A DNA stretch of 64,000 bases from Lytechinus pictus (taxonomy: Eukaryota): contig NC_087245.1 in assembly GCF_037042905.1 (NCBI RefSeq), positions 2,606,001 to 2,670,000 of the forward strand. The letters run 5' to 3'. This document shows, piece by piece, positions 1 through 64,000 of the stretch; the stretch's first letter is position 1, and each line of letters starts with the position of its first letter. The notes under the pieces were generated by a model that made no database searches, was not told the DNA's origin, and was given only the letters and a program-made list of their open reading frames with translations. The position numbers were made by a program, and so were the translations under genes.

Positions 1-334
1 GGTAACCATGTTGGAGCAATCTGCGATCAACGGTTGACCGGGAAACGTTGATCCCATGATATCTCCTCCACAAGCGACGAAGACGGCTCTAGGGCAATTT
101 CCGGTTTCTGCGGCTGAAATTCAACAGTTGGCGATCATCTCTTCTTGTGGTCAATCTGGGACGTCCTGGAGATTTCCGTGGCCGCACATTCCCCGCCTCA
201 CGTTGACGTTTCATGATCTTAGAGACTGCACTCTGTGATATCCCTAGGACTTCTGCGATATCAGTCTGCTTGTAGCCCTCCTGTCGCAGGGCTACCACTC
301 TCTCGCGTGTTGCTGTTGCCGTTGGACCAGGCAT
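1..334 (-). pseudogene. Tc1 transposase N-terminus with in-frame stop
   Basis: MPGPT...IAEVLGISQSAVSKIMKR...SPGRPRLTTRRDDR...KLP*SRLRRLWRRYHGINVSRSTVDRRLLQHGY. The frame resumes after TAG (89-91) with the second Tc1 HTH (VSRSTV.RRL...G). Confidence 0.85.
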
Positions 335-644
335 AGTCCAGGGAACGTCTCTACCGATTTTTATTTCAAACGGTACAAGGAACTCGAAAAAAATTCAACC
401 TTCTTATACACAGTGCTAAATCAGGGAAAGTGACAGAACATCATATGCATAGGCTTTTATAGTCTACAACAAAATAATTTATTACGTAATACAAATTTCT
501 CATGTTATAAATGTCACCTGTGTAATGGGGAAACATTATGTAATCACTCAAATACCATTTTGTCTACGCGTAGCCTTTCAACTACCAACAAAACTGTCGA
601 TTTTTATTCAAAAATATTTTATTCCACCTTTATGACCAACAGTG
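1..644 (-). mobile_element. Tc1/mariner DNA transposon, 5' end (continues left of the window)
   Basis: Terminus reads TA|CACTGTTGGTCATAAAGGTGG on the minus strand (TA at 645-646 within a (TA)n run). It is followed by a transposase N-terminus with paired-type HTH and GRPR motif. Confidence 0.9.
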
Positions 645-1061
645 TATATATATATGTTTGAGTTAGTAATTCTGTAGAAAATAAACACGGAAAACTCAAT
701 TGTGTCCCCCCTATATACCTTCAAGGAGAGATTTCCGCCCATGCCAGCAGGGACCCAAAAGTTGGATCCAGCGCCCTAGTCGCGCTTCACACTCCATTTT
801 GCATGTTTTGTGAAACATACAAAATAATTTTAGTCCCCCTCTGCCCCTTTTCCTTTGCCACCCACCAGTTTTAAAATCCTGGTGTCGCCACTGCTCGGGG
901 GCTCGCGTTATTTAGAAGAGACACGAAAACAGGTTGTCAATGCTTGTAAAACATTGTAATGCCCGGTTATTATTATTTTTTTTTTTTAAATACATACACA
1001 GATTTTTCCTGTGAGGAGGGGATGTGATCATTTGTAAAAACGAATCTAAAGTGATGTTTAA

Positions 1062-1650
1062 GGGTCAAGTCCACCCGAGGAAAATGCTGACCTGAATAAA
1101 TAGAGAAAAATCAAACTAGCATAGTGCTGAAAATTTCATAAAAATCGGATGTAAAATAAGAAAGTTATGACATTTTAAAGTTTCATTTTTTTTCTTCACA
1201 AAACAGTGATATGCACAACAAGGTGATTCAGTCGATGATGTCCATCACTCACTATTTCTTTTTTTTTATTGTTTGAATTATACAATATTTCATTTTTTAT
1301 AGATTTGACAATAAAGACCAACTTGACTGAACCATATAGTATTAAACAATGCTAATTCCACATGTTCAGGGAGGAATTAATCGTTGTATCACTTGAGAAG
1401 GAGAAAATTAGAATATTTCATATTTCATATCATATAATACAAAAGAAATAGTGAGTGGATGACGTCACAGTCTCCTCATTTGCATACCAGCCAGGATGTG
1501 CATAATGACTGTTTTGTGAAATTAAGCGAATCTTTAAAATGTCATAACTTTCTTATTTTACATCCGATTTTGGTGAAATTTTCAGTGTTATGCTTGTTGG
1601 ATTTTTCTCTTTTTATTCAAATCAACTTTTTGTTGGAGTGGACTTGTCCT
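1062..1650. mobile_element. Non-autonomous DNA transposon (Kolobok-like MITE), TTAA TSD
   Basis: TTAA|GGGTCAAGTCCAC...GTGGACTTGTCCT|TTAA with imperfect TIRs of more than 100 bp (ATCGGATGTAAAATAAGAAAGTTATGACATTTTAAAG and its reverse complement). TTAA TSD plus RR termini is typical of Kolobok. Confidence 0.8.
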
Positions 1651-2092
1651 TTAATGATTTCGTGCACATTTTAATGAAGTTTGTAAAACTCTTCAGTAAG
1701 AAAGGAAGATTTTCACTTTTTTCCGGGGGGCATTAATTCTGCCCCCTCCCGCTACGTACCAACATGTTACTAATTTATCACGTTCTCCCCTCTCCCCCAC
1801 GGGAGATTTGTATAGGACTTATCGCTTTAAAATTATTGTTCATACGGTACATTTCGAGTTACAATACGAAATATAATTTCTTTCTTAAAATGTCATGAAC
1901 AACGATAAAATATTAAATTTTAAAAAAGTGACCACTTTTCATCATAATAAAGTCAATACTGCCCCCCCCCCGCATTCGCGCCTGTCCCACCAAACACACT
2001 TTCAAAAACTTTCAGATGACAGAGCTTGATTGAATTACTGAGTGAAAACATAAATTATATCTTATCTGCAACTTGATTCCTGAATAAAATAC

Positions 2093-2242
2093 CGCTGCGA
2101 CATTATGCGTTCGGACTTTAAGATACGACATTATGCGTTGACTGTGACATTATGCAAAAATCATCCAACGCATAATGTCACAATCAACGCATAATGTCGC
2201 AATTGCGACATTATGCGTCGCTGCGACATTATCGGTTGTAAC
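2093..2242. repeat. Array of direct and inverted (GC)GACATTATGC(G) motifs
   Basis: About seven copies of an 11-13 bp motif in both orientations; probably transposon subterminal repeats. Confidence 0.7.
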
Positions 2243-2329
2243 CCCCTCTCTGGCAAAAAGCAAGATCCGCCCCTGATTACCATCATGTCGGACACAGTCA
2301 TCGATTTCCAAACGTCCCCATCTGATACT

Positions 2330-2460
2330 AGGGTCCCGTAACACAAAACTTAGCAATGATCGTAGCACATTTTTCTACGATTGATTCCATAGACTACAAT
2401 GTACAATCAATCGTAAAAATCAAACATACGATCAATCGCTAACCTTTGTGTTACGGAACC
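2330..2460. mobile_element. Short palindromic MITE (about 130 bp)
   Basis: CCGTAACACAAA...TTTGTGTTACGG terminal inverted repeats; a second copy lies at about 21289-21424. Confidence 0.75.
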
Positions 2461-2648
2461 TAGGCCTATTTATTTTCTTCGCACATTGGATCTTGACTTA
2501 TTATATTTCAATTAATGGCAGAAAACAAAACATCAACAGTGTCATCGACGACCACCTGACAACTAGCAATGGCGATAAAACGGAAAATGCGATTGGCGGA
2601 GAGAATCTTCAAAGCAGAAATCTAACCAATAGGAAACTTGGACAAAGA

Positions 2649-2830
2649 ATGGTGATATCTGATAAAGTTCAAGGATATGTTGGAGACCCGGTCTATCCGT
2701 TCGAGGAAGAAAGCACTGGTGAAGAAAGTGAGAATGATGATGATGGAGATGAATCAAGATCAGATCATGTGAAAACAAACAATTCCTCTCATCCAGATGT
2801 AAAGACATTCTTCACGGCGGTTGAGACAAC
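2649..2830 (+). CDS. GLTP-like exon (first visible; acidic linker plus TFFTAVE)
   Basis: MVISDK...EEESTGEESENDDDGDES...KTFFTAVET; donor GTGAGT at 2831. A possible acceptor CAG at 2519-2521 would extend the exon. Confidence 0.7.
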
Positions 2831-5800
2831 GTGAGTAAAAATGATTTATTTTTATTGTAATCAAATACTATAAAGAACCAACTAAACCACACAAGAGACT
2901 TTATCAGATTTACTGAAAATAGGCAATGAATTTGATTAATGGTTACGATCATAGCTGTTGAAATCTCTTCTTCCGAATGTTCAAAAGTAAATAAAGCAAA
3001 TAAAATTTACTAAATGTAACCGATGAGTTGGCAAATAATGTGTCGGACAGAAAATATGGAAACAAAAATTATGGTGCGTCTTTTCTGAAAATGCCAATTA
3101 CTTTGATCACACTTTATCTGTCAGACACATTTTCACAAACAATATCTTATTATGTATACAATGTTTATGTTGGACCCTCATTTAAATTACTATTCTTGTC
3201 ACAATCTAGAGTTGAACCAAAATGGTATCATCTCAGTTCTAAAAGGAGCGTTGTGGCCCAGTGGATTAGTCTTCGGACTTTGAAACAGAGGGTCGTGGGT
3301 TCGAATCCCAGCCATGGCGTAATTTCCTTCAGCAAGAAACTGATCCACATTGTGCTGCACTCAACCCAGGTGAGGTAAATGGGTACCGGTAGGAAGTAAT
3401 TCCTTAAAAAGCTGTGTGCGCTATGAACGCCTAGCTTAGCCGGGTAATATAGGAGCGCCTTGAGCACCTAACAAGGTGGATATGTGCGCAATATAAATAC
3501 CCTATATTATTATTATTAAAATGAAATAAATGGCTTAGTGATGGAGATTGGAATGGATCAATCAATCAGTGACGATGTTTAATAGATCCCCTCTCATCTT
3601 CGTATGTCATCCAGGTTCAAAGATGTTCCAATTTTACCAAACCGGTCTATTCCGACGCTTGAATTTCTTGATGCCTGTCTCAATGCAGTTCAGATACTCA
3701 GTAAGTGTTAGGCCTATACTTAGATGATAGGAGAGCAAAATAAATGAGTAAATCGGTTCATGGCTCGAACCCCAAAGCCCATGCCCCAATGTTGCTTCTG
3801 ACATTACCAACAGATCATTTCACTGAAACCAGAATATTTTTCCTTCGTAATAACACCGATAAGGGACAGTAAAGACTCAATCTTTGTTCAGGTCTATTAT
3901 GATTCGATAGACAAATAATAATCATGGCAGATGTCTCACATGGTAATACAGGATCACAGCTAGCAAAGAATATGGTGCTATCATTTTTGTCTCACCTGCA
4001 TAGCAGAGTGAGACTAAATGCGCCGCTTTTCCGACGGCGACGGCGGCGGCGTCAACATCAAATCGTCACCGAATGTTAAGTTTTTGAAATGACAGCATAA
4101 CTTAGAAAGTATATGGACCTAGTTCATGAAACTTGGACATAAGATTAATCAAGTATAATGTATTACTGAACATCCTACTTGAGTGACAGGTCACATGACC
4201 AAGGTCAAAGGTCATTTAGGGTCAATGGACTTCAACCATGTTGGGGAATCAACATAAAAATCTTACCTAAGGTTAAGTTTTTGAAATGTTATCATAACTT
4301 CTAAAGTATATGGACCTAGTTCATGAAACTAGGCCATAAGGGTAATCAAATATTACTAAACATCCTGCCTGAGATTTAAGTCACATGACCAAGGTCAAAG
4401 GTCATTTAGGTTCAATGATCTTTGGCCGAGTTGGGGGTATTTGTTGAATTACCATCACAACTTTAAAAGTTTATTGATCTGATTCATATGACTTGGACAT
4501 ACGAGTACTCAAGTATCACTGAACATCATGTGCGAGTTTCAGGTCTCATGACCAAAGTCAAAGGTCATTTAAGGTCAATGAACTTTGGCCATGTTAGAGG
4601 TAATTATTAAATTGCTGTCATAACTTTCTTATGGATATATAGTTTTCGAAATGTGGACATAGGGGTAATCAAGTATCACTGACAAGTCATAGATCTCATG
4701 ATCAAGGTCAAATGTAATTTAGGGTCTTTTATTATGAATGGTGTTTTTTGTGAATAATTATTTCATTATAGTTTTTAATGTCAACACTGCTGCTATATTG
4801 AATCGCGTAATGTAGGGGAGACTGCCAGAGGCGCTCCACTTGTTAGGAACATGTATTACTTTTTTTTTAATTGCTTGAAACCTTGTCGAATATTACAGTA
4901 AGTAAAACGGAACGTGCATTATTTGCTTGTTAACTCTCTGTGCCATTTATGTATTATTGATATATCTTGAATAAAAAATACATAATATTTGGTAGAATTA
5001 TTCCCAACGAGTGTTTCCCTTTTTACCGAATGGGACAAGCTGTTTTCGAGTTGTAGAGCCTAAATTCGTTTCAATATTATTACCAGATGACCCTCAAATG
5101 TCAATTTACTCTATTAAGTTTAGTTTATTAGTTTACTCTATAAGTGTTTTGAATTATACATATGAGTAAAGTGACCGTTTGATTGAAAACAATAGAACAA
5201 TGACAATCTTAACCACACTGATTTAATAACAGTTTAGAGTTTAGAATTTAGAGTTCGTTGACCCAATTTCCGTTTTATAACGGAAATCAATTACAGGAAT
5301 TAATTTACTGCTCAACCAATAGCACCCTACTTCCCATGAATTCTTCATCATAACACTTTGCAAACTTTTAGCTAGTGCGATAATTTCATTTCTGACCCAT
5401 TAGCTATGTTACTTCAAAACAGTGTGCTGCACTTTTATATTGAATGTTCTAGGTGTAGTAGTTTTACATTGTTAATCAAAATAATAAAAGAGTATGTAAG
5501 GTATTCCCTGAGGTATAGTTATAATGTAATCAGCACTGGTGATTTATTTTCGATGGGTATTGGAAAGGGCTCAACAAACCCTCATGATCTTGGATAGTTT
5601 TTATTTCTTTCTGTATCTACATGCTCTGGGCCATTTAATTGTATTTTCCATCCTCATATCAAAGTTGATACTATTTCTTTGAATATCCGGGGCCCATTTT
5701 ATTTATTGTTTTGCGCCTCTCCTCCTTTGAAAAATATAAGCCTATATACCCACCAACGTTATGTATGAAAACATTTATAATTTATCCGAAATATCGATTG

Positions 5801-8800
5801 CGGGCTTTGTTTGGATAACTTACTGGTAAAAAAAATGAGCAAAGCGTTTAAAGCCCTCACCTGATGGTACTACTGGTCAGCAGAAAGCTCCAAGTATCAT
5901 AATCAATCATGATTATATTTTATTTTACACTCCCTCCCCATGTAGCTGATCAAAGAACAGCACAGCAAGTAACCCTCGTCTTCTGATATATACAGTGCGT
6001 CCCACAATAAACGAAACCGAGATTTATCGATTATTTATCATAACTTAATCACAAATACAATAGACAAATGACCTACCATTGTAAAGCTTAGAATCTCCTC
6101 TTTCATCTGAAATTACTTAGATTATTTCTCATTTACGCATGAGTGAGCAAAAACAATTTGAAGAGGGGATACCAAAAAGTCATTTGGCGGGCTGTATCTG
6201 CGGTTCAAAATGAAAACCACATTTTTAAAAAGTTCAATATCTGCTCTTTAATTTGATACGTCAATTACAGAAATGGTCAAGAAATGGCAAAGTTCTGGAT
6301 ATATGACATAAGGCTTGAATTTCAATAATTTCATAAAATTAAGAGGTTCTATATACAGGCTAGCGTTCAAACTCACTTGACACTCCGTTTTGTTGACGAT
6401 CAGCCATGCATTAAGTCTTTTGTTAACCATACGATAGCTTATGTGGGAAACCGATGAAAACACGTTTATTTAATGAAATTATGGAAATACAAGCATTGTT
6501 TCGAGGGAACATTTTTTGTGATTAAGGTATCAAATAAAAAAGCAGATATTGAACTTTTTAGGCATGTGATTTTCTTTTTGAAATTCAGATACCCCCCGCC
6601 AAATGAGTTTTTGGTATCCTTTCTTCAAATTGTTTTTGCTTACTCATGCGTGAATGGGGCATAATCTAAGTAATATCAGATGAAAGAGGAGATTCTAAGC
6701 TTTACTTTGGTAGGTCATTTGTCTATTGTATTTGTTATTAAGTTATGATAAATCATCGCTTAATCCCGGTTTCGTTTTTTCTGGGACGCACTTTACAGTG
6801 TTTGCAGTGACTTAACCATTCTGCATGGTATTTATTGCATAATTACTAAGAACACATTCATACACATCCACATCGTACTGAGTATCTACCTGGGTGGAGT
6901 GTGGCAATCGGAGAGTAATACCTTGCCTAAAGAACATAAGTTTAGGATTTTAGCCAATGCAGAGCATCATAATTTACATTTGATTGAAAGTAATCAACGA
7001 CCTTTAGACCTGATGCAATCCATGATAAAGCTTATGGAATTATACGGGATGTCCGGAGTACAATGATAGAAATAACGGGTTAGAATAATTGTTCATTCAA
7101 TTATTTTTCGTCATCAATAAATATTATCAAGTTTCTATATTTTCTTTAAATTCCAGAAAATATGAGAAGAGCAATATTTGATCGGGTGGAGGCTGATATA
7201 CAAGGAAATATAAAGGTAATAATAAATATTTTGTGTTTTTTTACATTTAATTTTTGTATAGTCGATTTCATATGTCAATGAACGTTTCTTTATAATTGTG
7301 TGAACGCCATGATGTCATAATGGAACTAATGTATGCAAAGTGTGAATGGGGACGGGGTGTCTCTGTTTTTGTTATCATTTTTATTATCTTCCCAATGCAT
7401 AATTTATCTGTGAAGATCCGAATGGGTGGTTCAGAGTTATATGCAGAAAACAAACGAAATCTTTACTTTTGCTTAATATTAATATCATTCACTGGCGTAA
7501 ATCCGTGTTGATGGGTGGGGGGGATGACTGAAATATTTTGGCTTTTTTTTGCAATCATGTTTTTAGATATGCAAGGAATTGTCATTGATATGTCCACAGT
7601 GGCGTACCGTGGTTCATGGCATTGGGGAGGGGGGCACCAGTAAAATTTTTGAATCACCAAGTGAGTGCGCGAAGCGCGCTAAGTGGCCAGTTATACTGAC
7701 CTAATAGAGACATTTTAAGGACAATGTCAATAAACGGATATGTACTTCACTGATGAAATAATGCGAGCGCGAAGCGCGAGCTGAAATTTTTTATATTCAC
7801 ACCTAAAAAGGGACAATATAATCAAATTTGTGTAATCATGATAGGTACCTGTCTCGCTAAACAATGCGCGCGCGAAGCGCGATCTGAAAACTTAGATAAT
7901 TCAGACCTGAAGTGGGGCATTCTAAGGTTTCTTTTTAGGAATTAACTAGGACCATACGTATTTCATTAACCAAATGATGCGAGCGCGAAGCGCGAGCTGA
8001 AAATTTTTGATATTCAGATCAGAAGGGACATTTTAAGGACTGATTTTAGGAATTCATGAAGAGCAGACATATCTCACCAATCCACTAGTGCAAACGTAAT
8101 CACGGACAGGAAATGTTTCATATATAAGAAGACCTTAACATGGGGCAATCACTTTTGAGTCATGAAAAAGAAGCATATGTCACTACATAAAACAATGATA
8201 ACTCAAGTGCTAGGAAATATATTTGGTTTATATTGACTTGAAAACGGGATGTTTTAGTACAACAGGATTATATATCTCGTTAAACAGACAATGCGAGCAC
8301 CAGGAACAATAAAAAAAGACGTAGGCCCTGGGCAAATTATGTTTCATAAAGTTGTAATGTAACATAACATAATTATAATATAATATAACATTATAATGAA
8401 TATTTTCTTCTTTCCCACTACGTTTCTCTTCCTTTCTCCCTTTTTTCTCCTTTCCCCCTTTCCCCGTTTTTTTTGTCAGCCGATGGGGGGGGGGGGGGGG
8501 ATGTGCCCCCCATGCCCCCCGTAGTTACGCCACTGTATGTCCATATGGCAAATACCCCTCCAATATTATTATCTTTTTTTACCCCATGATGGTTTAATGG
8601 TTTTATTAGAGATTACATTAAAAAAAATTTGACATTCCATCTTAATCCCTTCCCAAAGACCCCAACATTGATGAATTGGAAGAAACAGGGGTTTATCTTC
8701 AATGTTATAATAAGGACATAAGTATTTCGTTTGGAAATGGTGAAATGGCTCTTTATTTGCATTTTATGATTCAATAATATTGTTTTATTTGTTAAGCGGT

Positions 8801-11800
8801 ATTTTAGGAAGAATTTTCACCAATAAAACAATTATCTCTTGTGATTTTTTTTTCATTTCTTTCGTAAAAAGTGGGGGGGGGGGGGATGTTTGTACAGGCC
8901 ATCCCCCCCTCCTCGAAAAGTGGGGGGGGGGGGATGTATCCCCCCCATCCCCCCCCCCGGGATTTACGCCAGTGATATCATTACAATACTCATCCAGATG
9001 AATGTTCTATCAGGCCTATATACATATGCATTTTGTGAATAACATTTGTTTACGTATTGGCAGTCAGTTCACAGCCAAGACGAAGGCGCTGTAAAGTGCT
9101 TAGAGACACCATGCATTAAGCGCTATGTAAATACAATGTATTGTTTTATTATAAGGGGCTGGGGCTGTCCCTAGCTCTTATGCGGCTAATAATAGGCAAT
9201 AACGATTTTTTTTTTAATATGCCAGGATATCGTAATACAGCTCCAAATCCTGCAATAACATTGACCAGTTATCAAACCCAAACGAAATATCATATTCAAA
9301 TGGGGATTTATTTTCTTTCTTTTTTACCAAGAAAATTCGTGATAACTACAATAGTCATCCAGATGAAAGCTATACTCTTCAGTCTATGGTCATACATGAT
9401 GTAGAAGAGTTAGATATACTAAACAACGATCCAGACTATTATGCAACATCAACCATTCTTGCCCTGAAATGGCTCGTCAGGTATTATATCACATTCTAGT
9501 GACTTTCATTTACAGTCAGAATTTTTTTTAGGGCAATAGGGCAATTTACATTTTCGTATTATAATTATGTAAGTTATATACTGTCTCAACGAATCATTAT
9601 ATTTTAGTCCGAAGTTTACCATAATCATGTGGGGAATACACCATTCCATTTTTTTTCTTCAAAAATTAGCCAATTCGCAACGAACAAGTATACGAATAGA
9701 AAAAAAATAAAGAGAGAAAAAGATTTCGTACAGGAATAAATAATAATGTAATCATCCTCACTAAGTCGGTTAATTTGTTTCTTTAAAAAGCGTATTTTCC
9801 ATAGAGATATATACTAATAACGCAAAGTAGCAAACTAGTAATATATCTATATGGTATTTTCACATCTTCAGATTACCTTTTAATCTTACTAAAATCATGT
9901 CTTTGGTGGGGTGACATGTTGAACCGATATCGCTTGTTTGCCATCACAGGCGTTTAGATGGGGGCGTTGTTGGCACTGAGCCCTCTAAAAGTTTGACAAC
10001 CTACCAAAATAAGGAGATAAGAATTGAAAGGAAGATTGGTTATGACTTGTGATGTTTATTATAAACATGATAAAGTGTATAGATTTTTGGTTTTATACTC
10101 ACTTTACTCACAAGCAGAATTTTATAATTCATCGGATAATAGAAAATAAAAACATCAGCTTTCCTCTTTTTTCTTTAGTTTTATTTTGCTCTCTATTGAT
10201 TTTCCGCAGAGCATTTCGATTTATATCAAGGTTCATGAAATATATCATCGAGGGAGGAGATCAGATTCAGAGCGCTAGTGAGTTACATTGTGATTCTGAT
10301 GGGAAGTTATCAAATAAATTGATTATCTTGTGATAGGTCGAATGTGTGTGCTATTTTTTTGTTTCAGTATTAAAGTCTGTGAACACATTGTAAAGTACTC
10401 TAAAGTTGATTCAAGATGTTTTATTCATAATTTTTATAGCATAGTTTAATAGTACACTACAATTTTCTCACATCTATATGAGATTTTATGAAAGAGACCG
10501 CGGGGGGGGGGGGAACGAGCAGCCCCTAGTTATAACATCAAATATTTCGGTACCGGTATATGAATAATAATGTACTCTCTAGGTAAATTTATTTACTTAT
10601 TTGCTTTCTTTCCACATTATGATTATCATAATTATGCGTTCAGCATATCTCCTTATGAACATATCGGTAAACCTTAAATATTATCTTTGTAATTATGACA
10701 ATAATAATTGGATCTAGGTAGCATTCTTTCTTTTCATATGTAGCATAATTATCATAATTTGAAGGTACATTGTAAATGAAACCTTGAAATAATATTTTTG
10801 TTTTGGATTTTTCAACACGTGTAGATAAAGCTTATGATGAGACGCTGAAAATGCATCATGGGTTTATCGCCAGGGCGTTTTTTAAGGTGAGACCTCACAC
10901 TTGATTAGAATCTTAGTATACGCACAGTGTCCTTATAGCATAAGCAACACGATATGGTCTGATAATCGTTTACATAGTTTAGAAATACATAATTCTTGAA
11001 AGTCTTTGCATAACTATATTTTCCTTATACGGTAGCATAGGCCATTCTTGTGCATCGTTTTGCTACGGGAAAAGTAGACCCCTGTGATGACAAATCATCT
11101 TTCCGCTTTTCTTAGACGCCCGATATTAGAGTGGAAAAAATCGGATCGAGCGTATAAGAGGTGGATTGAGCATTTACTTGGGCATCATTTAGCCTAGGAC
11201 AAGGCAATGTATTATTCTTAACCAATAACCACACAAAACAATTGTCCTTTCAAAAGCCTGGGTCACAATTATTCGGGTTCATGAATGATCTTCGGGGGGG
11301 GGGGGGGGGTACGTGCCCCCTTTGCCCCTTAAATCCGTGCCTGCAATAATAATGTCAGTGTTGTTGTTGATGGCGTCGTTGGGTCATTAACTCGTTATTA
11401 TTAGCCTGAACTTTTAACACGAGATGTCGAGTCCGCTGATCATCCGATTGCTTTTTTTTTTACAAGAATTATTATGTTTGTTTTATCTGATAAAGGTAAA
11501 TCCAACACTAAACAACGTAATAATATCAGCATGGTCCCCAGTATAGGCCTGTTTATAGTCCATTTCCAAAAACCTTCCAATTTGAGTGGAAGATAAGAGA
11601 AGATGGACCGGGGGATAGGGTGGTGTAACTAGTATATGACCAGTTTTTGAACCAGCTTACAAGGGGTCTATATATTTTTTTTCCTACAGGCTCTATTTGT
11701 ATGTACGCAATGCGTTTTTTCATGTTTTTTGCATGTAGTTACCCTTATTACTAATCAAAGATGTGAAGTTGATAAGCTGACAGTATTGAATGTGATTTTG

Positions 11801-12218
11801 ATTAATTTTGTGAATTTTACACGATGCACAAAATTCACTCACGTTTTATTGATGCATGATACGTCTATGTTTTTTGATGCGTCGAATTAGATTATTCACG
11901 GACTTTGAAATTATATCAAGTTATGATAAATTGGTAAGAATAAGCAAAGTGACATGTTTTATACCATAAAAAATGAAACAAAGGTATATAATTTCATTGT
12001 TCATACAAAAAGAAAACAAATGTTTCTTTCAGACTGCATTCTTGACACTTTCAACTCGACTTGACTTCCTGAAAGAATTGTCATTGAACGAGGCTGACTT
12101 CGCTAGACCCGATTTTGAAGAAAAAGTCATCGCAGATTCCCGGGATTATTTCATCGCCTTAGATCAGAGATTGGAAATCATCGAAGGATTCTTTTTACAG
12201 CATGATATAAAACTTTAA
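2649..12218 (+). CDS. Glycolipid transfer protein (GLTP)-domain gene, PLEKHA8/FAPP2-like, 7 exons, about 263 aa from the first in-frame ATG
   Basis: Exons 2649(or 2522)-2830, 3615-3700, 7157-7215, 9332-9480, 10210-10277, 10825-10886, 12033-12218 join in frame with GT-AG sites. GLTP-fold motifs: TFF..., IPTLEFL, EADIQGNIKK, ALKWLVRAFRFI, AYDETLKMHHGF. The 5' end is uncertain. Confidence 0.85.
3245..3518 (+). mobile_element. tRNA-derived SINE, full length
   Basis: A-box TGGCCCAGTGG, B-box GGTTCGAATCC, central core CACTCAACCCAGGTGAGGTAAATGGGTACC and an (ATT)n tail. Confidence 0.9.
3615..3700 (+). CDS. GLTP-like exon
   Basis: CAG|...FKDVPILPNRSIPTLEFLDACLNAVQIL|GTAAGT. Confidence 0.85.
3986..4844 (+). 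mobile_element. Helentron-associated non-autonomous element (HINE/DINE-1-like) with internal tandem array
   Basis: Starts in a T run with GTCTCACCTGCA plus a 5' hairpin (GTGAGAC) and a (GGC)n microsatellite. It has four 150-190 bp internal units, a 3' subterminal inverted copy TGTAGGGGAGAC (4811-4822), and ends CTTGTT. Confidence 0.75.
5993..6793. mobile_element. Tc1/mariner-type MITE with long TIRs, TA TSD
   Basis: TA|CAGTGCGTCCCA...TGGGACGCACTT|TA with inverted arms of about 300 bp. Confidence 0.85.
6830..6945 (-). mobile_element. Degenerate SINE fragment
   Basis: Reverse complement contains TTGCCACACTCCACCCAGGTAG, which matches the core of the SINE at 3245. Confidence 0.55.
7157..7215 (+). 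CDS. GLTP-like exon
   Basis: CAG|KNMRRAIFDRVEADIQGNIK|GTAATA; carries the D...GN motif. Confidence 0.85.
7490..8974. mobile_element. hAT-type MITE (outer), 8-bp TSD ATATCATT
   Basis: ATATCATT|CACTGGCGTAAATCC...GGATTTACGCCAGTG|ATATCATT. Confidence 0.9.
7597..8535. mobile_element. hAT-type MITE (nested), 8-bp TSD TATGTCCA
   Basis: TATGTCCA|CAGTGGCGTA...TACGCCACTG|TATGTCCA with internal GCGAGCGCGAAGCGCGAG repeats. Confidence 0.9.
9332..9480 (+). CDS. GLTP-like exon
   Basis: AAG|KIRDNYNSHPDESYTLQSMVIHDVE...STILALKWLVR|GTATTA. Confidence 0.85.
10210..10277 (+). CDS. GLTP-like exon
   Basis: CAG|AFRFISRFMKYIIEGGDQIQSA|GTGAGT. Confidence 0.85.
10825..10886 (+). CDS. GLTP-like exon
   Basis: TAG|NKAYDETLKMHHGFIARAFFK|GTGAGA. 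Confidence 0.9.
12033..12218 (+). CDS. GLTP-like last coding exon
   Basis: CAG|TAFLTLSTRLDFLKEL...LDQRLEIIEGFFLQHDIKL*. Confidence 0.85.
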   Translation, partial: TAFLTLSTRLDFLKELSLNEADFARPDFEEKVIADSRDYFIALDQRLEIIEGFFLQHDIKL

Positions 12219-12827
12219 TCATCTTGAATATTATTTTATGCGCTCTTTTTATACTGAATGAATTGCTGCTTTTGAAGTATATGATGCTCATGTTTTTTTA
12301 CGATGTGTTCTGATTTTTTTTTTTCAACATAAAAATGTGTTTTAAACTTGTAATCTGTATTCGTAAATATAGCCTGTTAAGAAGAACATTGAACTAACAT
12401 ATTTGAAAAGAGAAGGTACATACAGATAGATGGATGCGTGGAACCGGGGAGTGGACGGATTGATGGGTGGATAGATATATGGATAAAGTTTATTACATGT
12501 TGAACATTACTACTGCATTTTTTTCTGATCATGTTAGTCTATTTGCATTTATGAAAAAATCTTCCACTGCATGTTTCGGACATTTTTTTCTCTCTCACGC
12601 CTTTTGTTATTGTATACTGTTTATAGCATTTACTCATCTTTTCTGCAACTCTTATGTCATAATATTGTATACCTCTTACTTTTTTCAATGTTGTGTTTTA
12701 CTAATATGTTGATTTGTGTTTTGTTTTGGCGGTGAATACATGTTGATAATGTATCCGCAAGGCCACATCGAATACCATATCTTTTCAAAGGGATACCGAG
12801 GAAAAAACAAATAATATAAATATACAT

Positions 12828-12892
12828 GTAGATAGATCAGATTAGATAGATATGCAGATAGATATGCAGGTAGATAGAAAGATAGATAGATA
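12828..12892 (+). repeat. (GATA)n microsatellite
   Basis: Imperfect TAGA/GATA run. Confidence 0.7.
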
Positions 12893-13434
12893 ACCGAAGG
12901 ATCATGTTTCCTATCTAACTTTAATAAGTATTATTACGCATATGATATACAGACGTAAAAACATTCACTACAGACCTTTTTTTTTCATTTCAGGTGGAGA
13001 TTGTGTAAATGTTTTACATAGAGCCCTATACACTTGCCATATGTATATATTTTTAAATATACTGCATTAAACTCATAATCACTATTAATACTGAATTTTT
13101 ATAAAGTTATATCAATATTCCTATCATCTCTGTATTTAAAAATAAAGTTGGGTACCCCATGTTCTGAAATATGACTATTATTAGCCCAAGAATGTACCAA
13201 CCATAATGGCAATTATTTTATGTGCCAAAACATACATTTACCAAATAATGGATAATTAATAAAATAAAAAAATGACATTGATGTAAGGAAAAGTGTTATT
13301 TATAACTTTTAAATTCATATTCCAATAATATATCATCTAAGTCACTAAAGAAGAAGGGAATAAGTGAAGAGTGAGAAACAAAGTGTGTGTGCAAGAGAGA
13401 GATATGAGAAATAAAGACAGATAATAATAATAGT

Positions 13435-13903
13435 ATTGCACCTAAAAAAATTTGTCAAATGTTTACTCTTAATAAATCTATCCATTCCCATAATACCCGC
13501 TCATGTATAAAATACCATTACCCAAAGGTTTCGTCTCAGTCCTTACTCAACTCTCTTAGACACAACGGTCCCCGTATTTGGAACAATTTACCTAATAATT
13601 TTATGTCATGCACTACATTGTCATCTTTTAAGGTCTTATTGAAGAGACAGCTCGTCTCTTCCTATTCCTTGTAACTCTATTTTAAGTACCTATGTATCAT
13701 GCGTGTGATGGTGTGTGTGTGTTTATATTATATCGTAACATGTGTTTCTTTTCCCTGTTTTGGGGGACTATGACTCACAAGTTTTTTAAACTTTCATATT
13801 AGTCTCCAATTTCATTCATTAGATTAAATCTCGATTGTTGCATGTTACTTTGTATATATGTTATGATTTTATGATTGAAATAAAATTGAAATTGAATTGA
13901 AAA
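13435..13903 (+). mobile_element. 5'-truncated CR1/L2-clade LINE, 3' end
   Basis: ORF 13459-13674 (HSHNTR...GPRIWNNLP...SSFKVLLK) matches the typical C-terminus of CR1/L2 ORF2. It is followed by a 3' UTR ending AATAAA-(ATTGA)n. Confidence 0.8.
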
Positions 13904-14199
13904 ATAGCGATGGAGAGTGAGATATAGTGGAAGACGGTGGATGAGAGAATGCAAGTAAAAACAAGTATGAGATTTGTTGAATTGATGAAAATGATAAAAC
14001 TTTGGAGACTAGTCATTATTTTAAGGACAAAAAAAAATGGGGCTAGGTCTAGTGAGATATAAATAACATCAAGATAACTTCATGATGCTTGCAGGCACTG
14101 ATTAGTTGATAGTTACCATAGTAAAAGTCATAAACTAGTCCTTCTCAGCCAATCAAAACAAAGGTCTTTATATGAAACACTCCATGGACTCAAGAAATT

Positions 14200-17100
14200 G
14201 TATTTTTAAGTGAATAATTGAGCAGAGTTAACTCTGCAATTCAATCAATTTTGGAGGAGTTTTTCAAAAGAAGATTGTTAATGCTAGTCGCATGTTTTCA
14301 ATGGGACAACAAGAATTCAATGACAACGATCATACTTTCCTCAATTCACACTCCAAGAACAAATGCGATATTAGAATTATTAATATTTCAAAATACAAGA
14401 AAGAAATAGTTAAACAAAATACTTGCAATGAGAATGATTGTTATTCATAACTTCACACACACAAACAATGCAACACAAGAAACGAATCACACAACATGCA
14501 AGGCAACGGACACAAGAAGTAACTTAAGAATTTTTTTAGGTGTATTTTTTCTTCTGTTTTCATCTCCCCAGCATTTCACGAACCCCAAATGCACATTTTT
14601 GTTATATACGTACAAATAACAGCAGAACAATAACACTACATTCATCTCAGAGTACACAGCTTGAAATGAAAGAACATTATAACAGAAAATAAAGGCAATA
14701 TATCCTGCTATGATTTTGGCATTGGATAACACAAAATAATAAAAATATGCAAGTATTGTTACTTGATACTAGCTGATCACATTATACAATGCATTTTCTT
14801 CTACACTGCAAAATACATGTTGGCATCATATAAATAAGCAATTACATTTTCACTTAATAATCTTTCATGTCTACATTCATGCATGCATCTTCTTTATTTA
14901 AAAAAATCCTCACCTCCGTTTTGGTAGAAAGTATAACCAGTTTTTCAACACTATTTTCAAATTTTACATCAATGTCCTCCATATAAATCAACAATTCCGG
15001 CACTCTAACCAAGATCTATGTGAATAATATAAAATCTGCTTGCTACTATACTCAATTTTACAAACGTGTGGAAGATAAAGATATATGATCATATATAATA
15101 GTCTGTCTTTACATGTCATTGCAAGATATTTATAAACACACAATACTAGAGTACATAACAATTTCCATACAAAATATTCACAGAAAATATACAGGGAGCG
15201 ATGGATATAATATGTGGTTACAACTATACAAATTGCAGACTTCAAATGAACTAGTTATGGGCAGTAGCAATAGTAATAATCTACAACATGGGATTGTTAT
15301 ACACAAGATATTATAATAGTGCTTGCAAGAAAGCTCACCACTAACTAAACAATACATGCCCCAATTTTACTAACACAAATAGTTTAAGTTTACTTCAAAT
15401 ATTACAAGTTCAATTAACAGGGCTGTTCCAAGCAAAGGTGCAATATACTCTCAAAATATCTCAAAGTTCTTTGACAATGTTACTTTCAAAACGGATTCTC
15501 CTGATACAGCACAATAAAGCAAATAAAATACAGAAATAAATACATTTCACATGGATTAAACCTAAAAAATAATATATTTGTTTTTATTGGCCAAAGAACT
15601 TAATAAAGAATCTCAAAAATTTTTAACAAATATTTCTGTTTGAGGCAATTTCAATAACCCAATATATCATAATGATTAATGCTTTCTTTCTTCTTCTTTT
15701 TTTTTTTTTTGGGGGGGGGGGGTGTCATTTTCATGGAAAGAAAATCTTTCCTGTGTCATTCAAGTATAGTGCTGAAAGCAACAGTTGAAATGCAAATATA
15801 CACAACTCCATAAAATTTGAAGAAAATTTTGTGTCATAGCATCAAAGCAGGGTCAAACAATATAAAGTTCATTTTTAAAAACAAAATTTATGTAAGACTC
15901 AATCATTGTAAAATGTATGCATTGTATGAAAACATATCAGTTATCAGAGAGAAAGAGGTCCTGAAATAAAATCATCTCTGCATACAAATATATGCAGATA
16001 TTATTATTTTACTTGCTTGCATACAAATGACAAATGATATAATAATACTTCTAGAATTCAAATAGATAATACCCATCTGTGATTCTTATCATCTTCATGT
16101 CTCATGTTAAAATCTTAGTATAAAACTTCCTCTGGGTCACTTAACAATGTTCATAAGGAGATTTTTACAATTTGAAATACTTCAAATATAAAGAGGCATA
16201 TAAAAAGATTTCAAAGTATAGACATCCATTTTGTTTCATAGTAGTATTAATACTTATTGACATGACTTAGTGTGCTCTAACACTTACAACGTGAATGGGT
16301 GATGATCATTATATAAATACTTTCATAGTTTAACATAGTAATTGGGAGCTTCTTAAACGTTTACAATTTAACATGATCAAGCTGCAACGACACAGTTACT
16401 AAGCAACAAATCAAGGCACATATCATTAAAGCAAAATAGATCAAGAATAAATCATAAAAATAATATGAGGTGCTCTGAGAATAATGATAAAATAACATCA
16501 GTTACAGAAAAGACTCTGTTCACATTACTTAGACAAAATGGCACAATAAAAACTGAATGATGAGCAACTGTGAACAAGTCTTCTTTTCCATTTGAACATC
16601 AATACATCAAGACTGACTGAGTTAAGACAGTGAGGTTGCAAGCCAAGATTTGTAACAGGGTCTAAGTAATGTGAACATAGCCTTACATACACACTTCATA
16701 CCATATCTTATATTTCATAATTATAATTATCTTTTTCCGATCGTACTAACTACAATTGCACAAGAAACTACCGCACCACATGGTATATAATTCTTCAGAC
16801 AATGAAACTGCTTTCCAAAGGTAAATCTACAGGATTAGACTTAATTGCAATATATATAGATAATGTACATATTTCAACAGGTTATACAAGAGTTACAAAT
16901 AAGCATACCATCCGATAATCTTCATTGCAAATCATTGTTTTTTGTACAAAATTTACCATGTGATTGTAAAATTATACAAAAATATCACATCCAATAGCAA
17001 CCAAGTCCAAGAAGTGGAAACTTCCAAACTTTGTTTCTGTACAGGTCCTTTTAAGTTTAACAAGAAATAAACCTAAATTAATGATGATCCATCATGTATC

Positions 17101-18586
17101 TCATCTTCTGAGCAACAAGGAAGAGATGGTACATGTAATAAGTTAAACAGATATTTCTTTCATTTTAAAATCATCATCGGTAATAATTACATAAACAACT
17201 GGAATAGCTCCACCTCACCTGTCTAACAAAGAAATATCGTATTGTAAAAACAAAGGATAGTTGAATGAAGTAATTTGTGTCTGGGGAACTGCCATATGAA
17301 AAGGGAGGGGGGGTAGACAAGAAAGAGAGAGTAAGAAAGATAATAAGAGAGATAGGGCAGAAAGAGTACAAAGAAAAAGAGAGATTCTCTGACTGATTAT
17401 TACAGTGAGTATGTACATATATTGAGAATAAGATCATTATCTCTACATATTCAAGAACATTCTTCAGCTAATGTACAAATATACACAAATGAAATTAAGT
17501 AATATGAAATATATTACCGATACCTCCATAAAGCCACAAACAACCTTATATATTAAGTGATGTGCAGCAGAGTATTGTTTAACTTCATAGTTAAGGCTCC
17601 ATTGTGAATTGTGCATTTTCTTGCTATAACAAAATAGGCTGAAGTACACAAGATTGATTTGGCTGTGGTAGACCAAAGAATTGCAGTGTCCTTCCTGTAC
17701 TTATTTCATTCTAGCAAGATAGCGCAAAAGAGGCTTATGCGTCCTCTTCCATTAATTTCTTGTTTTAACAACTTATCCATGCTCCTGTAACATGTCGCAG
17801 GCAACACAGCCATGCGGCCTCAACACGCTACAAGTTCTTCAACAGAGAATGGGGGCACAATCCACCAGCACAGAACACGGTCCAGCCGCATGCAAGGATG
17901 TCACTTGCAAATAACAGTTCCACATGAAGCCTGATGTGAACATCAATTCTTAAACCAGTCCATAAATGAATAAAATGATTGATTGGAATTCATGATGTCA
18001 GATTCATGATAATAAGACCTTGATGATTAGACTTTGACTTCCAATGAAATCTACATTGGTAATAATTCATCTAGTAATCCCATCAAAGCATTACATAATG
18101 CAAGATATCTACATTCATTATAAACAAGAATTATATCTACAGAGTACACAATACAAGTTGATTTCAGATACACTACTGAACATACAATATATTTTGGTAC
18201 TACAGTCAAACTTCAGATTTAAAAAACATTGCTCTTGGTGGTCAATGAAAGGTATTACAGCCGTCAATATAATAGACCCTATATCATCTTGATAGATCAC
18301 ATGGTATAAGAGAATACTCAGCCTTAATCATTCCAGTTGGGATACATGGTATAGTATGCTCCATCAAAGACTTGTATCTAATGGATAATGACAGTAGATG
18401 CTCACCTACATATAGATCTTAATAGATAGCACGTACTACAGACTACTGTGATTGTCACATTGTAAGGGCATTTCTTACAGAGATCAACCTTACTCACAGA
18501 CCAATCCTGTGCCACACCACGGAGTGTACCCACCATTCTCCTTAAGTTGTTACCACACGAGGCAGGCAACGCAGGACGTGTTGCCT
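14200..18586 (-). other. Probable long DIP2 3' UTR
   Basis: AT-rich, largely TE-free region after the DIP2 stop. Minus-strand AATAAA sites occur near 15585 and 14895; the true end is unknown. Confidence 0.45.
16511..16683. mobile_element. Small MITE relic / inverted repeat
   Basis: Perfect 18-bp inverted repeat TGTTCACATTACTTAGAC (16517-16534) and GTCTAAGTAATGTGAACA (16660-16677). Confidence 0.6.
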
Positions 18587-18839
18587 CTACATGTTGTAGG
18601 CCACATAGATGGGATCAAGTTGATCAGCGAGGAAACCATCCCTGAGATGCATACGTTGTTTCTCACCCCTTGAGTTAATAGGAATGACAGCAGGGTCCAC
18701 CATCACCACTACACCAACGATCAGGTAATGCTCCTCCAGGACAGCGTTGGTGACCAAGGGGACAAGGTCAAGGGCTTCTGATTCCTTCCCATCCAGTTCC
18801 ACGACCACCACCAATAAGTTGGTCCATGTGAAGACAGCA
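18587..18839 (-). CDS. DIP2: DIP2 last coding exon
   Basis: AVFTWTNLLVVVVEL...DPIYVAYNM*. Confidence 0.95.
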
Positions 18840-21800
18840 CTGTGGAAAGAAGGCACAAGCAAAATTATTTACTGATCCTAAAAGAAAAAGCTGCCCTTAT
18901 CGCATTTACTGCTTACTATAATTTCACAACTTGTATAAATCCATTACTGTAATTCTTGAACTTATTCCTATTCTTCAGCATGGATACTTATATGAATAAG
19001 TCAATAATACATAATTTATATCCTTTATATCATCATCATTCGAATTATATAACACATCAATGCTTAACACGACATATTTTCTTCGTTATCATAAGTGGAT
19101 GATTTAATATTTGAATATTTTTATTCATTTCAATTTATATTAACTTTTCTCTAAGAGGATGATTTAATATTTGAATACTTTGATTCAATTCAATTCATAT
19201 TAACTTTTCTCTAATGAAAAGGATCATTACAAAGCAATCACCACAATGAAATTAATCCATTAAAAGTAAAAACAAATTTGCAAAATAAAATGGATACAAA
19301 GCCTTTGATTAATTCTTATGATTGGGGAGACACATCCCTTCTTAAAGTCATTGCTGTCCATCTAACAATATTTCAAAATCATATTTGTACTTACCACTCA
19401 CACACGTTCTTATGACATCTTAGTACAGTGTTTTCAATGTCTATAGGATGGTATCTCATTCCTCTCATCATCAATGTCTCATCCAATGACCCAACAACAA
19501 ACAGAGCATCATGGCGATCTGAAACAAAAACAACACATTTGTTGGTTATAATTAAAAGGATGGTTTAGGTAATTTTCCCAATAAGACCTTATGTGTAATT
19601 GAAAACTACCTCTTCCTGTAATTTGCAAATTGTCAAATCCATCCTGTTATGTGATCTTGTAAGTACATTGGTCCTGGCATATAGCTTTTTTGGGATTATC
19701 CTGGCTTCATTGTTCAATCTATAATCTGATTTTATATCAGAGAATTTTTTACAACACCAATTTATGCTAGCCTTGTCTAAATTGGAGGTGATACTTAAAG
19801 AGACTTAAAGTTACACATTATTTGGTACATGAAAGAGAATTTCTCTCAGATTATCTCCTTTAATATGAATATGATCTCTTAATATTAATCATTATTATGA
19901 ACACGTTTGTAAGTCTAACCCTAGTTTCACATGAAATATTGTGATGTTCTCAAATCATCATATCTTCAGCATTTTAATGGAGTGAAGTTAGATCAGAGAG
20001 ACAAAAATTTTGAAATTTTTTATGGAATTGACATTATATGAAAGTGTGACAGACACTGGAACCTACCCCCATCCGCTTGCGTTAGATCAGTCCTCTTGAG
20101 GAATCCAAGATAACCTGTCCTGGCAAACGTGCCATGCGTCTCACCGGTCCTTAGCTGAGCAGTGAAGTGATCATTATGAAGGGATTCATCTCCATAGATA
20201 GTGAAGTATCCACATGAGTTGTGCGGTGATGAGACCCAGATCTATGTGAAAGAATAGAACATTGAATAAGTATTCATATATCAAAATCATGTAGTCACTT
20301 GTGCACTATGAGAGACATAGTAGTCAAGACCATTCCCAAAGCTGGATACAAGTTTTTGGATGCAATAATCATCTTTCCATTAGAAAATGTCTGTATGACA
20401 CATTTGGGTAACAAATGAGCTCTTGGCAAGCACACATGAATATATTTCATATAGAGTGGTATGATACAAATTAGTATTCATTTTTATTATTGCTGTTATT
20501 ACACTATATACTGGCACAATATGATTACTCATTGTTCCTATGTGGGTGAGGAACATATATATATTACATAGGTTATGTAGTTTCGAATCAGTGATAGGTC
20601 AATACGCCATCACGTGACCATAGCTGCAAGGATCACATTTGTTATATTCTGGGTTTTGACGTCACCTCAGTGAATATAACTGCGTTGTATTGTCAATTGC
20701 GGCGTTATATACACTAATGTGACGTCACTCGCTGCTTAGGAGTTGCGTAATCAGGTAGTTTATTTGATGTACGCGCTAGTGTTAACGCGTTGATTGCATG
20801 AAGAACGCGCTTGATGTATTTAAAAAAAAAAATCTACTATGACGTAGATGGATCAGAGCTGTAGCAAGAATTTTAGGTTTGAGCCAGATGATGAATGCAA
20901 TCTCTGCTGGCGAATCCACATAGACTATATCATATAACAGATATTGCCTGGTCTATCGTTTTAATAAATAACATTTCAACTCCCCTCCGAAGCTATATTT
21001 TCCCTCAGCGCTGTGCGCTTCGGGCAAAATCATGAAATCCCTTGGGAAAAATATAACTCCGTCGGGGAGAGGAAATGTTATATTCAAACTCTAGGTAGGC
21101 AATATCTGTATAATATCCACTCTTATATTATCAGCACACTCATTTCGATACAGCCCATGTATGAAACTTCATGACATCATGTGAAACTAGAACATAACAC
21201 TTTTCATTTTCGGTATGAGTTTGATAAAGTTTTCAGTTGAGCTTGTGTCTCTTTTGTTCAAATCAGACTGATATTAGGGTGAACCTCAGGCCCGTAACAT
21301 AAAGCTTAGCAATGATCACAGAACTTTTTTCTACAAAAGATTGCATTGACTTCAATGTACAATCAATCATGAAAATCAAGCTTACAATTAATTGCTACAG
21401 TGTAAGCTTTGTGTTACGGTTTCCTGATCTTTATAAAATGGCTTTAAAAGTCTGGCAATAGTTACCTCTCCGAGGTGAGAGTCTGCACACTGGCCCATGG
21501 TCTCAGGGTGAGCTATTACAACCTTCACTCCAGGTAAGATCTACAAAGATCAATACCAAGACAAAGAAAAGCACGATTGAAGAGCAATAATCATCACAAT
21601 CACAATAATTGTCATAATTATAGCCATTAACATAATCAATCATAGTCATAACAATAGCAGGAATAACAATCATAGCTATAACCTTGTTCAAAATCCTAAC
21701 TACAATCAGTCAATTTAGAAGAGTCCATACCATCCTGTCGCCTTGCATTACAGAAGATTGCATGTCCTTGTAGCTCTTTAGCAAATTGACTGTCACCTTA

Positions 21801-24800
21801 TAATTGGTTTCAGATGATAAGTTTCGAAAAAACAAAAACTTTTATAACTGAACTGCTCTCTTAATTATTCCGCTTTCATTTAACCTTACAGTACTGTCAT
21901 CTTTCATTCATTAAAAGGAAAAAAATGAATAGGCACAACCCTCTCATGAGAGATTCCTAATCTAAACAGTTTGTGGTGGGCATCCTCAATGATTGAACAT
22001 TAATCAGGAGGAGTAACACTACCATATGACCAACGTGCATGTAATTGTCTCTTACTCACTATTTATAAATGAAATATACCCCCCAAAAAGGATGTGAGGG
22101 TTATAATTTTCCTGTTGTAAAGAAAGTGACAAAAAAAAAAAATTGTGAGGATTTGTGTGAGTACCTTGCCCGATTCCATGACACAGAGACTGTGAGGGCT
22201 TCCTTTCTCTACAATGGTAACCCTGTCATTCCTCAGAGCTCTCGTATCAACGTAGACGGTGGTAGGATCTGGACTCGATGCACCCTGGTTAAAGAAATCA
22301 TAGATAACACAGGCTTAATCTCCAGACAGGATGACAACCTTGATACAGAAATGCACTTTTGATGTAGGCAGAGTATAATGTAATATATAATAAAACAGCT
22401 GTAACCTGAGCTCAGCTAGAATATACCCAAATACTCTAGTTTATTCAGGACTTAGAATTATTTGTATTTGCACTTTATGAATGTTGAATATCATTTTTAG
22501 TTAGATTTTATGCAAATTTGTTAAAAACAACTCCAGCTGTAATGGCAGCTAGGTCAATAAGATTACTCTGTAGACTTCAAAAGAGTTGCAGTATTGATCA
22601 TACCTGTAATGCAATAGCCATATTGACCCTGCAGCCAAAGGACGTACTGACGGCTCTAGGTGATAAACCAAGACTTGAGAATAGCTTAGAGAAGGAGTTT
22701 GTAAGAGCTACTCTCGGCCTCTCTTCAGCCACTACCACACAGTACCTTACAGCTGACAATAAGATGCCTCGAGTCTGGAAATGAAAAGAAATTCAAATTC
22801 AATTACATGGCTTGAAATTCAGAGTTCACTTTTGAATTCTAGGCAAGAGAGAAAAAAAATTGTTCACAATGGATTTTATTAAAGTTATAGATACCACCAT
22901 TGTAGAATAAATTTTTAGCCTAAAAAATTACTACACTGCATGAATTATTTATTTGTAGTCTCAATTTGCTTAAATTGTATTTTAAAAATACATCTACAAT
23001 ATATTTTAATGAACATCCAACTTCTAATGGATTTTCAAGTAAAATACATAAAAGAGTATCAGCGTATAGTCTTATCCAAGGTTGGTTCCCTACACACAAG
23101 TGAAAGTCTTCTATACCGTAAACTAACAGCTGATGCAAAAGATTAAAGTATGGATTATGTTCATGAGTGTGAGTGATATTTCTGTAGTCCAGTCAATTTT
23201 TCATCCTGACATGAACTCCTACTACCAGTACTTAAAGACAGGCAATGGAAACCCATTTACCAAGAGAAGAATAAATGTACATAATGTAAGTTACCTTGAG
23301 GGTAGAGACGCTCTGACCGAGTCCTTTAGTACAGATCTCCATGACGGAGTAGGAGCAGAAAGTGTCACGAACTGCATGGTAGAAGATAGAAGAAGTATAT
23401 ATAATAATATAAATATAATCAAAGAAAGGTTGCCTTGAGAAAAAGACATTTGTTGGAAATATTGAAGAGGAAAGAAGAGATTATGGGATAATAGAGTTGC
23501 ATAAGGATATCAGCTGAAAGTTTTCACCTTTATGTTGACTAAGAGCTGTCAACCAGAGTGCTGGGTTGGTCTCTATTTCAGTTGGTGGAATCAGGATTGA
23601 CTGATGACCAGAGTACACACTGAAAGAACAAGAGGGAGAGCATTAACACGTATAGGGGCTACAGTTACAATTGATGCCTGCATATGCACAATGTGTAAGG
23701 CAATTTGCTCAATGCTCAACGCAAAGACATCAAATTTTTATTATACATGAATGTGAATTACTTTCTTCTGGCAATACAGGTAAATTTCAGAATGACGCTT
23801 ATTGTCCAGCCTTAATTTTGCCTTCATTTGTTTATTATTCATCTTAATGGGAAAAACAGTATCTTAATCTTGACTGTTTCTTGCTAATTCATTTGATTTT
23901 GGAGATGGTATTTTAACACATCCATGTTGATATTGTTTCCAGCTGTAATACAATCATCACAGACCAAAGGCTACCAAGATAAAGAGTAGTGTTAGGTTGA
24001 GAGATCAGATTAAGAGATTTTTTTTTATATATACCTGCTGAGTACCCAAAGGACAAATCCTAGTCCACAGTAAGGATCCAGACAAAGACATACCACCCTA
24101 GAAGGGTAGAGTTCACAGGCAAGCTTCTGGGCTCGGCACACTGCACTCGCTGCTGCATGAGACATCTAAACATACAAGAGGAGAATGAACATCATATCAT
24201 AATGAATGCATTATTATTAGACCTTGACATTCTTACAATACAAGATCTGAAAACAGATCATCCTCATTGCCACTTATCTTTCATAATTCTACCTTTATAC
24301 ATCTTTGCTGTGCTCTTTAAGCTCATACCTCCAATAATGAACATTTAATCCAATTTTAAAGTCAAATTTATAACTATTGGGGCATTGCAAGAAACTTGTG
24401 TTCAATTGCAAAACCAAGCGTACGTTTCATAATCTAGCACCATGGGGCATTATTACAAATTTGAGTTACTATTGAAGGCAAATCAACTACAGAGTTGTAA
24501 TTAATCAAAGAACATCAACATGATTTTGTTACAGACGCTTGACTTAGGATTGTATAAAGATTTCTTGAAATGCCCCAAATGAGAATAACCAAAATATCTT
24601 TGAGCTACTTAAGTGTTTGTCAACAATTCTTGTTGATGTTTCATAGACACAAAGGAACATCACCCATACTGATTCTTTCCCCAGAGCTACACTGTAGGTA
24701 TGCTACAGTGATGTCATAGGCAAGCTAGCAAACAGAATAGTTCATGAGTATTTGTAAAATAACCACCAACATACGATGATGGTGAAGATGAAGAACAGCA

Positions 24801-27643
24801 TCTGTATATTGCCATTTATCTATAAAAGCATTAAAAGGTGCAGTTCAAATACAGTGTATGATACATTTCTTGAGCATCTTTTCCATGACAATGCCCATTA
24901 TAGAATGGCAACCATGCATAAATAATTACCAGATGCATGGCCAGCTATGCATCTGGTAATTACTTAGGCATGTCTAGTCATGCGTCCGGAATTACTTATG
25001 CATGGTTGTTGAAAAAAAGAAAGATTTTTAGCCAAAAAATTCCACCATATTATAAAAAAAATGATACATAGGTTTGTTCGTGCATCGGTAGGACTAGTGA
25101 GCATGTGGTAACTATGGAAACTAGTCTAAACCCACTCGACTGCACCTTGTGGGTTTTTGACAGTTCCATATTTACCGTACCCTCACAAAACCAACCGATG
25201 CACTAACATCTGTGTATCATTTTTATACTAGGGGACACCCTGACCATACAATCTTGCCTACCTTGACCCCAGCAAGCATGCCTGTAGTTGAGACACTGAA
25301 GTCTAGGAAGCATAACATCTCAGGGGTAGGGGCTCGATAGATACCAGATAGCTTCTTCTTTGGAAGGTCATCGGTGTCCAGGAGAGGGGGCCATGTCTTG
25401 ATATCTACTGTTCCCATTGCCTCCTGTGAAAACAATATACGAGGAAAAAAAGCTGAAGTTCTTATCTGGGTTTTCATAGTTTACTGTATTAGCTGATATT
25501 TTCTCATTGGTATTATTTTCAAAAATGTTGTGAGTCAAAATCACTAAACATTTCTACTTTGCTGACATTGTTCTATATGAAAATAAAATCATAATTGTAA
25601 AAATAACTTGTGATCATGTTGAACCATTTCAAAGTGTGAAATTATCTGTATGCTAACGTATTGGCCAATCCAACATGTGTACAAACTCAAATTCTATTCT
25701 CAATTTCTTGTCAAGAATGAAATATCATTTAATCACACTTGAAGCTTTACAGAGGGTGTTTATCAGATCGGCTCAGTGATGAGATTCCATTTAGCTCTTA
25801 TTTTTAATCATGAAAAATTGTTTTATTGTACAATCAGTAACGATGTATAAAAGAGTCAGATAAAAGCTGATAAAACAATAGCAAGCAAAATGCCCCATGA
25901 CAGTTTCTGTAAAAAGTTTCATAAAGCTTCATAAGATTGTTAGGATTCCTGACTGACCTTTGACTTGAGAAGTTTAATGATGGTTGCCGTTGAGAGAACA
26001 ACCACCGACTTGCTGACCTCAACCACCATACGAACAGTAGGCAACGTTGTTACAAGGCTCTGGGCATGGGGAGGACGTACAGTCACTGGAACAGCACCTA
26101 ATTTGAAAGAAACACAGGGAATAGAGTGAGAGATCCATGTACATCCTGATGGACAAAAAAAAATGGATGAGAAATACCTTTCCAGTGGAGCATTTCATTA
26201 GAAACTTGTCTGATGTTTTATCTTACAAAGTGTGTTTGATCTGATCTGTTATAATACAAACAGTCAGAAACATGTGCTTCTAAGCAAATCAAAACCAAGG
26301 AAAGTTGTAAGATCTTTCTTGTCAGACAAAAATGTAGATTAAATAATCTCCAGGATACTTTTATGTGTAATAAAATCATTGGCTTTTTACATTATAGTGA
26401 GGAAGGAAGTAATGGTGAAGATCTCCCCCAAAGAAAGAAAGAAAAAAAGGATTGTTGAAGGTGAAAATACTATAAAGGGGTTGCTACAGGTAGAGTTAAA
26501 TGGAAACTTGAAACAAGACCCGTCTCTCAAGGGAATGTAAGGAGAGATGGCATACCAGAACAGAAAGGTAAAGAGGGTACTTACCAACATAAAGACATCC
26601 ATAGAAGGCTACAATGAGATCCAGACCAGGAGGATAGATAAGAGCTACATGGTCACCAGAGTTAACCCGACCCTTCTCCTGAAGAAGCAATGCCACTCTC
26701 TCAGCTCGCTTATGAAGCTGGCTACAGTTCAGTGTCATGCCAACCTGGCCCTGAAAACAATACAAGGTACAAGGTCAAAGGTCACCTATGAATTATTCTT
26801 ACTGACATCATAAGATGTATGAATATATTCCAAATGTTGAAACAGTGAACACTCTCTGTATGAATCACTAAAGAATTAGATTTTTTGTTTCCTTTAGAAG
26901 GCAAGTAATATGTACAAAGTACACGTCATTTCCATGAGAAAAAAAAAACTGGAGGTTAATCTCAGACACATCAAATAAACATAACATAAAATCATGTGAT
27001 CAATAATCATTGCAATTATTACATAGCACATTTTTCCCTCTGATAATAAAATGGGAGCAATATATAATATCATCAATTATTGTTGATATGTTTGATGAAA
27101 CAGGGTTAGGTCAAAATAAACATACCTTGTTATTTAGGAGTGAGAAGAGGACATGGTCTGGTGTACTCTGAGCTCTCCACTGTAACACTTCAGCTAAGAA
27201 CTGATTCTATATATTGTAAAAAGGAATAAAGAACATACATATTCATGTAAACATCCATGATTATGTAATAAACTTTGGTGAGGTTGCAATTCTCATTTTA
27301 GGGGGAGGGGAGGAATTGATCGTCCCATTTTATGCTGGCCATTGCAATAGAAGAAACTTCCACAAGACATCCTTTCTTGGCACCTTCATTAGTTCACTAA
27401 AAACTGGCTATTCAGAAAGGATTTCCAGCAAATGCAACTCTTAACCACATTTTACATAGCATATCTATTTACTTCCTTTCTTTACTGTATCATAGGAATC
27501 TTCTCATGATGAATACAGATGCATTACAAATGTTATCATCACCATCATCATCATCATCATCACCATCATCGTCGTAGTCATTGTCATCAACATCGCCATA
27601 ATCATCATCTTCATCATCATCACCCTAATCATCAGCATCATCC

Positions 27644-27693
<50 letters not shown>

Positions 27694-30600
27694 GTCGTCA
27701 TCATCATCATCATCATCATCACCATCACCATCATAATTATTATCTGACCTTTCTTGATGTTTCTGTATCTTCATCCCATGTTCCAATCTCTCTCCCTGAT
27801 GCTCCTGCTATCCTTGATCCTGCTACCAGGTTTCCCATCATCACTGATGCAGGACCAACATCTGTAGGTTTTATCCTTGGCTTGGGAAGGTTGGTCACAC
27901 ACCTATATTAAAAAATAAAATCATTTGATAACACATGCAATCACGGACCAGTACATGGAGATTTGATGTATTTAACCAGTCAATTCCGACATTCTGTAAT
28001 TCCCATGGCTCTGTACATGGACAATCCAGTAAGCTTAATGAAAAATTTAAAAAAGAATTATGGGGTGGGGTTTCTTCTTATCTTCATCAGCAGTATTCTG
28101 CAGGTGATCCATCCATCCATCTATCTAAGCCTCCATCAATCTATCCTGCCACCCATTAATCCTTTACCAACCATCTTCCTATCAACATAACTATCTTTCA
28201 TTCTATTTCTTTCATAAGATTGATTCCTCTATCTATCTGTCTACCATTCTCTCTCATAAACTATGATGTTAGCTATCCATTTAATGCTCAATACACACAA
28301 ACTTACTTATAAAAGCTATCAAGAATTGAAAAAGATAGGTCTAGATACATGTACTTAAATTTCAACCAGATTGTCACAAATTTCTTGAAGATTTGTATGA
28401 ATGAAAGAAATTGAAACCAAATCAAACGTTAGATATATACGACACGATGGATAAATTCATCTACTTACGTATGAGGGCACATGAGTACATTGGTAGGATG
28501 AAGTGTTCCATTGATGAATCTCTGTTTGGTCTCTGACAGGTGGATTCCTCCAAGAGGAGTCTAAAACAAAATAAAATACATAAACAATCAAGAGACATAG
28601 ACTCTTATATCATATTTTAAATCCACTGTAAAACATATGGACCTTGGCAATGAGGATATCATCATATGACACAAGTAAAAAATAATGAACAAAATATGAC
28701 TTTTTAATAAACGGAACATGCTTCAAAGTAAACATGCCTCATAATCTGCCTGAAAATTATACACAGAGACACTGGTATTATAAACCTTATTAATTCATTT
28801 GGTATCCCAAGTGTAGGTGACAGTGTGTGTTTTTCTATCTAGGATATTATCAATGCCACGATCCTATCATCATTATGCTAAGAGACATTCATAATATCTC
28901 ATTTTGGGAGCTGAGATGATTTCAGTTGCAAAGCTCCACACCAATTTGTGATATACTTTATTAGGAAATTGAAACAATTATTGATATAGATGTGATCTTA
29001 CCTTGGGGAGTGAGTTTGGAGGAACTAAGGCCAGACAGTACACTCCAACTTGATGAATGCTATCCACAGCCTGTAGTACTCTACTCATCCATTGGAAACA
29101 CTAGGAAGGAAGGAAGGAGGGAGGACAAGTGGTGCATTATCATTTTTTATATAGAAATATAGCCCTAATATTATGATGTATTCTTTAATCTAAATATCTG
29201 ATAAACATATTTTGGAATCAAACAATTTTTATGGTTTGTGAGTTAATAAATTAAACAGTGATTAATTGAGACTAACTCTTATCATAATGAATGAATGAAT
29301 TGGTCCATATCAAAGATATTACCATAAGACTTGGGTTTAACAAAACATACAAATCAATATCAATACTTCATGTCAATCATTTGAATCAGAATTGCCAGAC
29401 TTACAATTACACTTATTTCAATCATTTATTTCCAAGTTACAGCACCAAAGAATGTACAATTGATATAGTGAGGGGAGTTAGGGGGGGTGTATTACCTCTT
29501 CCTCTGATGCTTCTGGTCTTTGTTCTGCAATGATGATTATCCTATCATCCTTTAGGACTTTTATCGAGAACACTGCAATTCTGTTGGAAGAAACAAGTCA
29601 ACTTGTAAAGAATACATATTGTAACAGAAAAATATCAATTTTTTTGTCATAAATAATTCAAGATATGTAAGGAGCAATAATGATAAACTATCCCTCATTT
29701 GGTGTCCCTTCATGTGCTCCTACAGCAATTGATCTTGTCTTAATTTCTCTGGATGTTTTTGGTTCAGAATATTGTCCAGATTGGGAATTATGGCTATGGT
29801 TAGGTTTGGGGTTACTTATTTATTTAATTTTGGCTTAATGAGAAGTTTATGCATAAGGGTTGTTATCACTGGAACTTATTTCATTGAATCCCCTTTAAAT
29901 ACAACAATTCTTAGATCTACATTAAATAATGACCACTAACCCATTTGACACAAGAGGATATGATAAACAAAAATGACCCCAAAGTGAATGAGTTGAACGT
30001 ACCTCCCTCTGTAGATGAATTTGAGTGGTTCAACAGCCAGTACAGTAGCTATGATGTCATCCATATTATGCCTTCTACCACTGATGATCATCAAACCATC
30101 TACCTTACCACAAACAAACACTAGTCCACCCTGAAAATAAGAAAAAAGAGATAAACATGTGTTTGTGGAGTGCTGATATGGCAGAAGTATATTTCTACAT
30201 TTTTAATATTTTCCCTTGAATTTCTAGGACAGCTGTCTAGTCAATTCTAGTTGGAAACCTTTATAACATCTTCTTTGCTGATTCTCCAACCAACACTTTA
30301 CAACGTTCCTAATCATGAATCCCAGGAAAATACCATAAAATTGATGATATCAAGTTAAGGATGGAAGAAATATACAAGGAAAACATCAATCATGGACAAT
30401 GAATTCTATCCTTTGAATTAAGATCATGAAATAAACGGGAAAAATCAACAAGAAAAATTTCGAAAAACAATATTCCAGTTCCAAACATTGAAAAAAGAAA
30501 AATGAAGAAGGAAGTAAGAACTTACAGGTCCAAGGAAACCAAGCAGTCCTGTCCTAACAAAGTGCTGATCACTGATTGGCTGCTCATAGTCCGTTAATGC

Positions 30601-33600
30601 TGTCACCTGATATTCATAAAACAAATGAAACATACTTGATAAACTAACATAATCTCACATGGTTCAATTATGCCAAAACAGAATGTATTGAATGCCACAT
30701 TACAAATTGGCATACCTGCTTTTTCCAGCATTAATGATATAAGTTCATTACATATACATACGGAGAGGACCTTAAGCCGTCAGCCTTCTAGTTGCTTGCT
30801 TACAAGCATTCATGCTCTCTTAGCAGTCAAGTAAAAATCACCACCATTCATCCGTGTAAGAACATGATCACTTACATTAAATGTAGCATTAGTCTTTCCC
30901 TTCAGACCCCAGAATGATCCTCCGACTGATTCTGATGAGACACACAGTTCTCCAATCTCATCTGTCTTACACAGGACTGGTGGACCATCAATCTTCACTA
31001 CAACCATAGCAGCTATATCAAACAAACAAATGTATGGTACAAATGAAAATGGAAACCAAAATGATGACATGAATTTGCCACTTCTCTCACTGGTAGTATC
31101 TCGATGTAAAATATGTAGAATTGTAATCATAATTTAAATAGCAATTTCAAGCATGATGGTGACATCAATCAATGAAGAAAATGCCTTCCATAGCTAAAAG
31201 TTATTTCAATCAAGTTATAGTCTTTGTGAAGACCACAACCGTTATAGAGAACTCTACTTCACTCTTAGAGATTTGTTTCTGGTTTAGAATTAATTAAAGG
31301 TGCATGCACATACAAAAAGGCTTAAATTCATGCTACTTACACCACAAAATCTGTATTAAATGAGGTTCTAATGTAAATCTTAATAATAGTATCGTGTTTC
31401 GGAATAGGTTATGTCTAGATAGATGCACTATTAAGATGCCTATTATTATTTTTGTGAATTCAAGCTCACCTCCTGGCATGACTACTCCAACATCTTGCAG
31501 CGTTAATGATGTGAGTTTGTCATCTGTATCCACCCTGACAACACCATACGACAGACCAGCCATCGATAACACCCCTCGACCTGATGCTGTCATACCGGTC
31601 TTACCAGGCCTGTTACCATGACAACACAGAATACATAGATGTGATGAAAAATTATGGTAGAGAATATTGGAGGGAAAATGTAGTAAGAAAGACAGCCGAT
31701 GATACAGACAAAAATAAGTAGACAGCATCAATGGAGACCTGTTATTAATCCTTTTTCCTTCTAATATCCCCCGTTTTCAATCCCAGAAACAATTTCCCCC
31801 TTGCTTGATGCATTATAGGGCAATACTTGATTTCAACTGGTTATGACTGATGTATACTTAAATATGGATAGAAATAAGCTTCTCTCTTTTGTTTCATTAT
31901 CTTCTTTTATTAGCACCAAATATGTTTTATTCAGGAAATGAATGAAAGAGGGGGGGGGGGGGTAAATCATAGTTGAAAAACACCATCAACTCAAATCGAA
32001 TAACATTGAAACAAATTTTCATGCTTTGCCAAATTTGACCAGGCAAATATAGAATGCAATTTTAGATTTTGATATACTACATGTATGATGTTCTTTGAAG
32101 TGTTAGTCTGTGCTCATATTTATCTGGTGAGATATCACATTCAAAACCACATACCCATGTTACCCAATCACAAATATCAGTATTGTAAATAGGAAGTGCT
32201 GTGCTTAAGATGTTTAGTACCAAGTGACAGAGTATATACATTCTGATATGTGTGCAAATGTAGGACAATCCTTTGTTTTAATTTTCCTGTGTCAATTTCA
32301 AATAATTAGTAAATAGTAGTAATCCTTTCTACAATAAACTGTATAGATTCCTTCCATGCTCAATTTATGGGTAAGTCAACTATCACACAGCTTTCTCTTC
32401 ATAATTCCTATTATGAGATTGAAATAGTAAACATCAAACATGTCATCCTGCCGAATCCATTTTCTATCAACATCTCAAGTAATATAGCATGTTCAATGTG
32501 AAATATGTTCAACAATATCAATGTTCAAACTATGTATGTCAATGTGTAACCTGTATTCAATAAAAGCATTCTATAACATGAGCTTGGGTTTAACTCAAAG
32601 CATGCACACTGGCATATCTTTTGAGTAGCAGACAAACTTTTGTTATTGTCTCTTATCAAAGGAATTTCATTGGGTTTAATAATTAATTTTGCCAGGGGCA
32701 TAACTACATGCCTTCAATAACATCTCAACATGGAAGAAAGTATGAATCAGGATTTCAGGAAAGAAAAACATGCCTTTCTTTAAAGAGCTTGAGGAATAAT
32801 GGTTAACCTAATGTCCAAATGAGTAAAATATATTAATTTTAGAGGAATATAGACAGGAATCACAAATTTTCATACTTGTACAGGCCTTGGCCATGTCTGC
32901 ATTGTAACAGAAGATGCATGGGTTTTAATGTTATGACAAACACACAAACAAATAGTTAAATCAAGTTCAGAGCTCACACAGAAGAATTTGCTTACCAAAA
33001 TTTACCACTGTTGACAAACAAATGAAAACAAAGAGAATGAGACTGACTGTCTAAACATGGTTTCAGAATTCATTAACGAACTAGCAAAGAAAGGTCATGA
33101 ACAATGACCTATAAATATCAAACCAAAATTCAGATTTTATGACTACAGTATCAATACTGTCTGGGTTTTAATTCTCTGTGAAAGATATATTATTAAAAGG
33201 TATTGAGATGCCAATTGTGATGAAACAATCTTTTGGGGGTATCAAAAATATTTGAAAATATTTTGATATTGATTTTAATTGAAAATATCAAGAAAAAGGT
33301 AAAAGATTAATATATAATGAAGTGAAATAAAAGTAGACAGACTACACAAGGAAGAAAAAGTGAAAATGTGACTTTTATACATTTATACATGAATCAGCCA
33401 AAAAGTTTGATTGTAAAAATGGAACAAGAAGAGGAAAAGAAGAAAAAGCTTATGAGATTGAGAAGGAAATTATCACCAGTTTGATATGAGCTAAAAGGGT
33501 GAGATAGAAACCGATATTCAATAGGAAACATTTGACACCCATTTTCACTATCATTTGATGTGAGCTAAGAGGGTGTTATAGAAACCAATGTTCACTAGGA

Positions 33601-36600
33601 AATAGTTGACACCAAATCTCTCAGCAGCAACTATTTATTCTCAATTTGTTTTGGAGGGAGGGTTTGACTTACCTTCGTATTGAGACTGTGAGAGCCTCTG
33701 CAGCACAAGCACACGGACATAACACTTCAGGTTTGAGACCTTTACTCTGGAAAGTACTCAAGAATGCATCGCATGATGACAGGGACCCTAAAAAGAGGAG
33801 AAACAAAGGAATAAAAAGGGTTTAATCTGTCCAAATTACTCTGCCAATAGCACAGCCCAACACATCCTTATCATGACCCATATCTTCCTTCTTTTCAGAA
33901 GTGTTATATGACTTGTAACCTTTCATGTTTGATAATGTCATTATTTTCAAATAAGTCTGATTTTCCGCAAGTTGTAGTATTACAAATAATTCTATCCAGC
34001 AAGGTCAAAGATCTTCATTTATTTCTGGAGAAAAGAGGAAAAAAATTGAAATGGGCACATTGCATTGTTTTTCTTTTCAAAGCATTTCTTAAACCCCCTC
34101 TCCCCTGTTTCCCTATTTCTGTACTTTTGTTCAGTTCCAACATCGTCATTTGATTTTTTGATTCTTCATGTACCAAAAGCATGTTGACAAGTGATTGATA
34201 TGAGACTTACAAGGGTTAGCTCCATCAGCAACCAGAAGCATTCTTAATGAGTTCAGGTTGATTCCTTTGTGTTCTTTCTGGGCCATCAGACCCCAGTGCA
34301 TGTCTCTTGATTTCACAATGGCAAGGGTGGCTGTAGAAAACAAAACAGAAAAAAAAAAGGATTCCAATAATTGGTTGATTATGTGTCAAATTAGCCAATG
34401 CGTGAAGAAAGGTGATAGCTCTGAGTAAAAATCAATTTCTAAATTTGGATTTACTCCTATTACAACTGAAGGGCCTTCTTCATTTATTTTCTTTAAAATT
34501 TCCAATCATCAGTCTGGATTTGAGAGCAAATTCTGATACAGAAACAAAGAAGGTTTGAACAAGTCAAATAGAAAACCTCAGTTAAAACTTTGAAGAGGTA
34601 ATGATAAGCGTGATACTATTATATATGTGAAATCCCTTTTTTTGTATTGGACATTATAATGCACCCTGCTATATGCGCACATTATAGTTTTATCATTTGA
34701 CTTATAAAATGAAAAAAACAGTATGAGATGTTCTTGGATAAAGGATTTCATGTAAAAAAAAATATTTTAAAAAAAACATTAAAAAATAGAAGGAAAAAAA
34801 AAAAAAATCATGACAAGAAAAGTCGTAATTCTGATTTTAGTCTGGAGAATATCATGCCTGAATAAATAAAGATAGAATTGAATTGAATGAATTCTTACCT
34901 TTGTACTTGGTTACAATGTGCATCCATGATGCTGGATTTACTTTCATGAGTGAGTAAGGAACAAAATATACTTGCATCCCATTGAAGACACTCTGGATGA
35001 AAACAAAAAGAGATAATTGTGATGAAGTCAATCATTACATTGACATATTCTGTGTCTTGAACACAACTGACAGAAAAGAAACAGCAGCCTTTGTTTATTG
35101 ACGGTGATCAAAGGAGACAAAGAAGGTCATCGTAATAGACATGGTCTGTCCTACATACAGGCAATGTATTTTTTTTAATAGTGTACCCCCTCCAATTCTT
35201 TAGATGTTCAGACTTTCATTTGATAATGTCTGCTTTACCTCAAATTTATTTGAAAAAACAAAATCTGAATATTCATTTCATCTGTCCAGTAATTACATGC
35301 ATGCTGGGACTATAGTAATGCCTTTGTATTTCATCCGTTAGATATGGATGAGTATTATGCAAATAGTGACTTTATTTCATTCATTGCTTGCCACACCTCT
35401 GTGTTTGATTTATGTTTTCCCTTCAAGGAAAAAAAAGTACTGTTGAAGAAGCACAATTAAATGCAGTCTTTCTGTGCAGGTACCTGAAGCAGATCAGATT
35501 GTACAATGGCTCTTCAAGATAAACGAGTGTTGTCTATACTTACAGCTTGTACACTATGCCATAATCCTACATCTCTCTTGAAATCCAGGACGTTCACCAT
35601 GGTCTCTCCTTCTCCATAGCTACAAGCAACTGTCAACGTCCGACAGTGGTAAACCATCGACCGTCTTGGAATCGTCACACCCATCACACTGCCCTCGTTG
35701 TCCGTTGTGTACTGAGAGATGAAAAGAAAGGCATTTTTTTTATATCTCTAGAATCATACAAGGTATAATATTGTCTTATTTTGACTTGTATCAAGACAAC
35801 CATGATCAAGGCCGCTTCACAATGGACATCTGCAACTGATGTATGTCAGTATACACACTCTACAGAATTCTATCTGAAATCTCACAGAATCTCATATTGT
35901 TTGTAATAAAAAATGCTCACATACAAACATCTTCTAAGGTAAAAATGCATTCCATATCACTGTCACATATTTGAGCAGCCAGCCTATTGTTGAAAGGGGA
36001 AGTGAATCTATTAAAAAACATAAGACCATATATCTAAACCCATGTTCCATGCAAGTGACTTTCTAAAAAGCAATGACTGGACAGAAGGTTGAACTGTTCA
36101 ATCAACAGAACCTGACATCTCTCATATCTTACCTCAATATATGCAGCCATATCATCTGCAGGACGGGGTGGGATCTGCCAATCCTTGGGAGGTTTTGAGA
36201 GGTGTTCTGTTACATGCCATGCAAGCTTCGGCCAACCTAGAGAAGAAACAGTGAAATTTGATTATTTGATAATGGTTCATCAATAGTGCATGGAAGCAGC
36301 AGTCTATAAATGAATAAGTATTTGATAATTATAATGCTGTTGATGGCAATATATCTCTGAAATTGCCTCAAATTAAAAAGCCTAAATGTAGAATGTGGTA
36401 ACAACAATCATGAGAATGTGGTAACAGTGGAGATGGACAAATTGCAACCAATGTAGAAAGATCCCCAAAATGGATCACCTTATCAGAAACACACTTATCC
36501 TACAGTCCTATATTCCTGAAGAATCTGAAGTGCTTTCTCTTAAAATTCTCTTCAAATACCTGAAACATTTACCTTTGAATCTGGACACCTCCCCTGATTG

Positions 36601-39600
36601 TGTCTTCGGTAGCTCCTTGAGACAGGCACTGGTTGTCAAGGCAACAGAGATGCCACAACCTCCTAGTAGGAAACCAATCTGTTGACTACCAGCATCCTAG
36701 AAGAGATAGACACAGTCCAAGAAGTGAAGAAACAAGTAAACACAACAAATGTTATTCATGGATGGCCAAAATTCACAAAGATTATTTGAAATCACAATTT
36801 ATGCAGATACCATGCATCAATTATACTTGATTTAAAAAGTACCATTAGAAAAGGTCCAATATGTGTATTTGTCAGAGAACTTTATTTGTGCTTGTTGTGC
36901 ACGAATCCATAGTTTATTTTAGGTGACTTAGATCAATAGTCAAGAGGCATATTTAAACAAAAGATTGATTCATTCCTATGACTTTGAGGTGATCTAAAAT
37001 CATTCATTACAATAATAATAGTAGTTACATTTATATAGAGCTTACTACATTATGCTTCTAAGTGCTTTTAACATGAAAGATATTTACTCTATATACTTAC
37101 TCCCTCAGCATATTTTATAACTCATTAAAAATATCATACTTTCCAATCATAGAGGTAAATAATATCGTTATTTGTGAGCACTTACCTTTTTAGTGACTGG
37201 TACGTCTATTGCAACTGGTACAATCCCTGCAAAGAGACAGCCATAAAATGCACAAACGTATGCTGCTGGGTCTGAGTTGGGATATACAAGCGCCACCTAA
37301 AACAAAGAAAAGAAAAATATGGATGAATATTCAGAGAAAGATGGATAACTCAAAAGAAAATTTTAATTTTGTTTTGCTGCAGAAACTGGGAAATAAATTT
37401 TAAATGCATTTGTTATGCTCACTCAACAACAGCAATGTTTGTGAAGAAAGTAACTTATCAACCTACATTTCATGCAATATAATTGAAATGCCTGAATATC
37501 ATTCAATATCATTTGCCTTTAACTAGTGCAATTACCATTCTACCTCATTTGAAACAAGTTTGGATGCTCAAATTTGTTCTCTACTCTTTCCAGTTTTTAC
37601 ATGATTTTAATTCAGTTTGTGTTACTACGATAGATGTTGATATGCAGGTTACAAAAACAAAATCAATAATTGATGAATCAAGTGTGTATACATGTAGGTT
37701 CAAACAATATCTTAGATTTGTTTTAAGAAGGTAGAACTTACTCTGTCCCCAGATTTCAGTATGGGTTCTTTTCCACCTAATTTGTTCAGCAAGAAATAAG
37801 CAATTTTGTTTGCTCGGCTGAGAAGTTTTCCTGTAGAAAAATAAAATCAGAGTAGGGAAAAATAAAACAGAATGATTGATAATCACAAGCATTTTTTCTT
37901 ATGCAATATCAAAATATGGCCATGGAAGTATTACCCATTGCCACCCCCCACCAATCTATTCTAATCAAGTAACTAGTTTTTACTTATCAATCACTAGCAT
38001 GATTATTTAAAACTGTTCAGTAAGATACTTGAATAATCAAGATATCATAAGTAGTATATTTTTCAATTAAATATATGCATTTGAAGATGAAAAACATTCA
38101 AATATAAAATAAAGATGTATTAGAAAACATATTATTTTTTTCTCTAGTTTTACACTTACAAATCATGGGAAATGGTTATAACTTTTTCATTTGAACAGAT
38201 CAACACATTCCGCAAATTTTATCATAACAATGCATTAAGTTCTTCACCTAACATTCAAAACAAATAAATCAGATTATCCTAATTACATGTGGCTTACCAT
38301 AAGTGAGCTGGAAATGTACTTTGCCATTGGCATCTAGTGATGAGATGATAGGAACCTTGGGGGTTGCAGTGCCGTATCTCTGGACTGCCGCCTCTAAATT
38401 CCTGGGTAAGCCTGTCGGTACCTGTATCAAGGATGAAGTTAATGAAAGATGATAGATTCAGATGAGGGCAAATAATTGTGTTTATAGATAGGTGATGACT
38501 GGTGAGAAAGATTGGTGGAGTGTTATTGTATAGATGAATTAGGATTCCCAAATATTGATATAGATCTACTTTATTCATGTGCAAAATTTACAGTCTCAAA
38601 AATGTATCATTTTAGGGTTAATTAATACCCAATCAATGTATTTTTTTCAGGTGGAAACGGTATTATTTTCATTGTCACCACCATTTTTGCCATTTCCGGG
38701 TATCACCACCATATCATATCATGACCAGGACTTTAATAATTGTTTTTATCATGATTAGGAATTTAATAATTGGTGTCATAGTTGCCATCAAAATCTTTAT
38801 AATCATCATGACCTTCATGACCACCATCACCACCATCATCAGCATCATCGTTGTCATCATTGTCATCACCACCAACACCGCCACGACCCCATCACTGTTT
38901 GCATATTTACGGCTATGCTTATCATCTACTAATTGCAATGTCATTTCCACTTACATTTAGCTGTTCTCCAATGGCAGGTGTGATTGTATTACCCTCGGGC
39001 TGGGGTGCGTTGGGATCCATCTCGCTTGCAGCTGATGAAGAATAAAAACCCCAAAAATACAATATGAATATTAAGTTTTGTTCATGGTTGCTAATGTACC
39101 TTTAAAAATATATGCTTATCACACAGGTGATGGCCCAGTATATAACAATCACCATGTAGAATAGAAATGAATGTTTACCTTCTAATTCTTCTTCTTCATC
39201 TTGGAAGAATTCTTGTAGTGGTTTTCTCTTAGGTCTCTTCAGTGTGTTTAGAAGCTGCTGAATCTTTGCAGACACCTTACTGTTCACCATCGACCCTGTA
39301 GAGGATGAGAGAGGATATTGGGGAGGGGGAAGTAAGCGTAAATGAAGATGATTAAGTACTTATTGTTGTAGAAATGGCACTTTAACCTCTAAGATCCTGT
39401 GAGCCAGGTACCTTGTTGTTAGGCACTTCTATTTGCTTTTCAACCAAGATTTATAATTTTTTGTTATCAAACAGTAGAAATAAGCATGCTCATTTCAATA
39501 TCAATAGTTTGTTCTACCATATCAAATGTGAATTTAATACTTATTAAAATTGAACTAAAACTAGGACTATTTCACGCCTTGTCCCACCTCCAAGATATCT

Positions 39601-42600
39601 TAATATTTTCAACAAGAACTTCCAGAATGTCAAATATATTATCTGTTGTCCATGAAACTTGATTTTATTCACTCTCATTTGTGTATTTCAAACCCACAAA
39701 AAGATGAATATAACTGGTTACAATATGTACACCACTACATGTACATACATGGATGTGTATATGATAATATATTGATACATTGTATGAGTCACACTACCAA
39801 GTGCACCTGGGACCATCAATGATAATTTATTCAATGCAGCCTACATGACAGGTATTGAAGAGATTTACAATTGTTTGGATGATTACCAGGCATAACTTAC
39901 TGGTACATCACCTGAATATCATGCATATGATCAACTATAACAAAAGGCAGATTCATATTCAGTTTTAAAGTACTGTTGTATAACAGCAACAATGCATGTT
40001 TAATATTTGCTCCTAATTCTCGATATCAGTCAATCAAAATTCAAACATTTCTCTCATATCACTTATTAATATCAATATTACTAATTAAAAAAAAGACACA
40101 AATGAATGAAACAAAATTAAAATTATGACAAACTGCTGTTTTTATAATCATAATCCAAAGATAACACCTTAACAGTAATATCTGATTCTACATAATGCAA
40201 TGTTTTCTGGGTTGATGAAATGGAACTATTAAAAATATTGTCATACTGCATCTAATATGATTCTTGCATTATCTTAAATAAACATTCTTTAATAAGAAAA
40301 AAATCTTAATCTTACCAAAGCTTTAAAGAAACGTAAGACACACCTTGCTATCTGCACTCCTCAATTCAATATGAGCTGATATATGAATTTACTGTTTATT
40401 CAACAATCATAATACATGTAATCTGTAACCTTGAATGTGGTAAACTTGCCCTGTTCACATTTTCACTTGGTCATGCCAATTTGATCAATCAAACACTAGG
40501 GATCATTCTATTTGTAACATCTCAATTGTAAAAATTTGAAGGGCCTGTTAGGATCAGTCCACAAAATTATTTAAATTCCAAGTGAGAAAACAAGATGATT
40601 TACAGCATCCAATTTAAAAGAGATTGTTCTGTTAACTACAGGTTTATTCTGAAAAGGATGTAAGTAAAAGTTTAAAGCCAAAGATTACTTAAAGGGATGC
40701 TCCGGGCTGAAAAATTTGATAAAAAAAAGAAATAGAGTATAATTCAAAGAGCAAAATGCTGAAAATTGTCTTCAAAATCTGAAAACAAATAGCGAAGTTA
40801 TTACATTATATAGTTTAGCAATATATTGTGAAAACAGTTATATGTACGATGTCATGAATATTCATTAGATGGACTAATGATGTCACATCCCCACTTTCCC
40901 TTTTCTTATGTTATTACATGAAATCATAAATGTTTCATTTTTTCATACATGTGTGAAGGATATGTCTCCCCTGTAATGAAATTAAGGTTGCAGTGCATAT
41001 CTAATGCAAATAATCAGTTATTCCAATATTTTTGGTTCTAGAAGGAAAAAATTAAATTAACCTACATGAAATATCATATAATAAAATACAAAATAACAAG
41101 TGGGGATATGACATCATCAGTTTGGTCATTGAATATTCATGAAGACATGCCTAGAACTGTTTCACCGGAATAATGCAAATCTTTAAAATGCCATATTAAA
41201 AACTTTGTCATTCCTTGTCCGATTTTGATCAAATTTTCCATGCTTGTTTGTCTGATTTTTCTTAACCTGTTCAAGTCATATTATTTTCAGCCTGGAGTAC
41301 CTCTTTAAAACAAGGTAACAAAACAAAATATATTCTTACCACAAACACTAAAATTTCACAGTAATGGCAAAATTTTAATAGCAAAATCAATCAATTATCC
41401 TCAAAAACAAAATCAGTTTCCCCGCAAAGGCTAATTTTCTTGTTTTAAGTTATTGTCAGTTTTAAGGTTTGTAATAGAATCCAGATGAGCTGGGTCCATT
41501 TTTATGTGAAAGGGGTATCTGAATAAATTCCTTCATCCAACAGCTCCTTCCTCCATGAGGCTGTTACTAATCTTTAATAGATCCATAGACAATTATAGAT
41601 GAATTCCACTGATTCTCCGGACCTTGATTGCAGGAAATTCATTGTAATTTTAGAAACAAGTACAACAGAATATTTCATTAAATGTCATCAATAATTCTTG
41701 AGAATCTGTAGTTCATAATATGATCTTCAAAATCCTTACGGAGACCGATTTCATGATATAAGTGAGACCAATGGTATATCTGGGGAAAAACAGTATTTTT
41801 GGGCTTTATGCAAATACCAACTACAGTACATGTATATCAGACTAGTGGAATATTATGATGCCATGGTTAGCATTGAAATCACACCCCTTGCTTTTTCATC
41901 ACATTACAACTTTCATTTTTTTTACTAGTTGCTTTTGCTCTTTTTTTTGTGCCCAGGGCAAATGTCTCCTTGCCCCTCCCTAGATATGCCACTGAGAGAG
42001 ACCTTGTTCTTTATTCATTTACGCACAAAGAAACAGACATTTTTTTATGTATATATTACTGGCAAACTTTTTTATTGTGTTCAGCTTAGAGAGTATAGGT
42101 TATTACTTCAATGTGTGTGTGTGCATGGACTTTGCAGCGATAACCTCATAACAAAATATTAGACCAAAGACAATTTTATCTTACCTGTATATAAATGTTT
42201 GTGTTAACTTCCATTTTATTAGAAATGACCTGACCACTTTGAATGGGTTTGCATGTTTGAGTGTGTGTCTGTGTGCCATAATAAAATAAAAACAATACAC
42301 CCCTTTCAACAAAGGAGGGAAGGGGGGGGGGGGGGGGGGTAGAGACACACTGGTATCGATTATGCTCCAAGCATCTCAAAGTTGATTTAAATTTTGAAAC
42401 ACAAAAAGTTGCCATGATATATCAGCACAAACCCAAACAATGAAGAAAGGGCCTTGATTAAATTTTTTTACATTAATTGGAATTCAAAATCATCTTTTAA
42501 TATCTCCAAATACAAGCCTCTAAAATCTGAGTCATCATTTTAGAGTGTGACAAACTGCCAGCAACAATCCTAAAGAGGTCTCTCTCCTATGAGAAAAGAA

Positions 42601-45600
42601 GATTAATGCAGGTTATTCATTCTCTTAACCTTGGACAATGAAATCCCTAGAAAATCGCCCCTTCCTGTACTTTTTCTCACTAAGCAGTATGCTTCCCTAC
42701 ATACATGTAACAAGTATCCGATATCAGCACACACCAAAATGCTCATAAAAACAACTTGAATTACATGCAAATTCAAAGGTAGATATCCTGAAAAGTAATA
42801 TGGAAAGCGAGCTTCATACATAGTTGTTTACTCTTTATTTTCTTCACATACCTGTTGTAAACCATTCAAGCGGCTTTAGCCCAAAATTTACAATACTGGA
42901 TAAAGTTACCATGACCTAACAACTTCAGAAAATAATATTTCAAGAATAATGTATTCTTCTATACTCACATTATTCTACGATAATTACAAGCACAGAAAAT
43001 TCATACACAGAAGAAAAGTCTTATAAATAAACCTCTAAGGAGCCTGTTGCAGAAAGCGTTGTGTTTGAACACAACTCAAATAATCAAACGTAAGTCAGAA
43101 ATGTGCACTTCTGATTGGTTGTAGATCAAGTCTCATTCGATCTCAACCCTTCATGCAACAGGCCCTTGGTGCGATATACATATATTAACCTTGCCTAGAG
43201 TATAGTAACTGCACTATATATATATGGACATTATTATTTTGCTGAAATTCCATGAACTTACATAAATGCACAAGAACACTCCATAATGAATAGCAATGTA
43301 TTTATCCTCCTCAAAGAGAGAACGTCAATTAATGAATACCGTTGGCACCTTCCTGAAATGTTCAAACAGCATTCACACACCACTGTACACATTCATCGCT
43401 CTGTGTCTTCCCTTTGAACATCCAGTATCCGTGACAACGTGGGGATCCTGAGCCGGATGGCAGCCCACCTCGCTCAGGAAACACAGGGCGAACTAAAACT
43501 CTCTTTAGAGGCTCTTTGACTTGTTCTTAAAGACACTGCATGAACACTTCATCGACTCCATGCATAATTTGGTGCAACAATGTGTAGTCCCACCAAATCA
43601 AATCTGTGTCTCATCCATGGTGAATGCTAATCTTTTAACAATTCTCAATGCCTTTGTACATGTATCTCTCAGACAAAAAGCATGGCATTTATTCTCCAGC
43701 CTACATATGCATCCAGTTTGTTACTACTGTCCTTGGTGCAGTGTTTTAGGTGGAAAAGAGGGTTCTCTGCAAACATGTATTTGTTTATGAATCATCTGGG
43801 CCATTCTTAAATGGTCTAGGAAATTACTAATTTCTTCTCTGTACTTCAGGGCCTTTCAACAAATCATTTACCCTGTAGGGCCTGTACTTGTAGTCAATCA
43901 TTTAAACAATATTCACACTATAGTCTGTGTAATATACAAATATCTACATAAAAATAAGGAATACCCAGGCCCGAATTCTTGCATGTTTATTTGGTCTTGT
44001 TGACATCTCTGAAAACTGATAAATTATTCAAATTTTAAACTTATCAAATAATAAACAGAAACTGATTTTAAAAAAATCTTATATAAAATAACCTCAACAA
44101 TTTCTCCATGAACATAACAGGATATTGCTGTCCACATGCCGACAGGTGCATATGCAAAACAATAGCACTTTGATTGATAAAAGGTTAAGTGCATTTTTGC
44201 AGTCATACCATAAAACATCATGAAGCATGATAGTTCTTAAGTGTACCTCATATTGGAATAATTCATTCCACAGACATGAAGCTTTCTTATGCTAAAATAG
44301 AATTTGTAAGTTCCACTCAACGCTGAAACTTCCAAACTGCTTATCAGTGATATGCAGCCCCCAGTTATTATTTTCCTAATGACAACTTCAAACACATGTT
44401 GTTATAGTGATAGCACACTGGATTACTCATCTTAGCTGAGAGAGATTCCTTGTTGCTACTCAAGTAATCTAAGAGAGGAAGGAGAGCAATAGGAGAAATC
44501 ATGGGAAAAAAAAGAAAGGAAGTCAAGGCAACTCACCTGAATCGTCTGCGTGCTTGCTTGTTCCCTGAACGTACGCGATGTGACCCGAGCTTGCCGTCAC
44601 GTCAGGAGGCGGCTGCACAGCGCCACCAGACCCTGTGATTTAACGTAATCAGGACAGAGGAATCGTAGAGTGATGATACCTGAACCTGCTTTGCTTTGTC
44701 TCAAACAGTGGGATGCACATAGCATATCACAGATGTAGCTTGCCTCAAGGGCATTTCAAACCCCTTATTACCTCATAGATATTATTACACAAAGGAATGC
44801 GCTATGTAGGGTATGAAATGACAATTAAATAGGATCTTCTTTGTTTAAGATGAAGAAAGAGAAGTTGATGAAATCTATCCTGTTAAAGTCCTCTACTAGA
44901 CCTGAATGGAATCACTGATACTGAATACCAGCGGGAATGTCTTACGTGTAATATAGCCATGAGCAATGGCCTGCTTCTTTCAACATTCAGCAGAAACTAT
45001 GACAGATGTGGAGGTGGGGGAAAAGATTTGCTTAGATCTTCATTTTCCAAATATATTGCTGAATAACCTTGACAGAGTTTGGTAAAGACCTAATGATTCA
45101 ATGGTTATATTTTCTTTCTAATACTAATTTCAACTTGAGGGGGATATGTGAAGAATCAAAGGAGGCTAGAGGTTGACCAATGTGGGATGTCTTCTCCTAC
45201 AGGAAATGTTCAAGGATAGGCACTGAGGAGTTGCCGAAGCACTTTATTGGGTGGGTGTGCGGCTCAGTATATGCGACCCCCAAGGCAATTGAGAGAGGAA
45301 AAGATCATTTAAGACAAACACAAATGTAATTTCTTTCCATTCTGTCTGTCTGCTTTGTCTCCTGTTTTCAAAGAAAGCATTTATGGCATCATAGTCACAA
45401 ATGAATTATGAAGTACACAAAGCACTCATGGTCTTTGAACTAAGAGCTCTCACATATCCCATGGATGAGAAAGTACCTTAAGTTACCTCCTTGGAATAAA
45501 GAAAAGTAATGTTTAATATTTTGATATCAGAAATCCTTGTCTGCTCTTAGGATAGTTTGGCACCTACTAAAGAAGCAAAAACAAATGTTGTTTGATAACA

Positions 45601-48600
45601 TTTCTTGACATCTATCTTTATGTAACAGAAATATAAGTCTGTCAAAACAGAAATGGGATATATCACTTGTAATTGAGCATAACTTCTCAATGTTCAATTC
45701 ATGGTTCAGTTTAAAAAAAGACGGAAGAAAAATACAATCAGTATAAACAGGAGAATATTAAATGCACTATTGTAGCAGTATATTTTTAAACTAAAATATA
45801 ATATTGAGAATAAAAATACATTGTTTTTTCTATTGTGTGCTGTTGTCTGGATTTGTACAATATATGGGAATGTAACATCCACATTTGTATATAACAAAGT
45901 GCACCTTGATGGACTATTTGTGTGTGTGTGTGTTAGATGGCAAAAGTGTAAACCCAACAGGCTTTGCCCCAGATTTTGAGTCATGTATATGTACAAGCAC
46001 TTTGAAACACCCAAAGTTGTTTGTTTCTACTAGTTTGAAAGGGAGTAGACATTCTTGAACTCAAAAGCATTATCCAATGAATCATACGCTTGGGATGATA
46101 ATAGAGGAAGAAACAGATTTTGGTCTTAGAATGTAGATACAATTTTCTGATCTCTTTAACTAAAGAAGTTCTATACAGGTGGAAGATAATCTGAATGAAT
46201 GTAAATTCATTCTCGAAGATGACTGTCCCCCCCCCCCCCAAAGTTTTTTTTTCCCCTTTGGCACAGATTTCTAAATGACGTAGTGCTGAATCATAATATT
46301 TTCTCCACTCCTCAAATTTAAAGTGGATGAGCCCCTCTTACTGTGTTATAACCAATGTCTTAAATTTTTATGCTCTCTTGAAATATCCATAACTTTCTCC
46401 TTTTTTGGTCTAATTTCATTAAAGATCCAACCAATCAATTTCTGTTAATCAATTTGATTCGTCTTAAAGTGATTGTCTGTTGTAGTCTGCTGATTGGACA
46501 TAAGAAAATCCTGACTTACAGCTGCTTGCAATATCAAGACCCCTCGTACCGGACACAGCCCCTCGTCCACCAGTAACGTGTCCATTGGCTGGCTGTAGTC
46601 TATGGTAATGTGGATTAAGACCAGGTTCACCACTACCCACATAATGGAAGCTGGAAGACCCTGCCCCAATGTCATGTGTGTGATGAGAGGAGGAAGAGGA
46701 GATGGAGTCATCATCGTCTGTCTCAGATTCTAAAGATGAAAATGGAGAAGAAACATTTTAAATGAACAGAGCATGTACTACAATTGAATCAGAGTGATTC
46801 ACAAAATAAAAATCATGTTTTTCAAAATCAAGTTCAAATTAATACCACTAATATAGAAAGGCAGTATAATTGTCTGTATTTAAATAGAGTGTATTGAAGT
46901 AGAGGATATGAATACTAACAAATGTAAAATGAAAGTAAGAGAGATTTATGATCAATGCATACATAATGTAATGGACAACCTTCAAAGAGATTGAAACCTA
47001 AATTAGTTATTCATTACTGATTGTCTTCATTATTCTAAGTGCAATAAAATCATGTTATTATTGAGCAATTTAGTGCGGCAGTTCAACAGAAAACAGAACT
47101 ATGGAAAGGAAAGAGATCATGTTAATTAAAACAAAAGTATCATATCAGTGCTAAAAATATTGTAAACTAATATCTTAAGAACTAGCTTCCTGTTTCATGA
47201 GAATAAAATACACAGAAAAGTTCACTGACCTGGTGGTGTTTCTATGGGAACAATGTTGGCATGCAACGAATGTCTTTTGGAAGGTAGGGGCATCTGAAGG
47301 TCATTGTGTTTGGCAAGGGCTGCTTTCACCGCCTCCTCCCGAATATCTACAAGATGTACAGGATGAAATACAATGAGAAGACACAAGCAAAGCTTATTAG
47401 GGATTAAACAAGATAATCCAACAGTTCCTAATCATATCATAACAGTTCATCAGTTATAATTAGAAGATAAATTTAGTGTTGACTTGCAGTTGACCTGGCA
47501 GACTTCCACATTCCAACACTACATACATACATTACATGTAGGCCTATGTACTTTTCACTTCTCTTCATATGGCCTCAGAAGGTATACCAACCAGGAAAGC
47601 ATCCACTTCTTCATCTACTAACGGATGGTATTATTCTCCTAGTATCATCTAAACACTTTCATTGCTAAAACCACTTTGTGCACAACAAATTGGGTCCAAT
47701 TCGGTGGATTCACAATACGGTGCGCCACTTATAGATTGCAGCAGACAGGCCGAAATTCGCAATGCCACATGGGAAAAAGTTGACGTCTGTTGTGCACGCT
47801 TTAAGTGCATGCATGCAATTATGCTGCGCTTGCCAGGGTTTACCAGAGTCCAGGAGGTGGGTGAGGAATTTGCCGCATATTTCTTAGCGAAATTTGGAAA
47901 ATTTTCAGTGAATTCTTCCTCCGCTTTGGCAATATGGTTTCCATTTTTGAAGCGTCAGTCATATTACAGTCCACCATAGAGGTGGATAAAATAAGTTTAT
48001 CCACCTCTATGCAGTACACAAGCACTCTGCGCTGCCCTCCGCGCGATGTCGACCCCGAAGTTATTAATTGGCCTGTCTATTGCAGCCCAGGGGGGGGGGG
48101 GGGAGGGGGCACTTCCATTGACGAGTGAATGGGGTCTCGAAAAGCACCCTAAACAAGTATTTTCCATATTCTGAAAATGCACCCCTTAACAAATATTGGC
48201 ATGTGAAACCCTACCCTTAACAAGTATTGGAAACAAAACGTTACCCTTGGCAAGTATTCCCTGAACTGAACCCCTAAACAAGTACAGCAATATTTTAATT
48301 GTTATATGTCACGGACGTCGGTCGTCAGTTTTACCTTTACCTACATCATTGGGTTTAGTACACTCCCACGCCTCGCGCAAATTGGAACACTGTGTAGTGT
48401 TAAAACTTGGTTCATAGACATATCATTTAATCATGCAGATATTAGACCAAATAACTGTTTGCAAAAAGAAAGCATGGATTTGACATACAACTTGAAATAC
48501 ATTCTTTTTTAATCATCAGGGATGGACTTTCTCTTACAAAGATGTGTTTTCTACAGCCTAAAATATATTAAGTAGTAGGAATCTAAATTTCTAAGGTCAC

Positions 48601-48998
48601 TCAAACTTTAAAATCCAATGAAACTATTATTTTCAAAAAAAAATCATTTTTTTTTCAAAATCAAATTTGATAAAAATACATCATCAAAACAGAAGCAAAC
48701 AGTTACAAAATTGTACTTTTTTACAATTGGAAATTTGAGTCTTTCTATAAGGTATGAGTTCAGTCTGCAAATGAAAAGATGGGAACAAACCTGATCTGAA
48801 GCAAACGGTAACAAAATTATACTCTTTTACAATTGGATATTTGAGTCTTTCTATAGGGTATAAGTTCGGTCAGCAAATTAAAAGATGAGGACAAACCTGA
48901 TCTATATCTTGTTTCCGGTTCATGATGTTCTCTCCTCCTACTCCTTGAACTTCTGCGCCCCACCCCTCCTGAACCAGCACCTTGATCTGGGGGTCCTC
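18587..48998 (-). CDS. DIP2: Disco-interacting protein 2 homolog (two FAAL-like adenylation domains); 36 exons in window, 5' exons outside
   Basis: Hallmark motifs RYRSD, PPDVT, KVSAKIQQLLNTLKRPKR, SRDMHW, LDFSVSTTGMLAGVK and C-terminal IPINSRGEKQRMHLRDGFLADQLDPIYVAYNM*. All exons are GT-AG and phases sum to 4451 nt (2 + 1483 codons). Confidence 0.97.
19097..19214. repeat. Tandem duplication, 2 x about 60 bp
   Basis: GGATGATTTAATATTTGAATA...TAACTTTTCTCTAA repeated. Confidence 0.85.
19395..19518 (-). CDS. DIP2: DIP2 exon
   Basis: RHDALFVVGSLDETLMMRGMRYHPIDIENTV. Confidence 0.95.
20067..20241 (-). CDS. DIP2: DIP2 exon
   Basis: IWVSSPHNSCGYFTIYG...ARTGYLGFLKRT. Confidence 0.95.
20933..21113. 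repeat. Long imperfect palindrome (foldback element)
   Basis: ACAGATATTGCCT...AGGCAATATCTGT arms with internal AACATTTC/GAAATGTT and TATATTTTCCC/GGGAAAAATATA pairs. Confidence 0.75.
21289..21424. mobile_element. Short palindromic MITE (same family as 2330)
   Basis: CCGTAACATAAAGCTTAGCAATGATC...CTTTGTGTTACGG. Confidence 0.75.
21466..21540 (-). CDS. DIP2: DIP2 exon
   Basis: ILPGVKVVIAHPETMGQCADSHLGE. Confidence 0.95.
22165..22284 (-). CDS. DIP2: DIP2 exon
   Basis: GASSPDPTTVYVDTRALRNDRV...MESGK. Confidence 0.95.
22604..22774 (-). CDS. DIP2: DIP2 exon
   Basis: VVVAEERPRVAL...AVSTSFGCRVNMAIALQ. Confidence 0.95.
23295..23371 (-). CDS. DIP2: DIP2 exon
   Basis: RDTFCSYSVMEICTKGLG. Confidence 0.95.
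23528..23619 (-). CDS. DIP2: DIP2 exon
   Basis: VYSGHQSILIPPTEIETNPALWL. Confidence 0.95.
24035..24165 (-). CDS. DIP2: DIP2 exon
   Basis: MSHAAASAVCRAQKLACELYPSR...LDPYCGLGFVLW. Confidence 0.95.
25061..25220. repeat. 160-bp imperfect palindrome
   Basis: ATGATACA/TGTATCAT, GTGCATCGGT/ACCGATGCAC and AAACCCAC/GTGGGTTT pairs. Confidence 0.75.
25262..25423 (-). CDS. DIP2: DIP2 exon
   Basis: TWPPLLDTDDLP...LDFSVSTTGMLAGVK. Confidence 0.95.
25958..26097 (-). CDS. DIP2: DIP2 exon
   Basis: AVPVTVRPPHAQSLVTTLPTVRMVVEVSKS. Confidence 0.95.
26585..26750 (-). CDS. DIP2: DIP2 exon
   Basis: QLHKRAERVA...GDHVALIYPPGLDLIVAFYGCLY. Confidence 0.95.
27126..27206 (-). CDS. DIP2: DIP2 exon
   Basis: NQFLAEVLQWRAQSTPDHVLFSLLNNK. 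Confidence 0.95.
27534..27735 (+). repeat. (CAT)n trinucleotide microsatellite
   Basis: About 200 bp of CAT/CAC/CGT; explains the poly-His and poly-Met ORFs. Confidence 0.95.
27749..27902 (-). CDS. DIP2: DIP2 exon
   Basis: CVTNLPKPR...VGPASVMMGNLVAG. Confidence 0.95.
28469..28560 (-). CDS. DIP2: DIP2 exon
   Basis: TPLGGIHLSETKQRFINGTLHPTNVLMCPH. Confidence 0.95.
29002..29100 (-). CDS. DIP2: DIP2 exon
   Basis: CFQWMSRVLQAVDSIHQVGVYCLALVPPNSLPK. Confidence 0.95.
29496..29580 (-). CDS. DIP2: DIP2 exon
   Basis: IAVFSIKVLKDDRIIIIAEQRPEASEEE. Confidence 0.95.
30003..30130 (-). CDS. DIP2: DIP2 exon
   Basis: GGLVFVCGK...GRRHNMDDIIATVLAVEP. Confidence 0.95.
30526..30606 (-). CDS. DIP2: DIP2 exon
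   Basis: FVRTGLLGFLGP. Confidence 0.95.
30876..31012 (-). CDS. DIP2: DIP2 exon
   Basis: LCKTDEIGELCVSS. Confidence 0.95.
31470..31609 (-). CDS. DIP2: DIP2 exon
   Basis: GRGVLSMAGLSYGVVRVDT...LTLQDVGVVMPG. Confidence 0.95.
33479..33614. repeat. Tandem duplication, about 75 bp unit
   Basis: TTTGATRTGAGCTAARAGGGTG...TAGGAAA...TTGACACC occurs twice. Confidence 0.75.
33673..33787 (-). CDS. DIP2: DIP2 exon
   Basis: WSLSSCDAFLSTFQSKGLKPEVLCPCA...LTVSIRR. Confidence 0.95.
34211..34330 (-). CDS. DIP2: DIP2 exon
   Basis: VKSRDMHWGL...SLRMLLVADGANP. Confidence 0.95.
34899..34992 (-). CDS. DIP2: DIP2 exon
   Basis: VPYSLMKVNPASWM. Confidence 0.95.
35544..35711 (-). CDS. DIP2: DIP2 exon
   Basis: YTTDNEGSVMGVT...VNVLDFKRDVGLWH. 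Confidence 0.95.
36133..36236 (-). CDS. DIP2: DIP2 exon
   Basis: GWPKLAWHVTEHLSKPPKDW...AYIE. Confidence 0.95.
36573..36696 (-). CDS. DIP2: DIP2 exon
   Basis: DAGSQQIGFLLGGCG...LPKT. Confidence 0.95.
37186..37296 (-). CDS. DIP2: DIP2 exon
   Basis: VALVYPNSDP...AFYGCLFAGIVPV. Confidence 0.95.
37742..37830 (-). CDS. DIP2: DIP2 exon
   Basis: GKLLSRANKIAYFLLNKLG...GDR. Confidence 0.95.
38298..38421 (-). CDS. DIP2: DIP2 exon
   Basis: LPRNLEAAVQRYG...LTYG. Confidence 0.9.
38955..39031 (-). CDS. DIP2: DIP2 exon
   Basis: DPNAPQPEG...GEQL. Confidence 0.9.
39179..39295 (-). CDS. DIP2: DIP2 exon
   Basis: SKVSAKIQQLLNTLKRPKRKPLQEFF. Confidence 0.95.
40693..41304. mobile_element. Kolobok-like MITE, TTAA TSD
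   Basis: TTAA|AGGGATGCTCCGGGCTGAAAA...TTTTCAGCCTGGAGTACCTCT|TTAA; internal layout resembles the 1062 element. Confidence 0.75.
44537..44632 (-). CDS. DIP2: DIP2 exon
   Basis: SGGAVQPPPDVTASS; phase 1-1, CAG/GTGAGT. Confidence 0.85.
46520..46729 (-). CDS. DIP2: DIP2 exon
   Basis: ESETDDDDSISSSSS...; phase 1-1, TAG/GTAAGT. Confidence 0.85.
47230..47346 (-). CDS. DIP2: DIP2 exon
   Basis: DIREEAVKAALAK...MPLPSKR...ETPP. Confidence 0.9.
47737..48385. mobile_element. GC-rich transposon relics (two adjacent elements)
   Basis: AGACAGGCC...GGCCTGTCT inverted ends (about 47741 and 48070), followed by a CCC-G-run-CACT terminus with repeated CCCTTAACAAGTATT subterminal motifs. Confidence 0.5.
48692..48903. 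repeat. 106-bp tandem duplication including a DIP2 splice donor
   Basis: Units 48692-48797 and 48798-48903 both end ACAAACCTGATCT. Confidence 0.85.
48897..48998 (-). CDS. DIP2: DIP2 exon (most 5' one recognised)
   Basis: GGPPDQ...RRREHHEPETRYRS(D). Confidence 0.9.
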
Positions 48999-50639
48999 CT
49001 GCAGAATGAAAAAAAAAGAAAAGAAAATCAAGAGATGTAATGAAATTATTGCTTTATACGCTTTCAGACAACATACAAACATACTCTGTCAACAATGGCC
49101 AAATCACAATCATCCACATATAACAATGGTTGCAGATGTGAAAGAAACTTTATTCTGTTAAAATTATCACAGAAGTACTGGAGATATAAGCAACCAAAAA
49201 TATAGATGGTAATGGGCATTTGCCAATTCTAATCACTTATGAATTGAATTTAACACAAGCAAGAATCAATGGCTAAGTCACAAACTATTTGTAATGAACT
49301 TGCACCTAAAGCATTAATTAGAACAAACAATTTACCAATTTGTCAAGAGTTTGTTTCCTTTAAGATGAAAATAGAAAGCAATATTTATCAATGAAATATA
49401 TAACTAGCAAAAGATATAAAATCATATAAATTTCCCAGATTTGACAATTCGATTTCTTGAGGATGCTGCTATACCTGGTTGAAAGATGTATTCATCATTG
49501 CCTTCCAACAGGAAATGAGATAGTCGCGATCTGGCGACTTGATAATCCATGACTTCTACACTGAAATCCTCAATTAATGACTTGGTCCAAGAAATCAGTT
49601 TTCACTATGCTTTCACCAAAAACACAAATCCAGTCTGGTAGTTATCAATTAGAGGTTGATTTTTTAAATGTTTTTATGAAGCAGTTCTGTTATGGTCTCT
49701 TGCTTTGATTTCCAAAGAATAAATTCAATAGAGAAAAGTTTCATGTACACTGACAAAAAACTCCAAATAGTTGGGTACAAGAATGATTTTGCAAAATGAA
49801 TTAAACCTTCCAATGTTGAAAATGTTGTGAAGCACAAACTTGCCTCTAATAAACAGGACAAATGCCTTCAATGGCAAAATCACTTTCAATTCCTTGGTGA
49901 TAGATTAATGAACCAGGGTGTCCTCTCAATAGCAAACATGACAGAATTGAATAACTTGAAAACCCAAAGTCCTGAAAACAAATCCTATTTCATTAAAATT
50001 TGATCATCTGAAAGGAAACTCTTCCGTCATAGTCAGCAAAGAGTGAAGGTATTCCAAAACAAAGAAACAGCAAGGTAGTGCAGTCTGCAACTTTCATGTA
50101 TATTGATGCCGCCTGGCCATACCCCCAACATACATGAGCAATAGGGCATGACGGTAAATATGATACATGAATTTCTCTGAAGCAAAGTTCAAGCTATGAC
50201 TAATAGGAATATCCACATTGTTGAATGCACACCGGCATTGGAAAATGAATGCACAAATGAAAATAACAATAGATACGAAACCAACCATGGTTAGAACCAC
50301 AATATAGACATTCTCCTTTCACTCTCAAACAAGTCTTAAGAGCTCACAGGAAAAAAAATAATAAAAATTGTTATGTACCTCATATCCAGTTGATACATAC
50401 TGTAAATGGTATTTCATTTAACCAACTATAATATTCTTGTATAATGATCTTCCTTGAATTAACAAATGAGAGGATTTTTTTATCATTCTCGTAGTCCATT
50501 TTTAATTATGGCAAATCTCCCAAAAGCATGTTTAGCCATTCCAATTCATTACCAGACTTACGTGAAGTATACCCCAAATGAGTTATGGTGTAAAGGACAT
50601 CAATGCGTTTTACTTAAATAATTTTGAGTAATATGTTAT

Positions 50640-50800
50640 CAATTATCATGAGGCCTACCCTTCATTAATCTAACTGCTGAGTGACTTGTCACTTGATATA
50701 CATGCAGGGCAGCAGATCCCATCTTCTAAAGTCACTAGGGTCGAACCCATAACCTATTTTCAAGGCACGCTACCAGTGTACTACTCAGCCACCATGCCCA
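50640..50800 (-). mobile_element. Degenerate tRNA-derived SINE head
   Basis: Reverse complement shows GGCATGGTGGCTGAGTAG (A-box-like) and GGTTCGACCC (B-box-like). Confidence 0.5.
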
Positions 50801-50993
50801 TATCAGCAGGTTTATGGATTATGACATGATATTACCCCCCCCCCCCCCAAAGCAAAAAAAAAAAACTATCAAAAAAATACATCATCATCATAATAATTTT
50901 TCAAAATATGGACTGAAAACCAAAGTTACATAAAAAGGGAATTCCCAAGGATAGAAGTAATTTCCTTACAATGACACAGGGTATCCTAACTCT

Positions 50994-51873
50994 AGGTGGT
51001 TTCAGACCGCCTCGAAGTTCGTCAGTTCCAGGTATTCTCTGATCGGGAAATTTACCCCGATCAGAAAAAACCACTATTTTTTTTCGTAATGTGAAAGCAA
51101 ACTACGCGTAATATCCCCGAAAGAAAATACCCGCTAAAAAGTAGGTACTTGGCGAAATTACGAGAACTTTCGCGGGGATTTTTCCAAGGTCGTGGGTATT
51201 TTGGCAACCTGAAAGCAAACTACGGGAACTTGTATCCCATCGATCACCGCGATAAGTGAATTTCCGGTTCATAGCCCGCGCTGTTCGATATGCATGGATA
51301 TGCGAGGCTTACTAGCTGATGCGAGGCCTACCGAGCGAGCAAGCCAGCGCCAGTGCATGCATGCAGCGATAAACATACGTACACTTTTCATGCCACGTGA
51401 CTCGGGGTTCGACTTTGACTAGGCGGTTGATTCTTCTTCTTAAAAAGATAGTTTTACGAATTAAGGGTGATATTTACAGGTATTCTAAATTTTCATACCA
51501 GATGACATCGCACTGGAGTGAGGAGGCCACCAAGGCCTTAATTTCAATGTGGAGAGAAATCTAGTGCAATTGCAGATGATCAAGGGAACAAATGATTTGC
51601 GCATACGATCGAGTATAGTTTGTACGTGCTAGAGCTAGGCCGGCCGCAGGTGGATTTCCCTCCCCGTCCGTCCCCCAATCGTACCGCTAAAAGCGCGCGC
51701 TTCTTCGTCTGCTACCAGACAGTACTGCGCATGCACATAACTTCGAGAAATTTCCCCAAAGAGTGTGTTTCGGGGCGGTCTGAATTCGGGCATAATTATC
51801 TGGTATTTTTTAGCATGTAATGTTCTCGTAATTTAACGGGGATTCTTGTGATCGAGGCGGTTTGAAACCACCT
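50994..51873 (+). mobile_element. PIF/Harbinger internal-deletion element, 3-bp TSD TCT
   Basis: TCT|AGGTGGTTTCAGACCGCCTCGA...TCGAGGCGGTTTGAAACCACCT|TCT; Myb/SANT-like fragment at 51502-51564. Confidence 0.85.
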
Positions 51874-54014
51874 TCTAAGATTTAATCATAACATAACCAT
51901 AATCAAATCCAAGCCCCTGGAGTTGTTTTATTATATGCAATTCCACTTTCACTCTCAACAGCTTCATTCACATCAGGGCAATTCATAACAGGTCCATTCA
52001 CATAAAAGAAACATATAGTTTTTTTTAATCAATATTAGGAAAGTCAAACTTATCACAAAGAATAGAATTGAATGAATGATCAAGATGTACCTGCCACAAA
52101 TAGATCAAATAATTGATGGCAAAAATATTTCCTAATCCACATATTAAAGCCTACATCTATTTGCTGCAGTGCAAAATACTTGTCATATCCTTTTATAAAT
52201 CCACACCCTAGCAAGATGCATTGGAAGAGGAAGAAGCAAACACTGGCAAAAGACTGATTTTAAGATGAAACAAAATTCGTTTTTCAACAACTGCATATCA
52301 AACCATCTAAAACTTGTCAAGGGTGCTCTCCTCAGCTGCACAATAAAACAGGATATATTTGCCAATGTTTCTATATCAAAAGTAGAAGTAATCCGCAATG
52401 AAATTGATTCATGATCAATCTAGAATCCTAGAGCAGTGTTGGCACAGAAACTGAAACGATTTGCTCCTTCACAGACCGATGGATACATTTTCTAGAGAAT
52501 TGTTAGCAGAGTTCCCTGCATTTTGCGAACAGCAACACGTTGTGGTCTGCTGTCTGCAGGTCTTCCGCAATCCACAGCCAGCCAGCTAACGAGATCGAGG
52601 TCTGTGTGACCCTTAGCATGATTGATCCATTCTGCTCAGACAAGCAGACACAACAACAAAGGTCACCCACAAATTCCTCTCCACTTCAAGTTGATTGGCA
52701 AAAGACGAAGAAAGGGGGAGGAGGAGGAGGTTGGAAGAATAAAGATGGACAGACCTAGAAATAATATGAATAAGATGGAGAGAGGGAGGACAGGAGGTAC
52801 ATGTAGGAGAGACTACTGAAGAGAAATTCAAAGGTGAAACATTTTAAAATATTTTCCATCTACCAAAGCATCGTAGTCTGGACTTAACAAATCATACAAC
52901 TTGCATGCTTCTATTTAAAGCTCTACATGAATCCTGCAAAGTACCATCATATGACCAGAAATAAATGCAATAAAATTTATAAAAATCACACAAAAATATA
53001 TTAAACCTGCTGCATGCTGCACAATTCACTGTGTATATGGTTCAGTCATTTAATGACTAGTAGATGACATTTCAATTTTCAAGTAAAAGCTCAATACCAA
53101 TTACAATGTATCTATATCAAATGTATTTGCGTGTGAAGGAAGAACCGCAAGCATCAGCTGCTTGTAATGATTTTATCTTAAAACAAGGCAAATTAATCAA
53201 GTTAATTCACAATGTTCACCTGATACAAGGAAACTTTTATCTTTCCATACCACACCGATTTTGAATTTCATGGCAAAATGATTGGCAAACATCAGCTGCG
53301 CAACTGCTAGAAGGAAAATGTGGAATTATCCAGGTCAATGGTTCACCAGTTAAAGCCAAGAAATATTTCTCTCTTATAAATATTGTCTGGGACGGAGATG
53401 TTAAAAGTACAGCTGTGTCCTCCTTTCTACATCAAGCTTGCTGATCCCTAGCGTCTATCTAAATCTCTTCCCTTTGCTTTTTAGTTGATAGTATAATACA
53501 AACCACAGTAATAGGGTCATGCAAATTCATAATTTCACAAAAAATCTCAAATTATGATATGACAGGATGGAAACAAGGAAGAAACTGGCAAAATGCCACA
53601 TTTAGAAATATTAAAGGGAATTTCTTTTCGAAATAGCCATATCTTTGTGTTCAATTTAATTTTTGTAAGCCACTAGGACTTAATAGAAATTCTTGCGATT
53701 TAGATGATGTTGCCCTTAAAGATGAAATTCAATATTCATCTTGAAAAAAAAGATGACTCATTCTACATCTCTGTCACACTTTCAGAATCCCCCCCCCTCC
53801 TACTTTTTGAGGGGGTGTCAACATACATGTGTATAAAGTGCATGGGTATCATATTAAATACAAACTCACAATATGATGTATGAAATACAAAACATTCACT
53901 TTTACATGTAGAAGTGAATCAGAGATGGGGAGGGAGGGGGGGGGGAGGGTGCTAGGGAAGCATGACAATCCTTCATTCTCCTTTGTATCTTGATTCTTGT
54001 TTTTCAGACACTAT

Positions 54015-54338
54015 GGCCCGTATTCTGAAGTAGGGTTTAACTTACACTCAGGTTTAAAGTTGTGGTTGAAGTACATGTATGGATAGCCAATTGCTACATA
54101 AATCACTAATGGTAGAGATATCATATTTCAGCTCATTTGGCTCTCAAATCATTCATAATTGTCTAGGAAGTACAAAAAGATGATTGTCTCCACCATCGAT
54201 GAATCAGGAAAGAGCACAGCAAACATAAGAAACATACAACTTAATAAAAATTTTGACACTTTTAGCTTCCCATAATTTTAGAATTTAGCACAGATTTAGA
54301 CCGTGGTCTAAGTTAAACCTGACTTCAGAATAAGGGCC
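54015..54338. mobile_element. Harbinger-type MITE, TSD TAT
   Basis: TAT|GGCCCGTATTCTGAAGT...ACTTCAGAATAAGGGCC|TAT; an inverted copy lies at 59218. Confidence 0.85.
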
Positions 54339-54388
54339 TATAAACCCAGAGTACATATTGTGGTATAGGTGGTATTTGAGTCATTTAA

Positions 54389-54971
54389 AGGAGAATGAAA
54401 CCCTTGAAACCAGCTGAATCAATATCAAAGAGAAAAATCAAAGAAACATATTGTTGAAAGTTTGAGGAAGATTGAATGAATAATAAGAAAGTTATGAGCA
54501 TTTGAATATTGAGATCACTAGTGCCATGTAGATCCTCCCATCGGCAATGCGACCAAGATCTGTGATGTCACACACGTGCAACTCCCTCATTACTTTAGTA
54601 CTTATTTCACTTATATTCTCACTTTTATAGAGTCTATCACAAGGTGAGGTGTTCTCTTTATGAGATGACAAGTTCAGAGGTTTCACAACATTATATCATT
54701 GATGAATCATTTGTCATATGATTACAATGAGCAAAAAGAGATGTTTTGGGGTATATTTTCAGAGTCCAAATGGGAGAGTTGTACGTGTGTGACATCACAG
54801 ATCTTGGTCGCATTGCCAATGGGAGGATCTCCATAGCATTAGTGATCTCGACATTCAAATGCTCATAACTCTTTTATTGCTAGTCCTATTTTACTCAAAC
54901 TTTTGTTGATCTTATTCTTTGATTTTTCTGCTTTCACAAAAGCTAACTTGCTCCAAGAGTTTCATTCTCCT
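54389..54971. mobile_element. Kolobok-like MITE, TTAA TSD
   Basis: TTAA|AGGAGAATGAAAC...GTTTCATTCTCCT|TTAA with TIRs of about 200 bp. Confidence 0.85.
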
Positions 54972-56721
54972 TTAATGACTCAAGGGAGTTGAACAGCATA
55001 ATGGTAAGGGCAGAGGATGGTTTCAGACCAGAAGATTTAAAGTTCAAATGTAAGGCATGAACCTGCTCTTTTAATATTGATCTGTATCATATAAATTTTG
55101 GCCTATAGAACAATTCTGATTTTTTTAATGTAAAATTTCCCAAGCTCATCCAGTTCTACAAAATAATTTCCACAGTACACATTGCTTCATCCACGATCCA
55201 ATAATGTGTTTGAATTGAAGCACAGCAAAACAGAACAAAACTTGTTTTTTCATAACATTGCGTGATACATGTAGTAAGCCTACCATACCTGACTGTCTGC
55301 ATACAAGCAATGGATAACCACATAATCTAGACTAACCAGACCCTTTCATTTCATTTCAAAGTAAGACCTTACAGATGGCATATAGTGTAATTTGTATAGC
55401 CTTCAACAAGTACAATTTATCAAACTAAAATTCGTTTTACGGTGAAAGATTACAATGATATAGCAGTATTATCAAATGAAATGCATAGGCCTATAACATG
55501 TATTCCCTTGGGCATTTTGTCAGTGATTATGAACCAGCATAAACCTCAGCTTGTCACATTTGCTCTGTGCATATCTAAGATATTGAGACAGTAGAACACC
55601 ACATGGATCCAGCAACATCTCAACTCAATGATTTAAATCCGATGAAATAAAAACAGAATACAAAAATATTATAAATTTACTATTTCCAAGAGCAGCAAAT
55701 ATATTATTGATCAATCACAAACATGGCATCTTCCGAGTAATATCTTCTACATTCCACTTGAGCCTATGACAGGTAGGCCTATAGATAGCAAGATGATCAA
55801 AGAAGGTCACTTCCAAGAAATATCCAAAATAAAGATGGTTACGAAATAGTCATCTTTGTGATTACAGCAAATACACAAAAACTGAAGATAAATTATTGTT
55901 CCGATGCAATGGATGAAGATGTATTAACACAATGAAAAGGAAAACGTCTGATGAAATCCAATGGTACACAAGTTGGTATGAACACATCTATGATGCCAAA
56001 CATCCATCCATCCTTCCAAGCAAAGTAACAACTTCAGACTCAAGATATGAATTAATCATAATACGAGTAGGCAAAAAGCCTGCCAATACTCCAATTGAGA
56101 CTTCACAGCAAATGTCATAATAAAGATACAGGAAGTATCTGTATGTATACTTCAACAGAAGAATTTGATAAAGTTTTCAATAAGACATACGGTAATCACA
56201 CTGCATTTACGCCTACATTGTACGCTCTCCCCTAACATACATGTTTCCTACGTGGAATCCAATGCTAAATGGAAATCCACTTCTCCACTTGACGGCCAGG
56301 CAGGATGTACTAGCCTAGTTGTAGCTGGTTAAAGGGAGATGTTAATTAGATTGATAGTAAAAAATGTCTCCTCTCTGCACCCATAACAATTAAGTGGGTG
56401 ACCAAATGCCTTAAATTCAAAACAAATATTATTTCACTTGTTTACAATACACACACTACACACATACACATTAAAAAAAAAGAAATTGAGGAAAAACAAA
56501 ATCAATTTTTAATAGTCAAATGAGATAATTGGGTTTATACTCTGATTGCAATAACCCATATGACACTAAATACAAAATAAAACTGAGAAAAAATTGTGAT
56601 TTAAATGAGAAAGAAGGATGTTGCTCTATAATAAGATTAAATTCTGATTTTTTTTAAACGGTGTCTAATACTTTTAAAGATAACCAAAGATCTATAAAAA
56701 GCACAGGATGATCGAGGACAT

Positions 56722-57806
56722 CAGTCAGTCCGCAAGCCCTGAAAAAGTAGCTTCTTTTATCCAAGTGATATTCATGACTAGAGGGTTTTTGCATAGTTAA
56801 TGAGCTTGGTGCGAACCAAAATACCTCTTTTTATTCGGCCATTGCTGCTCTAAATATTGACCAAATTTCATGTTTTTGGTATCTTTGTAAAGAAGAAGAA
56901 TCATTCTTTCAGGTCATGTGTTTGGATTTTTAAAAGAATGTTGTAATATAGGTAGAACTTTTGATCTAAAACATGACACCAAATATTTTTTTTCATGCAA
57001 CAAAAGTTGTTGTTTTTACACTTAATTTCTGTTTGGGCACAAATGATTTTTAAATCATGATAAAGCTGAAGATCTAAGCTTTAATATGATATAATTTTTA
57101 TAAGAAGATGTATTTTAGATGGGTCAGCAGCCAGCTTTTCATAGGCCAAGTACAATTTGCAGCTCAAAAAAAAAAAATACTGCGCTCTGATTGGTCATAG
57201 ATACCACACACCCACGCAAATTCCAATGTTCCCCACACTGGGCCTCTGCAAGGTCACACTCACCATGTGGTAATCTCTTCAAATTACCCGCGCCTGTTTG
57301 TTTTGAAAACAGTATTCAGCCAATCAGAACTCTGGATTGTATGTTACTCAGAAATTTCAGAAATCTCGTCTTGCATCTTGATGGAACAAGCTGGCTGCTG
57401 ACCCATCTAAAAGATGCCACATATCAAGAGTGACATTGTAAGAAAGTATAGAGTTTGAGCTTTCTGATGATATAAATAATGTTGGTGCCTAAAACACAAA
57501 ATGATGCACAATTTGCAAGTGAAGACAGAGGAAGAAAATTCTGTTTGATGCATCTTTTCAGGTAAAAAATTCACTTATTTATTAAGATATTTCATTCAAA
57601 AGAAATGACCAATATAAAAGAGTAACATTTACTCTTGCCCATGGTACAAAAATAATCAATATTACTCAAGGAGAAAGTGGTTAAATTCTTTGAGAAAGAA
57701 AGTCTCACAATTCACGAGATTTTGCAGGGACATGAATTCAGCCACGAGAGGACTTGGATAAATCTTGCTCATTTGCTCATTAACACAGGGGCTTGCGGAC
57801 TGACTG
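56722..57806. mobile_element. Non-autonomous DNA transposon, 4-bp TSD ACAT (superfamily uncertain)
   Basis: ACAT|CAGTCAGTCCGCAAGCCC...GGGCTTGCGGACTGACTG|ACAT. Confidence 0.85.
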
Positions 57807-57864
57807 ACATACATGTATTCAACCATGTTTACTTGCATCTATCCATGGTCCATGGTCTATCCAA

Positions 57865-58696
57865 GGGTGCGTTTATCCGCCACTTTTTTACCCTATAATC
57901 ATGATCTGAATCATGATTCAAATCATGATTCTGCAGAATCACGATTGCGTTTAGTCGAAATTGAATATAATCATGATTAGAATCACAAACATGAAACACG
58001 AAAAAAGGGGCGTTTGGAAAGACGTTTCTGCAGAATCACGTACGAAAATGTTCGAATAAACGATATCGTGATTACAATCATGATTATATGACCTCACTGT
58101 TGTGTCGGGCTACTTTCGGTTTGACTCTTGCCAAGCTCAAGGCGCTCTATATGCTCATTGTATGTACATGACTATGTACTATGAATTCATTTCTTGTCAT
58201 GTTCAAGTTCTGTGTTGGTCATCGCATCGTCCACTACTTTTCATTTTTTGGTCATGTCTTCAACGTATATCTTCAAGTTCTAGTAAATGAATTAACTGGA
58301 CAGACAATGATCTCAGTTGTTGTTGAGTATACAGTATCAATATCAAATTGGATCTACGCTGAAATTCACTTCCGAACACCATTTTGGATAAACTAACAAG
58401 ATGAATAGAAGCATATGGACCCTTTATGATAGAAGTAAACCAAATGAGGTATAGACTGAATTCTGATGGAAGCAAAAGAATTTTCGAGAGCCGAAACACG
58501 TGCGAAAAACTTCCTCTGTCAAACTGCGCACTAGTGATGCGCACTGGATTGGCCCGAATCTGAGGAGAAACAGCATCGGAATGAAGGTCGTCTAAACGCT
58601 GATTCTGTGATATTGTGATTCATGTTTGTGTTTTGAATCATGATTCAAATCATGATTCAAATCATGATTCTGGCTTGAGGTCGCATAAACGCAGCC
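57865..58696. mobile_element. Harbinger-type MITE, 3-bp TSD CAA
   Basis: CAA|GGGTGCGTTTAT...ATAAACGCAGCC|CAA with subterminal AATCATGATT palindrome arrays. Confidence 0.8.
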
Positions 58697-59217
58697 CAAG
58701 TTTAATAGTGATTTGATCTCTACTTTCACTTATCATGTTGTAGTGCTCAAGGATACCTGGCAATAAATGTGAACTCTGAAAGTAAGAAACTTTTACAGAT
58801 ACACGTACACATAATTAATTTGTTGAATACTATGTGCATTAGCATCCAATTTATCAGTTGCTTTCTTTCATCTTTTAATTCCTTTTAATAAAACAGGATA
58901 TGGTATACCACATAACCGCTACCCTACAATACAAAGCGTGTGAAATATTCATAGCATAACCTTCAAGACAGACTTGAGTATTTGAAATGAGAAATAATTT
59001 CAAAGGATAGATTTTAATAATCAATTCGGGCTATCATCTTTTTGATATATGTTTCGGGGAGGGGGAGTCAACATCAAGAGATACGATCGTTATTTTTACA
59101 ACTGGTTGTAATATTTGTACACGGTTTGCCATAGACTTTGACAGATTGATGCTTACATTCCACTGAACAATTGATTAGTAATATCGTTTGTGTCACATCA
59201 TCCATATTAGACAGTAA

Positions 59218-59526
59218 GGCCCGTATTCTGAAGTCAGGTTTAACTTAGACCATGGTCTAACTCTGCTAAAATTATGGGAAGCCAAAAGTGTCACAATTTT
59301 TTATTAAGTTGTATGTTTCTTATGTTTACTGTGCTCTTTCCTGATTCATCGATGGTGAAGACATCTTTTTGTACTTCCTAGACAATTATGAATGATTTGA
59401 GGCAAAAGAGCTGAAATTTATATGATATCTCTACTGTTAGTGATTTATGTAACAATTGGCTATCCATATTTAAACCCCAAACTTTAAACCTGGGTTTAAG
59501 TTAAACCCAACTTCAGAATACGGGCA
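59218..59526. mobile_element. Harbinger-type MITE (inverted copy of 54015)
   Basis: GGCCCGTATTCTGAAGT...ACTTCAGAATACGGGC; the internal sequence is the reverse complement of the 54015 copy. Confidence 0.85.
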
Positions 59527-60160
59527 TATAGGTCAACTACGCGTAAACCAAAATAATTAAGAACGTAATTACACAAAAAGGGATATTGATCCATGTACAT
59601 TTTGATCTGGTTTCTCTCTTCAGATATGAATCACTACGTGTGTAAGACCAACAACATCTCATTACTTGGAACTTCTAGTACATGTACAGTATATGCAAAT
59701 GGACATGGTTTTGTATTTGAACGTTTATAAGAAGATTTCTCCCTTCAACGCTGAATATCAAATGTTATTTCCTGCAAAATATTTCTAGTCTGCACATGCA
59801 GACACTGTTGCTTCCAAACTTCTCTTATCCAGATGTTAGCATGACTGTATATTGAAATATTAACCAAAATGTGGAATAAGGCATGTGGCTTTATTAGTAT
59901 AATGGTTACAAAAATTGGGGCAAACGAAACCAAGTAAGATAGAGATAAGGGAGGTTCTAAAGAGGCAGGATATGGACCCCCTTCCTTGCTAATTACCAAT
60001 GAACTTTCCATCCGACCCCATATACCCATCTAAACATCACCCAATAGAATAACTCAAAAACATCACCAGAGCCAGCTGGATATAAAGTAATATCATCCTG
60101 TTTCACCACTACTGCTTCCGTTTATTACCATAAAAATTCTCATGAAAATAAGTAAACTAT

Positions 60161-60607
60161 GAGGCTGTTCTCACTACGTTCCTAAGACTAGTTTACTGGA
60201 AACTACTTTAACTCGTAGTGAGAACGGTCTAAGCAGTCTTGGAAGCGATCTTCCAAACCAGTTTGGAAAACCACCTTGCGATGTAGTTTTCAAGATCACT
60301 CTGCCTCGTTAAACTGGTTTTAGCTTAAGTGAGGACACAACCGTTCTTCGGGAACGATCTTCGCACATTTTGAGCGCGCTTCTCCACACAACAGGTGTAG
60401 AATGCCTATGCTGCAGTTTCGAATTTCGCGCGAAACATGTCACTCCACTGAGAGCATTTCCATAGCAACAAGAGCGCTTTACGTGAAGTGATTAAGAAAA
60501 CCACTTTCGTGTGATCAAGTGGGAACGCTAGCAAAGCGATCTTCCAAACTAGTTTCCTGAATCGGTTTCCAGTAAACTAGTTTAGAAAGCATAATGAGAA
60601 CGGCCTC
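60161..60607. mobile_element. Harbinger-type MITE, TSD TAT
   Basis: TAT|GAGGCTGTTCTCAC...ACTAGTTTACTGGAAAC and GTTTCCAGTAAACTAGT...TGAGAACGGCCTC|TAT. Confidence 0.85.
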
Positions 60608-60629
60608 TATCTTGAAGTTTATAGGTTAA

Positions 60630-61111
60630 AGGGGCAGTTCACCCTGATAATAAGTTGATTTTAATAACAGCATAATTTTTTATTTAAAAAAATATCGGCA
60701 AAAATTTGATGAAAATCGATCAAAGGATGACACAGTTATAAATGTTTTTAAAAATTCATTTTGTGATGTCATAGACAAAGAGCTTTTCCATATATCATGC
60801 AAACTTCCCGAAAATGCATTTCTCAAAAAATTGAAATTGATGTTATTTGTGCAGGGGATAATCAGACATGTCATTACTTACCCAATTCTATAATAAATAT
60901 ATTTTTATGTTCCTTTAAAGAATGAATTTTATTTAAGTTATAGTATATGGTAATGTGAGGGAACTGCTCACATATGACATCACAAATTCAAAATTAAAAA
61001 AAAATAAAAGCTCTTATATTCTTTGGTGGATTCCCATCAAAACTTCTGTTTTTTTTTCTTCTATTTTTTTGCTGTTAATAAAACAATGTATTGTCATGGT
61101 GAACTTCCCCT
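60630..61111. mobile_element. Degenerate Kolobok-like MITE
   Basis: TTAA|AGGGGCAGTTCACC...GGTGAACTTCCCCT; the right TSD has decayed. Confidence 0.65.
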
Positions 61112-62881
61112 GCAAGCTTAACCCTTTGTTGATGTTGCAATTTTGCACATTCATACAATTAAATTCAACAATTGTAATAATTAGTTTTCTCCCCTACCTT
61201 CCAATTAGATAAGCTAATAAAAGGCAATAGTTCTTGGATGACATATATATAATAATAATAAGTAACAATGGTGTAATATGGATATCTTGAATTAAACAAA
61301 ATAACATGGAAAAAAATTGTCATTATTAACCCCCAAAATTAATTCAGCATGCAAAGAGTTAAAGAGACGTGATAAGTTCCTGGGCAACGCTTCCATATGC
61401 ATACAAAAACAAATTTTTGAATAAATAAGAAAGTACATACCTGTCATGTAAAAAATTAATTTAGTTTCGGATGCTACATTTCAATACCAACTTTTTAAAC
61501 GTGCAACATTGGAATTTAAGCTTTCACATTGCAGTGGACAGATATTTTTTAGGGGTCTGCATTCATTTTCCATGGTTCGTTTGATCATTTAGGAATGAAA
61601 TTGCCCTGAGCCTTGTCTATTTTTTCCCCCTAATACATGTAGAAAATATAAAATAAGAAAATTGCAGACAGATAATTACCCACCTTCATCTATGCTGATA
61701 ACACTATCATCAAGGGCCCACTCAGAAAACATTGTCAAATATTTTCACTAATCCTGGTCAAAATCAGTCTTCTGATATTCTAAAGTCAAATAATGTTCTA
61801 AAAATGAATTTTCAATCAAATCCAAGCTAAGAACTCATGGTCACTGATCAAATACTTGTTCCTAATGTAAAAAAATATCAGTCCTATGATATCTTCCAAT
61901 AAAAAATCAGTAAAATCCTTCTTAGTTTATTGTAAAACTTTGTTTAGTATCAGTACAGGTGTATACGGACAAAATCTGCTTAAAAAGAAAGCAACTCATG
62001 CAGTTGTCTTTCTTTAGATTGAATGCGTCAACAAATTACAGTAAAATTTATATGACCATATCATGTACAAACTACCTAGCGCATGCTAAAAACGATACAT
62101 GCCTGTTAAGCTTACTCCAAGTCTCCAATATTTATTTGCTATAAATGATAAGAGACTTACCATTACTCTAGAGGAATTCAATCATTCAAACCAATACACC
62201 TAAAGTACTATCGGTACATTAAACCGAGATCTCTTTTGACCTAATAAAATTTCCACTATTTTTATTTCAAATTATAGGAAGTACAAATTTTCTTCTTTTA
62301 AAATATATAAGAAATTTCATGTATTTCCTTAAATGATACTAATTTGGAAAATAATGAGCCTGCCATCATTATTGACGTGTAGACCTCATCCTATACCCTC
62401 ATATTGGAATTAAATAACAATTTCTGCAAGAGTTAAGTACCGTTACGACCTTTCACACATCAACAGGACATTGTAATATGATCTACATTGGATGAGGCTA
62501 TAACTGATGGTAATTCGTACAGGAAAAAGAAAAAGACATGCAATCCTCCAAATGTAATTGCTAGCAGTATATTTGTGTTTATGAATTTGAAACTAGACAA
62601 TTATTTCATGAATGTCCCAGAACAGAAAATATTTTCTGAAAGGGCGAGGGGTAAATGTGCCTATAAAAAGGACAATGTCACTGTCTGCCTTTCATATTTT
62701 GTCTGATAAAAATACAGTGTACTTGTACACTTACTCTGTAGTCTGTATGTTCATTTTCATTTTTGAAGTTGAACAACGATAATTGGTCAAGGTTAGATCT
62801 CAAATGTTGAATTTCATTTTGACATTTAAGTCTAAAAATCTAAACTAGAAGACATTGAATACACACTTTGTTTCTCATTAT

Positions 62882-62972
62882 AATGTCATAACTTTCTTAT
62901 TTTACATCCAATGTTGATGAAATTTTCATTGCTATGCTTGTTAGAATTTTTTGTTGGGTGGACGTGTCCTTT
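62882..62972. mobile_element. Terminal fragment of the 1062-family MITE
   Basis: AATGTCATAACTTTCTTATTTTACATCC...GTGGACGTGTCCT matches 1539-1650. Confidence 0.75.
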
Positions 62973-63068
62973 TTAATAACCTAACAATCCATACAAAAGA
63001 GAATGATGACAACGATAATGAAGTAATTCACCTGTAACAAATGTCTGACTGACCTTTAAATAAAAAAT

Positions 63069-63225
63069 GGGCTCTGTTGCATAAAATTTACCATTATGGT
63101 AACTTACCCACCAAATGGTAACTTATCTGGAATCCTTGATTTTGATTGGCTGTTGATTATCGTTACCATGGTAGTTACCATTGGATGGCAAAATTATTAT
63201 AATAGTAACTTTTATGCAACGGCCC
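63069..63225. mobile_element. Short MITE (about 155 bp) with central CCAAT box
   Basis: GTTGCATAAAA...TTTTATGCAACGGCCC inverted ends; related relics at about 43039-43165, 24379-24577, 26186-26353 and 14092-14185. Confidence 0.7.
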
Positions 63226-64000
63226 CCCCCCCCCCCGGTCATGTAAACAACTTTATGTATGTTTACATGCAAACACAGTGTATGGAAGGGTATCTTTAAT
63301 GGTCACATTTTCAAAATAAAGGTTTCCAACCAGGACAATATTTGATCTTTCTCTTCATCATTAATTTTGTCTAAAAGCAAATTTAATCATCAATACCCAC
63401 ATTTACATAGAAGTTTATGAATGAAATTTTTTTTTTAGAAACATACATTACACAATACATTTACTTACAAAAAAAGTGTCAAAAGTGACATATCCAGTCT
63501 ATACAAAGAAGCCAGAGAACCTATTATTTCTCAAAAGATTGAATATATTCTGATATCAAAATACGCATAAAAGGTTACCCCCTCCCTCACTAATAAAAAA
63601 AAAGTATCATCTTGGGACCATCATAAAGGAACAACTATATGGGTGAAAGTTTTATTCATGGTTTAATAAGTGAATATTCCTGGGATTATTTATTGTATTT
63701 GAAGTAATGTTACATATTTCGACGTGCAGATATATTTCAGAAGATTTTATCTAGTTAAAAAAAAATTATGTTTAAAAAAAGTGGTATCATTCTTGTCTTT
63801 AGATTGTCTAAATTTAAAGCCAACTGGACTAATTTAGATTTGATTATCTAGAATTTGTTGCTTCCTTTCTTTTAATGTATATTTTTAATTTCATGTTATT
63901 TTGTAAAAGAATCTCTGATATAAATTTGTTTGATTAGCGAATTGAATCAACCTTTTTCCCCCTTCAAATTAATAAAGAAGTTAACTTACCAATTTCTGAA

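Follow-up and report, generated by a model that had tools for sequence, protein, structure and literature searches.

The window analysed here is a stretch of 64,000 nucleotides from Lytechinus pictus (contig NC_087245.1, positions 2,606,001 to 2,670,000), whose minus strand carries a DIP2 gene. The RefSeq protein XP_054750065.1 (DIP2C-like isoform X1, L. pictus) matched this strand letter for letter over 49550-18590 in 37 blocks, leaving a five-residue gap (residues 615-619) between the exon ending at 33673 and the exon starting at 31609. Within the intervening intron, the minus strand at 33007-32996 reads TGGTAAATTTTG, flanked on the 5′ side by a U-rich tract with CAG and on the 3′ side by GTAAGC, as read off the window. 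Inclusion of these 12 nt converts R-R-P into R-S-G-K-F-W-P, which accounts for residues 615-619. The features at the locus, with the evidence for each in brackets, are as follows.

18590..49550, minus strand: DIP2 coding span of RefSeq isoform X1 (XP_054750065.1), 37 exact-match exon blocks plus the microexon (protein-to-window mapping).
33673..33786, minus strand: upstream constitutive DIP2 exon, ending ...EALTVSIR plus AG, with a strong donor (reads, protein mapping, site scores).
31610..33672, minus strand: host intron, phase 2, 2063 nt = 665 + 12 + 1386 (reads, protein mapping).
33008..33042, minus strand: 3′ splice-site region of the microexon, U-rich, with UCUC/UCUU, CAG and a 35-nt AG-free zone, free of UGC (motif scan).
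32996..33007, minus strand: 12-nt cassette microexon with phase 2 at both ends (junction reads in X22, X23 and X24 of the four RNA runs; RefSeq XP_054750065.1).
32990..32995, minus strand: microexon donor GTAAGC, 7.2 bits, against an in-sample median of 8.8 for the gene's donors.
32935..32982, minus strand: UG/U-rich stretch downstream of the microexon, with four TGTG and three TTTGT (motif positions).
32601..32606, minus strand: TGCATG, an Rbfox-type word (motif scan).
31470..31609, minus strand: downstream constitutive DIP2 exon, starting G + PGKTGMTASGRGVLSM... (reads, protein mapping).

Elsewhere, an ORF lies at 92-394 (minus strand), which presumably corresponds to the HTH portion at the N-terminus of a Tc1-type transposase.

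The original prediction, made from the letters of the window, described a 12-nt unit with a pyrimidine tract, CAG and a GTAAGC donor, lying in a phase-2 intron (31610-33672) longer than its neighbours. Both descriptions are accurate for the minus strand: the host intron is 2063 nt long, whereas the median length of 20 neighbouring introns is about 452 nt. The 301-nt stretch around the microexon was single-copy in a genome search. The acceptor is weak, scoring 7.6 bits against a gene median of 11.0 (in-sample, the scoring matrices being derived from this gene). Although the microexon was the top-scoring AG/3n/GT unit of its intron, 24 of 300 dinucleotide-shuffled versions of the intron scored as high, and both of its own splice sites fall below the gene medians; the sequence alone therefore made it suggestive, not decisive. 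The microexon with its flanks (33035-32985, minus strand) also resembles the downstream acceptor and exon start (31640-31590), with a local score of 29. One of 35 other acceptors had the same score, and 11 of 1233 windows across the gene scored at least as high, in a comparison whose windows were picked after the likeness had been noticed; an origin through local duplication of the downstream acceptor may be kept as a weak lead. High-scoring AG/GT units of 3, 6, 6 and 9 nt were likewise seen in other DIP2 introns, by sequence score (45489-45487, 42974-42969, 25572-25567 and 28315-28307, minus strand), of which 45489-45487 and 42974-42969 would, on our reading, introduce stop codons.

Four raw-read RNA runs were aligned to positions 30700-34500, with 6% of X21-X23 and 25% of X24 examined. 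Runs X21-X23 come from one study of one organism (organism A), and X24 from the related organism B, which shows many fixed exonic differences. Two joints were found across the host intron: one is plain skipping, and the other places the 12-mer, as its reverse complement, between exons 33673 and 31609. Inclusion and skipping reads numbered 0/16 in X21, 11/14 in X22, 16/0 in X23 and 4/2 in X24, so that both forms are present in X22 and X24. The inclusion reads had 0, 9, 12 and 2 distinct starts (X21 to X24), 14 of the 16 in X23 carried the exact 12 letters, and the letters inserted in X24 were identical to those in organism A. Stranded runs placed the transcript on the minus strand. The junction search that the original prediction had called for thus yielded 31 reads with the microexon and 32 without it, summed over four runs without tissue labels. 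Because RNA reads (in X22, X23 and X24) carry the exact 12 bases between exons 33673 and 31609, the in-frame microexon is real; it is alternative and switch-like, ranging from none to all of the reads by sample. Inclusion differed among X21-X23 at p of about 1e-7, these being same-study runs without tissue or stage labels. The unit has the properties of a cassette microexon, namely a length within 3-27 nt, AG/GT ends, both inclusion and skipping junctions, a preserved frame and conservation in relatives.

Intronic reads of organism B near the microexon occur in one place only, just downstream at 32605-32985, where coverage is about one read deep and at least 90% alike; very thin as it is, it may hint at conservation of the flank. 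At 30760-30850 an intronic repeat collects RNA reads by the hundreds to thousands that match it in part and originate at other places in the genome.

Both forms are annotated in RefSeq for three urchins, as DIP2C-like isoforms X1 (including) and X2 (skipping).

L. pictus: XP_054750065.1 (X1) and XP_054750069.1 (X2).
L. variegatus: XP_041482429.1 (X1) and XP_041482438.1 (X2).
Strongylocentrotus purpuratus: XP_030829623.1 (X1) and XP_030829626.1 (X2).

Among 15 of the 21 members of the XP_054750065.1 cluster, 11 isoforms include the microexon (2 of 3 in L. pictus, 5 of 6 in L. variegatus and 4 of 5 in S. purpuratus), and one in each of these species skips it. The insert is SGKFW in L. pictus and L. 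variegatus and SSKFW in S. purpuratus; the single model of Diadema setosum skips the microexon. These records uphold the earlier claim that SIR-R-PGK becomes SIR-SGKFW-PGK with the frame kept (also confirmed by translation), show that the exon is conserved in related urchins, and overturn another claim, that gene predictors would likely miss it. The three inclusion species all belong to Echinacea, and Diadema lies outside it. The divergence of S. purpuratus and L. variegatus is put at about 35-50 Ma in the accessible text of PMC11719709.

For a wider view, 341 proteins were fetched, of which 307 were scorable by pattern; many are isoforms, so the sequences are not independent. Among the 34 unscored proteins, 16 had a plain R-R-P-G loop on inspection, 1 was an intron read-through and 17 were off the site. 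The insert was present in 11 of the 307 scored sequences, all from L. pictus, L. variegatus and S. purpuratus, and was absent from the DIP2 sequences of amphioxus, asteroid, crinoid, holothurian, Diadema, mollusc, annelid, arthropod and rotifer and from 3 fish sequences. No other DIP2 among the 307 carried an alternative insert at this site. Deep bilaterian conservation of the microexon was rejected on these data, as no insert occurred outside the three urchins. The sample represents vertebrates by the 3 fish sequences and Diadema by single models, and did not include hemichordates or other Echinacea; the term Echinacea-restricted so far describes the present range of the microexon, not a proven limit. 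Searches of the literature on DIP2 microexons and on DIP2 in sea urchins returned no account of it; the accessible text of a study of S. purpuratus adult tissues (bioRxiv 10.64898/2026.09.05.749416) does not name DIP2, and its supplements may list the exon. The microexon is genuine, annotated yet uncharacterised, and lineage-restricted, being known from three urchins so far.

Two further features of these proteins lie away from the microexon. The RefSeq urchin isoforms have three alternative N-termini (MDYQVARSR.., MMKDSHSKR.. and MFSEW..; window 49550-49473 and upstream), and XP_054750065.1 lacks the DMAP1-binding domain that is present in Diadema and other animals.

Pfam assigned to DIP2 two AMP-binding domains (PF00501, twice), PF24919 and PF23024. 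The domain hosting the insert was identified as FAAL-like domain 1 (FLD1), with an AMP-binding/FAAL fold and an A5-type motif, by Pfam, phmmer and Foldseek. In the phmmer alignment, CPCACAAEALTV was matched to YPCYGMAETTLI of the FAAL 7R7G, and the segment past the site to the following hairpin region of 7R7G. We take the aligned motif to be the A5 of ANL enzymes, and the FAAL-specific insertion would come after it. The insert starts eight residues past the A5-aligned Glu (E607), and the predicted loop placement within FLD1 agrees with both the 7R7G alignment and the pattern-scored loop. Among 296 non-inclusion sequences the loop has 12 residues in 288, 11 in 6, 14 in one and 25 in one, and inclusion lengthens it from 12 to 16. 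The loop is rich in Gly/Ser/Thr and occurs as 44 distinct 12-aa sequences; its second residue, which is replaced on inclusion, is R in 295 of the 296 and K in 1. The intron interrupts the codon of this Arg (AG|G), so that splice-site constraint may contribute to this conservation.

When FLD1 was modelled by AlphaFold2 in both its inclusion and its skipping form (44-row alignments; mean pLDDT 68), the models reproduced the overall FAAL fold (Foldseek E 1.7e-34 to 3KXW), and only this overall fold is usable. The loop and the next 45-50 residues were below 50 in both models, which therefore lend an effect on the protein no structural support, and a PDB sequence search returned no DIP2 structure. 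According to the accessible parts of the literature, A5/A7 are conserved in FLD1 and required for DIP2 DAG-to-TAG routing in yeast, and in vitro reconstitution of the reaction failed (PMC9342972); the FAAL-specific insertion is recognisable in animal FAAL-like domains (PMC8460268), and Dip2 activity is tied to PKC signalling (PMC12055004).

With modest confidence, we favour the reading that the urchin microexon is likely included by stage or tissue under a control other than eMIC/Srrm, and that it would tune, without destroying, the first FAAL-like domain. Stage or tissue control of inclusion, taken on its own, seems to us slightly better than an even prospect. Skipping would be the default, the microexon's own weak splice sites standing beside a strong upstream donor. 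A sample-dependent RNA-binding protein, guessed from the motifs to be CELF-like, would promote inclusion from the downstream UG-rich stretch; this stretch, which lies 14-60 nt past the microexon, is the strongest lead among the motifs and a candidate enhancer for a CELF-like UG-binding protein. The added Lys-Phe-Trp would lie on a surface loop that runs into the FAAL-specific insertion, where the insert could alter FLD1 activity (DAG-to-TAG routing) or contact with the membrane or a partner domain. The Rbfox signal invoked earlier is present, but at chance frequency: TGCATG occurs 17 times in the 31-kb gene, about 0.76 copies are expected in the downstream 1386-nt intron, and the one copy seen there lies 390 nt away, so that the proximal enrichment of an Rbfox-activated exon was not found.

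The main alternative is that this is a conserved alternative exon whose inclusion here is set mainly in cis, with DIP2 haplotypes that include it almost always or almost never, as would a polymorphic exon or a strong splicing QTL. Inclusion of 0/44/100% in X21/X22/X23 does look like allele dosage, the three runs differ in alleles, and they resemble one another in the read depth of DIP2 and Srrm2/3/4 and in how Srrm2/3/4 is spliced. The allele 30924A was carried by 20/23, 8/38 and 0/28 reads (87/21/0%) and 30996T by 22/25, 8/29 and 0/21 (88/28/0%) in X21, X22 and X23, and the skipping share (100/56/0%) falls in step with both as inclusion climbs. However, none of the exonic alleles listed here matches inclusion in all three runs. 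In X22, 30924G stood at 79% against 44% inclusion (p 0.007), and the shares of 31513A (4/16, 22/26, 10/20) and 33684A (4/18, 27/38, 0/20) followed other courses. The skewed allele ratios in X21 and X22 suggest pooled genotypes, and the cis model can be made to fit by assuming one haplotype split that was not seen. It would also need a long-lived or repeated polymorphism, given that three species have both isoforms in their annotation; regulated splicing is therefore favoured over a shared polymorphism, and we regard the cis explanation as doubtful on balance. A more far-reaching reading makes the microexon an Echinacea-born, all-or-none, neuron-independent switch of the catalytic FAAL-like domain of DIP2. 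SGKFW, in place of an Arg otherwise kept in the animals sampled, would sit where the chain enters the FAAL-specific insertion, and DIP2 would then control selected diacylglycerols differently from one developmental state or genotype to another; this we hold to be unlikely.

A second alternative follows the original prediction in assigning the exon to the neural microexon programme: it would depend on the eMIC of Srrm2/3/4, and high inclusion would mark samples whose DIP2 RNA is mostly neuronal. The size, frame preservation, weak acceptor with AG-free zone and UCUC, and long host intron fit such an exon, and the 3′ end of Srrm2/3/4 was located in the genome (L010:748-9900, that is G000:C2:22.749-22.759 Mb), with a fly-like layout in which a poison exon lies between the RRRITR and eMIC exons.

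L010:748-926: Srrm2/3/4 exon ending RRRITR (genome search).
L010:2682-2833: stop-containing poison exon (genome search, RNA reads).
L010: from 9716: distal eMIC exon, continuing SARKLPVPYDRP (genome search).

Matches of PF15230 at L002-L005 were rejected as Srrm, the coding strand there being the other one, with retrotransposon pol; we take these loci to be multi-copy pol fragments of the RNase H-like region, whose opposite strand weakly matches PF15230. A 22-nt exon at L010:6383-6404, between the poison and eMIC exons, was supported by 6, 3 and 2 reads in X21-X23, and intronic repeats at L010:2200-2400 and 3930-3970 likewise gather RNA reads of other genomic origin that match in part, again by the hundreds to thousands.

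Production of the eMIC in flies requires that the proximal poison exon be left out (PMC8797185, accessible part). Here, the joint from the RRRITR exon to the poison exon had 25, 38, 22 and 15 reads and that from the poison exon to the distal exon 22, 31, 36 and 6 (X21-X24), making this form common in all four runs. No eMIC-coding joint occurred among the best 15 of 26 joints in X21-X24, including X23 with its 16 of 16 inclusion reads; if the eMIC-coding share is truly zero, its 95% upper bounds are 11, 8, 13 and 18%. Inclusion thus did not track an eMIC-coding isoform in these four bulk RNA runs, as judged from those 15 joints. Because inclusion moves from 0 to 100% without a visible change in eMIC, with Srrm2/3/4 splicing alike and similar DIP2 and Srrm2/3/4 depth, the eMIC programme is argued against, although bulk RNA could mask eMIC in few neurons. 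The motif scan found no UGC within 78 nt of the acceptor, the nearest lying 79 nt away at 33086; UGC accompanies 74-79% of SRRM3/4-dependent microexons and is not obligatory, according to the accessible part of 10.1101/2024.09.17.613571. Inclusion is moreover the form of most RefSeq models in all three species. The neural assignment finds no support in these results, and the microexon probably stands outside the neuronal eMIC/Srrm switch; dependence on eMIC is in our view quite unlikely. As for another splicing factor, a gene-name search of six supplements of PMC5703972 on Esrp knockdown in the S. purpuratus 24 h embryo, where the urchin table goes by human orthologue names and may not cover the exon, found neither 'DIP2' nor 'Disco'.

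We give little credence to a tolerated, near-neutral exonisation without effect on DIP2 function (a reading that overlaps the regulatory ones), to which the absence of the exon outside three related urchins, a loop variable in sequence and at times in length (8 of 296) and the possible local-duplication origin lend some weight, whereas the exon has persisted over tens of millions of years, altered in a single residue (G/S), can be fully included, costs the protein an otherwise invariant residue and brings in two aromatics.

The favoured reading, stage- or tissue-dependent inclusion that tunes FLD1, would make the microexon a switch-like echinoderm microexon outside the eMIC programme, the cis explanation a strong splicing QTL. 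The main interest of the microexon lies in all-or-none inclusion combined with a position in a near length-fixed loop adjoining the FLD1 catalytic motif. The DIP2 literature searched held no functional isoform difference inside the catalytic domain, and a natural 4-residue insert beside the A5 motif, in a bilaterian loop of near-fixed length, offers a two-state probe in a genetically tractable urchin; such a probe has value since the DIP2 reaction has not been reconstituted in vitro, as reported in the part of PMC9342972 available to us. This interest is bounded by an exon already in RefSeq, by the three urchins so far and by a function that is predicted.

Among known systems, the eMIC/SRRM3/4 neural microexons (accessible parts of PMC8797185 and 10.1101/2024.09.17.613571) are alike in being 3-27 nt long, frame-preserving and switch-like, with a weak acceptor, a long host intron and a place in a domain loop. 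The urchin exon differs from them in its acceptor without a nearby UGC and in full inclusion without an eMIC-coding joint among the best 15 of 26. Mouse Dip2a contains a different short alternative exon, MmuEX0014698, classed as 'eMICsens' in table S2 of PMC8797185, a point in favour of the eMIC alternative; at 22 nt it is not frame-preserving alone, and it is likened here by size and gene family, with no evidence of homology. The same table, in its accessible part, lists constitutive exons only for fly DIP2 and mouse Dip2b. The RefSeq X1/X2 pairs of the three urchins represent the same exon as the microexon, as automatic models without inclusion levels, regulation or function. Finally, the bacterial FAALs (7R7G, 3KXW and 3PBK; accessible parts of PMC9342972 and PMC8460268) share the FAAL fold with DIP2 FLD1, and in the alignment to this fold the microexon site follows the A5-aligned motif.
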